In this document: piece by piece, positions 1-64,000 of the stretch
Layout: the number at the start of each line of letters is the position of its first letter
How positions within the stretch are numbered: the stretch's first letter is position 1
DNA from: Candidatus Saccharimonadales bacterium
GTDB lineage: Bacteria > Patescibacteriota > Saccharimonadia > Saccharimonadales > UBA10212
Length of the DNA: 64,000 nucleotides
Reading direction: 5' to 3'
NCBI GenBank assembly: GCA_035717985.1
Contig: DASTHW010000016.1
Span: 1,859-65,858 of the forward strand
Notes under the pieces: generated by a model
Seen by the model: the letters and a program-made list of their open reading frames with translations, nothing else
What the model was told of the DNA's origin: nothing
The model's database searches: none
Position numbers and translations under genes: made by a program

Positions 1-146
1 GTTTCTACGCCTTCATCTGTGCGGGCCGCCCCAACAACGTAGGCACCGTGCTCACCCAGATCCAAAGCGATAGCCTCACCAATGCCCCTGTTTGCTCCTG
101 TCACCAACGCCACCCGCTCCGAAAACTCGCTACTCTTAACAGCCAT
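1..146 (-). CDS. short-chain dehydrogenase/reductase (SDR, FabG-like), N-terminal part only; the gene runs off the left edge
   Basis: My own reverse-strand translation from the ATG at 146-144 gives MAVKSSEFSERVALVTGANRGIGEAIALDLGEHGAYVVGAARTDEGVE. It contains the SDR Rossmann motif TGxxxGIG. It is truncated, so it is absent from the ORF track. Confidence 0.6.
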   Translation of the reverse strand, partial: MAVKSSEFSERVALVTGANRGIGEAIALDLGEHGAYVVGAARTDEGVE

Positions 147-258
147 AAAACTCCTGCTTTTAAATCAATTCACCATATTTTTATACTAAATTGCCAAATA
201 GTCAAGAAGCGGCTGGCTTTTATTTGCTTTAATTACTAAAAATTATATAGTTAGCTTA

Positions 259-1170
259 ATGAGCACAGGAATTATTAGGGCAGGGGTCTACCCTGATCTA
301 CCGCCAGAACTAATGAGCGAGGCTCAAGTAGAATCTTTGATGGCTTTTCAAAATATCGACGAGCTAAGGGAGCTAATTATCGATTCATTTGGCCTAGACT
401 CGAATAGTCCGTACCTTTTAACTGACGCCGATCTAAAGGCATGGCATGAGCATCAAGAGAGCCTACGCGAAGACCAGCACCGCACCCGCAGTACTCATGA
501 ACTTGGCAGACAGGTGTTAGCGACTGTGTCTGAAATGGAAGAAGAATTCGGACGACAAACTCTACTTGATATTGGTTGCGGAGAAGGACGCTTTGGCGAG
601 GCCATGGCCCGTAACGCTAAAGCAAAAGTTACTTTTTTAGATCGCGACCCCGTGCAATTAACGCGTATCTCCAAGAGGGCTGGGAATATAGTGTTAGGTA
701 GCGGCCAAGAGCTACCTTTCGAGGATGAGTCTTTTAGTCGAGTCATGCTGGCATACTCGTCCTTATACTGGGCGGAGACGCCGCTAGAAGCCGCCCAGGC
801 TCTGAATGAAGCTATAAGGGTAACCGAAGTTGACGGTACGGTCATAATCATCCCTTTAACGCATACTATCAGCCAGCGCCGAAGGCTTTTGCCGCTGATG
901 GCTCAGATAAGGGACAAGCTAGGCGACCTAGACGAGCGCGACCGCTATGAAGCAGTTGCATCACTACGAGACTTAACGATAATAAGAGGTCTTTTCAAGC
1001 TCGCCGAACGCCGGCTGGTATCTGTAACCTGGACTAACTTCGTCGGGCCTTCTGTAGTTCCCGGAATTTCATTGGAGAACTATTCAGCTATCATTGATAA
1101 ACACCGGTCTGTCCCGCCGGAAATCTATGAAGATAATCAAAACTACGCTAAACAGTTAATAAAAGTCTAG
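259..1170 (+). CDS. class I SAM-dependent methyltransferase
   Basis: 303-aa ORF with SAM-binding motif I, LLDIGCGEGRFG, followed by a VTFLDRD acidic loop. Substrate unknown. Confidence 0.75.
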   Translation: MSTGIIRAGVYPDLPPELMSEAQVESLMAFQNIDELRELIIDSFGLDSNSPYLLTDADLKAWHEHQESLREDQHRTRSTHELGRQVLATVSEMEEEFGRQTLLDIGCGEGRFGEAMARNAKAKVTFLDRDPVQLTRISKRAGNIVLGSGQELPFEDESFSRVMLAYSSLYWAETPLEAAQALNEAIRVTEVDGTVIIIPLTHTISQRRRLLPLMAQIRDKLGDLDERDRYEAVASLRDLTIIRGLFKLAERRLVSVTWTNFVGPSVVPGISLENYSAIIDKHRSVPPEIYEDNQNYAKQLIKV

Positions 1171-1215
1171 CTTTACTTGCATTAAAGGGTTTAAAGAGTG
1201 GCGATAAAAACAAAA

Positions 1216-1233
1216 AAGACCCCGAGGGGTCTT
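1216..1233 (+). terminator. stem-loop after the methyltransferase gene
   Basis: aagacccc-ga-ggggtctt, a perfect 8-bp stem, preceded by an A-run and followed by taatttgt. Confidence 0.5.
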
Positions 1234-1520
1234 AATTTGTCGGCCGATTTCTCCCGAGGGAGACCTCGGCCCCGAGTTGGCCATTTCTGGCTTTTCTCGT
1301 CGGCCACCTCACAGTGGCTAACTACCAATATAGGCTACGCTCTGATTTGGGTCAACAATAAAACCGGCTAAGTCGGGACTCAAAAATCCACACATTACCA
1401 AAACCAGATAGCCGCTTGTGGTTAAGCTGTGTAATAAATTGTGGACAGCCCTAAATGGCTAGACAAAGTCGCCTCCGGCTCTTATTGTTATTTACAAGCT
1501 TTACCGGTCGGTGAAGTTAG

Positions 1521-1792
1521 GATTGTAGCTGGACCCACTCGATACTCTTTTGGCTAGCCAAGAGAGGGAAGGAGAAAGAGAATGCCTCACGGAGCCCACG
1601 GCAGTGCCCACAAGGCCCGGGGCCGCTTCAAGTACAAGAAGGCGCCTCACGGCCGTAGCGCCCGCATGGGCGACCAGACCAGACGCGCCGGCAAGAACCA
1701 CAAGTAGGCCGCACGGCCGGGAGGGAACACTGGGGCCGGCTCTTGCGAGCCGGCCCGGCCCCTCCCCGGCACCCCAGCGTCCAGCTACAATC
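1521..1792. repeat. perfect 14-bp inverted repeat pair bracketing a GC-rich insert
   Basis: gattgtagctggac at 1521-1534 and its exact reverse complement gtccagctacaatc at 1779-1792 enclose 244 bp. Confidence 0.7.
1582..1707 (+). CDS. hypothetical 41-aa Lys/Arg/His-rich peptide in GC-rich islet 1
   Basis: My translation: MPHGAHGSAHKARGRFKYKKAPHGRSARMGDQTRRAGKNHK. A strong SD (ggaaggaga) lies just upstream of the ATG. I counted 85 G+C in 126 nt (67%), with codon third positions mostly G/C. A GC hairpin at 1734-1755 lies downstream. Confidence 0.4.
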   Translation: MPHGAHGSAHKARGRFKYKKAPHGRSARMGDQTRRAGKNHK

Positions 1793-1898
1793 TACATTCC
1801 TTGTCATTGCCCATAGTAGCCGCCTTTATAGCTTAAAATCTCACAGAAAAAATGCCGGACCGTATTTAGTATTGCAAGTATAAATAGCAGGAGAGCGG

Positions 1899-2282
1899 AT
1901 GGAAGGTAAGGACGGACCGGTTAGTCCATTTCGGGGTTTGGTAAAAGTCCAGCGGGACTTAGATGATATGTTTTCAAGTATGTTTATTCAGCCGGCTGTG
2001 CCGCTTTATGGAGTTTCTGATCAGCAGTTTGTAGCCGAAATGTATTTACCAGAGTTCTCCCCGGAGGATGTGCAGATTAAGGTTCAAGATAACGTGCTGG
2101 AGATTGATGGTCAAAAAGACCGATTTAATCTGAGCGGGCCAAGTTCGGAGCGCTTTTACAGGATTATTGCCCTGCCGGACAGCGTTGACCCAGACAACAT
2201 TGACGCCAGCTTTGACGAAGGAATTTTACGGGTAGAAGTACCGTTCCGCGTCAGGAGTTGGGGCCGCCGAATTTCAATCTAG
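1899..2282 (+). CDS. Hsp20/alpha-crystallin family small heat-shock protein
   Basis: 127 aa with alpha-crystallin domain features (FVAEMYLPEFSPEDVQIKVQDNVLEIDG ... ASFDEGILRVEVP). Confidence 0.85.
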   Translation: MEGKDGPVSPFRGLVKVQRDLDDMFSSMFIQPAVPLYGVSDQQFVAEMYLPEFSPEDVQIKVQDNVLEIDGQKDRFNLSGPSSERFYRIIALPDSVDPDNIDASFDEGILRVEVPFRVRSWGRRISI

Positions 2283-2283
2283 A

Positions 2284-3981
2284 TTAGAAGCTTTGGCGGA
2301 TGCGGCTCATGGAAAAGTCCCAATCAGCCGTAGCTTTTTTATGTGGATTGAAAATGCCGCTGGGGTCCATGATGTTTTTGGCCTGGCGAAATAGATCAAC
2401 TATTTCTTTGCCGTACATAGCTTCCAGCCAGGGGCCGCGGATAAGCCCGTCATTATGCTCGGCCGTGATTGAACCATGGTAATGCAGTACTAGGTCATTA
2501 ACCTCGCGCATAGCCGGCTCTAGCTTGGCCCGCTCACGCGGGTCTTCTATCTTCATCAGGGGGATAACATGAAAGTTGCCATCGCCCATGTGGCCGGCGA
2601 TAGTGGCAAACAGGCTATATTTTTTGATAATGACTCGGAGTTTAGGCAAAAACTCTGTAAGATATGGCGGATTGACAATAAAATCATCGATAAACGGCGC
2701 CGTATGCTTATCTTTAACCTTGCTCCGCAGAAGCTGGAAGCTATAGCGGCGCATAATCCAAAACTTTTCACTTTTACCTTCGGTGGCGTCTTCTTCAAAG
2801 CCGTTTATCTCATAGCGGGCCCGCAGGTGGCTTAAATCGCCGTGCAGGCTTTTAATTTTGGTTCTGACCTCATCTTCGGTCTGGCCGTCAAACTCAACCA
2901 TCAAAATTAATTTAGGCACGCCGCGAAGTAGCTGGAGCCCGTCCGGTATCAAGCTAAACAGCAGATGAATAAATTTACGAAGTCCCAGCAGTTTAAGGAA
3001 ACTAGGCATAAAACGGATGGATAACCACAGCGTCTGATCGTCAAAACTTTCAAAGGTGGCCGGATGATGCTCTAGGACTTTATTAATTAGCTCACCCAGA
3101 TCGTCAATGTCGCGCAGGAAAAGTACCAGCAGACCGTTATGCGGCTTAGCTGGCACCAATTTGAAGTTAATATCGGTAACAAAGCCTAGCGTACCCTGGG
3201 CACCAGCAATTAATTGGGTCAGGTCAAAAACACCTTTTTCTCTATCCCAAACGTCCCATAGGTAATAGCCGGCCGAATTTTTAGATACATGCGGTTTGGC
3301 GGCCTTAATCTTCTCGTAGTTACCGTCAATCAGCTTAAAAAGCTGGCTATAAACTTGGCCTTCAAAGTCGTCTTGGGCCATTTTGGCATCCAGCTCGGCC
3401 TTTGTTAGGGGTTTGACGGTCCGCTCTATGCCGTCGCTAAAAACAAACTTTAGCTCGTTAATAAAATTCTGAGTTTTGCCGAATTCTAATGATTTTTCGC
3501 CGCCGGAATTGTTATTAACCATACCGCCCACGCTGGCTAAATCGCGGCTAGCCGGGTATGTAGGCATTAGGGCGCCGGCTTTAAGAGTCTCTACCTCAAA
3601 ATCTCTATAAAGCACGCCGGGTTGAACTTGGGCAGACTCAGCCGACACTTGCTCGATAGCCGTAAAATAGCGTCTAAAATCAACAATGACTGACTCATTG
3701 ATGGCGCCGCCGCTCATGTCGGTGCCGGCACTGCGGGCCGTTAGACTAAGGCCTGGGATCTGCGGGCGCGCTTCATTGACGGCAGTCACCAATCTAGAAA
3801 TATCGGCTGAATTTTTAGGAAAAACCACTACCTGGGGCATTAGTTCAAACAGCGAGGCGTCGTGGCTATAAAACTGGCGCGTGGCGTCGGAAGTATCAAT
3901 ATCACCCTCAAAGCCTTTTTGTTTGAGCAGGTTATAGAAGGGTTCCATCCCCGGTAGTGAGCTTTCGAGATTATCCGGCAC
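2284..3981 (-). CDS. FAD-binding oxidoreductase (GlcD / D-lactate dehydrogenase-like, FAD_binding_4 family)
   Basis: 565 aa. The N-terminal FAD-binding region reads PQVVVFPKNSADISRLV ... LTARSAGTDMSGGAI, and the C-terminal FAD-oxidase region contains GDGNFHV and GSITAEHNDG. Confidence 0.8.
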   Translation of the reverse strand: MPDNLESSLPGMEPFYNLLKQKGFEGDIDTSDATRQFYSHDASLFELMPQVVVFPKNSADISRLVTAVNEARPQIPGLSLTARSAGTDMSGGAINESVIVDFRRYFTAIEQVSAESAQVQPGVLYRDFEVETLKAGALMPTYPASRDLASVGGMVNNNSGGEKSLEFGKTQNFINELKFVFSDGIERTVKPLTKAELDAKMAQDDFEGQVYSQLFKLIDGNYEKIKAAKPHVSKNSAGYYLWDVWDREKGVFDLTQLIAGAQGTLGFVTDINFKLVPAKPHNGLLVLFLRDIDDLGELINKVLEHHPATFESFDDQTLWLSIRFMPSFLKLLGLRKFIHLLFSLIPDGLQLLRGVPKLILMVEFDGQTEDEVRTKIKSLHGDLSHLRARYEINGFEEDATEGKSEKFWIMRRYSFQLLRSKVKDKHTAPFIDDFIVNPPYLTEFLPKLRVIIKKYSLFATIAGHMGDGNFHVIPLMKIEDPRERAKLEPAMREVNDLVLHYHGSITAEHNDGLIRGPWLEAMYGKEIVDLFRQAKNIMDPSGIFNPHKKATADWDFSMSRIRQSF

Positions 3982-4177
3982 TTCTTGGAGCCCCTAGCTC
4001 GCCAGTTAAATAAATTTGAGATGAAAATATACCCCGTAGATTCAGCTTACGCGCCGAATAATGGCGTCCACGGAGGGCGGGCTGGCTCGAAAGTCTACTA
4101 CCGGGCATTACTCTTAAGCTTAGCATAAAAAGCTGTTTTAGCCGTAGAGCGCTAAGCCGGTATATAATGGATTAACT

Positions 4178-5095
4178 ATGAGGCAATACCTGGAGCTACT
4201 GGAAGATATTAAACGAAATGGCGTCAAAAAAAGCGACCGCACCGGTGTAGGCACAATCAGCGTCTTTGGCCGCCAGCTAAGGTTTGATTTGGCCGAAGGC
4301 TTTCCGGCCATGACCACTAAAAAACTTTTTATGCGCGGCATTATTCACGAGCTGATTTGGTTTTTAGCCGGCTCGACCAACATCAAATACCTAGTTGATA
4401 ACGACGTGCATATTTGGGATGAGTGGCCGTATCGGCATTATTTGATGGAGCAAGGTAAAAACGTGCCCGATAGCAATAGCCAGCAGTGGAAGACGGGTAT
4501 CAAAGAATTTACGGAAAAGATTAAAGCCGACGATGATTTTGCTAAAAAATGGGGCGAGCTGGGGCCGGTTTACGGCTATCAGTGGCGCCGCTGGCCCACG
4601 CCCGACGGCGGCCATATTGATCAAATAGCCAATGCCGTCGACTTGATAAAAAATAATTCCGACTCACGGCGGATTATTGTTTCAGCCTGGAATACTGCCG
4701 ACATTGAGCAGATGAGCAGGGCCGGTCTACCGCCGTGCCATCTACTGTTCCAGTTTTATGTGGCCGACGGTAAATTGTCCTGCCAAATGTACCAGCGCAG
4801 TGCCGATACTTTTTTGGGCGTACCATTTAACATCGCCAGCTACGCGCTTTTGACGATGATGATGGCCCAAGTCTGCGGCCTAAAACCGGGCGAGTTTGTA
4901 CATACTTTTGGCGACACGCACCTATACTTGAACCACCTGGAGCAGGTGGATGAACAATTGAAGCGCAAACCCAGGCCTCTGCCGACTATGAAAATTAACC
5001 CCAAAGTTAAGTCGATAGACGATTTTAAATTTGAAGACTTTGAGCTGGTGGGCTATGATCCTCACCCGGCGATAAAGGCACCAATAGCAGTTTAA
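4178..5095 (+). CDS. thyA: thymidylate synthase
   Basis: Contains RRIIVSAWN and the catalytic-Cys motif [12 protein letters not shown], plus DTHLYLNH. At 305 aa it is a long-insert form. Confidence 0.95.
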
Positions 5096-5110
5096 GGGCA
5101 GACGGGTAAA

Positions 5111-5605
5111 ATGATTCTTTCTTTGATCGTAGCCGCCGCTGAAAACGATGTTATCGGCAAAGACGGGCAGATGCCTTGGCGTCTGCCGGATGAGTCGGCT
5201 TATTTTAGGCAGACCACTCTTGGCCACCCGGTAATTACCGGCCGCAAGAATTACGAGGCCATGGGCCGGCCTCTGCCCGGCCGGCTTAATATCGTCATTA
5301 CCCGGCAGGCCGGCTATAAAGCGGCAGATGGCGTAGAGGTTGTAAACTCCTTAGAATCAGCACTGGCCCTGCCCGAGGTAAAATCGGCAGACGAAGTTTT
5401 TATAATTGGCGGCCAGCAAATTTATGAGATGGCCATGGCTAAAGCCGATCGCCTGTACTTAACCATAGTTCACACAACCATTGCCGGCGGCACGGCCTTT
5501 TTCAAATATGACCCCACTCAGTGGCGGGAGGCCCGCTCAGATTTTCATAAAGCTGACCGAGATCATAAATATGCCTTCACCATTAAACTGTTTGAGCGCA
5601 TTTAA
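5111..5605 (+). CDS. folA: dihydrofolate reductase
   Basis: 164 aa with the DHFR signature VIGKDGQMPWRLPDESAYFRQTT and GRKNYEAMG. It lies immediately downstream of thyA. Confidence 0.9.
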   Translation: MILSLIVAAAENDVIGKDGQMPWRLPDESAYFRQTTLGHPVITGRKNYEAMGRPLPGRLNIVITRQAGYKAADGVEVVNSLESALALPEVKSADEVFIIGGQQIYEMAMAKADRLYLTIVHTTIAGGTAFFKYDPTQWREARSDFHKADRDHKYAFTIKLFERI

Positions 5606-5645
5606 CCATTAGCTTTTTAAGAACCATCTAGCTAAAATTAAGCTT

Positions 5646-6227
5646 ATGCGTAAATTTCTGGCAGGCGGGGAGTTCAGGCTTTGGCTAGCTATCGCCGGCT
5701 CAGTTACTTTAGCCATCGGTGCGGCCTACGCTATGGCCCAGCAGTCCACCAGATTGAGCGCCGATGATTTGCCTCTAACTAACGCCCAAACGGCCAAGGC
5801 CGAGTTGGAATCGGGTGCCACACCAGACGCGGTGGTTCCAGCCCAGATTATTAATCTAGCCAGTAACTATAACCCGTTTTTGATAATAACCGACGGCTCG
5901 CACCATGTACTGGCCAGTTCGGCTAGCTTAAACGGCCAGACACCCTTGCCGCCAGCTGGTACTTTTGACTTCACGGCCATTAACGGCACAGATCACTTTA
6001 CCTGGAAGCCAGCTAACAATGTACGGCTGGCTACTCGTTTGATGAGCTGGAATTATAAAGATAATCACGGTTACATCATTTCCGGTCAATCGCTAAAACC
6101 GTATGAAGACCGCGAGAACATATATCTTGCGACAGCGGTGCCGGCTTGGGCGGCGGCCCTTATTTGGTCTTATATCTTCTTGCTTTTGCCAAAAGCGCCG
6201 GCGGCTAAAAGCCGCCGGGCTAAATAA
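5646..6227 (+). CDS. hypothetical membrane-anchored protein
   Basis: 193 aa with an N-terminal hydrophobic segment (LWLAIAGSVTLAIGAAYA) and a C-terminal one (AVPAWAAALIWSYIFLLL). No recognisable motif. Confidence 0.5.
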   Translation: MRKFLAGGEFRLWLAIAGSVTLAIGAAYAMAQQSTRLSADDLPLTNAQTAKAELESGATPDAVVPAQIINLASNYNPFLIITDGSHHVLASSASLNGQTPLPPAGTFDFTAINGTDHFTWKPANNVRLATRLMSWNYKDNHGYIISGQSLKPYEDRENIYLATAVPAWAAALIWSYIFLLLPKAPAAKSRRAK

Positions 6228-7197
6228 TCAGCATAGCGTCGCCAAAAGAGTAAAAGCGGTACTTTTGAGTTATGGCGTGCTGGTAAATTTTGTGCAGTTC
6301 GTCAACTGAACCAAGGAAAGCCGCCACCAGCATTAAAAGAGTCGAGCGGGGTAGGTGAAAATTAGTTACTAGCGAGTCTACGTTCTTAAATTTATAACCG
6401 GGCGTTATAAAAATGTCTGTCGAGCCGCTAGCCTCGGTAAAAGGCCTATTTATGCTTTCAAGACAGCGAAGCGAGGTGGTACCGACGGCCGTAAGATGGC
6501 TCGACTTATTCAGCTGACTGGCCGCCTTAGCCGACAAAAAATAGTCCTCGGAATGCATCTTATGCTGGGAAATATCGTCAGACTTTACCGGCGCGAAAGT
6601 ACCCAGGCCAACGTGCAAAGTTAACCTAATGATATTGAACCTCCCGCCAAGCTCGGCTAATTGCCGACGCGTAAAGTGCAAGCCGGCCGTCGGCGCCGCC
6701 TTACTTCCTTGTGCCCGGGCGTAAACCGTCTGGTAGTCGGCGGCCAGTGATTCATCCGGCTTAATATAAGGCGGCAAGGGTGTTTGACGGTACTTATCCA
6801 GATCCGGGTCACCTAGCTCTTTACTCAGCTTTAAAGTGCGTACACCGTCGGCGTCTACGGCTAAAGTCTCCACTCTAAGAGCGCTGGCCGGTCGGGTGGT
6901 TTTACCGGGCAGGAACTCCTTGCCAGGGCGCACCAGCGCCCGAACAGTAAAATTATCGAGCGTTTCCAGAACAAAGACTTCAGTTGATCCAAAGCCTAGG
7001 CGGCACTTTTCAACTTTAGAATCATTCAGCACTAAACTGGTTTTATCCACTAAATATTTATCTAGATTATAAAAATGCTCATCTATGATCCGGCGGGTCT
7101 TGCGGTTGTAAACCAAAAGCCGGGCATGGTCTCTGGGGCGAACCGGCCGCTGGGCTATCAATCCGGCTGGCAGTTCAAAATCGAAATCGCTAAGCAT
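6220..7197 (-). CDS. queA: S-adenosylmethionine:tRNA ribosyltransferase-isomerase
   Basis: 325 aa. The N-terminus MLSDFDFELPAGLIAQRPVRPRDHARLLV and the motif TAGLHFT are typical of QueA. Confidence 0.9.
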   Translation of the reverse strand: MLSDFDFELPAGLIAQRPVRPRDHARLLVYNRKTRRIIDEHFYNLDKYLVDKTSLVLNDSKVEKCRLGFGSTEVFVLETLDNFTVRALVRPGKEFLPGKTTRPASALRVETLAVDADGVRTLKLSKELGDPDLDKYRQTPLPPYIKPDESLAADYQTVYARAQGSKAAPTAGLHFTRRQLAELGGRFNIIRLTLHVGLGTFAPVKSDDISQHKMHSEDYFLSAKAASQLNKSSHLTAVGTTSLRCLESINRPFTEASGSTDIFITPGYKFKNVDSLVTNFHLPRSTLLMLVAAFLGSVDELHKIYQHAITQKYRFYSFGDAMLII

Positions 7198-7457
7198 CTA
7201 GTAAGTAGTATATAAAACACCCTTAACCAGCCGGCAATTAAGTTATACTAGCCGGCTATAAATTTGAGTTATTGCATAGCCCCTAAATAGGACTATTATA
7301 AAAATTAATTGTTAATGCTAGTTCTCGCAAAAGCATTGGCTAGTACATCCTGGGAGAAAGGGGGTGATTTCGCTTTAGCCTTTGGGCGCTAAGTAACGTG
7401 CCCAGGGGTAGTTTCAAAAAAACAGCTCGGCAGTACCCGCTTGAAAGGGGGTCTACT

Positions 7458-7649
7458 GTGAACGGCAAAGCGGCCAAGGAGCTCCTCGACATCGAGGAGG
7501 CCGACGCCTGGCACGAATACCTCGAGGCCACCCACGGACAAGGCGAAGCTCGCTACCGCGAGATCGAGCCCTGGGCCTGGGCCCGGCTGAACAATCGCCT
7601 GCGGGCGATCCGTCAGCGCCGCACCAGGCTCAGCCCGGCGGCCGCCTAG
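7458..7649 (+). CDS. hypothetical 63-aa protein in GC-rich islet 2
   Basis: GTG start 6 nt after the SD gaaaggggg, in frame with track ORF 7398..7649. I counted 134 G+C in 192 nt (70%), with strongly G/C third positions. Sequence: VNGKAAKELLDIEEADAWHEYLEATHGQGEARYREIEPWAWARLNNRLRAIRQRRTRLSPAAA. Confidence 0.45.
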   Translation: MNGKAAKELLDIEEADAWHEYLEATHGQGEARYREIEPWAWARLNNRLRAIRQRRTRLSPAAA

Positions 7650-7667
7650 AAGCACCCGTTCCCCCAG

Positions 7668-7740
7668 CCATGCCCGGGCGTGCTGAAACCAGCACGCCCG
7701 GGCATGGCGCCCGCCTCTACTTACATGTAGAGGCGGGCGC
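7668..7740 (+). terminator. two tandem perfect GC-rich hairpins after the islet-2 ORF
   Basis: The first is an 18-bp perfect stem, ccatgcccgggcgtgctg / cagcacgcccgggcatgg, with loop aaac (7668-7707). The second is a 12-13-bp perfect stem, gcgcccgcctcta / tagaggcgggcgc (7707-7740). Neither has a U-tract. Confidence 0.55.
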
Positions 7741-7771
7741 AATCTTACCATTTCTGCGATAATAGCCATTG

Positions 7772-10700
7772 ATGAACCAAAAATTTGAGGCGGCCTGGCG
7801 CCAGCTTAACCCTAAGCAAAAGCAAGCTATTAAACTCTTAGACGGCCCGGTTTTAGTGGTGGCCGGCCCTGGCACCGGTAAAACCCAGCTTTTAAGTATG
7901 CGGGTGGCCCATATCTTGCGCGCCACCGACACCAAGCCGTCCAATATTTTATGCCTGACTTTTACCAATAAGGCCGCCGTCAATATGAAAGAGCGCATCA
8001 TCACGTTGGCCGGTCCGGCCGGTGCCAAAGTGCAGGCTAGCACCTTCCATAGCTTTTCGGCTGAGATTATGAGTCTTTACCCGGACTATTTTTGGAATGG
8101 CGCCCGGCTGTCTACGGCGCCTGATTCCATCCAGCTGGACATTATTGAATTAATCCTAAAAAGACTGCCGCTTGATAACCCGCTGGCTCTAAAATTTGCC
8201 GGCAAATACACGCTGTTGTCCGATGTTCAGCAGGCTATAAAATTAACCAAAGAAGCCGGTTTAACACCGAAGGGCTTGCGCCTGATAATTGAAGCCAACC
8301 TAGCCTACTTAGATGTAATTGAAAGTCCGCTAACCAAGATTTTAAACAAAAAACTGAGCCCCCGGACCTTGCCGGCCCTGCGAGAAGCCGTCAATAAACT
8401 GCCAAAACAGGAAATTAATCAGTTTGTCTACCCGCTGACGTCACTGTCCAGCGTACTTCTTGAAAGCCTGGACGCCGCTATTAGCCAGGACGAGGACACC
8501 GGTAAGTGCGCCAATACCAGTAAATGGAAGAGTCGGTGGATGCAAAACGAGCGCGGCCAAAAGGGTACGCATAAAGAGCGGGCCAGAAATCTATGGTGGC
8601 TGGAGCTAGCCAGCCTTTACGAACTCTATCGAGACGAACTACACCAAAAAGGTTTTTATGATTACGCCGACATGTTAGTAGAAGTCATCGCCCAGCTGGA
8701 GGCCAAACCAGACCTGCTAGCCGACATCCAAGAGCGTTTTAACTACGTTTTGATTGACGAATTTCAAGACACCACGCCGGCCCAAATGCGCCTGGCGCAC
8801 CTTGTGTCCGGCCGGTTTGGCAATGAGGGCCGGCCCAACTTAATGGTTGTTGGCGATGACGATCAGTCAATTTTTAAATTTAACGGCGCCGAGCTAAATA
8901 ATATGCTGAGATTTAAGGAGGCTTACCCTGGTACTGAAATTATCATTCTGACCGGCAATTACCGCTCTACCCAGAAAATACTAGACACCGCCGAAAAGAT
9001 AATCGACCAGGCTGAAAGCCGGCTAGTCAACAGCGATCCCACGCTGATTAAAAAATTAAAAGCGCTAAATCCGCCGGCCGGGGCCAGCCAAATTGCCGCT
9101 AGGGCCTACCCGTCTCAGGAATTAGAGATGTCGGTCACGGCCCGCCAAATTAAAAAGGCCTACAAACCGGGCAGGGAGATTGCCGTGCTGGCCCGCGGCC
9201 ACGACAGCTTAATTAAAATGGCCGGCCTACTGAAAGCTATCGATGTACCTGTACGCTATGAGCAGGCCAGCAATATCTTGGAGCATGAGATTATCAATCA
9301 GGTTTATCTAATAGCTAAGCTGATTTCAGCCATCTCAGTCGGGGACCAGCGGGCTAGCGATTTAATCCATCAAATCATCCGCTGGCCGGCCTGGGGACTC
9401 CAGCCCACCGAGCTTTGGGAACTGGCTACCGGGAATTATCCAGATAAAAATTGGCTAAGATCGCTAATTAACAGCGAGCGGCCGCAGTTAGCCCAAATCG
9501 GCCAGTGGTTTATGGATCTAGCCGCCCAGGCCGACAATCAGCCGCTTGCCATTACTATCGAGCAAATTTTGGGCCTCAGGCCCACCGGCCAGTTCACCTC
9601 GCCGGTCAAAGACTATTTTGCGTTAGCAAGCCGCGCTTACACTAACCGCTATTTTCACGGCCTATCGGCTATCCAGCTACTGCGGGCCATGGTGCACGAA
9701 TTTAGCGCCGGCAGTGAGCCAACCGTAAATGACTTAGCCCGCTTTATTGAAGTTAATAAAGATAATCAAATAATCGTAGCCGACGAGTCGCCATTTATTA
9801 CCGGCGAGGGCGGCGTCCACTTACTAACTGTTCATAAGGCCAAGGGGTTGGAGTTTGACGAAGTCTATATCATTGACGCCATAGAGGATAATTGGCGGGC
9901 CAAAAGCGAGCGCCGAAAGCCACCAGCCAACCTGCCTCTGCGCCCGCCTCTGGATGACTTTGATGATTATGTGCGGCTAATGTACGTGGCTGTTACGCGG
10001 GCTAAATCCTCACTATTTATTATCGCTCACTATCAAGATCACAGCGGCAAGGATGTGGCGCCATCGGCTATTGCTCAGGCCGCTGTGGCGTTTAAGCGGG
10101 AAACTGAAGACGATCCTAAAAAGCTGATAACCGTTCTGGAAGAGAATCTACGCTGGCCGGATCTTGCCGGCGGGGCCGAAAAGCAGATGCTAAAAGCCCG
10201 GCTGGAAACTTATAATTTGTCGGTTACCCACCTGATTAACTTTTTAGACGTAACTCGCGGCGGCCCGCAATATTTTAAAGAGCGCGATTTGCTTTATCTG
10301 CGCGAGGCCAGAACTCCCAGCCTAGCTTATGGATCGGCCATGCATAGTGCCCTTGATTTAGCCCAAAAATTAACTAACCAAGACGGCTTTAGCCTGGCGG
10401 CCGTTAAAAAGCAATTTGAAAAAGCTCTGCGCGATGAGCAGTTAATGTCAAGCGACTACCAACGCTGGAGCACGCGCGGCGACCAAACTCTAGATAGACT
10501 ATTTAGTGATTTTAAATACCCGTTAGCTAGCGGCAGTCTGAGTGAACAATATCTGCGCGATATCCGGGCCGGGCGGGCAGTCATCGGCGGCAAGCTGGAT
10601 AGGGTAGATTCCGCCGGCGGACATCATAAAATTATTGATTATAAAACCGGCAAACCGCTTATCAGCTTTGATACCCGCGATAAAAACCAGGCTATGAGAG

Positions 10701-10981
10701 CCTATAAACATAAACTGCAGTTAATCTTTTACGCCTTAATTTTAAGCGAGTCGGGGCAGGCTAAGGCTGGCCAGATAGAAGGCCAGATGATTTACGTAGA
10801 TGCTGATAATCAGAAAGATTTAATCCGAACCTATACGCCGACTGCGGCCGATATTGATGAGATGAGGCGCCTAGCTAGCGCTGTCTGGCAGAAGATCGTT
10901 AACGTTGATTTGCCGGATGTAAGCGCCTACAGCCAGGACTTAGACGGAATCAAAGCTTTTCAGGCCGACCTGCTGAAATAA
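7772..10981 (+). CDS. UvrD/PcrA/AddA-type SF1 helicase fused to a C-terminal PD-(D/E)XK (RecB-like) nuclease domain
   Basis: Walker A VVAGPGTGKT, motif II LIDEFQDT, and GDDDQSIF. The C-terminus carries GKLDRVD ... IIDYKTGK, which is nuclease-like. The track starts at a TTG at 7769; the ATG at 7772 is more likely. Confidence 0.85.
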   Translation: MNQKFEAAWRQLNPKQKQAIKLLDGPVLVVAGPGTGKTQLLSMRVAHILRATDTKPSNILCLTFTNKAAVNMKERIITLAGPAGAKVQASTFHSFSAEIMSLYPDYFWNGARLSTAPDSIQLDIIELILKRLPLDNPLALKFAGKYTLLSDVQQAIKLTKEAGLTPKGLRLIIEANLAYLDVIESPLTKILNKKLSPRTLPALREAVNKLPKQEINQFVYPLTSLSSVLLESLDAAISQDEDTGKCANTSKWKSRWMQNERGQKGTHKERARNLWWLELASLYELYRDELHQKGFYDYADMLVEVIAQLEAKPDLLADIQERFNYVLIDEFQDTTPAQMRLAHLVSGRFGNEGRPNLMVVGDDDQSIFKFNGAELNNMLRFKEAYPGTEIIILTGNYRSTQKILDTAEKIIDQAESRLVNSDPTLIKKLKALNPPAGASQIAARAYPSQELEMSVTARQIKKAYKPGREIAVLARGHDSLIKMAGLLKAIDVPVRYEQASNILEHEIINQVYLIAKLISAISVGDQRASDLIHQIIRWPAWGLQPTELWELATGNYPDKNWLRSLINSERPQLAQIGQWFMDLAAQADNQPLAITIEQILGLRPTGQFTSPVKDYFALASRAYTNRYFHGLSAIQLLRAMVHEFSAGSEPTVNDLARFIEVNKDNQIIVADESPFITGEGGVHLLTVHKAKGLEFDEVYIIDAIEDNWRAKSERRKPPANLPLRPPLDDFDDYVRLMYVAVTRAKSSLFIIAHYQDHSGKDVAPSAIAQAAVAFKRETEDDPKKLITVLEENLRWPDLAGGAEKQMLKARLETYNLSVTHLINFLDVTRGGPQYFKERDLLYLREARTPSLAYGSAMHSALDLAQKLTNQDGFSLAAVKKQFEKALRDEQLMSSDYQRWSTRGDQTLDRLFSDFKYPLASGSLSEQYLRDIRAGRAVIGGKLDRVDSAGGHHKIIDYKTGKPLISFDTRDKNQAMRAYKHKLQLIFYALILSESGQAKAGQIEGQMIYVDADNQKDLIRTYTPTAADIDEMRRLASAVWQKIVNVDLPDVSAYSQDLDGIKAFQADLLK

Positions 10982-11012
10982 AAAAAGCTCCGGGCGTGCC
11001 CGGAGCTTTTCT
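10981..11012. terminator. bidirectional intrinsic terminator between convergent genes
   Basis: A-run, then stem agctccggg, loop cgtg, stem cccggagct, then a T-run. Confidence 0.75.
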
Positions 11013-11025
11013 CTAGAATCTATTT

Positions 11026-11694
11026 TTAAGCTTTGGCTTTGACTCTTTTAACTACTCTAGCGGGCCGTACACCTCCCCAGATGCCGGCAAACAAGATGTT
11101 ATAGAGGTTAACACCAATCAAACCGCCGGCCAGCGGGCCAACGATATAGGCGGCGTTAAAGCTCCTTAGACCTAAGGCTACAGCCGGGTTCAAAATACCA
11201 GCAGAAGCCGTAGCGGCTACCAGCACACCCACAAATAGAGTGGCGCCGATAGTCAAAGCTGACTGCAGAGAGTCAAGCTTCTTGTGTGCGGCGGCGGCAT
11301 AGCCAACAGCCACGATGGCTGTACCTACCAACTCAGCCAGCCAAACCCGTGCATCGGTGTGGGCGCCGGTCCTGGAGGCGATAGTGTGGTTAGTAAAGTA
11401 GTCATACAACTGCCAAGATGCTAGACCACCAATCAGCTGGGCAATGATGTAAGACACGCCCCGAACCGTGCTGATAGCCCGGGTGGTCCATAGACCAAAG
11501 GTTACAGCTGGGTTAAAATGGGCGCCGCTAAACCAGCCAAACAACATGTAGCTTACCCCAAGAGCCACAGCTACGCTGGTGGCGATAAAGTAAGATACGG
11601 CCGTAGTCTCGCTTAGAACTAGTGCTACATAAGTCCAAATAGCCGCGCCGAGGAACTCGGCCGCCAGAGGGCTTACTTTCGCTCTGGTTAACAT
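11026..11694 (-). CDS. MIP-family channel (aquaporin/glycerol facilitator type)
   Basis: 222 aa, hydrophobic throughout, with the two NPA boxes (HFNPAVTF and ILNPAVAL). Confidence 0.85.
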   Translation of the reverse strand: MLTRAKVSPLAAEFLGAAIWTYVALVLSETTAVSYFIATSVAVALGVSYMLFGWFSGAHFNPAVTFGLWTTRAISTVRGVSYIIAQLIGGLASWQLYDYFTNHTIASRTGAHTDARVWLAELVGTAIVAVGYAAAAHKKLDSLQSALTIGATLFVGVLVAATASAGILNPAVALGLRSFNAAYIVGPLAGGLIGVNLYNILFAGIWGGVRPARVVKRVKAKA

Positions 11695-11807
11695 TTTTCG
11701 TTTTCCTCCTTTTAGTTATACCTAACGCCCACTATAGTACCCGAGAAGTCAAAACGCAAAGCTTATTGTTACTTTTATAGGAAGTTCTAATCTGTTAAAA
11801 TGGAGGT

Positions 11808-12065
11808 ATGGCAGACACGCAAAACGTTACCATTTATAGCGCGCCGTGGTGCGCCTTTTGCCATATGGCCAAGCGTTATTTAGATGAGAAGGGCGTTAAA
11901 TATAAAGACATTGACGTCGACAGTGACTCAGCCGCCGCCCAAGAACTGGTCCGCAAAACCGGCCAGGCCGGCATACCGGTGCTGGAAATTGGCGATGAGA
12001 CAATCATCGGTTTTGACCGTCCCCGGATAGACCTGGCACTACGCGCCAACCACTTAGTCAAATAG
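11808..12065 (+). CDS. glutaredoxin-like protein (NrdH/YruB type)
   Basis: 85 aa with the redox motif CAFC near the N-terminus and GIPVLEIG, consistent with a thioredoxin fold. Confidence 0.75.
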   Translation: MADTQNVTIYSAPWCAFCHMAKRYLDEKGVKYKDIDVDSDSAAAQELVRKTGQAGIPVLEIGDETIIGFDRPRIDLALRANHLVK

Positions 12066-12104
12066 TGGCAAGCGCCGGCTTAGCTAGCCTATAATAAGTT
12101 AGCT

Positions 12105-12674
12105 ATGGCGTTTGAGGATTATAAAACCAAGAAATCGGTAGTTTTAGTTTATACCGGCGAAGGTAAGGGCAAGACCAGCGCCAGCGTTGGCCTGCTGGCC
12201 CGGGCGCTGGGCAATGGCTGGAGCGCCGCTTACGTGCAGTTTATAAAGACCTGGAACGTCGGCGAACATGACTTTATCAATAAAATTCAGCCAGTGTTTG
12301 GTAAAAAACTGCTGTTTTATAAAGGCGGTAAGGGCTTTTACGATGCCGGCGATTTGTCGGCTAAAGACGTCTCTGAGGCTGAACACAAGAAAGCGGCGGC
12401 TAGTACCTACAAGGTAGCTTATAAGGCGGCCACCAGCGGCAAATATGACCTGGTGATATGCGATGAAATCAATAATGCCGTCCATCATGGTCTAATCCCA
12501 ACTGACAGCATTGAAAAGCTAATAAACGACCGCGCCAGCAATACTAGCCTCTGTCTGACCGGCCGAGATTTCCCTAAGAAATATTTAAAATACGCCGATA
12601 TCGCTACCAACATGACCAAAATCAAGCACCATTTTGATAAGAAGTTCTTAGCTAATAAAGGCATAGATTTTTAA
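12105..12674 (+). CDS. cob(I)yrinic acid a,c-diamide adenosyltransferase (CobA/CobO/BtuR family)
   Basis: 189 aa with P-loop YTGEGKGKTSA, YDLVICDEINNAV, and a TGR motif. Confidence 0.8.
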   Translation: MAFEDYKTKKSVVLVYTGEGKGKTSASVGLLARALGNGWSAAYVQFIKTWNVGEHDFINKIQPVFGKKLLFYKGGKGFYDAGDLSAKDVSEAEHKKAAASTYKVAYKAATSGKYDLVICDEINNAVHHGLIPTDSIEKLINDRASNTSLCLTGRDFPKKYLKYADIATNMTKIKHHFDKKFLANKGIDF

Positions 12675-12739
12675 TCTACATTGACTTTGCTCTTTGGGTG
12701 GGTTAGCCAGTAGGCGTAACTTGCTTTAAAATCATTATT

Positions 12740-13585
12740 ATGGCTAAAGTGCCGGTCATGGCTGTTATCCCAGCCTATAACGCCGCTAAAACATTGCCAA
12801 AGCTGTTAGAGCAAATTTTACTTCAGGGTTATGATGGCATTTTCGTATTAGACGATGCTTCAACCGACAGGACTGTCAAAATTGCTGAAAAGTATTCTCC
12901 CCGAGTCAAAGTTATAAAAGGCAAAACTAATGTTGGCGCCGGCGCCAACCGTAACCGCATAATCGGGCAGGTAGCCCCAGACGTAATCATTCACTTTATC
13001 GACGCCGACGTACGGTTAGTGTCCAAAAATAACCCGGCCATTATCCGAGGTCTTGAGTGGAAAGCGGATACAGCTTACTACGGCGGGCTATTGCGCAACC
13101 CGGCCGGCGAACAAAATCCTTTTAACTTTGGCCCGCGGCCGTGCCTTGCCACCAGCCTGTCTTCCTCAATTCAGTACGGCCTCTGGCAGTTGTCTTATCG
13201 AGCGCCAAAACTGGCTAAAGTTTTAAGAAGCTCCCTTAATTTTTATTTAAAAAGTTGGCCCAATATTTTTAAACAACAAAAATTGCGGCAGGTTTTCTGG
13301 ACGGCCGAGTCAAATCTAATAATTAAAGCCGGCTTATTCCGGGAGCTGGGCGGTTATGATCCGCAGTTTCGCTACGGCGAGATTAATGATCTGGGGCTAC
13401 GGTTAGAGAAAGCCGGCTATAAAAGCTGGTTTTTACCCCAAGTGGATCTCCTACATACCTCGACCGACAACGTATATCTGCACATCAATGATAAAAGGAT
13501 AGCCCGGCGGCAATTAGTTAAAAAATACGGCCATACGATGTCTCTCTGGCCGTGGCTTTATAAAAAGAGATTGAATATTAAATAG
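12740..13585 (+). CDS. family 2 glycosyltransferase
   Basis: N-terminus VIPAYNAAKTL and VLDDASTD (DxD-type), typical of the GT-A fold. Confidence 0.8.
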   Translation: MAKVPVMAVIPAYNAAKTLPKLLEQILLQGYDGIFVLDDASTDRTVKIAEKYSPRVKVIKGKTNVGAGANRNRIIGQVAPDVIIHFIDADVRLVSKNNPAIIRGLEWKADTAYYGGLLRNPAGEQNPFNFGPRPCLATSLSSSIQYGLWQLSYRAPKLAKVLRSSLNFYLKSWPNIFKQQKLRQVFWTAESNLIIKAGLFRELGGYDPQFRYGEINDLGLRLEKAGYKSWFLPQVDLLHTSTDNVYLHINDKRIARRQLVKKYGHTMSLWPWLYKKRLNIK

Positions 13586-13590
13586 ATTTT

Positions 13591-13667
13591 CCGCACGGGG
13601 CGCTCCCGGCTGGGGCGCTAGCCCGTGCGGCGGTGGACGGAAGCCGAAGGTCCCTGCTTCCGTCCAC
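13591..13667. terminator. GC-rich hairpins between the GT2 gene and the islet-3 ORF
   Basis: ccgcacggg at 13591-13599 pairs with cccgtgcgg at 13622-13630. A perfect 11-bp stem, gtggacggaag / cttccgtccac, spans 13633-13667. Confidence 0.5.
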
Positions 13668-13710
13668 GTCTCGCTTTCCAGAGTGATGCCCGCTCGGCAG
13701 GGAGCTAGTG

Positions 13711-14079
13711 CTAGCGGCAATAGCTCTTATCGCGCCGGGCCCAGAGGCTAGCTTCCAGCGCCTGGCCTACCATGTCGGCCAGGTATTGGACCGTCATGGA
13801 GCTGTAGTGCTCGGGCGCTAGCCAGATCTCGAAGGGGTCCGAGTCACTGGCGGCCGGCCGGTGATGCAGTGAGCCCCAGCCGAACTCGGACTTCAGCTCG
13901 TACTCCATCTCCCGCCGTCGAAATTCATCCAACCGGTGGTCACCATTCAGGTGGACCCTCAGGATGATCGACGGCGGATGGAGGAACCGGTCCTTCAGAC
14001 GCTCCCAAGCGCCTACCGGCGGGTCGGGCTTGTCGACTTCGATAGTGAAGCCGCCGAAGTTGTACTCACGAATGACCAC
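13711..14079 (-). CDS. hypothetical 122-aa protein in GC-rich islet 3
   Basis: GTG start preceded by the SD ggaggtg. Codons are strongly G/C-ending. A 100-nt sample (13741-13840) has 63 G+C. No motif recognised. Confidence 0.55.
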   Translation of the reverse strand: MVIREYNFGGFTIEVDKPDPPVGAWERLKDRFLHPPSIILRVHLNGDHRLDEFRRREMEYELKSEFGWGSLHHRPAASDSDPFEIWLAPEHYSSMTVQYLADMVGQALEASLWARRDKSYCR

Positions 14080-14173
14080 TTGGGGGCCACCTCCTTACAG
14101 CCGAATAACTGCGTACCTTCCACAACTTGCTCTGTAAGCAGTATTATTTTAACATAAATTCTATTTTTTAGCA

Positions 14174-14776
14174 ATGACCCAGTATAGTAATGTTATGAAA
14201 TTTCACTGCCGTAAAAGCCTTAATTTAGCGATATTTATCTTGCTCTTAATTTTAATTGTAATTACGCAGTCTGGCTGGTTGGCTAGCCCGGCTAGAACTG
14301 TCAACCAGAGCCAGCCGGGCTTTTACAGCATTAGCCACTTTATAGACGGCGATACCATAGCCGTAAATATGAACGGTCAAATTGAAACTATCAGGATGAT
14401 AGGAGTTGATACGCCGGAGACTCACCGGCCCAATACGCCCGTGCAATGCTTTGGGCCGGAGGCGGCTAGCTATACTAAATCGCTGATTGGTGATAATCGG
14501 GTGCGCCTGCAGGCTGACCCGCTGGACACTAACCGGGACCGTTACGGCCGGCTACTACGCTATGTTTATCTGCCGGACGGCACAATGGTGGAGGATAAGC
14601 TAATAAGTCAGGGCTATGGTTTTGCTTATCTGGATTTTCCATTCAGCCAAAAGGCCCGCTTTGCCAGCGAGCAAAGCGCCGCCCAAGTTAAAAGAGCCGG
14701 CCTATGGGGCAAATGCAAGCCGATTGTTAACGATTACGGCGGCTGGACATCTAATCCGGCTTATCAAACTAATTGA
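14174..14776 (+). CDS. thermonuclease (staphylococcal nuclease-like) with N-terminal membrane anchor or signal
   Basis: SNase motifs DGDTIAV ... IRMIGVDTPE ... DRYGRLLRYVY. The hydrophobic N-terminus is LNLAIFILLLILIVI. The start may instead be the ATG at 14198. Confidence 0.8.
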   Translation: MTQYSNVMKFHCRKSLNLAIFILLLILIVITQSGWLASPARTVNQSQPGFYSISHFIDGDTIAVNMNGQIETIRMIGVDTPETHRPNTPVQCFGPEAASYTKSLIGDNRVRLQADPLDTNRDRYGRLLRYVYLPDGTMVEDKLISQGYGFAYLDFPFSQKARFASEQSAAQVKRAGLWGKCKPIVNDYGGWTSNPAYQTN

Positions 14777-16011
14777 TTTAGAAAATCAGCTAGTTTTTTA
14801 GTTTGGGCCTTCTCTGAGAAGGTTTCGGCCCGGCGGCGCGCCTCTTGACCGTAAGCGGCAAGTTGAGCCCGATTTTCTAGCAAAGTAGTGACGGCCTGGC
14901 CATACGCTTTTGGTTCATTTATGGCTTTTAGGCCGGTTTTTTTATTTACCAAAATGGGGTTCAGCCCCGGCTCGTCGCACCATACAAGCGGCAGGCCGGC
15001 TAGTGCCGCTTCGTTTAGCACTAGAGCTTGGCAGTCAGTTAGAGAAGGAAAGGTAAAAATATCCGCTAATGCGTAGACGGCGCCCAGCTCCTGCCGGCTT
15101 ACTTGGCCAGCAAAAATAATGCGCTCTTTATATTTACCGGCGGCGGCTTTTGCTTCTAGATGTTTGCGGTGCTGAAAATCGCCCACCAGCAGGAGTTTGG
15201 CCTTGGGCCTTTTCGTGCCAATGGTGTCAAATGATTCAATTAATACGCCTAGATTTTTTTCAATGCTCAGCCGGCCGGCATAAAGAATAATTTCATCCTC
15301 TTCAGTGAGGCCGTACTTAGTCATAAATTGTTTCTTAAATTCACTGCTAGCCGGCAGGGAATCCACGCCGGTGGGGATTACGGCAATATTTTGGGCAATC
15401 GGCCACTGCTTTAATTTTCCGGCAATTTTTTCAGATGGGGCAATAACCGCCTCAGCCCGCTCATGCAGGGCCGACAGCATGTGCCGCGTTACATAGCGGT
15501 ACCAGCCTAGGCGCTTGGGGTAGGGACCAAAGTAGCCGCGGTAAAGCTGGCCAATTTCGTTCCAGCTCATCCTCAGCAGGTACGGGGCCAAAACCGCCGA
15601 ACCCAGCAGGCCGCCAATAACAGTAGGTTTATACATGGCCCCGTATTCTTCCAGGTCGGTGCCGTAGTGGATGACGTAAGGAATGCCTAGCTGGACGGAG
15701 GCATAGGCGCCAAGCCCGCCAATATAAGAAGGAGTAAAAGCAATAATGACGTCTAAATTCAGTTCTTTTATCTTTTTTAGCTGGCGCGGCGGCCAAAAAA
15801 AACTATTAAATTGGTCTTGATAAAAAAGACCTCGCAGTGCCCGGTAGCGAATCACTCTGGGCTCGCGGGGCAGGTGCCAGCGCCAGTCTTTCGGTGCCAC
15901 TACCCAGACATCGTGACCCTCGGCTACTAGGTCGCGCCGTAAAATCTCGATGACGTAGCAAATGCCGTTAGCCACCGGTAAATAGGTGTCAGTAAAAAGC
16001 CCGATTCGCAC
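14764..16011 (-). CDS. family 4 glycosyltransferase (GT-B fold)
   Basis: 415 aa with YAGRLSIEKNLGVLI and FPSLTDCQALVLNEAALAGLPLV (the GT4 E-x7-E region). Confidence 0.8.
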   Translation of the reverse strand: MRIGLFTDTYLPVANGICYVIEILRRDLVAEGHDVWVVAPKDWRWHLPREPRVIRYRALRGLFYQDQFNSFFWPPRQLKKIKELNLDVIIAFTPSYIGGLGAYASVQLGIPYVIHYGTDLEEYGAMYKPTVIGGLLGSAVLAPYLLRMSWNEIGQLYRGYFGPYPKRLGWYRYVTRHMLSALHERAEAVIAPSEKIAGKLKQWPIAQNIAVIPTGVDSLPASSEFKKQFMTKYGLTEEDEIILYAGRLSIEKNLGVLIESFDTIGTKRPKAKLLLVGDFQHRKHLEAKAAAGKYKERIIFAGQVSRQELGAVYALADIFTFPSLTDCQALVLNEAALAGLPLVWCDEPGLNPILVNKKTGLKAINEPKAYGQAVTTLLENRAQLAAYGQEARRRAETFSEKAQTKKLADFLNQLV

Positions 16012-16036
16012 CCCTCAATGCTAGCACTCTCTAAAA

Positions 16037-17109
16037 CTACTGAGCAAATGACCGAAAGGCCGTTTGGGCGTTAGCCAAATTTTCCATAGCCGGATGATAA
16101 TGGCCTGGCCAAATTACCGTTTTAGCCACTACTAAGCGGCTGGCATTGAGCACTTTGCCGGCCAGTTTAGTCCACTCGGCTGAAGCTACACCGTCACGGT
16201 CGCCGGTAGCTAAAGTTACTGCTAAATCCTGAATCTCACGTTCTCGGACTGTATCAAGTATGCACTGGACATCACCGCCGCGGCGCATGCCATGCACAGT
16301 GGCGCCTAGGTGGGTGGAAAACCTGGTAGCTAGCCTAGTCGGTAATGTTAGCGGGCCAAAATCTGGGCCAAGGTTCGGATATTGGTTGTAAGGATTCTCG
16401 GCGGTGTATTGCTTAAAGTGGTCACTACCATGTAGCATAAAGTTCTTTCTAAAGGTGAACCACCCTTGAGCCTCCAGGCCGACTTCTTGAGCCAGGCCCA
16501 GGGCGCTTACTCTTATACTAGGAGGGGCAGACGCCAGCAGGCCAACAGCGTTGACGCTTCCTTGGGAATTACCGCTCAGCACAAAGTCGTACCCTCTTAT
16601 TAGCTCATCAACCTTCTCAGTATTTTTAACTTGGTTAAGTAGCTCGGTCCGCATAGCTTTATCGATAGCTTGCCACTGCTGGCCGGCTATCAGGCTAAAG
16701 TCTTGATTGTTTAGACTCTCTCTCTCTGTTTATCAGTCATTGCGTGGCTAGTTAAAAAAGTACCCGGAAAACTGACGCCTATTACCGCCAACCGGCTGTT
16801 GTCGTCAGCAATCAGTGCTTCGCGTAGAGCTTCAAAACCTCTGCCGGGATGATCCGACCAAGCCATAGCTTTTACCAAAACTGTTTTAGCGCTGGCCAAA
16901 TCGCCGCTAATCAGAACGCTGTATTTTGAGTTACCGCTGGTATCTTCTACTTCTATAGCTGGATGATTCTCCCGAGCTATTGTCTCCAGCCCGTCAGGCA
17001 TTTCACCGTAGTAAACCACGCTGGTTTGGGCGACTTTTCTATCTATTTCTTCACCGAGCAAGGGTTTAGCGCCATCAATATAAGGCTGAAATTGCTCATG
17101 GTTAGACAT
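16037..17109 (-). pseudogene. alpha/beta-hydrolase-like gene split into two ORFs by a frameshift at a (CT)6 tract
   Basis: ORFs 16711..17109 (132 aa) and 16037..16654 (205 aa) lie on the same strand. The downstream frame stays open upstream through the repeat (my reading: TERESLNNQDFSLIAGQQWQAIDKAMRTE). The second part has a nucleophile elbow (GNSQGS), GDRDG and GHYH. Removing one 2-nt unit would fuse the frames. Confidence 0.5.
16716..16727. repeat. (CT)6 dinucleotide repeat, (GA)6 on the coding strand
   Basis: ctctctctctct read directly at 16716-16727, exactly at the frame break. Confidence 0.9.
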
Positions 17110-17168
17110 ACTCCAACGATACCATCTTTTTATATCTTACGCAAGTCGTGATAACATTAGCGTAATTA

Positions 17169-18335
17169 ATGCCTGGCAAAAAAGAGCATAGATCACACCA
17201 CCCCAAACACCAGGCCCACCACCATAAAAAATCAAAAGTAAAAGCGGCGGGCTGGTGGCCGCTGATATCATTTGGGCGGGCCTGGCGGCGCCTGCGTAAG
17301 TCCCGCTGGTGGATACGTTGGCCAGCTTATATCATCATCGCTTATGCCGTTATTGTTTCTGTTAGCTGGCTAGTTGACGAGGCTATGCCCAAGGTGAAAG
17401 ACCCGCAGTTTGGCGTCAGCTTTTCTATAGAGTACGCCGAGGAGCTAGGTAATAACTGGCGGGCCAATTACCAAGCTCTGCTTAACGACTTAGGCTTTAA
17501 GCGCCTGCGTTTAATGAGCTATTGGGAACTAGTTGAGCCCCAAAAAGGCAAATACGACTTTAAGGATCTGGATTGGCAGTTTGCCCAGGCCAATGCGCAT
17601 CACGCCAAGATAACCTTAGCCATCGGCCTGCGCCAGCCGCGCTGGCCGGAGTGCCACGAACCCAATTGGGCCAAGGCCGACCCCATTGAAAGTGCCGCCT
17701 GGAAGGCCAACCTTTATTCATTTATCACTACCGTAGTTAACCACTACAAAAATAACCCGGCGCTAGAGAGCTACCAGCTGGAAAACGAGCCGGAGAACAA
17801 TTGGTTTGGCGGTTGCCGAGAGGGTGCCGCGCCTAAGAGCCGGCTTAGCTATGAGTTCAACATGGTTAAAAAGCTGGACCCATCTCACCCGGTTTGGATG
17901 AGCCTGAGCGACGAGCACGGTCTGCCGCTGGGTAAGCCAGTGCCGGACGCCTACGGCTTTTCTATTTACCGGGTAGTTTATAGTACCAACACGCCTATTC
18001 ACTTTTATATAACTTACCCGATAACCGACTGGTATCACCGCCTGCGCGTCTGGCTGATAAAAGAGATCCAGCACCGCCCCGTATACGTGCACGAGCTTCA
18101 GCTGGAGCCATGGGGCTCTAAGCCGACCGAAGATCTGACCATTGCTCAGCAGAATAAATCAATGAGTGTAGCCCAAATCCATAAAAGCATTGCCTATTCA
18201 GAGAAAACCGGTATACGCCTGCAATATATGTGGGGCGGCGAGTGGTGGTACTGGCGCAAGACCCACTTTAATGACTCCGGCCCCTGGAACGCCATCAAAG
18301 AAGAGTTAAAAGCCGCCCAAGCAAACAGTAATTAA
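17169..18335 (+). CDS. membrane-anchored glycoside hydrolase, clan GH-A (GH5-like TIM barrel)
   Basis: 388 aa with a His/Lys-rich N-terminus, then a TM segment (YIIIAYAVIVSVSWL). The acid/base-type motif LENEPEN follows NHYKNNPALESYQ. The family call is tentative. Confidence 0.6.
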   Translation: MPGKKEHRSHHPKHQAHHHKKSKVKAAGWWPLISFGRAWRRLRKSRWWIRWPAYIIIAYAVIVSVSWLVDEAMPKVKDPQFGVSFSIEYAEELGNNWRANYQALLNDLGFKRLRLMSYWELVEPQKGKYDFKDLDWQFAQANAHHAKITLAIGLRQPRWPECHEPNWAKADPIESAAWKANLYSFITTVVNHYKNNPALESYQLENEPENNWFGGCREGAAPKSRLSYEFNMVKKLDPSHPVWMSLSDEHGLPLGKPVPDAYGFSIYRVVYSTNTPIHFYITYPITDWYHRLRVWLIKEIQHRPVYVHELQLEPWGSKPTEDLTIAQQNKSMSVAQIHKSIAYSEKTGIRLQYMWGGEWWYWRKTHFNDSGPWNAIKEELKAAQANSN

Positions 18336-18376
18336 CTAAGTAGCAAGTAGGCCCGCACAGCGCTTATACTATTTCT

Positions 18377-18832
18377 ATGGCTAAAAAGACTAAGCCGGAC
18401 AAGAGAATCGTCAACCGAAGGGCCCGCTACGACTACGAGCTGGGTGATTCTTTAAGTGTGGGCTTAGTTTTAAGTGGGGCCGAGACTAAGGCTCTGCGCC
18501 TAGGCCACGGCCAACTGCGCGGCGCCTTTGTGACCATCAAAGACGGAGAGCTGTGGCTTACCGGTGCCCAAATTAACCCGGCGCCCGGCATTTATATCAC
18601 CCCAGATGATCAAGTCCGTTCGCGTAAGCTTTTGGCTAAAAAGAGAGAGATAGACCAGCTGACGGCGGCCCGCAAGGAGGGCCGCACGATTGTGCCGCTA
18701 GAGATACAGACCGGCGGCCGGTATATCAAGCTTAAAATTGCCATCGGCAAGGGCAAGCGCCGCTATGACAAACGCGAGACGATTAAGCGCCGCCAACAGC
18801 AACGCGATATCGCCAGAGAAGGTAAAATATAA
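18377..18832 (+). CDS. smpB: SsrA-binding protein
   Basis: 151 aa with NRRARYDYEL and GAETKALR, and a basic C-terminal tail. Confidence 0.9.
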   Translation: MAKKTKPDKRIVNRRARYDYELGDSLSVGLVLSGAETKALRLGHGQLRGAFVTIKDGELWLTGAQINPAPGIYITPDDQVRSRKLLAKKREIDQLTAARKEGRTIVPLEIQTGGRYIKLKIAIGKGKRRYDKRETIKRRQQQRDIAREGKI

Positions 18833-18896
18833 GAGCTATGAATAAATTCGCATTTGAAATTTATGCAAGGCGACGGCGACCAGCGGAGCGAGCTGT

Positions 18897-19793
18897 ATGA
18901 ATAAATACAGTGAGCGAGCACCGCAGCCGACAACGAAGCAGAAACTCGAAAGTCTTACCGGTGCGACCGGCTCTGCCGGGCGGCAGGGGAAGACGGTGCG
19001 GATTTATTCATGGAATGTTAATGGAATTAGAGCCGTAGTTAGAAAAGGCGCTCTGCAAGAATTTATGGCCCAGTGCCAGCCGGACATCCTCTGCCTGCAG
19101 GAAACTAAAGCCCAGCAAGGCCAAGCCGAAATTGACTTTGGGGGTTATGAGGAGTATTGGAATAGCGCCAGCAAATTAGGCTACTCCGGCACGGCCATTT
19201 TTACTCGTATCAAGCCGCTGAAAGTTATTAACGGCTTTCCAGAAGGTTTTGCTAAAAAATATGACTTCGTAGATGACAAAACCCGCGACGCCGCCAGCGA
19301 GGGCAGGGTGCTAACGGCCGAGTTCGACAAATTTTATCTAGTCACCGTTTATACCATCAATGCCAAAGACGACCTATCGCGCTTAGACCTTAAGTACAAG
19401 CACTGGGACCCAGCCTTTTTGGCCTACGTGAAACAGCTTGAAAAGACAAAACCTGTCATATTCTGCGGTGACTTAAATGTGGCCCACACTGAAGACGACC
19501 TAGCCAACCCCAAGCCCAACCGCGGTAAAAAAGGCTTTACCGACGAGGAGCGCGAAGGCTTTCAAAACTATCTGGACAATGGCTTTATAGATACTTTTAG
19601 ATTGTTCAAACAGGGCAATGGTTATTACAGTTGGTGGAGCCACTTTGCCAACGCCCGGGCCCGTAATGTAGGCTGGCGGATTGATTATTTTTTGGCTAGC
19701 GCCGGTTTAAAGGGCAAGATAAAATCAGCTGATATTCACCCCAAATTTATGGGCTCCGACCACTGCCCAATCAGCCTCGAACTAGACATATGA
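18897..19793 (+). CDS. xth: exodeoxyribonuclease III
   Basis: Contains SWNVNGIRA, LCLQETK, GDLNVAH and GSDHCP. The first 33 codons are non-conserved, and the GTG at 18996 is an alternative start. Confidence 0.85.
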   Translation: MNKYSERAPQPTTKQKLESLTGATGSAGRQGKTVRIYSWNVNGIRAVVRKGALQEFMAQCQPDILCLQETKAQQGQAEIDFGGYEEYWNSASKLGYSGTAIFTRIKPLKVINGFPEGFAKKYDFVDDKTRDAASEGRVLTAEFDKFYLVTVYTINAKDDLSRLDLKYKHWDPAFLAYVKQLEKTKPVIFCGDLNVAHTEDDLANPKPNRGKKGFTDEEREGFQNYLDNGFIDTFRLFKQGNGYYSWWSHFANARARNVGWRIDYFLASAGLKGKIKSADIHPKFMGSDHCPISLELDI

Positions 19794-20347
19794 GAACGGT
19801 AGCTATTATCCCCGGCTGGTCAGAGGGAAATTGGCACATAAATCAGTTTGCTAAGGCTCTACCGGATGGCTGGGAGCTTGCTAGTGAGCCAGATAAAGCA
19901 GATATTGTCATTGCTCACTCCTCTGGTTGCTATAGCCTACCTAAACTGGGCAAAACTAATCTGACTATATTAATAGGCCCGCCCTATGACCCAGGGCGGT
20001 CGATATTTATGTGCATCTGGCAAAATATCATCGGCGATTTGCCCAGCCAGCTAAGGTGGTGGGGCCTAGCCAAGCTGGTGCGCGTGCGGCTGGCTAACTG
20101 CTGGTATGCGCTAAGGTATCCTCTGCGTCATATAAAAATTTGGCGGTCACTGCGCCAAACGTTTTTAATCGCCGTTGAAAATAGCGAAACTCTAGTCATT
20201 AGAAATAACTCGGATGCATTCTGCAGTGAGCAGATCAAAATTTTAGTGAAGGATTATAAGAATATCCGTCTAGTCGAGCTGGCCGGCCTGCACGAGGACT
20301 GCTGGATACACCCGAAAACTTATGTAGCCCTGCTGGCTCGATTTTAA
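19790..20347 (+). CDS. putative serine hydrolase (YdeN/RBBP9-like small alpha/beta hydrolase)
   Basis: 185 aa with the motif VIAHSSGC, resembling the family GHSxGC nucleophile elbow. It overlaps xth by 4 nt (ATGA). Confidence 0.45.
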   Translation: MRTVAIIPGWSEGNWHINQFAKALPDGWELASEPDKADIVIAHSSGCYSLPKLGKTNLTILIGPPYDPGRSIFMCIWQNIIGDLPSQLRWWGLAKLVRVRLANCWYALRYPLRHIKIWRSLRQTFLIAVENSETLVIRNNSDAFCSEQIKILVKDYKNIRLVELAGLHEDCWIHPKTYVALLARF

Positions 20348-21084
20348 GCTGTTTTCCGCCTGATGCTGGCGGCTCCAAGTAGTAGTGAGGCAATGACGAA
20401 AGAAGCTACTACGACGCTGTCGCGCCAAAAGAAAGTTCCCGCCGGGCTGGCTTTTTGAGCGATAAGCTGTAAGGCTTCTACGCCGTAGGTCAGGGGCAAA
20501 ATTTCCGACAGTCTATAAAGCCAGTGGGCCATCTGCTCTCGTGGTAGCAATAGCCCGCATAATAAGAACTGCGGCATTATGACTGCCGGCAAAAACTGTA
20601 CGGAATGGAATTCAGTCTTAGCATAGGCGCTGACGAAAAGGCCCATAGCCATGCCGAGTATGCCATCTAATATGCAAATTAGGACTACTAGCGGCTGGGG
20701 ACCGGCAACGTGCAAATTCAAAAGATACAGAGCGACAGCCGACACCAAGATAGCCTGGATGATAGCCATGATGGTAAAAGCTATAGCGTAGCCTAAGACA
20801 AACTCGGCTTTATTTATCGGTGTCACAAGCAGTCTATCAAGCGTGCCCCGAGTCCGTTCCCTAAGTGTCGCGACCGAAGCCACAACAAACATCATCACCA
20901 GCGGAAAAATACCGAGCATGGGGGCCCCGACTTTATTGAACATGGCAGAGTTATGGAGATACATGAATTTTAAAATAACTTCCAGCATAATCGGCACCAT
21001 CACAATGAGAGCGATGGACGGCTTGTCGTGACGGAGTTGCGCCAGAACACGGCTAGCAGTAGCTAGAAGCCTGCGCGCCTTCAT
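20344..21084 (-). CDS. ABC-2 type transporter permease
   Basis: 246 aa with six hydrophobic segments. It is translationally coupled to the upstream ATPase by a 4-nt overlap. Confidence 0.75.
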   Translation of the reverse strand: MKARRLLATASRVLAQLRHDKPSIALIVMVPIMLEVILKFMYLHNSAMFNKVGAPMLGIFPLVMMFVVASVATLRERTRGTLDRLLVTPINKAEFVLGYAIAFTIMAIIQAILVSAVALYLLNLHVAGPQPLVVLICILDGILGMAMGLFVSAYAKTEFHSVQFLPAVIMPQFLLCGLLLPREQMAHWLYRLSEILPLTYGVEALQLIAQKASPAGTFFWRDSVVVASFVIASLLLGAASIRRKTA

Positions 21085-21797
21085 GCCCCTGCGCCTTCTA
21101 ATTTCAGAAACACTTCTTCCATTGATTTTGATCCCGTACTTTCAAGTAGGTACGCTGGCCTTTCATAGGCCAAAATCTGCCCGTTCTTTATCAGCATTAC
21201 TCGGTCACAGTGCATAGACTCCGTCAAGTCATGGCTGGATACTAAGAAGGTCGCCCCTTGGCTGGCAAGGTGCCTGAAATAACGCCACAATTCGATCCGC
21301 AAGATTGGATCTAGACCGCTAGTCGGCTCGTCAAGCAAGATGAATTCCGGCCGGCCCAAAAGGGCTATAGCCAGCGAAATCCGAGCTTGCTGACCACCCG
21401 ACATATCCGCCAGAAGTTGGTCGGAATGGTCAGCCATATTGAGTTGTTCGAGTAGCTCCTTTGACTGCATTGCGGGCGCGTTAACGATCCTGCCAAAATA
21501 TTTTAAATTCTCATAACCAGTCAGGTCGGTATAATAACCGTGATTCTGAGACATGTAGCTGACTAAGTTACGAGCCCTCAAAGTGCCGCTGTGGTGGTGG
21601 AGAATATGAATGGAGCCAGACTTTATTTTCTGCAAACCGATGAGCGATCTAATTAACGTGGTTTTGCCTGCACCAGAAGGTCCAAAAAGACCGACTATCT
21701 CTCCACTCTCAATTTCAAAATTAATGTCACTTAGGATGGTTCTATGCTTTCGGTCAACTCTTAAGTTATGGACGTTCACGGCCGAATGCATAAGCAT
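21081..21797 (-). CDS. ABC transporter ATP-binding protein
   Basis: Walker A GPSGAGKTT, signature MSGGQQ, and Walker B ILLDEPTSGLD. Confidence 0.9.
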   Translation of the reverse strand: MLMHSAVNVHNLRVDRKHRTILSDINFEIESGEIVGLFGPSGAGKTTLIRSLIGLQKIKSGSIHILHHHSGTLRARNLVSYMSQNHGYYTDLTGYENLKYFGRIVNAPAMQSKELLEQLNMADHSDQLLADMSGGQQARISLAIALLGRPEFILLDEPTSGLDPILRIELWRYFRHLASQGATFLVSSHDLTESMHCDRVMLIKNGQILAYERPAYLLESTGSKSMEEVFLKLEGAGA

Positions 21798-21872
21798 AAT
21801 TCTAGCATGATCACTTCTTACCTTAGAATCTGACCCTCTTTGGACTTCACCCGAAACTGCTACAATCGGAGT

Positions 21873-22592
21873 ATGAGTGAAGTTAGGAAATTTGCAGTAT
21901 TTGATATAGACGGAACATTAATTAGGTGGCAGTTATACCACGCCCTGGCTGATCAACTAGTTAAGCTAGGCCATATTGATTCCTCGGCCTTTCAATCTAT
22001 AAGCGAGGCGCGAATGGATTGGAAACGCCGCGAGCGCAGTGATTCTTTTAAACTCTATGAGACAAAACTAGTAAAGCTATACAGCAAGGCGATGAGCCAG
22101 ATAACGCCGGCCCAGTTCGACCAGGCCGCCGAGCAAGTGTTCGAAGAATATAAGGACCAAGTTTATACCTATACCCGGCAGTTAATAAAAAAACTGAGAA
22201 CTAAGGGTTATCTACTATTCGCAATTTCCGGCTCGCAGGTGGAATTAATCAGTAAAATTGCTGATTACTACGGCTTTGACGACTTTGTCGGTACGCAGTA
22301 TGTGCGTCGCGGCGGCAAATTTACTGGCGAAGTTAAGGCGCCCCTAGGTAAAAAAGACCAGGTTCTAAAAGAGATGGTTAAACAGCACGGTGCCAGCTGG
22401 GCCGGGTCTATTGGTGTTGGAGACAGCCAGGGTGATATCAAAATGATGTCGGCCACAGAGCGGCCGATCGCCTTCAACCCGGAGCGTGAGCTGTTTGAAC
22501 ATGCCAAAGCCCACGGCTGGCCGATAGTAATTGAGAGAAAAAACATGTTTTACGAGCTGGAGACTAAGGGTGAATCCTTCGTATTGGCATAA
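21873..22592 (+). CDS. HAD-IB family hydrolase (SerB-like phosphatase)
   Basis: Motif I FDIDGTL, motif III/IV GVGDSQGDIKMM. The start is moved to the ATG at 21873; the track starts at a TTG at 21840. Confidence 0.75.
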   Translation: MSEVRKFAVFDIDGTLIRWQLYHALADQLVKLGHIDSSAFQSISEARMDWKRRERSDSFKLYETKLVKLYSKAMSQITPAQFDQAAEQVFEEYKDQVYTYTRQLIKKLRTKGYLLFAISGSQVELISKIADYYGFDDFVGTQYVRRGGKFTGEVKAPLGKKDQVLKEMVKQHGASWAGSIGVGDSQGDIKMMSATERPIAFNPERELFEHAKAHGWPIVIERKNMFYELETKGESFVLA

Positions 22593-23367
22593 ACAGACAG
22601 TCGACCAGCCGCTGTTTGACCAGCTGATTTGGAGCAAGCCGGAAAATAAGAAGCAAGCCGGCAAACTGCTGATTGTCGGCGGCAATGTTCACTCTGTCAC
22701 GGCGCCGGCACTAGCCTACCAGGCGGCCGTACACGCCGGTATCGGCAGTGCCCGGGTAATCTTGCCCGACGCCATCGCCAAAACCATCGGTAAAAACTTT
22801 GAGGAGGGCTCGTTTGCGTTTAGTACACCATCGGGCAGTTTTGCCAAGACAGCCGTCAACCGCGTACTGGAAGAGCGGGATTGGGCTGAGGCTGTTTTGT
22901 TAGCCGGCGATTTTGGCCGCAATAGTGAGACGGCTATATTTTTAGAGCAGTTACTGGAAAAGTATAAAGGTCCGCTAGTCATGGCCCAGGACAGCCTCGA
23001 TTATTTCACCCAAGACATAGATAAGATGATAAAGAGACCAGATACTTTGATGGTCGCCAGCATGAGTCGACTGCAAAAGATGACCAGAGCCGGCATGCCC
23101 TCCATAATCATCCGCCACTCCATGACCCTGCACGCCCTGGTGGGCCTGCTAAACAGCTGGACCCGAGAAAGTGGCGCTAAAATTCTGACCTACCATAATG
23201 ACAACTTTATCTATGCCGAAGCCGGGCAGGTAAGTACGACTCTAAAAGCCGGTGCCGAAAACTGGGAAGTGCCGCTGTCCGCTTATGCTAGCGTCTGGCG
23301 GATTCAGCACGCCGCCAAAGGCTTTGAAGCCGTCACCACCGCCATCTGGGACTACGCCAGAGATTAA
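22570..23367 (+). CDS. YjeF C-terminal / ribokinase-like fold protein (tentative)
   Basis: KLLIVGGNVHSVTAPALAYQAAVHAGIGSARVILPD resembles the N-terminus of the NAD(P)HX-dehydratase domain, but no C-terminal GxGD motif is seen. The start is set to the GTG at 22570, which follows GGAG. Confidence 0.4.
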   Translation: MNPSYWHKQTVDQPLFDQLIWSKPENKKQAGKLLIVGGNVHSVTAPALAYQAAVHAGIGSARVILPDAIAKTIGKNFEEGSFAFSTPSGSFAKTAVNRVLEERDWAEAVLLAGDFGRNSETAIFLEQLLEKYKGPLVMAQDSLDYFTQDIDKMIKRPDTLMVASMSRLQKMTRAGMPSIIIRHSMTLHALVGLLNSWTRESGAKILTYHNDNFIYAEAGQVSTTLKAGAENWEVPLSAYASVWRIQHAAKGFEAVTTAIWDYARD

Positions 23368-23379
23368 TATGTAGAGTTT

Positions 23380-23760
23380 TTAGGGCTTTTTTGACCAGGC
23401 TAAAGCCCGTCGAGACGAGTGCCGCCTTTTGACCCTATGTTTGATTTTGCGATGCTCCTCCATCTGCGCATAAGTAAAACTGGCTCCGGCTAAAGCCGCG
23501 GCCACCATAGCCATAAAAAGATAGGTTTCAATTTCAGCCCCGAAGACATGAATATTTAAAACGTGCTGGGGATGATAATTCCAAGCTCCCCAGCGCCTAG
23601 CAAAATATTCAAATACAGTAATGGGTAGGGTAATGATTACAAAAACTGCAATGTACTTCCAGTGGCGTTTAAGGAAGCCGCCGTGGCGATACCAGATCCG
23701 AAAGTTTCCAATACCAGCGAAGAAAATCGTTGTGTAGAGATATAGCCAGTGACTATTCAT
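23380..23760 (-). CDS. lycopene-cyclase-domain-like membrane protein (second subunit)
   Basis: 126 aa from the ATG at 23760, in a TGAgATG junction with the upstream ORF. It has three TM segments and GAEIETYLFMA, which is weakly like the PxEE motif. Confidence 0.4.
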   Translation of the reverse strand: MNSHWLYLYTTIFFAGIGNFRIWYRHGGFLKRHWKYIAVFVIITLPITVFEYFARRWGAWNYHPQHVLNIHVFGAEIETYLFMAMVAAALAGASFTYAQMEEHRKIKHRVKRRHSSRRALAWSKKP

Positions 23761-23761
23761 C

Positions 23762-24094
23762 TCAAAATTTCCATTTCTTGATGAACCGATGCCTGAAAAG
23801 AAGAGCCAATGAAACAATATAGATTGTGAAGGTTATCATAAAAAATACTTCTTCCCAGGGAATATTTCCTAAATGCCCAGCAATGCAACAGCCGGCCGGG
23901 AAATACCAGGTTTTTGACCAGACCGCAAACCAATCCCAAGGGATAGCTAAAATCAAGACAATAATGATGCACCTTATGAAGGTTCTGGGATATTTAGATA
24001 GGATTTTATAAAAGAATAGCCAAAGTATGACGGTGGGCACCCAGCAAAACCAAAACAATACTTCAATGTATGGATGTGTTATCAAAAAGTGCAT
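23762..24094 (-). CDS. lycopene cyclase domain-containing membrane protein
   Basis: 110 aa with three TM segments and the motif GNIPWEEVFFMITF, matching the cyclase-domain hPhEE signature. Confidence 0.55.
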   Translation of the reverse strand: MHFLITHPYIEVLFWFCWVPTVILWLFFYKILSKYPRTFIRCIIIVLILAIPWDWFAVWSKTWYFPAGCCIAGHLGNIPWEEVFFMITFTIYIVSLALLFRHRFIKKWKF

Positions 24095-24149
24095 TTTTGT
24101 TTTTATTTATGCTTAAGCTAAGTTAACTATACCCGACAGGTAGAGTCAA

Positions 24150-24896
24150 TCAACATCGGCTAGAGCGCCGCCGGCGATCGCGCACAATCTGCCTTGCCGC
24201 TCTGAAAAGCAGATTCAACGAAGTAGAGAGTCCTATTTCTTTTACTCCTTCAAAGATGTCTGGCGCCATGTTCCGCGCCATCATGAGCCTGTTCTTAGCC
24301 GATGGCTCGACAGACACCAAGCCTTCGTCATAATCAGCTTTAATGTCGGCGATGGCATCAATACCGGTTGAAAGACGCCCAGCATGCCTAAAGAAGAGCG
24401 TAAAATCACGGAAATTTGCCTGCCGCCTATCATTGGGGGTAACGATCTGTAGAAACATGGTAGCCTGCATTTGGCCGATTAACCGAGCCTTGCGGGCGTA
24501 TTCTTTGGGGTCTTGAGTCTCGCGCCAGCTGTCGCAAACCTTCATAATCTGTAATCCCTTACGAAGGAAAATATCGGACTGTTCGTCAGAGATAGAGTTT
24601 CTTAGTGCCAAGCCGTGCGCCAGTGCCTGATCGCCAAGAGCCATATTTCTATCGCCGCCACAACTGACGGGACCGAAAATAGTTCTCAGGTTGTTGGCTA
24701 CTGTTTCGGCCGGTACTAAACCGCTATCAAGGGCCTTGTCGACGTAATATATAAGAAGATTGGCATGCTTCCAGGCTGTAATCGTCTCCGGGCTGAAAGC
24801 TACGCCGTGAGTTTTTAGTGCTAGCTCTCCGGAGAAATCTATAACTTTCTCATACATCTCAAGAGCACTAGCTTCAAGGCGCTCACTACTTATCAT
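24150..24896 (-). CDS. squalene/phytoene-synthase-like class 1 isoprenoid enzyme (tentative)
   Basis: 248 aa, predicted all-helical, with two Asp-rich segments (YYVDKALD and AIADIKADYDEG) at spacing reminiscent of trans-isoprenyl diphosphate synthase head-to-head enzymes. Confidence 0.4.
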   Translation of the reverse strand: MISSERLEASALEMYEKVIDFSGELALKTHGVAFSPETITAWKHANLLIYYVDKALDSGLVPAETVANNLRTIFGPVSCGGDRNMALGDQALAHGLALRNSISDEQSDIFLRKGLQIMKVCDSWRETQDPKEYARKARLIGQMQATMFLQIVTPNDRRQANFRDFTLFFRHAGRLSTGIDAIADIKADYDEGLVSVEPSAKNRLMMARNMAPDIFEGVKEIGLSTSLNLLFRAARQIVRDRRRRSSRC

Positions 24897-24985
24897 AGTA
24901 GCATATTCTACAACTTTATGTATAAAATGTCAATGTGTAGGCTGGCTTGGAGGGCTATGAAAAATACCTATTGAAGAACATTTGA

Positions 24986-25070
24986 TGGTGGGTGAGGAGG
25001 GAATCGAACCCTCAATCCGTAAGGAACACGATTTTGAGTCGTGCGCGTATACCAGTTCCGCCACTCACCC
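24986..25070 (-). tRNA. tRNA-Leu (anticodon CAA), CCA encoded
   Basis: I folded it by hand. Acceptor GGGTGAG/CTCACCC, anticodon stem CACGA/TCGTG, loop CTCAAAA, long variable arm, T-arm GAGGG-TTCGATT-CCCTC, 3' ACCA. Confidence 0.9.
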
Positions 25071-25145
25071 GGATGTGCTAGAAAACTTACAGTAACAGGG
25101 TAATAACAGGTGTTATTGTACAATAAACTATAGAATTATCTAAAT

Positions 25146-26366
25146 ATGGACGACACCTATAAGCTCACCAATGACGCTCAATTACCTCTGCCTGGGCCGG
25201 GAGGCTCTGCCGGCAATGCCGATAGCGGCCAAGACCAGGCCGTGGAGCTTATCCGGAAAAAAATTAATAGTCTTTACGCTAGCGAGCCACCGGCCGTAGA
25301 CGAAAAGCAGGATTTAGCTAAAATCACGCCTGAGGCCACCCCGTCTAAGCATCAAGACTTCATCCGGCATTTGCTATCCAGCGGTAAGCCCCTGGAAACT
25401 ATCCAGACCGAGTGGCATGAATACTATTTGGGTCTTAGTGATGTTGATAAACACCAGGTTTGGCAGGAATTTTATAATATCCATAACCAAGCCGCTCGCT
25501 GGCGGCCAAGTGAGCCACAGATGGCGCCGGGCGCGAAACCAGCTGTTTTACCCCGGCCTAAGCCGTCTACCTCAAAAACTGTAGCTGACGTTTTAGAAGC
25601 CGCCGGCATTGAAAGCTTGCGGCACAAACTGCCTAAGGCCATTGCTGGCCGGCGCCTTAGCCTAAAAGAGCACTTGCAATCGCTAGCATACGGCCTAAGT
25701 GTGGGTTGTTTAGTGATAGTTGTTTTAATGTTTAGCTTTTTTAACCAGAAATTTATCGCGCCATTAATCCAGCCCAGCCGGGATGTTACCAACATCCCGC
25801 TGATTGTCTCCGGCACTGTCGGCAGTAAGCCGGAGCTGATTGTACCTAAAATTAATCTAGAAGTACCGGTTATCTACAGAGTGGATACGATTAATGAGCA
25901 GGCTGTCCAAAATGCGCTGGAGAGCGGCGTCGTTCACTACGCCGACACGGCTATGCCCGGCCAAGACGGTAACCTGGTCATTGTCGGCCACTCGTCCAAC
26001 AATATTCTTAACCCAGGGCGGTTTAAGTTTGCCTTTGTGCTATTGCATGACCTGCAGGTAGGTGATACCTTTTTCATCCAAAAAGACGGCAAACGCTACA
26101 CTTATCAGGTTTACGAGCGTAAAATCGTTAGCCCGACCGATGTATCAGTGCTGGGCCCAGCCGATAAACCGGCTACCGCTTCATTAATTACCTGCGATCC
26201 GCCAGGCACCAGCAATAACCGCCTGGTGGTCATCGGCCAGCAAATCAGCCCTGACCCATCCTCAAACATTGCCGCCAACGCTCATCAAAACAGCCTGGCC
26301 GTTACCAGTCAAACTATTCCCGGCAATTCACCCAGTTTGTGGTCAAGAATCACTAGCGGCTTATAG
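25146..26366 (+). CDS. sortase family transpeptidase with long N-terminal cytoplasmic region and one TM segment
   Basis: Catalytic-domain motifs NLVIVGHSS and ASLITCDPPG (TLxTC-type Cys), plus NRLVV. The TM segment is LSVGCLVIVVLMFSFF. Confidence 0.8.
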   Translation: MDDTYKLTNDAQLPLPGPGGSAGNADSGQDQAVELIRKKINSLYASEPPAVDEKQDLAKITPEATPSKHQDFIRHLLSSGKPLETIQTEWHEYYLGLSDVDKHQVWQEFYNIHNQAARWRPSEPQMAPGAKPAVLPRPKPSTSKTVADVLEAAGIESLRHKLPKAIAGRRLSLKEHLQSLAYGLSVGCLVIVVLMFSFFNQKFIAPLIQPSRDVTNIPLIVSGTVGSKPELIVPKINLEVPVIYRVDTINEQAVQNALESGVVHYADTAMPGQDGNLVIVGHSSNNILNPGRFKFAFVLLHDLQVGDTFFIQKDGKRYTYQVYERKIVSPTDVSVLGPADKPATASLITCDPPGTSNNRLVVIGQQISPDPSSNIAANAHQNSLAVTSQTIPGNSPSLWSRITSGL

Positions 26367-26370
26367 CTGG

Positions 26371-27876
26371 TTACTGAGCGCCGTTCTTGGGTAGGTCGGT
26401 GCCGGCGCGCATGTCGACCCGCTCCAGCGTGACTCCAGATGAATTGGGCACGGCTGTAAATGTAATCATCTGTTGATAATTGGCGCTAAAGAAGGCAGGA
26501 CCGCTATAGACGCTAGGAGTTACCATTTGCGGATTAGCATAATCATAGTCGAAGACAAAAACCGAGGTGCCGCTCTGGCCTATCCAGCGGTCGCCGTCCA
26601 TCCAGCTCACCTGGCCACCACTTAAAGGTTGTTTGACTGTGTAGCGGTAGGCCTGTTTGGCTTCAAAATCGTAGACGGCAAAAGTTTGGGCGGCCTCTAT
26701 GCCAATAAAGCGGGCATTGTTAGAGAAGCTAGCTTGCGTGGCCCCTAAATCATCAAAGCCTAAAACAGGTATAGCTTTGCCGATTTTAGGATTAGCGATA
26801 TCACTCAAAGGGTCCTCGTAGATGTTAATTCGGGAGGTGTCACTGCCGGCCACGTAGTACCAGTGGCCGGAATACTGGGCGGCGTTAATTAAGTAATGAG
26901 TGCCGGCTTTAAAGGTATAAAGCGGGTAAGTCTGGCCATTATTCCATATGCGCGCCTGGACCTGGCCTGATGGCATATTTTCGTCGGTGACATAGGTCAT
27001 TAAGCTGTCCCCGTAGGGCTTAAAAGCCAGCACGTGCTTTAAAAAGGCGGGGGCTAAGACATTTTGAGTGGTGTCAGCTACCTGCAGAGTCTGGGCCGAG
27101 CCATCATACAAATACAGCTGGTCAACACTTTTATTGCGCAGGGCCACCTGGGTGGGATTAATCTTGAAAAGTTTATTGATATTAAAGGACTTAGTTGGAT
27201 CCGTCCGGTCAAAAACAATAAACTCCTGACCGCCGGCGTAGTCATGTTCTAAAAGAAGGTGCTTATTGTCGCTGGACCATTCAACGACCTTTAGGGTCGA
27301 CGCTGACGAATCGGCGTCAGTTAATAAGTCGGCCGGCAAGTTTAGAACCAGCGGCTGGGCCGCTAAATTGCTGGTATCAAACTCATCGAACGACACGGTG
27401 GCGCTAGTGGAGGCGGGCTGTTCAACGATCAGCCAATGGTAATCAGGCGTTTGGGTTACCAGTGCCGGCAAGCTGTCATAGTCTTTCAGATCAAAAGTCC
27501 GCGGCTGGGTGGGGAACAAAAAAGGATAATCATAACGCTCAATGGCGTGAGCATTGAGTATAAAAGACCTTTGCCAACTGCGGTAGCCAGCTTTCTTCAG
27601 CGTTAGCGTATATTTTTTAGCCGGAAGGACAAAACGGGCACTGGTAGTAGAGCTTTGCAGTTTGCCATTTAGGTAAATTTGGGCGCCGCCTGGCTGAGAC
27701 CCGACAAACAATAAACCATTTTCGATAATCTGACCGGTCTTGGTATTTATACCGTAACCATAAGCGCCGTAGACCAAAATCAGCGTAGCCAGCACTAGCA
27801 CACAGCCCGTCAAAAAATAACCCACCATCAGGCGGATTTTATAGGCTCTTTGTTTTCTGGGGTCTAAATAATCCAT
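26371..27876 (-). CDS. PEGA domain-containing surface protein
   Basis: An N-terminal TM segment, then a PEGA-like segment (GGAQIYLNGKLQ ... YTLTLKKAGYRSWQRSF), then a large beta-rich C-terminal region. Confidence 0.7.
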   Translation of the reverse strand: MDYLDPRKQRAYKIRLMVGYFLTGCVLVLATLILVYGAYGYGINTKTGQIIENGLLFVGSQPGGAQIYLNGKLQSSTTSARFVLPAKKYTLTLKKAGYRSWQRSFILNAHAIERYDYPFLFPTQPRTFDLKDYDSLPALVTQTPDYHWLIVEQPASTSATVSFDEFDTSNLAAQPLVLNLPADLLTDADSSASTLKVVEWSSDNKHLLLEHDYAGGQEFIVFDRTDPTKSFNINKLFKINPTQVALRNKSVDQLYLYDGSAQTLQVADTTQNVLAPAFLKHVLAFKPYGDSLMTYVTDENMPSGQVQARIWNNGQTYPLYTFKAGTHYLINAAQYSGHWYYVAGSDTSRINIYEDPLSDIANPKIGKAIPVLGFDDLGATQASFSNNARFIGIEAAQTFAVYDFEAKQAYRYTVKQPLSGGQVSWMDGDRWIGQSGTSVFVFDYDYANPQMVTPSVYSGPAFFSANYQQMITFTAVPNSSGVTLERVDMRAGTDLPKNGAQ

Positions 27877-28060
27877 GAGCTAAAAAGGTTATGATTTAAG
27901 CCGAACGAACTATTAATGTGTTCGAGTTGTTAGCGGCGGCCGCCTTTAATTGTCGCATAAAGAAAAGTGAACAGCAAAATGAGTCATAAGCCTATTGCTA
28001 GGCGGGGTCGGGGAGGTGTAATATTAGCTTTAGCAAAAGTTAAAAGGGACGTAGCCAACT

Positions 28061-29104
28061 TTGAGTAGAACGAGCAGTATAGTCGAAGTCAACGGTAACC
28101 GCTATGACGCTTTTACCGGCCAACTGCTAAACTCACCTAGGGCTATCAAATCAGCCGTCAGTTCATCGGGAAGAAAGATGATTGACGGCTTTGTTATAGG
28201 GCCGCACCAAAAGACGCCTGCCCGAGCCGGCCGGCCGGCCACTAAAGCCTCCAGCCTGCACCAAGCCCCGCAGAAAACCCGTACACTGATGCGCCAGGCC
28301 GTAAAAAAGCCGCTTAAAACGACGATTGATTCGACTAAACAGCTGAAATCGCCGATTAAAACTGATCCAGCCCGTGAACTGAGAGCCAAGACCGTAGGCC
28401 TGCACTCTAAGGTTAATCGGTTTGGCTTAATGCCAAATGCCGTGAAGCCTCAGCCGCTAAAAATGGTCGCTAAGGTTGTGGCCCGGCCGCGCTCGGATCA
28501 CGCAGTAGCACCCGCCCGCGTCCCCAGCATGGTCACAAGTGCCTCGCATCAGCACTTAGAAAGACTACTGGATGAGGCTTTAGTACAAGCTGACGCTCAT
28601 AAACATATCTTGAAATCATCCGGCCGGACCCGCCGGCTAAAGCGGACTCATAAATGGCTGATTTTAGGATTAGTCAGCCTGGCTATAATTGTGGTGGCCG
28701 CCATTTTAGTATGGGAGAATCTGCCCAGTGTAGCAATGCGGGTAGCCGACCTAAGAGCCCATGTAGCGGCCAGCGTGCCGGCTTACACGCCGCCTGACTA
28801 CAGCTTTGCCGGACCGGTCAGTTACCACGGCGGCGCTGTAACTATGATTTATAAAAATAAGGTTAACTCCGGACTAAAATTTTCACTAACTCAGCAATCG
28901 TCTAGCTGGGACAGCCGGTCACTGGAGGCCAATTATCTGCCACCGAACACGTCTGTGCAGACATCACAGGTTAACGGCACCACGGTTTATATCTACGGTA
29001 GCGCAGGTAACGCCGCCTGGGTAAATAACGGCGTATTTTATAGTCTGAAAAATCGCGCCCATTTGACCTCGGATCAAGTCCTAAAAATCGTCCAAAGCCT
29101 TTAG
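28061..29104 (+). CDS. hypothetical single-pass membrane protein (basic N-terminal region, extracytoplasmic C-terminal domain)
   Basis: 347 aa with the TM segment WLILGLVSLAIIVVAAILVW. The C-terminal roughly 130 aa resemble DUF4367-type domains. The TTG start is uncertain. Confidence 0.45.
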   Translation: MSRTSSIVEVNGNRYDAFTGQLLNSPRAIKSAVSSSGRKMIDGFVIGPHQKTPARAGRPATKASSLHQAPQKTRTLMRQAVKKPLKTTIDSTKQLKSPIKTDPARELRAKTVGLHSKVNRFGLMPNAVKPQPLKMVAKVVARPRSDHAVAPARVPSMVTSASHQHLERLLDEALVQADAHKHILKSSGRTRRLKRTHKWLILGLVSLAIIVVAAILVWENLPSVAMRVADLRAHVAASVPAYTPPDYSFAGPVSYHGGAVTMIYKNKVNSGLKFSLTQQSSSWDSRSLEANYLPPNTSVQTSQVNGTTVYIYGSAGNAAWVNNGVFYSLKNRAHLTSDQVLKIVQSL

Positions 29105-29168
29105 GCGCTCTCAAGCAAGCTAATTTTCTCTTTTCAGGTATACGCCTTTAGCCTTAGACTATGGTGGT

Positions 29169-30635
29169 ATGAGCAGTTCTGAAAAACCAGTTAGGACGCG
29201 GTTTGCGCCCAGCCCAACCGGCTTTTTACACGTTGGCGGTATCCGCACGGCGCTTTTTGGCTGGCTGGTCGCTCACCAGGCCGGTGGCCAGTTTATTCTG
29301 CGGCTAGAAGACACCGACAAGGCCCGCGAGGTAGCCGGCGCTGACGAACATATTATCAAGAGCTTGCGCGCCCTAGGGCTAGACTACGACGAGGGCCCAG
29401 ACAAAGGCGGACCTTACGCGCCCTACCGGCAAAGCCAGCGGCTAGATAGTTATAAGGCATGGGCCCAAAAACTTATTGACGCCGGCCGAGCCTACGGCGA
29501 CCCGCTTAGCCCAGCCGAGGTTCAAGCCCTACGCGATCGGGCTCGTGCCGCTAAAAAACCTTTCCTATATAGAGATTATCGGCCAGCCAACCCGCCAGCC
29601 TGGGACGGCGCTCGTCCGCTCCGCTTTAAATCCGAGCCCAAGGCCTACAAATGGCACGACGAGGTAATGGGAGATTTATCTACCGGGCCAGAAGTAATTG
29701 ATGATTTTATTTTGATTAAATCTGACGGTTACCCAACTTATAATTTTGCTCACATTGTTGACGATGCCGAGATGAAAATTAGTCACGTCATCCGCGGTCA
29801 GGAATTTCTAGCCAGCGTACCAAACTACTTGAATTTATATGAAGCCTTGGGCTTAGAGCGCCCGCGTTTAGCCACCATGCCGCATATCCTAGGCCCAGAC
29901 GGTAACAAAAAGTTATCAAAGCGTGACGGCGCCAAAGACGTATTGGACTATATCCGCGACGGCTACTTGCCGGACGCACTGGTGAACTTTATCGCCAGCT
30001 TGGGCTGGAACGACGGCAGTGAACAAGAGATTTTTAGCCGGGAAGAATTAATCAAAAAATTCAGTCTTAGCCATGTCCAAAAAAGCGGTGCCCGCTTCGA
30101 TGAGCGGCGGCTGGAGTGGATGAACGGCCACTACATACGCCAGATGGGAGTAGAGCAGTTGTCTGATCTGCTTAATAAATCGCCGAACGATTACTGGGGC
30201 AAAGGTAAGTCGGCTGAGCCAACCTATAAAAAAGCCGTACTAGCTCAAGTTATCGATAGATTAAAATATTTGTCCGAACTGCCCCAGCTGACAGGCTTCT
30301 TCTTCACCAAGCCATCCAACCAAAGCGTCCGCCAGTTATATGAGGCGCCCGAAGACAGGTTGTTGAAGGACATGCCGAAAGGGCAAATGGGTAGCTTGCT
30401 AAAAGCCGCCAGCCAGAAACTCCACACCTCCCAGTTCGACCCTGATAACCTGCAAGCCTGCTTAAACAGTCTCCTAGAAGAGTTAGAGACTAAGCCGGGA
30501 GTACTCTTTCCAATTATCCGCATTGCCCTAAGCGGTGCGCAGTCAACGCCCAGCTTGCCGGGCGTGCTTAGCGTGCTTGGTAAGAGCGAATCTCTAGCCA
30601 GAATGGCTTCAGCCGAAAAAATCCTGGAGTCTTAA
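29169..30635 (+). CDS. gltX: glutamate--tRNA ligase
   Basis: RFAPSPTGFLHVGG (HIGH motif) and KLSKR (KMSKS motif). Confidence 0.95.
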   Translation: MSSSEKPVRTRFAPSPTGFLHVGGIRTALFGWLVAHQAGGQFILRLEDTDKAREVAGADEHIIKSLRALGLDYDEGPDKGGPYAPYRQSQRLDSYKAWAQKLIDAGRAYGDPLSPAEVQALRDRARAAKKPFLYRDYRPANPPAWDGARPLRFKSEPKAYKWHDEVMGDLSTGPEVIDDFILIKSDGYPTYNFAHIVDDAEMKISHVIRGQEFLASVPNYLNLYEALGLERPRLATMPHILGPDGNKKLSKRDGAKDVLDYIRDGYLPDALVNFIASLGWNDGSEQEIFSREELIKKFSLSHVQKSGARFDERRLEWMNGHYIRQMGVEQLSDLLNKSPNDYWGKGKSAEPTYKKAVLAQVIDRLKYLSELPQLTGFFFTKPSNQSVRQLYEAPEDRLLKDMPKGQMGSLLKAASQKLHTSQFDPDNLQACLNSLLEELETKPGVLFPIIRIALSGAQSTPSLPGVLSVLGKSESLARMASAEKILES

Positions 30636-30643
30636 AGCACTCC

Positions 30644-32458
30644 ATGGATTACCTGCACGCCCTGCTTAACTTGCCAGCAGTGGCAGGGCCAGCCGTATCG
30701 CCCAATCGCCGCTGGGTAGCTTGGACTTGGCTAAATGTCGGCCCTACGGCCGACGTCTATCTATCACCCTGCGACGGCTCGGCGCCGCCAAGTCGGCTCA
30801 CTAATACCGGCGAAAATACCTGGATAAATTCTTGGCTGGCTGACAGTTCCGGGCTGGTTATTTCTCATGATCATAACGGCAATGAAAAAGACCAGCTTTT
30901 TTTGCTCAGGCTAGATGAGCCGGAAAAGCTAAAACCGCTAACTGAGAAAAACCCGCCTTATTACATCCGCGGAGGCAAACTTCACCCCCACGAGCCTTGG
31001 CTGTTTTATTCGGCTAACTATGATTTTAAAAGTAAGCGCCTGCTGGAGCCGGCTTGGCTTTATCGTCATAATGTACAGACCGGTGAAAAAAAGGTCCTAG
31101 CAAGGCCTAAAAAGCCAGGCGCCTACGCCCCAAAGTTAAACATCCAGGGCAGTTATATACTTTATCCGCGCAGTGACCGCGATCCGGCCGGCGAGCAAAT
31201 CTGGCTCGTCGATATTGACGGCCGGCAAGACCGAGAAATAATCAATCTAGGCGACAAGACCAAGGTTAGAGCCAGCTGGTGCCCAGACGGCCAAACGGCC
31301 GTAGTGGTGGCTGAGGCCGAGAACTACCGCCGGCTGGGGTTATGGTCTTTAAAAACCGACCGGCTGGAGTGGCTGATTGATGACCCAGACAGAAACATTG
31401 AATACGCCTACATGCCGCTTGGTGCCGAGCAAATAGTAGTTGAGGAGATTAAGCAGGCACGCTCCATATTTAGTTTGTTGAATCCAAGGACCTTAGAAGA
31501 AACGCCTTTTTTAAATGCTGGTGGTGGCACTTTTACGCCACTAGCGCCGCTGGCGGACGGGCGCTGGCTAGGTATAAGCTATAGCTCGACTCAGCCGCGC
31601 GATTTAGTGGTTAGCGCGCCGGGCCAATTGGTTAGCCTAACTAATGTTTTGGCTAAGGCGGGGATCAGCAAAGACCAGCTAGTACCGGCTGAGGATTTTT
31701 GGTGGCAATCGGCCGACGGCCGTAAAATCCAAGGCTGGCTCTACCGCACGCCATATCAGCCAAAAGGCACAATAATCTGCGCCCACGGCGGGCCGTCGGC
31801 CCACAGCGAAGACGCCTTAGACCCAGAAACCCAATACTACCTGTCGGTCGGTTTTAACGTGCTGGACCCAAATTATCGGGGAAGCACCGGTTTCGATCTA
31901 GATTTTCAGGAGGCAATTAAAAAAGACGGCTGGGGCGGGGCAGAGCAGGAGGATATTGCCAGCGGTATCAGGGCGTTGATAGACGCCGGTATTGCCAAGG
32001 CCGGCAAGGTGGGCATTACCGGAACCTCTTACGGCGGCTACTCGGCTTGGCACGCTATAACTCATTTTCCGCTGGATATAATCTCGGCCGCGGCCCCGGT
32101 TTGCGGCATGACCGATTTAATCATCGATTATGAGACTACCCGCCCGGATCTTAGGCCCTATTCTGAAGAAATGATGGGCGGCAAGCCGGTAGACCTACCG
32201 GAAAAATATAAACAGCGCTCGCCGATTAACTTTGTCAGTAATATCAAAGGTCAGTTGATGATTGTTCAGGGTTTAAATGACCCGAATGTAACCCCGGCTA
32301 ACGTCAAAGAAGTTGAGACCGCCCTAAAAGCCGGCGGTATAAAATATCAAAAACTGCTGTTTAAAGACGAAGGTCACGGAATAGCCAAGCCAAAAAATAA
32401 ATTAACCCTATATAAAAAACTGGCAGAATTTTTCGAACAGGCCTTTGCCGGTGAATAA
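30644..32458 (+). CDS. S9 family serine peptidase (prolyl oligopeptidase / dipeptidyl aminopeptidase type)
   Basis: An N-terminal beta-propeller-like region, then a C-terminal hydrolase with the nucleophile motif GTSYGGY, and later NDPNV and DEGHG. Confidence 0.85.
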   Translation: MDYLHALLNLPAVAGPAVSPNRRWVAWTWLNVGPTADVYLSPCDGSAPPSRLTNTGENTWINSWLADSSGLVISHDHNGNEKDQLFLLRLDEPEKLKPLTEKNPPYYIRGGKLHPHEPWLFYSANYDFKSKRLLEPAWLYRHNVQTGEKKVLARPKKPGAYAPKLNIQGSYILYPRSDRDPAGEQIWLVDIDGRQDREIINLGDKTKVRASWCPDGQTAVVVAEAENYRRLGLWSLKTDRLEWLIDDPDRNIEYAYMPLGAEQIVVEEIKQARSIFSLLNPRTLEETPFLNAGGGTFTPLAPLADGRWLGISYSSTQPRDLVVSAPGQLVSLTNVLAKAGISKDQLVPAEDFWWQSADGRKIQGWLYRTPYQPKGTIICAHGGPSAHSEDALDPETQYYLSVGFNVLDPNYRGSTGFDLDFQEAIKKDGWGGAEQEDIASGIRALIDAGIAKAGKVGITGTSYGGYSAWHAITHFPLDIISAAAPVCGMTDLIIDYETTRPDLRPYSEEMMGGKPVDLPEKYKQRSPINFVSNIKGQLMIVQGLNDPNVTPANVKEVETALKAGGIKYQKLLFKDEGHGIAKPKNKLTLYKKLAEFFEQAFAGE

Positions 32459-32497
32459 AAACCGTTAAACGCTAGAGCTTTGCTATAATTCATCTGA

Positions 32498-33763
32498 ATG
32501 ATAGATGATATCCGGCCGCCCCGGCCGCCAAAACCAAAAGAGCCAAATCTGCCCCCGCCGCCTCCTCCGGTTGCCCCGGCCGCACCGTCGGCGCCAGACC
32601 CCAGCTTACCGGAACCGGAAGCCACTATAGATTTACCCGCTGAGGGCGAGCCGGCTAAAAAACGCGGTTTAGGCAGGGTCCGCCATCACTGGTATAATTT
32701 CAGCCGGCTGGAAAAAATTTCGGCTCTAGTGGGCCTTTTGATTATTTTGGCCGGCATTGGCTTGTCCAGCTATCTACTATTTATCCGCAAATCGCCCCAG
32801 CCGATTACCTATACTTATATTAAAAAGGTGAAACCGGCACCCAAGCCGGTCACTACACCATCGCCCTTAACTGGCCTGCCGGTTGATCCAGCTCTAGCTA
32901 AGCGGCCGGTAACCGGAGTCATGATAGAAAATACGCCGCCCGCCCGGCCGCAGTCCGGTCTACAGGACGCCGGCGTAGTCTTTGAAGCCATCGCCGAGGC
33001 CGGTATTACCCGCTTTTTGGCACTGTTTCAGGATACTCAGCCCCAATACGTAGGCCCTGTTAGAAGCCTCAGGCCGTACTATATTGATTTTGCCACACCG
33101 TTTGACGCCAGTATCGCCCACGTCGGCGGTAGCCCTGACGCGCTGAGTCAGATCCGCTCTGGCGGCAAAGATTTGGACCAGTTCTTTAATGCCGGCGCGT
33201 ATTGGCGTATTTCGTCGCGGGCGGCACCGCATAATGTCTACACCAGCTTCGCTAAGCTAGACGCTCTTAATGCCGCCAAAGGCTACACCAGCTCGCAGGT
33301 GCAAAGCTGGCCCCGCAAAGCCGACGCCCCTCTAAAGACACCGACCGCCAAATCCATCAATTTCAACCCCTCCTGGGACGACTACAAGGTTCATTATGAT
33401 TACGATAAAGCCTCCAACTCTTATTTGCGTAGTGAGGGCGGGGCGCCGCATAAAGACCTGGTCAGCGCCAGCGATACCACCGGTGTTCAACTACATCCAA
33501 AGGTGGTTATCGCCCTGGTTATTGGCCTGTCTAACGGTGCTCTTGACGCCTCCGGCGCCTACTATTCCGACTACCAAGACACCGGTTCCGGTACAGCCTA
33601 TGTCTTTCAAGACGGCGGCGTGATAGAGGGTAGTTGGAGCAAGGCCGACCGGGCTAGCCAGTTCAGCTTTACCGATAGCACCGGCAAACCCATAAAATTA
33701 GACGCCGGCCAAACCTGGCTGACATTAGTCGGTCGGGCCAGCCAAGTCAGCTATTCACCTTAG
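32498..33763 (+). CDS. DUF3048 domain-containing protein (YerB-like), Pro-rich N-terminus and TM anchor
   Basis: PVTGVMIENTPPARPQSGLQDAGVVFEAIAEAGITRFLALF is characteristic of DUF3048. Confidence 0.7.
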   Translation: MIDDIRPPRPPKPKEPNLPPPPPPVAPAAPSAPDPSLPEPEATIDLPAEGEPAKKRGLGRVRHHWYNFSRLEKISALVGLLIILAGIGLSSYLLFIRKSPQPITYTYIKKVKPAPKPVTTPSPLTGLPVDPALAKRPVTGVMIENTPPARPQSGLQDAGVVFEAIAEAGITRFLALFQDTQPQYVGPVRSLRPYYIDFATPFDASIAHVGGSPDALSQIRSGGKDLDQFFNAGAYWRISSRAAPHNVYTSFAKLDALNAAKGYTSSQVQSWPRKADAPLKTPTAKSINFNPSWDDYKVHYDYDKASNSYLRSEGGAPHKDLVSASDTTGVQLHPKVVIALVIGLSNGALDASGAYYSDYQDTGSGTAYVFQDGGVIEGSWSKADRASQFSFTDSTGKPIKLDAGQTWLTLVGRASQVSYSP

Positions 33764-33818
33764 CATGGACTCCACACCTCTGTTCCTGATACAATTTTCT
33801 CTGTTCTTTGTGCGATGA

Positions 33819-33893
33819 GGCGCCATCGTCTAGCGGCTAGGACACCAGGTTCTCATCCTGGCAACCGGGGTTCGATTCCCCGTGGCGTCACCA
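33819..33893 (+). tRNA. tRNA-Glu (anticodon CTC), CCA encoded
   Basis: Hand fold: acceptor GGCGCCA/TGGCGTC, anticodon stem CCAGG/CCTGG, loop TTCTCAT, T-arm CGGGG-TTCGATT-CCCCG, ACCA. Confidence 0.9.
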
Positions 33894-33904
33894 AATATCA
33901 AATT

Positions 33905-34492
33905 ATGGTAAACACCAAAATACGCTATCTGCTTTTTAGCAATTATCTGAACCTGCTCGGCTTTTCGATATTCACACCGCTATTTGCTATTTTCGTTTTA
34001 AATTTAAGAAATGACCCGTCACTGGTGGGCCTAGCCTGGGGCGTCAATTTGTACGCCGCGGCACTAATGATTCTGCTGTTTGGAAAATATGAAGACCGCT
34101 GGCGCCATAAAGAACAGCTGGTGGTGATTGGTTTTTTCTTACTGGCCGCCGGCGGGGCCGCCTACTTATTAGTGCATAGCATTTGGCAGTTATTTGCCAT
34201 TCAGGCCTTTAATGCTATCGGTACCGGCGTTTTGACGCCGGCATGGCGGACAGTCTATGCCAAAAGCGAAGATAAGGGAAGGGAGACACTAGAGTGGTCT
34301 TTTGTCGACGGCGGTGCAAAATTTTTTAGTGCTACCGGTGCCGTAATTGGCGGGCTAATCTTAAAGTTTTATAGCTTTAGAGCCATCTTCATATTGATTT
34401 GTTTAATACAACTATTGGCGGGCATTGTCGCGCTAAGCCTGCTCAAAAATAAATCTAAAAGAGAGGCCGAAATCAACCTCTCTTTATCTTAA
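33905..34492 (+). CDS. MFS-like six-TM membrane protein
   Basis: Track ORF 33815..34492 overlaps tRNA-Glu, so I trimmed it to the ATG at 33905 (MVNTKIRYLLF...). It is hydrophobic with about six helices. The family call is weak. Confidence 0.5.
   Translation: MVNTKIRYLLFSNYLNLLGFSIFTPLFAIFVLNLRNDPSLVGLAWGVNLYAAALMILLFGKYEDRWRHKEQLVVIGFFLLAAGGAAYLLVHSIWQLFAIQAFNAIGTGVLTPAWRTVYAKSEDKGRETLEWSFVDGGAKFFSATGAVIGGLILKFYSFRAIFILICLIQLLAGIVALSLLKNKSKREAEINLSLS
34458..34485. terminator. bidirectional hairpin shared by the MFS-like gene and the minus-strand KGG operon
   Basis: aaagagagg, a 10-nt loop, cctctcttt. On the minus strand a U-rich run follows. Confidence 0.5.
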
Positions 34493-34502
34493 AATTCAGC
34501 CT

Positions 34503-34622
34503 CTACTGATTGTCAGAACTAGTTTTTTTTCGACCTCGCCGGCTGGCTCGGCCGCCCATGGCGGCTATTTCACTGCGGCGTTTTGGATCCATGGCCGCAA
34601 AACCTCTTTTACTGTTTGCCAT
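34503..34622 (-). CDS. small KGG-repeat stress-induced protein (39 aa)
   Basis: Below the track cutoff. My translation: MANSKRGFAAMDPKRRSEIAAMGGRASRRGRKKTSSDNQ. The pattern GFAxMDPxxxxEIAxxGG is typical of KGG/GsiB-type repeats. Confidence 0.55.
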   Translation of the reverse strand: MANSKRGFAAMDPKRRSEIAAMGGRASRRGRKKTSSDNQ

Positions 34623-34627
34623 ATAGC

Positions 34628-34765
34628 TTACTCCCTACTATTGCGCCGGCGCCGGCCACCACCACTGGCTTTACCGCCTTCGCGGGCGACCCTCTCTCTG
34701 GTTTCTCTATCTGCGTCTGCTAAACCCCGATTAGAGTTAGAATCTGAATCATCCCTGTTAGCCAT
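34628..34765 (-). CDS. small KGG-repeat stress-induced protein (45 aa)
   Basis: My translation: MANRDDSDSNSNRGLADADRETRERVAREGGKASGGGRRRRNSRE. A strong SD (aaggaggtg) precedes the ATG. Confidence 0.55.
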   Translation of the reverse strand: MANRDDSDSNSNRGLADADRETRERVAREGGKASGGGRRRRNSRE

Positions 34766-34789
34766 GATTCACCTCCTTCTTAATTTACT

Positions 34790-35005
34790 TTACCGATTGT
34801 TGGAACGGCGACCACCGTGACTGTTCTTGCCACCCTCTACCTTGGCTGAACGCGGCTGAGCCTCGGCGCCTTTTTTACCGGCCTCACTCGGGTCGGCGCC
34901 GCCGGGCTTTCCAAACTGGCCTGGGCTGTTTCTGCCGCCCTCGCGGGCCGCTTCTTCGGTGTCGTCCCGGTTACCAAACTGGCCTGGGTTATTGCTGTCT
35001 GCCAT
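34790..35005 (-). CDS. KGG-repeat general stress protein (71 aa)
   Basis: Repeated NPGQFG / SPGQFG and EAGKKG / AREGG motifs, with the SD aaggaggg. Confidence 0.7.
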   Translation of the reverse strand: MADSNNPGQFGNRDDTEEAAREGGRNSPGQFGKPGGADPSEAGKKGAEAQPRSAKVEGGKNSHGGRRSNNR

Positions 35006-35516
35006 AGTCCCTCCTTATTCATTAATGGCATTATCATGGTAAGTCTGATGGGGAGTGAATGGATATAAGTATATTCACCGTACTCATGTAACATTCCTCA
35101 CAGAGGTTAACTGGTAGGCGGCCAGCGCTATGACCAGCGGGCCAGCCAGCACATAAACCAGCCATTAATTCTAGTTGAAGAGCCGGCCCAGCTAGCCTAA
35201 AATTTGAATTAGCCATATGCGGGCTGGGGCTTTTAAAAAGCTACTTCCTCCGTATAGACTTATAAAACTTCAAGCTTTAATTTAAAGCTTTCACCGGTAG
35301 CTGAGGAGCTTTCTTCGGCAAGCCGTACTCTAGCACTAGCTAGCCTTTAGGTTAAAAGGGTAAACCGGGAACGGTGGTCTACTCAGACTAAACTAGCTAA
35401 CTCTTCTAAAAAAGCCGTTTACCCGCAAAAGATTTTTAATCCTCGGCGGGTTCGCCAGCATCAAGTTTTTAGATGATTGGCCCTCTTTTTATAACTTTAA
35501 ATCAAGGAGAACTGCT

Positions 35517-35816
35517 ATGGAAAACACAGTTGAAATTAATAAAGACGTCAGCGTGGCGGCCTACTATTTCCGCAGTGCCGGCGAGCGCCTGCGTTGCTTC
35601 CCTAAAAGAATCGAGTGGGAGGGCGGCCAAGTAAACTTCACCGAGACTGGCCTGCGTCACCCGACCAAAAAAGGCCAGCGGATGGTACATGTTTTCGACA
35701 TGACTGATGGCAAAGCCGATTATCGTCTGGAATTTGACGCCCAAGCGCTGACTTGGAAGCTAATAGCTATCAGCGATATGCACTACCCAGCGGGCGCCTC
35801 TTTGGCCACGGCCTAA
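35517..35816 (+). CDS. hypothetical 99-aa protein, upstream partner of dinB
   Basis: Has the SD aaggaga and ends 17 nt before the dinB ATG. No motif recognised. Confidence 0.5.
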   Translation: MENTVEINKDVSVAAYYFRSAGERLRCFPKRIEWEGGQVNFTETGLRHPTKKGQRMVHVFDMTDGKADYRLEFDAQALTWKLIAISDMHYPAGASLATA

Positions 35817-35833
35817 AAAGGACTCTAAAGCTT

Positions 35834-37102
35834 ATGCCTAAATACGGCTTAGATCTACCTATCAATAAGGCTCGGCCCAAGGTGATGCATATCGACTTAA
35901 ATTCCTGCTTTGCCACCGTAGAACAGCAGGCTAGGCCACTACTGCGGGGCCGGCCGGTGGGCGTTACCAACCGCAAAACCAAAAACGCCTGCGTGGTGGC
36001 CGCCAGCTATGAGGCCAAGCGCCTGGGCGTACGTGTCGGCATGACATTTAGTGAAGCTCGCCTGCATGCACCGGATTTGATTTTGGTAGAAACCGACCCG
36101 CCGAAATATCACTACGTCTATCAAAAGCTGGTTAATATCATGAAGAGCTACTCGCCGGACATTACTATGAAAAGTATCGACGAAGGCATCATTAATTTCG
36201 CCGGCACTGAGCGTATTAATAAAAGACCGCTGACAGACATCGGCCGGGAAATTAAGCGGCGGCTAAAGGACGATGTGGGCAGTTGGATGACCTGTAATAT
36301 CGGCATTGCCCCCAACCGTTTTTTGGCCAAAACCGCCGCCTCCTTACATAAACCCGACGGGCTGGATCTTATTGACCACACCAACCTGCGCTCCCTGCTG
36401 GCCGGACTGGAACTAACTGATTTGACCGGTATTGCCAGCCGTAATGAAGCCCGCCTAAATTCAGCCGGCATTTACAGTGTAAGCCAGTTTTTGGACGCCC
36501 CAGCCGACCTCTTGCGCCAGCGGGTATTTAAAAGCGTTTGCGGCGAAGATTGGTATAAGCGTTTGCGGGGCTGGGAAGTGGACGATTTTGATACTAGCGT
36601 CAAAAGCGTTGGCCGCCAGTACGTGCTGGATGAATGGCGCCCCAGTGAAGAAACTCTGCGGGCCCGGCTTAGCTATTTATGCGAGACTACAGCCATGAAA
36701 CTGCGCTATAAAGGCCTTGCCGCCAGGGGCGTAATCTTGTCTTTACATTTTGCCGGCGGCGACTATTGGTACGAGCGCAAAATCTTCAATCAGCCCTTTT
36801 TTACTAATGCCGACGTATTAACCCGGGCTAGCCTGCTGTTTAACCGCCGCCCCAAAGACGACTGGGTAAGGCAAATGAGCATTGCCTGCTATAACTTAGT
36901 GCCATCTAATGCTAATCAGGTCAGCCTGCTGGAAGAAATCAACCGCGAAGCCTGGTTGACCACCGCCATGGATACTATCAATGGCCAGTTTGGCGAGTTT
37001 ACTATAACTCTAGCCGCCAGCCTGCCGGCCAAAGGCCTAGTCAAACAAAAGATACCGTTTGGCACTACCCGCTACTTTGAACTGCTGTGTAGTCATGCTT
37101 AG
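35834..37102 (+). CDS. dinB: DNA polymerase IV (Y-family)
   Basis: Contains HIDLNSCFATVEQ and MKSIDEGIINF. The start is set to the ATG at 35834, because the track start at 35753 overlaps the upstream ORF. Confidence 0.9.
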   Translation: MPKYGLDLPINKARPKVMHIDLNSCFATVEQQARPLLRGRPVGVTNRKTKNACVVAASYEAKRLGVRVGMTFSEARLHAPDLILVETDPPKYHYVYQKLVNIMKSYSPDITMKSIDEGIINFAGTERINKRPLTDIGREIKRRLKDDVGSWMTCNIGIAPNRFLAKTAASLHKPDGLDLIDHTNLRSLLAGLELTDLTGIASRNEARLNSAGIYSVSQFLDAPADLLRQRVFKSVCGEDWYKRLRGWEVDDFDTSVKSVGRQYVLDEWRPSEETLRARLSYLCETTAMKLRYKGLAARGVILSLHFAGGDYWYERKIFNQPFFTNADVLTRASLLFNRRPKDDWVRQMSIACYNLVPSNANQVSLLEEINREAWLTTAMDTINGQFGEFTITLAASLPAKGLVKQKIPFGTTRYFELLCSHA

Positions 37103-37298
37103 CGCCTAGGCCAACGCCACCTGAGCCGGTTGTCATCGAAATCTCGGCAGGTAGCCGAAAAAAAATAGTGTAGTAACAAAGTAGTCCAGCCTAAAAGCAC
37201 ATCACCAAAAAAGCTGTTATTACGGGAAGTAGTATTAAAGCTAAGATATCTTATTTTTTGTTTGTGCATTTTTTCAGCTTCAGAATAACATAATCGGA

Positions 37299-38600
37299 TT
37301 GAAAAAATATCTGTTACAACGGATAATAAGAGCATTCCAAAAGGCAGACATCCGGTGGGCAAATAAAATGCAAATTTTTCAAAAGAAAGCGGCCGAGCCG
37401 GCCGCGGCTAGCGGCGGCTCGGCCGTTACTAGCCAATTCTTAAAAGACGAGCACTCCAGCTCCTTTATTTTAGGCGCCATCGATGACGGCGTGGTTATTT
37501 TTGACCGCCAGAATATCATTCATTTATTTAACCGCGGGGCCGCCAATCTGCTGGGCTGGGCGGCCAACGAGGCCGTTGGCCAGGACTTTAATAAAGTAAT
37601 GCCCCTGTTTGACGCTAAAGGCACGGCCCTACCGCCAGAGCAAAACCCTTTTACCCAGGCCCTGGTAACCGGCCAGACGGTTAGAAACAACGACTGCGTG
37701 ATGAACTCTAAAAACGGACGCCAGATGGCCGTATCCATCACCGTCTCGCCCATCATCGAACAGGCCGATCGCTTGCCGCAAACAGCCGTAGCCGTTTTTC
37801 GCGATATTACCGTCCAAAAACAACAGGAACAGCAGAGGTCGGATTTTATCAGCACCGCCAGCCACGAAATGCGCACGCCGATTGCCGCCATCGAAGGCTA
37901 TTTATCACTGGTGCTAAACGAGAAAGTGACCAAGATTGACGACAACGCCAGAAAGTATTTGATGAAGGCTCAAGCCGCCACCAAGCACCTAGGTCAGTTG
38001 TTTGCCGACCTCTTAACCAGCTCTAAAGCCGATGATGGCCGCCTATCTAGTAATCCGGTGGTGATAGAAATTGGCGAACTATTAGGCCAAGTGGTTGAAG
38101 CCGAGCAGTTCCACGCCGAGCAAAGCAATCTTGAGCTCAAATATGTACTTAGCAATAATGACGTCGCCGGCGGGCACGTGGTACGGCCGATTTACTATGC
38201 CTTTGTTGACCCCACCCGTATGAACGAAGTTTTTCAAAATATTATTGATAACGCCATTAAGTACACGCCCCAGGGCTCGGTCACTGTAAGGCTAACGGGC
38301 GACCTGGAAACTATCCAGGTCCAGGTTCAAGACACTGGGCCGGGCATCCCATCAGAAGACATCCCGCACCTTTTTCAGAAGTTTTACCGGGTGGACAATT
38401 CAGCCACCAGGACAGTTGGCGGCACCGGCTTAGGACTCTATATATGTAAGATAATTGTTGAACTTTATAAGGGGCGCATTTGGGTCGAGAGCCAGCTAGG
38501 TAAGGGGAGCACCTTCTTCATCAATCTGCCGCGATTAACCACCGATAAGGCGCTGGAGCTTCAAAAGAATCAGGCCAGCGTAGTTAGCCCAACGGGGTAA
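37299..38600 (+). CDS. cytoplasmic PAS-domain sensor histidine kinase
   Basis: H-box FISTASHEMRTPI, N-box NIIDNAIKYTP, G1 DTGPGIP, G2 GGTGLGL. A PAS-like region precedes these and there is no TM segment. The ATG at 37368 is an alternative start. Confidence 0.85.
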   Translation: MKKYLLQRIIRAFQKADIRWANKMQIFQKKAAEPAAASGGSAVTSQFLKDEHSSSFILGAIDDGVVIFDRQNIIHLFNRGAANLLGWAANEAVGQDFNKVMPLFDAKGTALPPEQNPFTQALVTGQTVRNNDCVMNSKNGRQMAVSITVSPIIEQADRLPQTAVAVFRDITVQKQQEQQRSDFISTASHEMRTPIAAIEGYLSLVLNEKVTKIDDNARKYLMKAQAATKHLGQLFADLLTSSKADDGRLSSNPVVIEIGELLGQVVEAEQFHAEQSNLELKYVLSNNDVAGGHVVRPIYYAFVDPTRMNEVFQNIIDNAIKYTPQGSVTVRLTGDLETIQVQVQDTGPGIPSEDIPHLFQKFYRVDNSATRTVGGTGLGLYICKIIVELYKGRIWVESQLGKGSTFFINLPRLTTDKALELQKNQASVVSPTG

Positions 38601-38646
38601 TTGAAAATGAGCCGGCAGTGCTTTATAGTTAGCATAAGGATTATCA

Positions 38647-39471
38647 ATGCCTACTATTATTCCTAAAATTTTACTCGTCGAAGACGACAACAACCTGCGC
38701 GAAATTTTTGAAATGCGCCTGAAGGCCGAGGGCTACGACACCGTCACTGCCAGCGACGGTGAAGAAGCTCTAGTTACGGCTATGAAAGAAAAGCCGGACC
38801 TGATTATTGCCGACGTTATGATGCCTAAACTATCTGGTTTTGAAATGTTGGAGACACTTCGGGCTACCCCCGAAATGGCCGCCACCAAAACCATCATGAT
38901 GACGGCTCTTGGCCAGGCCGAGGATAGGGCTCGCGGTGAGCGGCTGGGCGTGATAAAGTATTTGGTGAAATCCCAAGTAACCTTGGAAGATTTCGTGCGT
39001 GTAGTCCGCGAGGTTATGGCGCCCTCATCAGAAGCGGCACCAGCTCCCGCTGTAAACAGCCCGGAGTCTAACCAAGCACAAAATAATAAAGAAAGCGAGG
39101 CCAAAGTGCCAGAAGATACATCAACTAACCCGCAGGCTGGGGACAACGCCAGCCAAGGTGTAAACCCAATGAGCGGCGCTCCTGCTGACGCTGGAGGCGA
39201 ATCAGCCGCCCAAGAACAAAGCGAGGTTCAAAGCCAAATTGATAATTTTGCGGCTAGCTCAAATGCTGGTGCCGCCGATGATACAGCGGCTCCCGCCGGT
39301 AGCGCTACAACTCCCGGCACCGATAGCGCCGCCCCGACAGGCGACTCCGGAACCGGCACAGACACAACCGGTCAGCCAGCCGTACCGCCGGTCACTCCAC
39401 CGGCCGATCCGGCTCCTCAGCCGCCAGCCGACTCAGGCCAGGCTCCAACCGACCAGGGCGGAACTATCTAA
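38647..39471 (+). CDS. response regulator receiver domain with long low-complexity Pro/Ala/Thr/Gly-rich tail (no DNA-binding domain seen)
   Basis: LLVEDD ... DLIIADVMMPKLSG ... KYLVK. The C-terminal roughly 150 aa are compositionally biased. Confidence 0.85.
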   Translation: MPTIIPKILLVEDDNNLREIFEMRLKAEGYDTVTASDGEEALVTAMKEKPDLIIADVMMPKLSGFEMLETLRATPEMAATKTIMMTALGQAEDRARGERLGVIKYLVKSQVTLEDFVRVVREVMAPSSEAAPAPAVNSPESNQAQNNKESEAKVPEDTSTNPQAGDNASQGVNPMSGAPADAGGESAAQEQSEVQSQIDNFAASSNAGAADDTAAPAGSATTPGTDSAAPTGDSGTGTDTTGQPAVPPVTPPADPAPQPPADSGQAPTDQGGTI

Positions 39472-39490
39472 ATAAAAGCGAAGTTCAACT

Positions 39491-39528
39491 AAAACGGGCG
39501 CGAAAGGGAAAACCCGGCGCCCGTTTTT
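39491..39528 (+). terminator. intrinsic terminator after the response regulator gene
   Basis: aaaacgggcgc, loop, gcgcccgttttt. Confidence 0.7.
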
Positions 39529-39558
39529 AAATAGTCTAATCAGGTTATAATACGGAAG

Positions 39559-40872
39559 ATGAATTCAAAGGCGCCGATCGTGGCCATTGTCGGGCGGGCC
39601 AACGTTGGTAAATCCAGCTTATTTAATGCTGTTTTAAATCGCCGGGAGGCCATAACAGCTGACGAGCCGGGAACTACCCGCGACTCAGTGATGGCCCGGA
39701 TAGACTGGGCTGGCAAGCAGTTCTGGTTATGCGACACAGCCGGCCTAAAACCAGCCGAAGATGATTTTGAGCTATCGATCCAAAGCCAAATCAGTGAGGC
39801 CGTCGCCTCGGCTGATTTAATTATGGTTGTCATTGAGGCCGATGTGCCGATAACCGAGGAGGATCGCCGGGTGGCCAAAATGGCCCTTAAAAGCACTAAG
39901 CCGGTCGTATTAGTAGTCAATAAAATTGATAAAGACCGCCGGGTAGACCTAGGCCAGTTCCGCCGGCTGGGTATTAAAGACATTTTAACCGCCAGTGCCA
40001 CCCAGAAAACCGGCATTCCTAATCTGTTAGATAATCTGGCCGGTAGCTTGCCGGCCGGCCAAATCAATGAAGCGGCTGACCGCTTAAAAATTGCCATTTT
40101 GGGCCGGCCAAATGTTGGCAAGTCATCGCTATTTAATAATTTAGCTAAAAAACAGCAGGCCATTACCGCTAGCCGGGCCGGCACTACCCGTGATGTGAAC
40201 CGCCTGATACTGCGCTATAAGGGCCGTGAACTAGAGATTATGGATACGGCCGGCATTCGCCGTAGCGGCAAGATAGAGCAGGGGGTTGAGCAATTTAGCG
40301 TTATGAGGTCCTTAGCGGCCATAGAGGAGGCTGACATCTGCCTAGTTTTAATGGACGCCGGCGAGTTAAATGTACAGCTGGATCAAAAAATAGCCGGCCT
40401 AGTCAAAGACGCCGGCAAAGGCTTAATTTTAGTGGTTAGTAAATGGGACAGCCTCGATAAAGAGTCTACAAACCAAGGCGCCATTACCGGCAGAATAGCT
40501 GACGAGTTTGCCTTCGTGCCTTGGGCGCCGCTGGTACTAACCAGCTCTGTTACCGGCCAAAACGTCACTAAGATTTTTGAATTGGCGCTGGAGATAGACG
40601 CGGCCAGGCGCCTGCGGATTCAAACGGCCCAACTAAATTCATGGCTAGGCGAAGTCACCCGCGAACATCCGCCGGCTGGCCTAAAAAACCGTTCACCCAA
40701 GCTTAACTATATGGTTCAAGAGGATGATCAATCCTTTCCCAACTTTAAAATTTTTGGCGCCCATACCAAATTTTTACACTGGAGCTATAAACGCTATTTA
40801 GAGCGAAAATTTCGCGAGCAGTGGCCACTTGCCGGTACGCCGATAAAGTTCTGGTTTATCGAAAAGCACTAG
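39559..40872 (+). CDS. der: ribosome-associated GTPase Der (EngA)
   Basis: Two tandem G domains (GRANVGKSSLFN and GRPNVGKSSLFN, with DTAG twice) and a KH-like C-terminus. Confidence 0.95.
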   Translation: MNSKAPIVAIVGRANVGKSSLFNAVLNRREAITADEPGTTRDSVMARIDWAGKQFWLCDTAGLKPAEDDFELSIQSQISEAVASADLIMVVIEADVPITEEDRRVAKMALKSTKPVVLVVNKIDKDRRVDLGQFRRLGIKDILTASATQKTGIPNLLDNLAGSLPAGQINEAADRLKIAILGRPNVGKSSLFNNLAKKQQAITASRAGTTRDVNRLILRYKGRELEIMDTAGIRRSGKIEQGVEQFSVMRSLAAIEEADICLVLMDAGELNVQLDQKIAGLVKDAGKGLILVVSKWDSLDKESTNQGAITGRIADEFAFVPWAPLVLTSSVTGQNVTKIFELALEIDAARRLRIQTAQLNSWLGEVTREHPPAGLKNRSPKLNYMVQEDDQSFPNFKIFGAHTKFLHWSYKRYLERKFREQWPLAGTPIKFWFIEKH

Positions 40873-40928
40873 GCCGCCTGCCGGCGAAGGCAATGGACTT
40901 TTAACGGCTTCTGGCTTTAGACTTCTTT

Positions 40929-41564
40929 ATGGCTTTATTTCAGAAAAAACCGGTAACCAGCTCCAGCCTGCCGCTTTACACGGTGGGAGCCAATAAAACG
41001 GTGCTTATTATCGGCCTTGGCAATATTGGCGATAAATATAAAAACACCCGCCATAACGTAGGCTTTATGGTACTTGATGATTTTGCTAAACGTAATGATT
41101 TTCCGGCGTGGACAAATAAAAAAGATCTGTACTGCCAACTCACTAACCAGCAGATGGGGCAGGCTAACGTTATTCTCTGTAAGCCAACGACACTAGTTAA
41201 TAACAGCGGCCAGGCGGCGAGTGCCGTCCAGCGCTTTTATAGGATTTATAACCAGACTACGCTGGCAGTTTATGACGAGCTGGCTATTCCATTTGCCAGC
41301 TTGCGCACTCGGCGGGGCGGCTCAGACGCCGGCCATAACGGCATTAAGTCACTAATCGCTCATATCGGTGGTGATTTTGGCCGGCTCCGCATTGGTATCG
41401 CCAGCGAGCAAGCAGGAAAATCGAAGGCGGCTGATTTTGTGCTGGCCAAATTTTCCAAAGACGAATTAGATAAGCTACCAGCCGTCATTAAAGAAGCAGG
41501 GGTCCTGCTGACCGAGTACATTTTCGGCGGCGAACTGAACCACGAGACCCGTAGCACTCTATGA
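40929..41564 (+). CDS. pth: peptidyl-tRNA hydrolase
   Basis: LIIGLGNIGDKYKNTRHNVGF and GHNGIKS. It carries an N-terminal extension of about 20 aa. Confidence 0.9.
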   Translation: MALFQKKPVTSSSLPLYTVGANKTVLIIGLGNIGDKYKNTRHNVGFMVLDDFAKRNDFPAWTNKKDLYCQLTNQQMGQANVILCKPTTLVNNSGQAASAVQRFYRIYNQTTLAVYDELAIPFASLRTRRGGSDAGHNGIKSLIAHIGGDFGRLRIGIASEQAGKSKAADFVLAKFSKDELDKLPAVIKEAGVLLTEYIFGGELNHETRSTL

Positions 41565-41615
41565 AGCGCTAACGCAAAAGAGCCATTAGGGCATTCTAAA
41601 AGACAGCAAGAAACT

Positions 41616-42069
41616 AAAAAGACTTCCGGAGGGGGTGGGCACCGCCGGAAGCCTTTTCAGGGGACGATCCGCCAGCCGGCGTATCATCCCTTAAATACAC
41701 CCTTCAACCCACCTTAAGCGAAGCTGTCCGGAGGCTCATTTGAGCTGGTTCCGCGCCGGTCATAAAGGACCATCTTTTACGACTCGCCGACCCACATTGA
41801 TCGGGGTCCCCATAACCTAGCGAAGCTAGGTTATGGGGGCGTAAGTTAAAGGGGTTAGTTTGTTTAAGAGTCTTGCACCACAGCTCACTGGTTTTTGGCG
41901 ATTGCCGACTTAGCAATAGCTATTTATACTAAAACCAGTCAGACGCGGCGCAAGATGCCGGCCATAAGTGGAGGGTAAACAACTTAATGAGCCGGTCCTC
42001 TTAAACAATCTAACTAAAAGTTAGAATAGGGGGTATAAGGTACGTAAGTACATGAAACTGTACTTACAA
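41616..42069 (-). ncRNA. roughly 450-nt highly structured non-coding RNA of unresolved class (RNase P RNA is one candidate); strand inferred from promoter and terminator
   Basis: 555-bp gene-free gap. Minus-strand promoter TTGACA-17-TAAAAT (42104-42076). Terminator stem 41623-41629/41645-41651, followed on the minus strand by UCUUUUU. Perfect 14-bp hairpin at 41808-41838. A 9-bp helix pairs 41887-41895 with 41931-41939. A terminal helix pairs 41686-41703 with 42025-42040. Three helices have G-U pairs on the minus strand that become A-C mismatches on the plus strand. Confidence 0.5.
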
Positions 42070-42075
42070 GTTGCG

Positions 42076-42104
42076 ATTTTAGCAAAAAAGTGTCTTGGTG
42101 TCAA
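42076..42104 (-). promoter_or_regulatory. sigma-70-type promoter driving the minus-strand ncRNA
   Basis: Read on the reverse strand: TTGACA (42104-42099), a 17-nt spacer, then TAAAAT (42081-42076). Confidence 0.5.
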
Positions 42105-42119
42105 CACTAGAAAATATTT

Positions 42120-42983
42120 ATGACAAAAGTCAATAGCCTTAAGCGAAATAGCCCTAACTATCCTGAAATTTTAAAGCACATCGATCCGCCGCCGAAACAG
42201 CTTTATTTTAGCGGCTTGGCGCCGGAAACCTGGCTGGGCCGGCCAAAAGTAGCCATCGTCGGTAGTCGAAAGGCCACGGCTTACGGGCTGGGCGTTACGG
42301 ATCAGCTGGCCGGCACTCTTGCCAAGCAGGGCATTGTCATTATTAGCGGACTGGCTTACGGCATCGATAAAGCGGCCCACCAGGCGGCTATGGCGGCCGG
42401 CGGGCTCACCGTGGCTGTTCTGCCAACCAGCCTGCAATCAATCTATCCGGCTGGCCACCTAAACCTGGCAGTTCAGGTAGCTGGGCAGGGTACCCTGATT
42501 AGCGAATACGGGCCGAACGACCCTGTCTATAAATTAAACTTCACTCAGCGTAACCGGATAATTAGCGGTCTAGCCGACGTCGTGATTATAACCGAGGCGG
42601 CTGTCAAAAGCGGTAGCCTAGTGACTGCCCGGTTCGCCCTAGAGCAAGGTAAAACGGTCATGGCTGTACCGGGAAATATAAATAGCGAGAACAGCCAAGG
42701 GGCCAACAACCTCATTAAAAGCGGCGCCGTGCCGGTAACTGAGGCCGGTGATGTTTTATTTGCCCTTAATATAAGGCCGTCAAAGACCAGGGCTAAGCAG
42801 ACTTTCAAGGGCAGTGCCGACGAAGAAAGAGTTTTAAAAATGATAATCGACGGCGTTAACGACCAAGAAGAGCTGGCGCTAAAAGCTCAATTAGACGGTG
42901 GCCAGACATCAGCAATCTTGACTAGTCTAGAAATCACCGGGCACATCCGGCCGGCCGGTAGCGGCCGGTGGGTCTCATCCTAA
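42120..42983 (+). CDS. dprA: DNA-processing protein DprA (Smf)
   Basis: VAIVGSRKATAYG and IISGLAYGIDKAAHQAA, with a winged-helix-like C-terminus. Confidence 0.9.
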   Translation: MTKVNSLKRNSPNYPEILKHIDPPPKQLYFSGLAPETWLGRPKVAIVGSRKATAYGLGVTDQLAGTLAKQGIVIISGLAYGIDKAAHQAAMAAGGLTVAVLPTSLQSIYPAGHLNLAVQVAGQGTLISEYGPNDPVYKLNFTQRNRIISGLADVVIITEAAVKSGSLVTARFALEQGKTVMAVPGNINSENSQGANNLIKSGAVPVTEAGDVLFALNIRPSKTRAKQTFKGSADEERVLKMIIDGVNDQEELALKAQLDGGQTSAILTSLEITGHIRPAGSGRWVSS

Positions 42984-43058
42984 AAAAGTTAACGAACAGC
43001 AGTTAGTGAAAAAGCCGTTTGCATATATTAAGCTCGACTTTTAAACTTGAAGGCTAGT

Positions 43059-45344
43059 ATGGCAAAAAACCTTGTGATTGTGGAAAGCCCAGCCAAAGCC
43101 AAAACTATTGCCCGCTATCTAGGTGAAGATTTCGAGGTTAAAAGTAGTTTCGGCCACATCCGCGACTTACCTAAAAAAGACCTGGGTGTTGATATTAATA
43201 ATAATTTCCAGCCCACTTATCAAATTAGCCCTGATAAAAAGAAGGTGGTATCCGAGCTAAAGAAGGCGGCCGCCGGCCACACCGTCTGGCTGGCGAGCGA
43301 TGAAGACCGCGAAGGCGAAGCCATTGCCTGGCATATCTGTGCGGCTCTAGGACTAGACCCCCAAACAACCAATCGAATCGTTTTTCATGAGATTACCAAG
43401 CCGGCTATCGAGAAAGCCGTAGCCAATCCCCGGCACGTTGATAAACAGTTGGTTAATGCCCAGCAATCACGCCGAGTGCTGGATAGGCTGGTTGGTTATG
43501 AACTTAGCCCAATTTTGTGGCGCAAAATCCGCACCGGCCTGTCAGCAGGGCGGGTTCAGAGCGCGGCCGTCCGCTTAACAGTCGAGAGGGAACGCGAAAT
43601 CCGCGACTATCAGCCAGAGATAAACTTTAAAGTATCAGCCGATTTTACGGCCAGCGGCCAAAGCCTGCCAGCCGAGCTAGACCGGCGCCCAGCCGGGGCC
43701 GAGCAGGCCAAAGAGCTTTTAGAATATTTAGCTAAAGCAGACTTTACGGTCGCCGGCGTAGACCAAAAGCCGGGAACCAGAAGTCCCAGCCCGCCGTTTA
43801 CTACCAGCACCCTGCAACAAGAAGCCTCCCGCCGGCTAGGCTTTAGCGTCCGTCAGACTATGGTGCTGGCTCAAAGGCTCTATGAAAACGGCCATATTAC
43901 TTATATGCGTACTGACAGCACAATTTTATCTTCTTTAGCCATCAGTGCCGCCGGGACCTTAATTAAACAGAAATACGGCGCAAATTATGCTCAAAACCGG
44001 CAATATAAGACTAAAAGTCAGTCAGCGCAGGAAGCTCACGAGGCCATTCGGCCGACTAATTTTTCGCTCGAGTCCGCCGGCGCCGACGACGGTCAAAAAA
44101 AGCTCTATCAGCTAATTTGGCGGCGGGCGCTGGCTAGCCAAATGGCGCCGGCGGCCATCCAGCGCACCCTGGTTATGATTGATATCTCCGGCCGGCCGGA
44201 AAAGTTCACGGCCTCCGGAGAGGTTTTAACCTTCGATGGCTTTTTAAAGGTTTACGGCGGCGGCAAAGACGACGTTATTTTACCGGCCATAAAGGTTGGC
44301 GACCACTTAGAGCTAAAAAGGGCTCAAGCACTGGAAACCTATTCTAAGCCGCCGGCCCGTTATAGCGAGGCTTCTCTGGTCAGACAGCTAGAACAGCTGG
44401 GCATCGGTCGGCCCAGTACTTATGCCCCGACCATTGGCACTATTCAGGACCGCGGCTACGTTGAGAAAAAAGACGTTGAGGGCCAGCCCCGTGAATTGAA
44501 AGAAGTAGTCTTAGCCGACGGCAAGGTAACAGAAAGCGTTCAAACTGTAGTCGCCGGCGCCGACAGATCAAAACTCCAGCCGACGCCGCTAGCAGAAGTG
44601 GTGACAGACTTTTTAATAAAATACTTCAGCGACATTTTAAATTATGATTTTACAGCTCGAGCCGAAGCTCAACTTGATGAAGTAGCCGACGGCAAATTAG
44701 CCTGGCAGACCATGCTCAAAGAGTTCTACGATAAATTTCACCCACTGGTCGAAAAGTCAGCTAAGGCTGATCGGGCTGAAGCCGCCCAGGCCCGGACGCT
44801 GGGCACTGACCCCAAGACCGGCAAGCCGGTTATCGCTCGTTACGGGCGCTACGGGCCTATGCTTCAGCTTGGCGAGGCGGCCGACAAGGATGATCCAAAA
44901 CCAGATTTCGCCCCCCTGCCGCAAGGCGCTAGTCTGGATGATGTCACTCTAGAACAGGCCCTGCCGATGTTCGATCTACCCAGAAAAGTCGGCCAAACCG
45001 AGGAGGGCGAAGAGATTTTAGCTAACATCGGCCGCTATGGACCTTACCTAAAAGTGGGTAAAAGATCGGTCAGCATTAAGGGCCAGGATCCCCTCACTAT
45101 TACTGAAGCTGTAGCCCGTCAGACGATAGCCGAAAATGCGAAGGCTAAGGCCAATCGGGTAATTGCCGACTTTGGCGCCGTTAAAATTTTGCGCGGTCCA
45201 TATGGTCCTTATGTCACCGATGGTAAAACCAACGCTCGGATACCTAAAAAACAAAATCCCGAAGAGTTAGACGAGCAGGCGGCCAAAGATTTACTGGCTA
45301 GAAAACCGGCCCGCCGGGGTTCGCGCGCCAAAAAGCTTAATTAA
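43059..45344 (+). CDS. topA: DNA topoisomerase I
   Basis: TOPRIM domain LVIVESPAKAKTI, active-site ITYMRTDS. The C-terminus has three GxxGPY repeats and no Cys4 zinc ribbons. The ATG at 43059 is preferred over the TTG at 43047. Confidence 0.95.
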   Translation: MAKNLVIVESPAKAKTIARYLGEDFEVKSSFGHIRDLPKKDLGVDINNNFQPTYQISPDKKKVVSELKKAAAGHTVWLASDEDREGEAIAWHICAALGLDPQTTNRIVFHEITKPAIEKAVANPRHVDKQLVNAQQSRRVLDRLVGYELSPILWRKIRTGLSAGRVQSAAVRLTVEREREIRDYQPEINFKVSADFTASGQSLPAELDRRPAGAEQAKELLEYLAKADFTVAGVDQKPGTRSPSPPFTTSTLQQEASRRLGFSVRQTMVLAQRLYENGHITYMRTDSTILSSLAISAAGTLIKQKYGANYAQNRQYKTKSQSAQEAHEAIRPTNFSLESAGADDGQKKLYQLIWRRALASQMAPAAIQRTLVMIDISGRPEKFTASGEVLTFDGFLKVYGGGKDDVILPAIKVGDHLELKRAQALETYSKPPARYSEASLVRQLEQLGIGRPSTYAPTIGTIQDRGYVEKKDVEGQPRELKEVVLADGKVTESVQTVVAGADRSKLQPTPLAEVVTDFLIKYFSDILNYDFTARAEAQLDEVADGKLAWQTMLKEFYDKFHPLVEKSAKADRAEAAQARTLGTDPKTGKPVIARYGRYGPMLQLGEAADKDDPKPDFAPLPQGASLDDVTLEQALPMFDLPRKVGQTEEGEEILANIGRYGPYLKVGKRSVSIKGQDPLTITEAVARQTIAENAKAKANRVIADFGAVKILRGPYGPYVTDGKTNARIPKKQNPEELDEQAAKDLLARKPARRGSRAKKLN

Positions 45345-45449
45345 ATCAGCTTTTTAGCTATTTACACTTATATTTCATAAGTGGCTATCATTAATATTTA
45401 GTGCGCAGGCGTCGAATTAGTGATAAAATAAATTTAGCGTGAGGGGAGC

Positions 45450-45478
45450 TTGACTTTTAAAAATTAACGTTTTATAAT
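45450..45478 (+). promoter_or_regulatory. near-consensus sigma-70 promoter upstream of the sigma-region-4/HARE-HTH gene
   Basis: TTGACT (45450-45455), a 17-nt spacer, then TATAAT (45473-45478). The -10 element is flanked by two AACGTT hexamers. Confidence 0.6.
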
Positions 45479-45515
45479 AACGTTATTGTTTTAATAACTT
45501 AAGGAAGTTAATTTA

Positions 45516-46556
45516 ATGGAAGAGGCCGAGGCCAGCCAGAAGTTGAATCTCGACAAAGTCATCCAAGACATCTTGGGGACTATCGAGCGTGAGCGTGAGA
45601 GAGAAATCGTTTCGCGCCGGTTCGGCCTGTACGACCGCCGGGAAACACTGGAACAGATTGGTGAACTTTTGGGCATAACCCGCGAGCGGGTCCGCCAGCT
45701 GGAGAAATCAGTCGTCACTCGCCTGCGGACCGGCGCCGAGAAGGATTTGCCGCACATTAAAGAAGTTGAGGCGGTCTTATCGGCTCATCTAAAGAGCATG
45801 GGTAATGTGGCCCGGATTAGTGATGTCTCCGAAAAAATTAAACCTAAGTCCACTAAAGTAGATCAGGCCCGGGTCGCCTTTTTGTCGCATTTGAGCCCAG
45901 GCGTAGCTGTTATCGACGATAATGACCACTTTTATCATTCAATCGGTCTGGCTGAGCTCCATAACGAGCGGGCCATTCGCGATCACGTGGGCAAGATTAT
46001 CGACACCGTCAATAAAATTGGCGAGCCAACCAGTATAGAAAATCTAGCCAAACAGTATGGCTCAAAAGATACTAAGCACGTCGAGGCCTTGGCTGGCATC
46101 TCTAAGAACCTGGCTAATTTACATGGCCGCTGGGGGCTGACCAAATGGCCAATGGTTAATCCTAAAAATATCCGCGATAAAATCTATGTGATTTTGCATG
46201 ATAGCGGTAAACCAATGCATTTTTCGGAGATTTCTCAGGCTATCAAGCAGAGTGACTTTCGACGAAAGGATGTCACTACTCAAGCCATCCATAACGAGCT
46301 AATCAAAGACAAGCGGTTTGTTCTAATCGGTCGTGGCATTTATGCACTGCGTGAATGGGGCTATAAGAAAGGCACTGTGGCCGATGTAATTGCCGAAGTT
46401 CTACGCAAAGAGGGCGGCCCCCTGCACAGAGATGAAATTGTCCGGCGGGTACTAAAAAACCGCCAGGTCAAAGAAACTACTATTTTATTAAACTTGCAGG
46501 GCAAGCCCCAGTTTAAACGCGTCGCTAAAGCTACCTATAACCTAGCCGAAGCTTAA
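45516..46556 (+). CDS. sigma-70 region-4-like HTH protein with C-terminal HARE-HTH-like winged helix
   Basis: The N-terminus REREIVSRRFGLYDRRETLEQIGELLGITRERVRQLEKSVVTRL matches a sigma region 4.2 pattern. The C-terminal IYVILHDSGKPMHFSEISQAI resembles HARE-HTH. Regions 2 and 3 are absent. Confidence 0.6.
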   Translation: MEEAEASQKLNLDKVIQDILGTIEREREREIVSRRFGLYDRRETLEQIGELLGITRERVRQLEKSVVTRLRTGAEKDLPHIKEVEAVLSAHLKSMGNVARISDVSEKIKPKSTKVDQARVAFLSHLSPGVAVIDDNDHFYHSIGLAELHNERAIRDHVGKIIDTVNKIGEPTSIENLAKQYGSKDTKHVEALAGISKNLANLHGRWGLTKWPMVNPKNIRDKIYVILHDSGKPMHFSEISQAIKQSDFRRKDVTTQAIHNELIKDKRFVLIGRGIYALREWGYKKGTVADVIAEVLRKEGGPLHRDEIVRRVLKNRQVKETTILLNLQGKPQFKRVAKATYNLAEA

Positions 46557-46610
46557 ACCAGCTAGTTAATACTTCCGCCAAAACAGCCAGGCCTACTTGG
46601 CTGTATAATA

Positions 46611-49235
46611 ATGAGTGGATTTATGCAGCGATTAAATAGGGGTAAAACCAGCGGCCAGGCCAGGCAGGAAGAAGTCCTGCTTATGCTGGAGGTTCCACGG
46701 ACCAACGACAAGAAGGAGCTGGCGGCCGAACAGATGCTAGCCGCCCTGCACGGAATACTGAGGCCAAAGCGCGAACTTCGGGCCAGCGGTAGCATGCAGG
46801 AGCATATCAGCCTGGAGATAGTAGCCATGGCTCAGCGCATTAGATTTTATATTTGGACGCCCCGGCATCTGCAAGCTTTCGTAGAAGGCCAGATTTACGC
46901 TCAGTACCCAACGCTTCAGATTCACGAGCAGACTGAGGATTATTCACAACGTAAGCTCCACCAAACCGTAATCCACACTTCTGAACTCGAATTAACAGAT
47001 AATGAAACTTTGCCGATTAAGACCTTTCCCAGCTTTGAAGTTGACCCGCTGGCCGCCATCACGGCAACTTTAGCGAAACTGGATAAAGAAGATGAAGAAA
47101 TGTGGATTCAGATCTTAGCGCGGCCAATCCCGGATGATTGGCACCGCAAAGGTCAGCGCATGGCCAGCCGCATTAAAGGGGGCAGGGGACTGCTGGGCGG
47201 CAGTGGCTCGCTAGGTTACATTGGCGAGGCTATTGCCGCCCTAGCTAGGCCGCCTCAAGCCGGTGCCGCCAAGCCGGAATTATCAGAAAGGGACAAATCC
47301 CGTGTCTCAGCCATAGAAGAGAAGAGCAATAAACTAGGTTACCGGGTTAAGATTCGCTTGCTCTATGCCGGACACGACCAACACACCGCCCGCCTGCGCA
47401 TGCAGGCTCTTGTTGGCACCTTTAAGCAATTTAATACCACCAACCTAAATGGTTTTAAGGCCGCCCGCGCCAGCTTTAACCGCGAAAAACAGATTGAATT
47501 TGAGACCCGCTTTTTTATTGATAACGGCTTTATCTTAAACATTGAAGAGCTAGCCAGCCTGTTCCATTTGCCGCATACCACAGTAGAGACGCCCAATATC
47601 GTCTGGTCAACTACCAAAACGGCCGAGCCGCCGCCAAATGTACCGATTTTAGTCAAAGGCCAGGAAGACGAAATCAGCTTGCTGGGAGTGACTAATTTTC
47701 GCGGTGACAATACGGTCTTTGGTCTCCGGCGGGAGGACCGCGGCCGCCACACATACATTCTGGGTCAAACCGGCACTGGTAAATCCGGCGTGCTAGAGCT
47801 ACTCACCATATCTGATATTTATTACGATCAGGGCTTTGCTGTCATCGATCCGCACGGGGATTATGCCCAACACGTGCTGACTTTTATACCTAAGCGTCGG
47901 TTGGACGACGTCGTTTACTTTAACCCGGCTGACACCGAGCATCCTATCGGCTTTAACCCGCTAGAGATTACTGATAAGACCCTAAAGGGCCACATCAGTT
48001 CAGAGATGGTTGGTGTTCTCAAGCGGCTGTTTGCCGAGAGCTGGGGACCACGCCTGGAATACATACTGCGTTATAGTTTGCTGGCTCTGCTTGATTATCC
48101 TAATTCAACCCTGCTAGATATTACCCGGCTTTTGACAGATAAGAAATTCCGAGCCCAGGTCATAAAGTATATCGACGACCCGGTAGTTAAAAACTTCTGG
48201 GTAACCGAATTTGCCAGCTGGAATGATAAATTTGCCTCCGAGGCCGTAGCACCAGTGCTCAACAAAGTTGGCGCCTTCACAGCCAATCCTATGATTAGAA
48301 ATATTATCGGCCAGCCCAAGAGCACCTTTAACCTTCGGAAAATTATGGATGAAGGCAAAATTTTAGTGGTAAACCTTAGCCGCGGGTTAATGGGGGAGGA
48401 CAATGCCGGGATCCTAGGCGCCATGATGGTGACAAAAATACAACTGGCGGCCATGGGCAGGGCAGACCTGCCGGAAGCTAAGCGCCGGCCGTTTTACCTC
48501 TATGTAGACGAGTTTCAAAACTTTGCTACCGACTCATTTGCCACAATTTTGTCAGAGGCCCGCAAATACGCCCTTAACCTAACCGTTGCCAATCAATACA
48601 TTTCGCAGATGGCGGAACCGGTCCGTGATGCCGTATTTGGCAATGTCGGGACAATAATGAGCTTTCGGGTCAGCCCCGATGACGCACCGTTTTTACAAAA
48701 ATACTTTGAGCCGCAGTTCGAGGCGGCTGATTTAATCCAACAGCATTCACGCTATTTCTTTTTAAGTATGATTATTGACGGTGAAAAGGCCCCGCCGTTT
48801 TCAGCCAAGACTCTAAACTTGCCGGAGGCACCGGAAGACCTTACTACTGAGATAATTAAGCTATCGCGCGATAAATATTCCGGCGATCTGGCTAGCGTCG
48901 AGGCTATGATTAGACGTAATACATTGTCCGGCAATGAATCGATCGCTGAGCCGCCGCCTCAGCAGAAACTTCCTAGCCCCAGTCACCGAGTTGGCCGGAT
49001 GGCTACCAGCCTAGTTCAGACCGGCATTATTGATAAAGTTGAGACATATAAAGAGTCCTCTCCAGACGGCACAGATCCTGCACCCGTTAAAAAGAAACGT
49101 ACCCGCCGCGGTGGCCGAGGCAGAAAGAAACAGCCTATCAGCCTGCCTACGCCAGAAGCTGTTCGGGCTAAGCAGGCGCCGGAAACGGTTAGCAAAGACG
49201 CTGATAGCGACGAATTTGTAATTCATCTGCGTTAA
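46611..49235 (+). CDS. large P-loop NTPase of the TraD/VirD4/TrwB coupling-protein-like (DUF87/HerA-related) type
   Basis: 874 aa with Walker A ILGQTGTGKSG, Walker B FYLYVDEFQNF, and a basic C-terminal tail (KKKRTRRGGRGRKK). No TM segments noted. Confidence 0.7.
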   Translation: MSGFMQRLNRGKTSGQARQEEVLLMLEVPRTNDKKELAAEQMLAALHGILRPKRELRASGSMQEHISLEIVAMAQRIRFYIWTPRHLQAFVEGQIYAQYPTLQIHEQTEDYSQRKLHQTVIHTSELELTDNETLPIKTFPSFEVDPLAAITATLAKLDKEDEEMWIQILARPIPDDWHRKGQRMASRIKGGRGLLGGSGSLGYIGEAIAALARPPQAGAAKPELSERDKSRVSAIEEKSNKLGYRVKIRLLYAGHDQHTARLRMQALVGTFKQFNTTNLNGFKAARASFNREKQIEFETRFFIDNGFILNIEELASLFHLPHTTVETPNIVWSTTKTAEPPPNVPILVKGQEDEISLLGVTNFRGDNTVFGLRREDRGRHTYILGQTGTGKSGVLELLTISDIYYDQGFAVIDPHGDYAQHVLTFIPKRRLDDVVYFNPADTEHPIGFNPLEITDKTLKGHISSEMVGVLKRLFAESWGPRLEYILRYSLLALLDYPNSTLLDITRLLTDKKFRAQVIKYIDDPVVKNFWVTEFASWNDKFASEAVAPVLNKVGAFTANPMIRNIIGQPKSTFNLRKIMDEGKILVVNLSRGLMGEDNAGILGAMMVTKIQLAAMGRADLPEAKRRPFYLYVDEFQNFATDSFATILSEARKYALNLTVANQYISQMAEPVRDAVFGNVGTIMSFRVSPDDAPFLQKYFEPQFEAADLIQQHSRYFFLSMIIDGEKAPPFSAKTLNLPEAPEDLTTEIIKLSRDKYSGDLASVEAMIRRNTLSGNESIAEPPPQQKLPSPSHRVGRMATSLVQTGIIDKVETYKESSPDGTDPAPVKKKRTRRGGRGRKKQPISLPTPEAVRAKQAPETVSKDADSDEFVIHLR

Positions 49236-49504
49236 AGCGATTTATAAACCATCAGGGCATTCCCTATTGCAGGCTCTCTGCACTGATGGCTCTATAAAAA
49301 TGCTAAGGAATGCAAGCCGAACGTTTTACGAACATGGTAGACTACGTCTGGATTTTCAGCAAGGCCAACCCGAAAGGCAATTTGCCATGCGGGCAAGGAA
49401 ACAAATAGATAGTTTAATAAAAAAATAAATTAAAAAATTAGAAGTGGAGCAGAAAAATCTTAGTGAAACGCGGGAGGGTAAAGCAAATTCCAGCCATAGA
49501 CTAT

Positions 49505-49532
49505 ACGTCGCACAATGTATATTTTGCGACTT
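49505..49532. other. candidate dif-like Xer recombination site
   Basis: acgtcgcacaa-tgtata-ttttgcgactt. The 11-nt arms match at 9 of 11 as an inverted repeat (core 9-mers at 8 of 9). The 6-nt spacer is identical to the E. coli dif centre TGTATA. It lies in the AT-rich gap where plus-strand and minus-strand gene blocks converge. Confidence 0.4.
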
Positions 49533-50110
49533 ACTATAAGGAGCTCAGGTTGATTAACTATCCCCCTGGCATAAGGGGACTTCTACTAAGACTCCGCCAA
49601 TTATTGGCAATTATTTGTTCTGCCTTGCGTATTATTCCTTGGTTTATTCCTCAGCCTGCCTAGACTGTCTTGTAAAGTCACCTAAAGTTATCCACAGCTT
49701 TATTCAGTTCGACTGTTTGCTTTTTTCCACTTTCATATTTTTATATATTTTTCCCCTTTTCTGCCCGATTATATTTATTATTTCACATTTAGCTAAACTA
49801 CACCTGGCTCCCTGCTCTAACGGCCAGTTAATTAAAAACGCTTAACTGAACAAATAGCGAACTAGAGCGGGTAATGCACTTATCTAAGTTATTAAATAGA
49901 GATAATTACTAATATTATGTCGTTACTATATGTCATTTGTTTCTGTCCTCTCTTTTAGCTACACTTGCTTCAGCCCTTGCCCCGCTGGTAACAATGTCGG
50001 CTAGAAAAAAAACGAAATAGTGAATTTAATTGTTCATGCACAGGCTAGACCACTAATAACACCTTACGAAATACTGACTGCACACTGTTATCCACGGCTG
50101 TGATTATTGT

Positions 50111-50890
50111 TCAACTAGCCAGCTTTTTGGCTAAAAATTGGGCATTTTCGACAGCTTTGGCACTTTTATCATTGTTGAAATAGCCGTAGACAGCTTTACA
50201 ATCACCGGTGTTATTTTTAATAAAACTGGCCCATTTAGATAACTCTTTATCAGAATAAGAGTCGGCATATAGACGCTTAGCCCCATGCCAGCGCAGATAT
50301 GCAAAGTCGGCCGTTACTCTGCAATCAGTCGGCCAAATATCCGGCGCACTATTAATGACGAAGGCTATATTTAGAGAACTCAAAAGTGCAAATATTTTAT
50401 CCGTTATCCAGCTAGCATGGCGGCACTCTAGGGCGATAGGGAAAGCTTGGCCGTATCTGTTTTCTGCCTTTTTGAACTGCATGATTAAATTTACAACCTT
50501 CTCTTCACTAGCCGGAAAACTAGCCGGTAATTGTACTAAAACTACCGCAAATTTAGACTCCAAAAATCTAGCTCTTGAACAAAATAAATCAATGCCGTGG
50601 TTAGTTTGATCATCGGTCTTTAACCTTTTAATATGTGTTAAAAACCGGCTGAGTTTAACCGCAAATTTAAAGCCGTCCGGAGTCAACTTACGCCAGTTTT
50701 CAAAAGCTTTTTCGCTGGGCAAGCGGTAAAAACTGTTGTTAATCTCAACGGTCGGAAAATGCTCGGCGTAAAAACTAAGTTTCTCGGTATTTTGCATTTT
50801 TGGCGGATAAAAACGTTTGGCCCAATCTTTATATATCCAGCCGCTGGTACCAATTAAATATTTAGTCGAGGTGAGCGAGGACTTTTTCAA
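50111..50890 (-). CDS. DUF72 (UPF0759, YecE-like) protein
   Basis: GWIYKDWAKRFYPPKM ... LSFYAEHFPTVEINNSFY is characteristic of DUF72. It overlaps the ligD 3' end by 29 nt. Confidence 0.8.
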   Translation of the reverse strand: MKKSSLTSTKYLIGTSGWIYKDWAKRFYPPKMQNTEKLSFYAEHFPTVEINNSFYRLPSEKAFENWRKLTPDGFKFAVKLSRFLTHIKRLKTDDQTNHGIDLFCSRARFLESKFAVVLVQLPASFPASEEKVVNLIMQFKKAENRYGQAFPIALECRHASWITDKIFALLSSLNIAFVINSAPDIWPTDCRVTADFAYLRWHGAKRLYADSYSDKELSKWASFIKNNTGDCKAVYGYFNNDKSAKAVENAQFLAKKLAS

Positions 50891-53300
50891 TATCTATCCC
50901 CTTGCCTATCACCGGCTGCCAAATGTCACCAATATCCTTAAGCCTGCGGCCCATATTTTTAATGTTAAATTCAGCTGGGTTCAGTCGGCTATTAACTTCC
51001 TTCCAGTCGATAGGCGCAGAAACACTAGCAGACGGCGTAGGCCGCACACAGTAAGGTGCCGCCAAAGTCTGGCCTTTTCGATTTTGCAGATAATCTAAAT
51101 AAACCTTGCCCTGGCGCTTTTTAGGGCTCCGCTCTAGACTGGTTGTTTTAGGTAACCTCTGATGGACTAGGTTGGCAAGTAACTGAGCAAATTGTTTAGT
51201 CTGTTCGTAGTTATATTTTGCGGCCAGCGGAATATAAATATGAATACCAGTTTTACCCGAAGTTTTAGCTAAATTTACTATATTTAACTCCTTACATACT
51301 TGATTTACAGCTTTGGCCGCTTGAATAACTTCACTAAATGAAATTCTCTCTGGATCCAGGTCTATGACGCACCAATCCGGATTATCTAAGTGTTCTATCT
51401 TGGAGTTCCACGGATTAATTTCAATACAGCCTAATTGGACCATATATAGCAGGCTGTCCATGGAGTCGGCTACCAGATAATTGATATCTTTTTTATTCGA
51501 TTCAGAGTAAATAGCTTTAGTTTTTACCCAATCCGGCGGCGAATAATTAACATCCTTTTGGAAAAAAGAGTCGCCATCAATACCATTAGGCTGGCGCAGT
51601 AGCGAGTGAGGTCGATCTTTTATATAAGGTAGAATATATTCCCCTACATCTTGGTAATAGTTAACTAGATCGCCCTTTGTAGTACCGGCCGAGGGGAAGA
51701 AAATCTTATCTAAATGGCTAAAATCGACCCGGCTAGCCGGGTTTTTTTTAGCCGGTTTAGATGCTACCGCCTTCGTCTTTAAAGGCATTTCTCTAACAAC
51801 TTGTTTGGGCTTTTTATCGTCGCGCAGACCTTTAAAAATTGGCTGGCGCATATGACCGGTTGAAGTCCATTCGCTAAAAGAAACCTCACAGACCATAGAC
51901 GGCTTTAGCCAGTGGGCTGGTGCATTGGGTTTAAAACTTTCACTAAAAGGTGATTTAGAAACTTCCAGTTTTTCTAAGGACTGCCTTAGAAGTCTCAACT
52001 GCGACGAGGGGATACCGCCACCGGTGTGGCCAATGTAATGAAGGCGCCCGTCAGAGCCGTAAACACCCAAAATTAAAGCGCCAATATGTTTTCTCGAACC
52101 GCTGGGCTCGGTAAAGCCGCCAATTACCGCCTCTTGGCGTAGCTCCGTCTTAATCTTCAGCCACTGTTTACTGCGCCTCCCACAGTGATATTTGCTGTCA
52201 GCTTTTTTAGCGATAATACCTTCTAGATTTTGGCTTTTAGCCAGACTATAAAAATCATTGCCAGCACCATCTATATGGTCGCTATAGTGAATCAACCCGA
52301 CATTGCCAAGTTGAGCCAAAATTTCCTTTCGGCGGCTAAGCGGCAGGCCGGTTAAATCATGGCCATCACACCAAAGAATATCGAAGACGTAGTAAACTAG
52401 CTGGCCCTTTGGCGCCCTGCCGTAATCTTGTAGCCAGCCAAAGTTAGCCTTACCTTGAGCGTCTACGGCTACTACCTCACCGTCAAGCACTACTTTATGC
52501 TCAAGACGACGCAGTGACTCTAAAATTGGCTTATAGTGGCTAAAGCCATTACCCTGGCGTGAATAGAGGCGGGCCGAGCGGCCATCCCACTGACCCAGTG
52601 CCCGGTAGCCATCCCATTTAATCTCAAACAGCCACCCAACATCGTCAAATGGCTCATCAGTCAGCGTGGCTAACTGAGGCCTGACGTTTTTGGGCATACC
52701 TGCTTTGGGCGCAGACGATAAATCAATCTTATCCTGAGACAGCTCCTCTACCCTTCGGCCGCTAACAACAGATTGATCCTGGCCGGTTACATCGATATCA
52801 CCGGCATAGCGGTCCTTCTTTTTGACTAACAGCCAGGCATTATCCCCCATCGACGGACTTTTGATTAGACCAAATTCACCGTTTAATTTTTGACCTCTCA
52901 ACACAATGGTCAGTCGGCCGCGCTTTAACTGTTTTAAAAGGTATTCCTCCTTACTATCAGTTTTCTGCCGAGGCTCGTACGTGCCGCGGTCCCAAATAAT
53001 TACATTACCGGCACCGTAGCTTTTTTTAGGGATAACCCCTTCAAATTTTCGATAATCATAAGGGTGATCTTCAACCATCATAGCTAGCCTTTTATCGCTA
53101 GGATTTAGCGATGGGCCCTTGGGCACAGCCCAGCTTTTTAGCACGCCGCCCATCTCTAGGCGAAAATCATAATGCAGGTGGCTGGCGTGGTGCTTGTGAA
53201 CTACAAATTCTAGGCTAGCTGATTTTTCTTTACCCTTGGCCGGCGTGGGCTCTGGTGTTTTAGTAAAGTCGCGCAGGCTTTTATATCTAGTGAGGCTCAT
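50862..53300 (-). CDS. ligD: multidomain ATP-dependent DNA ligase LigD (phosphoesterase-ligase-polymerase order)
   Basis: N-terminal PE domain FVVHKHHASHLHYDFRLE. Adenylation motif EIKWDGYR (KxDG). C-terminal primase-polymerase domain (FPSAGTTKGDLVNYYQDV, LLRQPNGIDGDSFFQKD, IDLDP). Confidence 0.9.
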   Translation of the reverse strand: MSLTRYKSLRDFTKTPEPTPAKGKEKSASLEFVVHKHHASHLHYDFRLEMGGVLKSWAVPKGPSLNPSDKRLAMMVEDHPYDYRKFEGVIPKKSYGAGNVIIWDRGTYEPRQKTDSKEEYLLKQLKRGRLTIVLRGQKLNGEFGLIKSPSMGDNAWLLVKKKDRYAGDIDVTGQDQSVVSGRRVEELSQDKIDLSSAPKAGMPKNVRPQLATLTDEPFDDVGWLFEIKWDGYRALGQWDGRSARLYSRQGNGFSHYKPILESLRRLEHKVVLDGEVVAVDAQGKANFGWLQDYGRAPKGQLVYYVFDILWCDGHDLTGLPLSRRKEILAQLGNVGLIHYSDHIDGAGNDFYSLAKSQNLEGIIAKKADSKYHCGRRSKQWLKIKTELRQEAVIGGFTEPSGSRKHIGALILGVYGSDGRLHYIGHTGGGIPSSQLRLLRQSLEKLEVSKSPFSESFKPNAPAHWLKPSMVCEVSFSEWTSTGHMRQPIFKGLRDDKKPKQVVREMPLKTKAVASKPAKKNPASRVDFSHLDKIFFPSAGTTKGDLVNYYQDVGEYILPYIKDRPHSLLRQPNGIDGDSFFQKDVNYSPPDWVKTKAIYSESNKKDINYLVADSMDSLLYMVQLGCIEINPWNSKIEHLDNPDWCVIDLDPERISFSEVIQAAKAVNQVCKELNIVNLAKTSGKTGIHIYIPLAAKYNYEQTKQFAQLLANLVHQRLPKTTSLERSPKKRQGKVYLDYLQNRKGQTLAAPYCVRPTPSASVSAPIDWKEVNSRLNPAEFNIKNMGRRLKDIGDIWQPVIGKGIDIEKVLAHLD

Positions 53301-53309
53301 AAAAGACCC

Positions 53310-54080
53310 TTAAGCTTTTTGGGATTCAAGGCTAGCTTTGAGGGTGCTCATCAGGTCTTTAACCTTGGTCGGCCGAGGTTCAGAGCCATGAGTTTTGGGT
53401 TCATGGCCTTTGGCTTTTTGCTCAATAATTTCTTCTAGCTCTTCGGTATAAGTGTCATGCCAGTCTTCGGCTATAAACGGTTTGGTAAGCTGATCAATTA
53501 AAGCTAGGGCCATCTTTAGCTCCGCCTCACCTACTTCGCTGTCCGGTAAATTTAAATCAGTTGGCCGCCTGACATCAGCCGGAAAACGCATTTGATTTAG
53601 CACCAGCGCATGGCCGATTGGCTTAACAGCCCCCATATTATCCCGCGCCCGCATAGCGTACTTTACTAGGGCCACTTTGCCCGATTTTTTTAAAGCCTCA
53701 TGTAGGAGCCGGTAGGCTTGCTCTGCTCCCCTGCCCGGCTCTAAATAGTACGGCTTGTCATAATAGCGGCTGTCAATTTCTGACTCATCAGCAAATTGCC
53801 TAATTTCTAGGGTTTTCGTCTTCCGGGCGTCGGCTTTTTTAAAATCTTCACTACTAAGAGTTATGTAGTCGCCGTCTTGATATTCATATCCCTTAACAAT
53901 CTCGTCATAGGGGATTTCTTTGCCGTCACGGCGGCATATCCGGGCGTATCTTATGGGCGAAGAATCAGCTTTATGAAGCATGTGAAGATCCAGCCCGGCC
54001 CGGCTCTCACTGCCGCTATACATTTTGACCGGTATGTTAACTAAGCCAAAACCTATGGAACCTGTCCAAATTGCCCGCAA
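53310..54080 (-). CDS. ku: Ku DNA end-binding protein
   Basis: N-terminus RAIWTGSIGFGLVNIPVKMY. 256 aa with a TTG start about 10 nt after the SD aaggag. Confidence 0.9.
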   Translation of the reverse strand: MRAIWTGSIGFGLVNIPVKMYSGSESRAGLDLHMLHKADSSPIRYARICRRDGKEIPYDEIVKGYEYQDGDYITLSSEDFKKADARKTKTLEIRQFADESEIDSRYYDKPYYLEPGRGAEQAYRLLHEALKKSGKVALVKYAMRARDNMGAVKPIGHALVLNQMRFPADVRRPTDLNLPDSEVGEAELKMALALIDQLTKPFIAEDWHDTYTEELEEIIEQKAKGHEPKTHGSEPRPTKVKDLMSTLKASLESQKA

Positions 54081-54160
54081 GATTAATAATCTCCTTACTT
54101 CTTAAGAGTATAAGGATATAGGGACACTAAAACTGTTAACATCTTTACAGGTTGTTCTGG

Positions 54161-54745
54161 TTAAATTTCTGGCGGCCGGCCGGCAAGATGGATAAATTCT
54201 TCTACGAAGCCTTGCCGGCGCTCCCACCAGTAAGTTTTCAGGGCATCGAGTACCTTATTTAGGGCTTCTAGACCAATCTCCTCGGCATTGATGACAATGC
54301 TTTCAATGTCAATGTTTTCCATAGTTTCAATGGTCGTTTTATCATCTTCAAACAAATTGCGGGCTACCCTAAAGGCGGTGTCACCATCGGCCGCCAGGCC
54401 GGCCATAACAAATTCCCTAGCCTGCTCTCTTATCTGGGGGTTCGGATGAGCACTCATGCACTCCACTAATGCCGCCGCCTGGGCGGCACCGTCGCTAGAA
54501 GTGGTACGAAAGGCATAGGCTTCAATCAAATCATAAAAGCCTTGATCAGGATCATCCGCCTGACTATCAAAAGCGCCGGCGTAAGCATCAACCACCGGCC
54601 GCCAGTACTCGGGGCTTTTAGCGCCAACAAAAACCGCCAGAGGCGGTTTTTCAGTTTCACTTTGTCTCTGTTTTACATCGGCACCAGCAGTAAACTGGTG
54701 GGCTTCCATATCAGCAATATACTCCGCCCCTGGCGGTGATGACAA
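54161..54745 (-). CDS. hypothetical acidic protein, first large ORF of the Ku/LigD operon
   Basis: 194 aa, rich in D/E, with no motif recognised. The start is uncertain (TTG at 54745 or ATG at 54709). Confidence 0.5.
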   Translation of the reverse strand: MSSPPGAEYIADMEAHQFTAGADVKQRQSETEKPPLAVFVGAKSPEYWRPVVDAYAGAFDSQADDPDQGFYDLIEAYAFRTTSSDGAAQAAALVECMSAHPNPQIREQAREFVMAGLAADGDTAFRVARNLFEDDKTTIETMENIDIESIVINAEEIGLEALNKVLDALKTYWWERRQGFVEEFIHLAGRPPEI

Positions 54746-54767
54746 TAGTAATTCTTGTGCTTAAGTT

Positions 54768-54929
54768 TTAATCGTCGTTCGGATTCTCGGGCGCTTTGCC
54801 GCCCTCACGCCGGGCTTCGCTCAAGCCGACTGCAATGGCCTGCTTTTTATTCTTGAAGCGGCCTTGGTGTTTGTGCTCGTGCATTTTTTCTTCGACTTTC
54901 TTTTGAGCTTTTGGTCCATATTTAGCCAT
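54768..54929 (-). CDS. small basic protein, DUF6496-like (53 aa)
   Basis: Below the track cutoff. My translation: MAKYGPKAQKKVEEKMHEHKHQGRFKNKKQAIAVGLSEARREGGKAPENPNDD. The SD is gaaggaggg. Confidence 0.5.
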   Translation of the reverse strand: MAKYGPKAQKKVEEKMHEHKHQGRFKNKKQAIAVGLSEARREGGKAPENPNDD

Positions 54930-54993
54930 AATCTACCCTCCTTCGGCTACCAGTTTACAAGCCAATCCAGATAAGAGGCTGTTAAATTTTTGA

Positions 54994-55866
54994 TTATTTA
55001 TAGAATATCCGGCCGCTGACCCGTACATCCAAATACTGATCTGGCCGAATATTTTTTTGTTTAAAATCATTCCTAGCGGCCAAAAATTGGCCAATCTGAT
55101 CTTTAGGGTCGCCCGATAAGTAAAACTTAACCATGTAAGGCTGATCGGTGGTTCGAAGATCTAGCTCCTGAGGCGTATCGCTTAAGACTAGAGACTTTAT
55201 AGGCACGCCGCTTTTTTTGGATTGATTAATTAAATCGGTAATAAACAGTACGTTAGCCGTACTAAGAACTTGCTTACCCAGAGAAACTGGCAGGCCGGCA
55301 GAGTCAATGACTTCAGCCAGTTTAGCCCTTTGGTATAGGCTTTTAGGCCCCACTGCCCGGCCGTCGCTGTCAACTACGTACTCTTTGTCGCCACTTTTTA
55401 AGAAAAAGGCTGGCCCGGCAATAGACAGCCTTATGACCGGTTTGGAACTAAAAACCGGCAATTCCACACTAACGGCATTAACCTCCGGGTAGTCCCGCTT
55501 AAAATCGGCGGATAGACTGTTTTCATCAAAGGTGATTTTGGAGCGGTCGCGAAAAGTGCCTAGATAATTTCGAGCCGAATCTCTGTAATTAGTTAAAGAA
55601 TGATAAAAGGTGCTACCAGCAATTATTTTTGGTTGGGAATCCAAGGATAGGCTCTTTACCAAAATCACTACTAAGCCGGCAATCACAATTACATCGGCTG
55701 ATTTTATAAGCATTTTTTTAAAGCCGCTAGTCTTTTTTCTCTTTTTAACAAAGGGACTCGAGGTACTCGTCTGTCTGGCTCCGCTCTGGTAATAACCGCT
55801 GAGCGGCGGGCGCGGACTAGCACTCAGTCTATTTCTAGGCCGATTATTTGAACGTTTTTTCATCAT
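54994..55866 (-). CDS. FtsQ/DivIB-like cell division protein
   Basis: A basic N-terminus, one TM segment (VIVIAGLVVILV), then a POTRA-like region. Its position after murG in the dcw cluster supports the call. Confidence 0.65.
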   Translation of the reverse strand: MMKKRSNNRPRNRLSASPRPPLSGYYQSGARQTSTSSPFVKKRKKTSGFKKMLIKSADVIVIAGLVVILVKSLSLDSQPKIIAGSTFYHSLTNYRDSARNYLGTFRDRSKITFDENSLSADFKRDYPEVNAVSVELPVFSSKPVIRLSIAGPAFFLKSGDKEYVVDSDGRAVGPKSLYQRAKLAEVIDSAGLPVSLGKQVLSTANVLFITDLINQSKKSGVPIKSLVLSDTPQELDLRTTDQPYMVKFYLSGDPKDQIGQFLAARNDFKQKNIRPDQYLDVRVSGRIFYK

Positions 55867-57017
55867 TGCTCGGCTAACTTTAAAATTATTTTAGCTAGTT
55901 CCTGGCTGGCCCCCGGCTTAGCCAGGGCATGCAGGTTAGCGGCCAGCTCCGCCCGTCGGGAGCTGTCGGCTAAAAGTTCATTTATAACTCCGGTAAGCTC
56001 GTCAGCTGACAGCGATTCGCTAAGCACCACAGCGGCGTCTTTACCGGCTAGAGACTGGGCATTTTTTAATTGATGGCCACCGGCCAAAAACGGGCTGGGA
56101 ATGATTACGCAAGCTTTGGCTTGAGTAGCAAATTCGGCGATTGCCGTAGCACCGGCGCGGCTGATTATTAAGTCAGCCGCGCCGCTATATTCATATAGAT
56201 TAGTTACATAATCAAACACCTTCACTCGGTCAAGCTGGTCTTTTGGCAAAGCCTTATGATAACTGTGATCAACTTCTGATAAATGCTGAGCGCCGGTTAT
56301 GTGGGCAATGAAAATATCCGGATAGGCCGTAAGCAGATCTGGGGCTGAGGCTAAAAGTAGGTCGTTTAGCCTTTTAGAGCCATTGCCACCACCAGCCAGT
56401 AAAATCAGCCGGCTGGCTGGTGGCACACCTATCAACTGTTTATATTTTTCTTGGTCAGCTGAATTTACTAGCTGAACACTAGCGTTTAGTGGTATGCCCA
56501 CATAGCGGGCGCCGTGGGCCGGCATGCCAGAGGTCTTAACTGTCGCAAAGCGGCCGATTATCCGGTTAGCTAGGCCGCCGATAACATCAGAATCATGGGT
56601 GACTATGGGAATCCGCCTGAGACGGCCAGCTAGCCCTACCGGTACAGCCACAAAACCACCTTTCGAAAAAATTACGTCCGGCTGGGTGCGCGCTAAAATC
56701 CGGTAGGCCGAGCCTATCGATTTTAAAACTCTAAAAAAGTCGCGGATATTTAGGCCGATAGTCTTAAAATCGGTCAATTGACGCCAAAGTCTCTCGCCGT
56801 GGTAGCGCCTAAATTTGCCGGCGTTAATAAAAACCATAAAATCAAAATCGTGATTGCCGGCCCGCAGGCTGTCTACTTGGTCGCCCTTAAAGCCAATATA
56901 AATTATCTGGCAGTTAGGTTCTTTGGCTTTAAGTTCGCGGGCGAGTGACAAGAGAGGGGTTATGTGGCCGCCGGACCCTCCGCCCGTCAAAACTACCGCT
57001 GGAAATGGGTGCTTCAT
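55863..57017 (-). CDS. murG: UDP-N-acetylglucosamine--N-acetylmuramyl-(pentapeptide) pyrophosphoryl-undecaprenol N-acetylglucosamine transferase
   Basis: N-terminus VVLTGGGSGGHITP, GT28 architecture. Confidence 0.9.
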   Translation of the reverse strand: MKHPFPAVVLTGGGSGGHITPLLSLARELKAKEPNCQIIYIGFKGDQVDSLRAGNHDFDFMVFINAGKFRRYHGERLWRQLTDFKTIGLNIRDFFRVLKSIGSAYRILARTQPDVIFSKGGFVAVPVGLAGRLRRIPIVTHDSDVIGGLANRIIGRFATVKTSGMPAHGARYVGIPLNASVQLVNSADQEKYKQLIGVPPASRLILLAGGGNGSKRLNDLLLASAPDLLTAYPDIFIAHITGAQHLSEVDHSYHKALPKDQLDRVKVFDYVTNLYEYSGAADLIISRAGATAIAEFATQAKACVIIPSPFLAGGHQLKNAQSLAGKDAAVVLSESLSADELTGVINELLADSSRRAELAANLHALAKPGASQELAKIILKLAEQ

Positions 57018-58191
57018 CTGGGTTAATATCTGGCTCGATTACTCTGTAACTAGTATAACGTGAAACCTGGAAAACAATGCCCAGGGCGGCCGCCAGAAAG
57101 ACCAGGCTGGTGCTCCCCTGACTGATCAGCGGCAAAGTGATTCCCTTAAGCGGTAGCAGACCGACCATGGCTCCGACATTGATTATCATCTGGGTGCTGA
57201 ACCAAGCCAGCACTCCTACTACCATCAGTCGGCTAAATGGGTCAGCTGTGCGCTCGATGATTTTTTTGAGTCTAGTAATTAAGCCGCCGTAGATAACAAT
57301 TATCAAAAAACTGCCGATGAAGCCGAATTTCTCGGCCATGATAGCGAAAATCGAGTCGTTGGCTGGTTCCGGTAGATAGCCATAAGCCTGCACGCTATTA
57401 CCAAGCCCTAAGCCCAGCACGCCGCCGGAGCCTACTGAAATCAGCGCCTGACACTCCTGATAACCACTTCCCTGACAATTACTACCCGGATGTAGATAAG
57501 TAGCCAAGCGCTCCCGGCGGTACCCACTACTGGCTATCGCTAAAATTAGGATTACCAGCACGATGCCAGAAAACATGGCGATTTTTTTTAAGGGCAAACC
57601 AACCGAAAAAGCCGCCGCCCCAATCATAACAATCATGACGCCGGCCGAACCTAAGTCGCTTTGTAGTTTAGCCACCACCGCCGCCAGAATCAGTAGGAGT
57701 ATCAAAAGCGGCCTAATAGTGCGCTTAAAATCATTCAAGAGTCCCCGCCTCCATTGGGTGGTTAAAAAGGCCGCCAGCTGGACTAAAAGAGCCAGTTTTA
57801 TAAGCTCAGCCACCTGGAAGGAAAATCCGCCTAGCCGGATCCAGCGGTGGGCCGGATAATTGGCGTTAATCGGCGTCACCATAACAATCGCACAGCCGAT
57901 AATCGCTATCAGGCTAAGGGTCTTGGCGTGCTGGCGCCAAAAACTAATCGGTAAATGCGCGGCAATACCAAAACCAACTATTCCCAAAGCTACGGCAATC
58001 AACTGCTTGGTAATAAAATAGCTTTGGCTGACGTGCTGGTTGGCCGCTAGCCCCGGGCTAATCGAATAAACAACTACTAGGCCAATAGTCACTAACAGGC
58101 AGGATAAAACTAATAGCCAATGATCCGGCTTGTGGCGCCGGGCGCCAGCGACAGCTGATTCTATCGGGGAGCGTCTAGGGCGAGCATTCAA
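56929..58191 (-). CDS. ftsW: SEDS family peptidoglycan polymerase FtsW
   Basis: 420 aa with about 10 TM segments and family motifs (GGFSFQVAELIKL, PEPANDSIFA). The 3' end overlaps murG by 89 nt. Confidence 0.9.
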   Translation of the reverse strand: MNARPRRSPIESAVAGARRHKPDHWLLVLSCLLVTIGLVVVYSISPGLAANQHVSQSYFITKQLIAVALGIVGFGIAAHLPISFWRQHAKTLSLIAIIGCAIVMVTPINANYPAHRWIRLGGFSFQVAELIKLALLVQLAAFLTTQWRRGLLNDFKRTIRPLLILLLILAAVVAKLQSDLGSAGVMIVMIGAAAFSVGLPLKKIAMFSGIVLVILILAIASSGYRRERLATYLHPGSNCQGSGYQECQALISVGSGGVLGLGLGNSVQAYGYLPEPANDSIFAIMAEKFGFIGSFLIIVIYGGLITRLKKIIERTADPFSRLMVVGVLAWFSTQMIINVGAMVGLLPLKGITLPLISQGSTSLVFLAAALGIVFQVSRYTSYRVIEPDINPDEAPISSGSFDGRRVRRPHNPSLVTRPRT

Positions 58192-59228
58192 CTAAAGCCC
58201 CCTAGGACAAAAACGATTAGACCGATGAAGGCGGCTACCTCGCCGAGTACCCAAAAGCGCATAGTCACTTTAGTCTCTGGCCAGCCTAGCGCCTCAAAAT
58301 GGTGATGTATCGGGCTAGATAAGAAAATTTTCTTGCCTTGGCGCATTTTTTTGCTGGCAATTTGGATAATTACCGAGCCGGTCTCAACCACAAAAACCAG
58401 GCCAATAATCGGCAAAAGCAAAACCGTATTGGTTAACATGGCCACGACACCAAGTGCCGTTCCAAGGGCAAACGAGCCCACGTCCCCCATAAAAAAACGC
58501 GCCGGATAGATATTGAACCACGTGTAAGATAGCAGTGTGCCGACAATAGTCATGCAAAAACCGGATAGAGCGTACTTTTTTTCAATCAAACTAATGACAG
58601 CGTAAGCCCCAAAGGCAATGACGCTTAGCCCCCCGGCTAAGCCATCCAGCCCGTCAGAAATATTAACGGCGTTAGCCGTGGCGTAGACTACCAATATAAA
58701 TAACGGAATAATCCAAAGCCCGATATGCCAGGTGTGATAAAACGGGATATGCAAGCTGTCAAAGCCGAGTTTGTCATAAAACCACCAGCCGCCAATCAAA
58801 GCAATAATAAACAGGAGCAAGGATTTCATTTTGGCGCGCATGCCGGCAATACCGCCGCCGATACCGCGCACATTGATAACATCGTCAATTAGGCCGATGG
58901 CGCCGGCGCCGGCCATAGCGGCCATCGGTAGCCAGGTTTCCGACCGCACCAGATTGCCAGGTAAAGTCACGATGGCGGTCGCTAGAACAAAAATAATGCC
59001 GGCCATCGTCGGGATATTGCGGGTATGTTTGGCGGCGTGCAGTTTTTGATAAACCGTAGCTTTCTCGCCAGTCACAGTAGTCGTACGGGCTCGCTTCCAC
59101 CATTTACCAGAGAAAGCGGCGGCTGTATAGAGCGGTGTCAGCGCCATGGCCGCCACAAAACTAAGGAATGCAAAAATAAAAATTTGTTCGATAGTATGCG
59201 AGCTGGCGGAAATTTGTAAACTGCTCAT
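58188..59228 (-). CDS. mraY: phospho-N-acetylmuramoyl-pentapeptide-transferase
   Basis: NAVNISDGLDGLAGG, MGDVGSFALG and SPIHHHFE. Confidence 0.95.
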   Translation of the reverse strand: MSSLQISASSHTIEQIFIFAFLSFVAAMALTPLYTAAAFSGKWWKRARTTTVTGEKATVYQKLHAAKHTRNIPTMAGIIFVLATAIVTLPGNLVRSETWLPMAAMAGAGAIGLIDDVINVRGIGGGIAGMRAKMKSLLLFIIALIGGWWFYDKLGFDSLHIPFYHTWHIGLWIIPLFILVVYATANAVNISDGLDGLAGGLSVIAFGAYAVISLIEKKYALSGFCMTIVGTLLSYTWFNIYPARFFMGDVGSFALGTALGVVAMLTNTVLLLPIIGLVFVVETGSVIIQIASKKMRQGKKIFLSSPIHHHFEALGWPETKVTMRFWVLGEVAAFIGLIVFVLGGFS

Positions 59229-59262
59229 GTCTGTTTTGGCTAAGCCCTCATATTATACCAGC

Positions 59263-61059
59263 TTATGAGCCGGTTTTGGGTGTTACGTTATAGTCATTTA
59301 TGAGCATATGCGCCAGGTCGGAAAATAGCGGCATAGCGGCCGTGGTTCCGGCGTAGCCGCCGATGTGCGGCTGGTGAATAGCCACCATGATGACATACTG
59401 AGGCTTGTCGCCGCCAACATAGCCGATAAAGGTTCCGTTAAAGCGATCATCGTAGTAGCCGCCGGCCGGACTGGCAATTTGGGCGGTGCCGGTCTTGCCG
59501 CCGACCATGTAGCCAGCCGGGAACCGCATATACGGGAACCCCTGCTCTACTTTGGTTTGGACTACACCCACCATTAAATTTGCCAGCTCCTGGCCGACTT
59601 TTGGCGAGGCAACATCGCGGCGGACTACCCTTGGTTTTATGGTGGTAACCGAACCATCAGGATTAGTAATTTGATCAACCAGCCGTGGCTTATAGTAAGT
59701 GCCACCGTTTAATACCGAGGACAGAGCCGCCGCCATCTGCAGTGGCGTGGCCGTCATAGCCTGACCAAAAGCAGTGTTAGCATATGTCAGCTGTAGTCCG
59801 TAGCCGCTGTCAGGCGGCGGTACGTAGCCGCCGGATTCATAGCCTTGGTCTATGCCGGTTAGCTTGCCGAATTGATAATGATTAACCATGTAGTCATGCC
59901 AGGCATCGCGGGCTTTTTGATTTACTACGCCGGTCTGGTGGCCCATCTGCATTAGCTCCCAAGTGGCGCCGGTATTCATCGATAGGTTCAAAAGTTTGGC
60001 TATACTGCTGGGGCCGGCGCCGCCGTCTTCTTCCACATTTTTAACAATTGAACCATCCAGCTTCCACTGGCCGGGGTCATAAAAAGTGGTGTCCGGCGTA
60101 ATCACGCCTTGGTCAAGAGCGGCCGCCGTAGTTAGAGTCTTCATAATCGAGCCCGGCTCAAACGGATCACTGACGGCGGCATTATTAAAGATGCCCGGAT
60201 TAGTAACTTTATAAAACTGCGACGGATCATAGGTTGGATAATTGGCCATAGCCTTCACCGCCCCGGTATTGATATCCATTATCAGGGCGCTACCCAGCTG
60301 GCTTTTAGCGTGTTTTACGTCTTGGGCTAGATAAGTCTCCAGCTGTTTCTGCATGCCCATATCAATTGTCAAAACCACGTCATCACCGGATTTAGGCGCA
60401 ATTTGGATATTGCCGGGGCTAGCGGCCAGCGGTACGCCATTTACATCAGTAATGGCCTTCAACATGCCGGGGGTACCGGCCAGCTGTTTATTTAAAGCCT
60501 GTTCAACCCCGTAGGTACCCACTCCGTTATCATTGACGAAGCCAAGTAGCTGAGAAGCCAAATCACCGTCCGGGTAAGTCCGGTAGTCCTGGCCCTGCGT
60601 ACCGATGCCGGCCAACTTGAGAGATGTTATTTTGTCGCTCTGGGATTGGCTGAGCCTTTTACCGAGTACTACATAGCGGGTGTTTTTGGTCTTTAGTTGG
60701 CCGGTATATTTGTCGGCGCTACCGCCAATGATCTTAGCAATTTTCTGGCCGTCGCCATCAGCATTCTTGACCAGCGTCGGGTCGCCGTAGAGAGTATAAA
60801 GTTTTTGATTTAAAACTATCGGAACAATTCCGCCAGCAGAATGAGCCGAGATCGTGCCTCGATCCGCTGGGATGGAGTACTGCCGGAGCTGGTCAGCCAG
60901 CGCCGCCCTTTGATAATAATCATGTTTGACAATTTGTATCCAAAACAGGCGCCCGACAATAACAGCACAAATAAAAAGCAAGGTGCCATACCACAGATAT
61001 AACCGATGGTTGGCGCTAGTCTTCGAGCCTCTTTCACGGCGTGCTTCACTGCCAAACAT
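59263..61059 (-). CDS. ftsI: class B penicillin-binding protein (FtsI-type transpeptidase)
   Basis: SxxK (GSIMKT), SxN (LSMNTG) and KTGT (GGKTGTAQ), with an N-terminal TM anchor. Confidence 0.9.
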   Translation of the reverse strand: MFGSEARRERGSKTSANHRLYLWYGTLLFICAVIVGRLFWIQIVKHDYYQRAALADQLRQYSIPADRGTISAHSAGGIVPIVLNQKLYTLYGDPTLVKNADGDGQKIAKIIGGSADKYTGQLKTKNTRYVVLGKRLSQSQSDKITSLKLAGIGTQGQDYRTYPDGDLASQLLGFVNDNGVGTYGVEQALNKQLAGTPGMLKAITDVNGVPLAASPGNIQIAPKSGDDVVLTIDMGMQKQLETYLAQDVKHAKSQLGSALIMDINTGAVKAMANYPTYDPSQFYKVTNPGIFNNAAVSDPFEPGSIMKTLTTAAALDQGVITPDTTFYDPGQWKLDGSIVKNVEEDGGAGPSSIAKLLNLSMNTGATWELMQMGHQTGVVNQKARDAWHDYMVNHYQFGKLTGIDQGYESGGYVPPPDSGYGLQLTYANTAFGQAMTATPLQMAAALSSVLNGGTYYKPRLVDQITNPDGSVTTIKPRVVRRDVASPKVGQELANLMVGVVQTKVEQGFPYMRFPAGYMVGGKTGTAQIASPAGGYYDDRFNGTFIGYVGGDKPQYVIMVAIHQPHIGGYAGTTAAMPLFSDLAHMLINDYNVTPKTGS

Positions 61060-61065
61060 TACTCA

Positions 61066-61413
61066 TTACTGGCTAATTACTCCCGAAGGCGTAACGCTGA
61101 CCAGATTCTTAGCCGTTTGGCTGGAGGCCACCCGGTCTAGAGACTGCAAGCGAGCGGCGGCCACTTCTAAACTGGCTTTTTCGTTTTTGAGATTGGTTTG
61201 TTGTTCTTGCAAAGCATTAATAGTATACCCAAAGCCGTTGGTTTTGGTCACCTGTGTTAAATACAGCAGGCCGACCAGACAAGCCAGGATGATCAAAATA
61301 ATCGTGTTGCTGACAGGCCCTAGCGATCGGGCTGAGCTAATGAACGTAACGGAGTTTTGATTGCGCTTTAGGCCGCCTCGGCGGCTCATGGCGACGGAAC
61401 TAGAATATGTCAT
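61066..61413 (-). CDS. FtsL-like septum formation protein
   Basis: 115 aa with one TM segment (IILIILACLVGLLYL) followed by a coiled-coil-like segment. It sits between rsmH and ftsI. Confidence 0.5.
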   Translation of the reverse strand: MTYSSSVAMSRRGGLKRNQNSVTFISSARSLGPVSNTIILIILACLVGLLYLTQVTKTNGFGYTINALQEQQTNLKNEKASLEVAAARLQSLDRVASSQTAKNLVSVTPSGVISQ

Positions 61414-61575
61414 ATTTTTGTTTTATTTTGGTACTTATTTTTGTGGTGGCGGCGCTTTTTATTAGGGCCGAGCGCCGCCATGCTTTTAATCCTTATCTAG
61501 GGGCCTACTCGGACTTGAACCCTATATGCCCTAGGATTTTTGTACTTTACCGTTATCGGCATTAAAAGTACCGTC

Positions 61576-62490
61576 TTAACCCTTTCTTTTTGTTTTTATT
61601 TTTGCGGCGGCTCGCAGTTTAGCACTACGGGCACGCGGATTGGAAACTATTTCTTGAGCCTTAGGCGTCAGTGGTTTTTTGGTCAATGTCAGAAGTTCAG
61701 CATCATATCGGTCGCCAGCGTGCTCGGCAAAGAATCGCTTAACTAGCCGGTCTTCCAGACTGTGAAAGCTGATGACAGCCAGCCGTCCGCCGGGGGCTAT
61801 CAGCTCTAGCCAAAGTGGTAAAGCCTGCTCTAGCTGATTAAGCTCGTCGTTAACAGCTATCCGCAGAGCTTGAAAGGTTTTGGTGGCTGGGTGAATTTTG
61901 CGGCGGCCAAACCGCCTGGGGCTTGCGCCTTCAATCACCTGTGCCAGCTCTAGCGTTGAGCTTAGGGGTCTAGCCTCGACTATTGCCTTGGCAATTCGGC
62001 CGGCTCTTGGCTCTTGCCCAAACCTGCTGATTATGTCGGCTAGTTCGGCCTGGCTGGATTTGTTAACCAGCGCGTAAGCGGTTAAGCTCTGCCGCTGATC
62101 CATTCGCATATCCAGCGGTCCTTCCCTGCCAAACGAAAAACCTCTGCCCGGTTCGTTAAGGTGCGGTGAACTTGTGCCCAAATCTGCCAAAACCATATCA
62201 AAGCGCCTTTCCTCCTCTACCAGCCGCCGGCTGGCCGATAAAAAATCGGCGTGCACTATATCGGCAGTGGTAAAGACGGCCCGCAGGCTGGAAATAGCCT
62301 GCTCGTCGCGGTCTACTAAAACCACGGCGGACAATTTACCGGCCGCGGCTCTAATGGCCGAGGCGTGGCCTCCGTAACCGGCAGTTAAATCCAGATAGGT
62401 TTCGCCGGCCTTCGGTGAAAGGCAAGCTATGACCTCGCTGGTCATTACCGGTTGATGCTTTGGCGCCTGCATTTGTTTTTGTTTTGGCAT
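61576..62490 (-). CDS. rsmH: 16S rRNA (cytosine1402-N4)-methyltransferase
   Basis: HQPVMTSEV, DLTAGYGGHA, DLGTSSPHL and FHSLEDR. Confidence 0.95.
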   Translation of the reverse strand: MPKQKQMQAPKHQPVMTSEVIACLSPKAGETYLDLTAGYGGHASAIRAAAGKLSAVVLVDRDEQAISSLRAVFTTADIVHADFLSASRRLVEEERRFDMVLADLGTSSPHLNEPGRGFSFGREGPLDMRMDQRQSLTAYALVNKSSQAELADIISRFGQEPRAGRIAKAIVEARPLSSTLELAQVIEGASPRRFGRRKIHPATKTFQALRIAVNDELNQLEQALPLWLELIAPGGRLAVISFHSLEDRLVKRFFAEHAGDRYDAELLTLTKKPLTPKAQEIVSNPRARSAKLRAAAKIKTKRKG

Positions 62491-62527
62491 TTTTGTTTTT
62501 GTTAGCAGGGGTTTCCCTGCCTTGCAA

Positions 62528-62765
62528 GGTCACCTAATCAGCAGTCAGCTTTTTGTTTTTGGTTTGTTTTTTGTTTTTGTTAGAGGGAGCTTACCTGCGC
62601 GTCTGAAGCTAAAAGCCCAGCCTTACCGGTGAGCTCCGAGTAAAAGTTCTTTTGAGAGACTTTTAAAGTGAGGTGGAGTTTTGGGAGGTGTTACTAATGT
62701 AAGGTGCAAGGGTTTTGATAACGGTGGGCCCTGATGACCACCGGCTGACTGCCAATTAGCTGACC
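62528..62765. repeat. 22-bp imperfect inverted repeats bounding a roughly 194-bp insert between mraZ and rsmH
   Basis: ggtcacctaatcagcagtcagc (62528-62549) matches the reverse complement of gctgactgccaattagctgacc (62744-62765) at 19 of 22. An internal 10-bp helix pairs 62586-62595 with 62628-62637. Confidence 0.55.
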
Positions 62766-62840
62766 TCTGAGTAATGAGACCTTTGATTCACTAATTGGCG
62801 GTTTTCGAGCACTTAATTGTTAAATTACTAAGCCTATAAA

Positions 62841-63197
62841 CTAACTTTTGGCTATTAGCCGCCAGTATCGGCCGGCCCTCACCGCTATGATTTCCCGGTC
62901 TATGCCGGCGTACTCACAGAGGTGCTGAGGAAGCGGAATTCTGCCCTGTTTGGCATCAATTTCACTCTCGGTCTTGCCCATTCGGAAGCGAACATTTAGA
63001 TCGGCGGTGGCCTCGTCTAGAATATTTCCCGAGAGCGCCGGCTCCACTAGCTCGTCCCACACGGACTTAGGATATAGGTGCAGGTAACGATCAAAGCCTT
63101 GGGTTATAACTACGCCGCTGGCAAACTCGGCCCGAAGCTCGGCTGGTATTGTCAGCCGCCGCTTATCATCTAGCCTGCGCTCGAAGTAGTCTCCCAT
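62841..63197 (-). CDS. mraZ: transcriptional regulator MraZ (short form, 118 aa)
   Basis: Two SpoVT/AbrB-like repeats carrying LDDKRRLTIP and DAKQGRIPLP. It is the first gene of the dcw cluster. Confidence 0.85.
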   Translation of the reverse strand: MGDYFERRLDDKRRLTIPAELRAEFASGVVITQGFDRYLHLYPKSVWDELVEPALSGNILDEATADLNVRFRMGKTESEIDAKQGRIPLPQHLCEYAGIDREIIAVRAGRYWRLIAKS

Positions 63198-63259
63198 AAT
63201 CTCTTCTATAATTACCTTGCTATTTTTTTGTTTTGTGGTGGGGGTTAGCTGTTTTGGCT

Positions 63260-63306
63260 ACCCACTTTTACCCACTGCTGTCACTATACAACCCACTTTT
63301 ACCCAC
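63260..63306 (-). promoter_or_regulatory. putative MraZ operator: four GTGGGT boxes in two identical 16-nt units
   Basis: acccacttttacccac occurs at 63260-63275 and again at 63291-63306. On the coding strand this reads GTGGGTAAAAGTGGGT, so the boxes are 10 nt apart. Confidence 0.6.
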
Positions 63307-63312
63307 ACGCAA
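63283..63312 (-). promoter_or_regulatory. candidate mraZ (dcw) promoter
   Basis: Reverse strand: TTGCGT (63312-63307), an 18-nt spacer that contains one box pair, then TATAGT (63288-63283). Confidence 0.5.
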
Positions 63313-63323
63313 GGGTTTTATTG

Positions 63324-63354
63324 AAAAATCTGCCCCCAGTCAGAGCAGATTTTC
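63324..63354 (-). terminator. intrinsic terminator of the upstream gene, just before the mraZ promoter
   Basis: A 9-bp stem, aaaatctgc / gcagatttt, with an 11-nt loop. On the reverse strand the U-run continues as UUUUUC. Confidence 0.55.
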
Positions 63355-63423
63355 CACAGTTTTTCAAGAAGTGTGACAATTACACAATATATGGTGGCGG
63401 GCACGCCGGCAAAGGCGCTAAAC

Positions 63424-63795
63424 TTAACCGCCGTAATTAGGGGTCTGGGTAGTAATTACTACGCTCTCGGTCCCGCCGTAGTGGCTGGGGTCTGGCCGCT
63501 GTTCGGTATGAGTCTTAGTTATGATAGTCGGGTTTGCCACATGCTCGAAGCGGTGCACAAAATATGGCACAGCCGGCACAGCCAAAATGACTGCGCCAAT
63601 ATAAGGAGCTAGGCCCTTCATACGGCGCAAGAGACTAGCATTATCCTCAGGAGCAGACGCTAAACTGTCTAAGGCGGCTAGATGTTCATCAACGCTGGCT
63701 AAAGCAGAGTCTACGTCTTCTGTGTCGGCCCGGCCAAAGTGTTCATTGCGAGCTTGCTCGGCAGTTTTGTCTAGTGTTGGTCTTAATAAAGCCAT
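63424..63795 (-). CDS. hypothetical protein with one TM segment
   Basis: 123 aa with an acidic N-terminal half and the TM segment APYIGAVILAVPAVPYF. Confidence 0.45.
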   Translation of the reverse strand: MALLRPTLDKTAEQARNEHFGRADTEDVDSALASVDEHLAALDSLASAPEDNASLLRRMKGLAPYIGAVILAVPAVPYFVHRFEHVANPTIITKTHTEQRPDPSHYGGTESVVITTQTPNYGG

Positions 63796-63832
63796 GCCAA
63801 TATACTAGCATAAAGTGTTAAAATGGTCAAGC

Positions 63833-64000
63833 TTATTCTTTGGTAGCCATTCCCTTAAGGTAGGCTTTGGAGTGTCTCAGCCTGGCCACCTGCTCGCCAA
63901 ACCATTTAGCGCTGGGCCGTAGCTTACGTTTCATAGTCCGTCTATCTACTTCTACCAGGCCGAATTTGGGCCACCAGCCCATAGCCCATTCAAAATTATC
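63833..64000 (-). CDS. 3' end (55 codons) of an unidentified gene running off the right edge
   Basis: My translation: ...[55 protein letters not shown], with the stop at 63833-63835. The frame is open to the window edge. Confidence 0.4.

Follow-up and report, generated by a model that had tools for sequence, protein, structure and literature searches.

A candidate dif site at converging gene blocks in a Saccharimonadales genome fragment, with counterparts across the CPR and in phages

Dif sites and the Xer recombinases acting on them are a near-universal housekeeping system, and finding one in a saccharibacterium is therefore expected rather than surprising. A single copy of the E. coli dif site, GGTGCGCATAATGTATATTATGTTAAAT, occurs in 5220 of the 5426 complete genomes of that species. 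The published criteria for recognizing dif comprise a 28-bp 11-6-11 architecture with inner-arm complementarity, presence in a single copy, conservation in relatives, an intergenic position, location at a skew shift point, and an Xer recombinase; for the inner arms, Kono et al. (2011; PMC3025954) set a threshold of more than four pairs between positions 7-12 and 17-22. The archaeal dif/XerA system employs a single recombinase and is FtsK independent (Cortez et al. 2010, PMC2958812), and conserved AT-rich flanks have been reported for dif of the Thermococcales. The xer gene and the site are direct neighbors, making up one module, in some lineages, and the system is also the target of integrative mobile elements exploiting Xer (IMEX), such as CTXphi, VGJphi, and TLCphi of Vibrio (PMC5357621). 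In the literature that we searched, we found no work connecting dif or Xer with Saccharibacteria or with CPR/Patescibacteria in general and no published account of a CPR-wide dif or its use by phages.

The window, i.e., the whole 64-kb stretch of Candidatus Saccharimonadales DNA analyzed here, contains at positions 49505-49532 the sequence ACGTCGCACAA-TGTATA-TTTTGCGACTT, as read directly from its letters. An earlier note on this DNA described a palindrome with 11-nt arms matching at nine positions around a 6-nt spacer, and a direct count agrees (9/11 complementary positions in an 11-6-11 layout). The identity that it noticed between this spacer and the center of E. coli dif, TGTATA, is exact, and the inner-arm bases that it regarded as shared, CGCAnAA and TTnTG, are likewise identical in the two sites, which overall agree at 18/28 positions (6/11 + 6/6 + 6/11). 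Five of the six inner-arm pairs considered by Kono et al. are present, namely, C7-G22, A8-T21, A10-T19, A11-T18, and T12-A17. The site and its surroundings are organized as follows.

49505..49532, plus strand: dif-type core site of 28 bp (direct reading, family matrix, and conservation over exactly 28 bp).
49505..49515, plus strand: left arm, family consensus AYGTCGCACAA, the better-conserved arm and the one kept in hybrid sites (alignment and hybrid sites).
49516..49521, plus strand: 6-bp central region TGTATA, family TRTAYM, the presumed strand-exchange region (it varies more than any other part of the 28-mer; full and hybrid sites cease to agree at or just past it).
49522..49532, plus strand: right arm, family consensus TTTTRCGACAT, a near inverted copy of the left arm (alignment and matrix).
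28061..49235, plus strand: gene block running into the site and ending with DprA, topoisomerase I, a Sigma70_r4/HARE-HTH protein, and a DUF87/T4CP-like ATPase (ORFs and domains; synteny kept in relatives).
46611..49235, plus strand: DUF87/TrwB/T4CP-like ATPase of 874 aa, the left neighbor of the site (domain search).
49686..49697, plus strand: DnaA-box-like GTTATCCACAGC, containing TTATCCACA at 49688-49696, in the conserved right flank of the site (enrichment beside the site).
50111..54745, minus strand: variable cargo coding for DUF72, LigD, Ku, and a 194-aa ORF, with about 41% GC at the site-proximal end (49-52 kb) (domain search; relatives differ here).
54994..62490, minus strand: cell wall/division block running into the site and coding for a 290-aa protein, MurG, FtsW, MraY, PBP, and MraW (domain search).

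The site is intergenic, lying inside an AT-rich gap of 875 bp (49236-50110) in which we found no tRNA and no Rfam family, either at gathering thresholds or at E<=1. The disposition of the flanking genes is as the earlier note described it, with a plus-strand block upstream (28061-49235, with 17.8 kb of coding sequence on the plus strand and none on the minus strand) and a minus-strand block downstream (50111-63795, coding on the minus strand throughout). Its claim that this is the only long gene-free gap does not stand, as the spaces between ORFs of at least 120 aa also include gaps of 1260 bp (34493-35752), 933 bp (62491-63423), and 728 bp. The DUF87 ATPase has more than 7,500 homologues, the closest of which are labeled Candidatus Saccharimonadales/Saccharibacteria, placing the window in a saccharibacterium (TM7, CPR/Patescibacteria). 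The presence of this ATPase beside the site agrees with a preprint reporting that homologues of the VirD4-like T4CP occur widely in CPR, their genes being for the most part apart from virB4. The same convergence of the two blocks is seen in relatives, the cell wall block being the right-hand neighbor of the site in 68 loci, and the genes between the site and this block vary: among those found in place of the window's cargo are genes for MFS/ABC transporters, an aldo-keto reductase, a 2'-5' RNA ligase, and a cupredoxin. A matrix scan of the window found neither degenerate second sites nor half-site scars around the DUF72-LigD-Ku cargo, which is thus without an IMEX scar.

In Saccharibacteria, the site is found together with a conserved flank that includes a DnaA-box-like motif. 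Of 64 Saccharibacteria-context loci, 41 have such a motif no more than 500 bp to the right of the site, as compared with 1 of 78 control windows, and the box is conserved at 80-90%. In the window, a perfect DnaA-box consensus lies at 49688-49696, about 160 bp to the right of the site, and a one-mismatch copy lies at 50088. These figures show an association of the motif with the site, which we weigh as a point against the dif interpretation.

The earlier note had itself cautioned that palindromes of this quality are common by chance, and the window bears this out, with 23 palindromes of the 11-6-11 layout having at least 9/11 matches versus 8.3 +/- 2.5 in shuffles. Because so many of equal quality are present, the palindrome by itself is no better than chance. 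Just one of the 23, that at 49505-49532, has a TGTATA/TATACA spacer. It is conservation that raises this site above chance. On the family position matrix, it scores 44.5 bits, the next unrelated match in the window scores 12.1 bits, and the site is unique within the 64 kb.

A comparison with related genomes, which the earlier note had proposed, revealed that the 28-mer recurs across Saccharimonadales and many other CPR phyla, each locus or assembly having a single copy. Identity over the 28-mer is 27/28 and 26/28 in genomes with a DUF87 protein about 80% identical to that of the window; one of these genomes has an extra gene between the 28-mer and the DUF87 gene. Closer to home, the DUF87 gene served as the anchor for a set of 80 metagenome loci (35-86% identity), 35 of which contain one site each by the position matrix (24-47 bits), located 0.2-6.6 kb downstream of the DUF87 gene and nearly always in the same orientation. 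The best score in the loci devoid of a site is about 16 bits, and as roughly 20 of the anchored loci have several kilobases of downstream flank and no site by the matrix, the synteny of the DUF87 gene with the site is not universal. An alignment comprising 36 distinct flanks revealed a 24-bp core, GTCGCACAA-TrTATn-TTTTrCGAC, that is 80-99% conserved versus at most 70% in the flanks. Seven positions, G3, T4, C5, G6, A10, A11, and G24, are the same in all 31 distinct site variants, and variation is greatest in the central region. The right arm displays a conserved asymmetry, having T where G would complete the palindrome; at this position, core position 18, the chromosomal sites have T in 123 cases, A in 22, and G in 10, and their mean arm complementarity is 7.5/9.

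To gauge the breadth of the family, we scanned a collection containing one genome per species with the degenerate pattern GTCGYAYAATRYANNTTNTRMGAC, for which about 17 chance matches are expected across the collection. At least 120 assemblies, each with one site, were found among the matches listed. The taxa represented among these listed matches include Saccharibacteria, Paceibacterota, Minisyncoccia, and Woese-, Shapiro-, Uhr-, Falkow-, Magasanik-, Yanofsky-, Nomura-, Campbell-, and Moraniibacteria, as well as a few archaeal metagenome-assembled genomes (MAGs) and some MAGs labeled Proteobacteria with CPR-like neighboring genes. The matches concur even at positions that the pattern left as N. 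In 152 distinct sequences, information is high over exactly 28 bp, AY-GTCGCACAA-TRTAYM-TTTTRCGAC-AT, and at background outside; this information content is partly inflated by the method of collection and is consistent with the pattern-free set of 31 variants. Since each of about 156 loci has a single site and the matches of the scan, at least 120, all come from different assemblies, one copy per genome is indicated by these sequences.

The gene polarity around the site is that of a terminus. Among 156 loci, the nearest genes are convergent in 87, divergent in 5, and tandem in 28; coding-strand bias is +0.80 to the left and -0.73 to the right of the site, which falls within an ORF of at least 90 aa in just 7 of the 156. 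Shared synteny inflates these 156-locus figures, and the test was repeated on 63 loci of unrelated context. There, convergent pairs of neighbors outnumber divergent ones by 24 to 3, GC skew is +0.072 to the left and -0.042 to the right of the site, the left value exceeds the right one in 29 of 33 loci (p=8e-6), and an effect of replication side of 0.025 +/- 0.007 is retained after control for gene strand. Thus, the polarity at the site-bearing loci is of the terminus type and not of the origin type. The window itself has no GC-skew switch at the site, its cumulative-skew extrema being at 5.4 and 58.9 kb, and its minus-strand genes to the left and right of the site do not differ in skew (p=0.47; p=0.84 at third codon positions). 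GC skew within the window is uninformative, and the local evidence for a terminus there is strand convergence only. The near-complete contigs with the site (776 kb, 830 kb, and 914 kb) are draft records with arbitrary starts and were therefore set aside as a means of placing the site relative to the origin.

Domain and profile searches of the 64-kb window detected no gene for a tyrosine recombinase/Xer protein, FtsK, or DnaA, and no recombinase gene adjoins the site either in the window or in the Saccharibacteria-context loci. In about 1.5 Mb of chromosomal loci, we identified 12 tyrosine recombinase ORFs, 11 of which lie within 1.2 kb of the site. These 11 linked loci are CPR or archaeal and belong to lineages other than those of the Saccharibacteria context. 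Where xer adjoins the site, there is one xer gene only, and in one archaeal MAG locus (L109) the same pattern lies 16 bp from an XerA-type gene. The other neighbors of the site in the xer-linked lineages are of the housekeeping kind: Pfam recognized GltX, an M23 peptidase, YebC, and ribosomal protein L9, whereas GyrA and SecA were identified by reading the sequences. Six recombinase ORFs, including the one not near a site, were scanned against curated models, and their best models were XerC, XerD, and XerA; three of the six pass the NCBIfam XerA cutoff, and none reaches the XerC or XerD equivalog cutoffs (about 250 bits versus 330-335). In a sequence comparison with solved structures, one site-linked recombinase (L172) matched E. 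coli XerD at 1e-39, archaeal XerA at 7e-30, and XerH at 4e-12. As the arms are nearly identical and three of the six scanned recombinases pass the XerA cutoff, a system with a single recombinase, which would suit such a site, is plausible. The one recombinase from a Saccharimonadales locus (L033) was considered as the host Xer and rejected, since it has just 123 homologues and looks like an accessory integrase.

A further line of evidence comes from small elements integrated at the site. Among the matches listed from a collection of viral contigs, 13 loci keep the right-hand neighbor typical of Saccharibacteria, the gene for the 290-aa protein, followed in three of them by murG, and have a small element to the left of the site. 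The genes of this element code for a rolling-circle Rep (phrog_3419, 2e-14; Pfam REP_ORF2-G2P), a P-loop ATPase, a 400-aa secreted protein, and small hydrophobic proteins, and no tyrosine recombinase was found among them. All five loci with sufficient left flank (L267, L269, L280, L311, and L314) display a hybrid site 4.5-5.5 kb to the left of the full site and in direct orientation, which is identical to the latter over 17-21 nt, corresponding to the left arm and the central region, and then becomes unrelated. For instance, the full and hybrid sites of L269 are ACGTCGCACAATATACCTT|GTATTGCGT and ACGTCGCACAATATACCTT|TTACGACAT, respectively. A full site paired with a hybrid one is what remains after the integration of an IMEX. 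These natural, as opposed to biochemical, events show that the 28-mer undergoes site-specific recombination in Saccharibacteria and that the crossover falls at its central region, and the integration of elements that have no recombinase at these sites implies an enzyme of the host.

The same collection of viral contigs has at least 120 stretches with the same pattern, and at least 61 loci are fragments of tailed phages, many from contigs of 40-50 kb. Their genes code for the large terminase (phrog_38, 1e-94), small terminase, portal, major head protein, primase, and helicase. In 63 of 63 cases, the start of the large terminase gene has the site upstream of it, at a median distance of 907 bp; the small terminase gene is often no more than 10 bp from the site. 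The phage variant is more symmetric than the chromosomal one, as it has G in place of T at core position 18 and an arm complementarity of 8.0/9 versus 7.5/9. The phage copy could serve in Xer-dependent integration or in multimer resolution. To our knowledge, the presence of a complete site in tailed phages matches no described type of IMEX.

On the basis of these observations, the 28-mer is very probably the dif site of this chromosome, a target of Xer-family tyrosine recombinases and the CPR version of dif. It is the comparative data that make it a strong candidate, and the proposal of the earlier note that this is a dif-like site at a replication terminus gains support from the CPR-wide conservation, the convergence and skew seen elsewhere, the linkage to xer, and the integration events. 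Of the published features of dif, the architecture, inner-arm complementarity, conservation among relatives, and intergenic position are all found here. In the mechanism that we envisage, Xer-family recombinases would return chromosome dimers to monomers near the terminus. Their protomers would bind both 11-bp arms on each of two sister copies of the site, the copies would then synapse, and strand exchange at the edges of the 6-bp central region would provide the one added crossover that resolves the dimer, possibly under the control of a translocase.

Several other explanations of the 28-mer deserve consideration. It might be a recombination target other than an Xer/dif dimer resolution site, e.g., a conserved attB for mobile elements or the site of another host recombinase, which we consider improbable. 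Such a role would accommodate the phages and the inovirus-like element that carry or use the site, as well as the lack of an xer gene in the window; moreover, about 15 kb or less of each tailed-phage contig was examined, and integrases elsewhere on these contigs are possible. However, an attB is not preserved for the sake of its parasites, whereas this site spans a superphylum, housekeeping contexts, and terminus-type polarity; further, the recombinase genes linked to it are of the Xer family and stand amid housekeeping neighbors, and the integrated elements have no tyrosine recombinase of their own. That the site is an operator for a DNA-binding regulator or a bidirectional terminator between convergent operons is very unlikely, even though a palindrome in an intergenic gap with convergent genes on either side, whose RNA could make a 6-bp stem, is what a terminator might look like. 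Against a hairpin or terminator, which we ruled out, the stem bases are invariant, the symmetric variable positions lack covariation (Fisher p=0.35, with many non-Watson-Crick combinations), and the fold of the RNA is unexceptional (-8.7 kcal/mol, z=-1.2); conservation at the level of sequence across phyla is also not a trait of terminators. As for an operator, a 37-codon ORF (49550-49663) with an AAGGAG ribosome-binding site begins at a TTG at 49550, just 18 bp downstream of the site, but indels and stops in the alignment of close relatives indicate that it is not conserved, and an operator for this ORF was rejected on that account. In most loci, the site is downstream of both neighbors, leaving nothing to regulate. 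A pattern search found no promoter-like or terminator-like pattern on the site, and either role would leave the hybrid sites around the inserted elements unexplained.

The two readings that remain have almost no probability in our assessment. A functionless chance palindrome, which the abundance of equally good palindromes in the window might suggest, is already refuted by conservation, as 26-27 of the 28 positions are kept while the flanks diverge and the same 28-mer occurs once per locus in more than 150 genomes. A part of a replication origin or a DnaA-controlled region has in its favor the perfect TTATCCACA box with its one-mismatch copy, the presence of the box in nearly two-thirds of the related loci, and the AT-rich gap. 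We hardly credit it, since an oriC would call for a cluster of DnaA boxes, an AT-rich unwinding element, divergent genes, and a skew change from minus to plus; here, there are two boxes only, genes converge over tens of kilobases, the skew in other CPR loci goes from plus to minus, the opposite of origin polarity, and neither dnaA nor dnaN is nearby. An origin defined by two TTATCCAC motifs was thus ruled out by polarity and the number of boxes.

With the dif interpretation preferred, its most interesting by-products are the pan-CPR consensus, the integrated inovirus-like elements, and the large group of tailed phages carrying the site. The consensus AYGTCGCACAA-TRTAYM-TTTTRCGACAT provides a one-line marker of the terminus in CPR genomes, the majority of which are MAGs, and should be useful in curating and orienting CPR assemblies. 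With Saccharibacteria having recently become genetically tractable (PMC10633639), the site is also a potential genetic tool, for example, for excision of markers between two copies. The integration of filamentous elements and the carriage of the site by tailed phages bear on the linking of phages to CPR hosts, an open practical problem. We offer, as a speculation that may well prove wrong, a broader picture in which a near-palindromic type of dif with a single XerA-like recombinase extends throughout the CPR and some archaea, e.g., Poseidoniaceae, and is a major point of entry or maintenance for CPR viruses, with small inoviruses acting as IMEX and a large group of tailed phages of 40-50 kb using the host Xer, for integration or for resolving multimers, via a complete and more symmetric copy immediately upstream of terS/terL. 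In the same picture, the saccharibacterial flank with the DnaA-box-like motif and the neighboring ATPase of the HerA/FtsK superfamily (DUF87/T4CP-like) could be accessory parts. If this were true, these phages would be the first IMEX-like group of tailed phages, and the site would be a sequence handle for assigning phages to hosts.

Of the known mobile systems, the IMEX of Vibrio resemble the small elements described here in being filamentous-phage-like, in having a G2P-type Rep and no recombinase of their own, and in being flanked by a full and a hybrid site, the latter comprising one arm and the center. They differ in that the hosts here are Saccharibacteria and that many contigs of tailed phages also carry a complete and more symmetric copy by the terminase genes. 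Among the systems with a single recombinase, difH/XerH of Helicobacter and Campylobacter and difSL/XerS of streptococci and lactococci have the site near the recombinase gene, as in the 11 CPR or archaeal loci. However, difSL is atypical in being 31 bp long, and the CPR recombinase tested falls far below the cutoff of the XerS model and has no more than a remote similarity to XerH (E=4e-12 versus 1e-39 for XerD).

The E. coli dif/XerC-XerD system, which depends on FtsK, shares with the site in the window the length of 28 bp, the 11-bp arms, and the 6-bp center TGTATA, as well as an intergenic, terminus-type location and a single copy, the latter seen in CPR per locus or assembly. E. coli XerD is also the closest by sequence to the site-linked CPR recombinase tested. 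The right arm of the CPR site mirrors the left arm, in contrast to E. coli, which has a distinct XerD-type arm, TTATGTTAAAT, and the CPR-linked recombinases fall under the curated XerC and XerD equivalog cutoffs. The archaeal dif/XerA system (PMC2958812) is comparable in its 28 bp with nearly identical inverted arms, and both the passing of the XerA cutoff by half of the scanned CPR and archaeal recombinases and the occurrence of the pattern in archaeal MAGs point in the same direction. It differs in that the host here is a bacterium, the site of Saccharibacteria is not beside xer, and the asymmetry of the CPR arms is conserved. The separation of the site from xer in Saccharibacteria has parallels in E. 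coli and in those archaea where site and gene are separate, and the conserved flank beside the saccharibacterial site recalls that of dif in the Thermococcales.

The flanks of the site, the 28-bp dif-type candidate at 49505-49532 on the plus strand, combine conserved noncoding sequence with both constant and exchangeable genes. The following features of the window are relevant here:

33815-35752: 225-aa MFS ORF and the 1.26-kb "gap" following it
49318-49333: GAACGTTTTACGAACA, similar to the site's right arm (TTTTACGAC)
49686-49697, same strand as the site: DnaA-box-like motif, with TTATCCACA at 49688-49696
about 49715-49726 and 49776-49792: additional conserved islands
50088-50096: second copy of the DnaA-box-like motif, TTATCCACG
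50111-54080: cargo adjoining the site, coding for DUF72, LigD, and Ku
54994-55866, minus strand: 290-aa protein

To the right of the site, the DnaA-box-like motif is found in 41 of the 64 loci sharing the Saccharibacteria gene context versus 1 of 78 control windows, at a distance of about 200 bp across loci and about 160 bp in the window. Beyond it, the noncoding islands ATTTGnTTTTTT and ATATTTGACnTTTT are also conserved. This flank matched no family in Rfam, and it may encode a small RNA or a small peptide, or serve as an accessory site or a binding site for DnaA. On the left, GAACGTTTTACGAACA is unchanged in the two closest relatives and is conserved at about 60 to 70% in an alignment of 36 distinct Saccharimonadales flanks; a direct motif count recovered it about 185 bp from the site in only 9 of 64 loci. 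A degenerate half-site is one possible reading of this stretch, and the 3' end of the DUF87 transcript is another.

The most constant Saccharibacteria neighbor of the site is the gene for the 290-aa protein (68 loci), whose 3' end lies about 440 bp away in those loci and which is the final gene of the MurG-FtsW-MraY-PBP block, a position held by FtsQ in other bacteria; the protein itself has no match in Pfam. The position of the cargo is occupied by other genes in relatives, and its site-proximal end (49 to 52 kb) has a GC content of about 41% versus about 50% in the rest of the window. Its LigD is full length, with phosphoesterase, ligase, and primase-polymerase domains, and together with Ku it provides this Saccharibacterium with a complete NHEJ pair. 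Farther upstream, the 225-aa MFS ORF may be truncated or misstarted, because its start falls within a tRNA-Glu gene (33819-33893) and its match to the MFS profile is confined to the first half. Within the "gap" after it, the minus strand contains small ORFs rich in Gly and Arg (34628-34765 and 34790-35005).

The site also occurs in genomes with unexpected labels, in mobile elements, and, in L033, at a contig end, as seen in the following examples:

L109, MAG labeled Methanomicrobia: site 2598-2621; XerA-type gene 2637-3464
L262, tailed phage: site 12260-12283; large terminase 9425-10891, minus strand
L033: site 11604-11631; recombinase 4621-5715
L106: full site at 4481; right half, repeated in inverted orientation, at about 4258
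L267: full site 1325-1352; hybrid site 6834-6861
L269: full site 2225-2252; hybrid site 7537-7564
L280: full site 5096-5123; hybrid site 619-646
L311: full site 2209-2236; hybrid site 7732-7759
L314: full site 2193-2220; hybrid site 7606-7633

Fourteen loci with a CPR-type site come from MAGs labeled Gammaproteobacteria, Pseudomonadales, or Bdellovibrionales (L091, L099, L106, L120, L126, L130, L140, L158, L170, L171, L174, L177, L203, and L204). At least eight of these (L120, L126, L130, L140, L158, L174, L203, and L204) display neighboring gene clusters common to Woese-, Shapiro-, and Paceibacteria loci, namely, YebC/DUF5656 or M23 peptidase/GltX, and the labels are probably wrong. The sequence GTCGCATAATGTATGTTATrCGAC is present in three marine group II archaeal MAGs (Poseidoniaceae; L089, L104, and L201), and the L109 site is a perfect palindrome 16 bp from a XerA-type gene scoring above the curated XerA cutoff. 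These archaeal occurrences suggest that the same dif type may be common to CPR bacteria and some archaea.

A complete, more symmetric variant of the site was recovered in at least 61 tailed-phage fragments (among viral loci L214 to L333), many of them from contigs of 40 to 50 kb. It lies upstream of terL in every case, often within 10 bp of terS, and the examined pieces of these contigs contain only two tyrosine recombinases. Its presence could aid in assigning phages to CPR hosts.

Diverged or partial copies of the site were also detected. The L033 site, the lowest scoring of the set (24 bits), has a conserved left half and a diverged right half; only 23 bp separate it from the end of the contig, and a sparsely distributed accessory integrase lies 5.9 kb away; it may be the junction of another integrated element. 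In a single locus, L106, the right half recurs in inverted orientation at a distance of about 220 bp. In five further loci (L267, L269, L280, L311, and L314), the Saccharibacteria site harbors an integrated, filamentous-phage-like element of 4.5 to 5.5 kb, bordered by the full site and a hybrid site retaining the left arm and central region. These elements code for a G2P-type rolling-circle Rep, a P-loop ATPase, and small hydrophobic proteins, and none of the five encodes a tyrosine recombinase. They look like integrative mobile elements exploiting Xer (IMEX), here in CPR bacteria.
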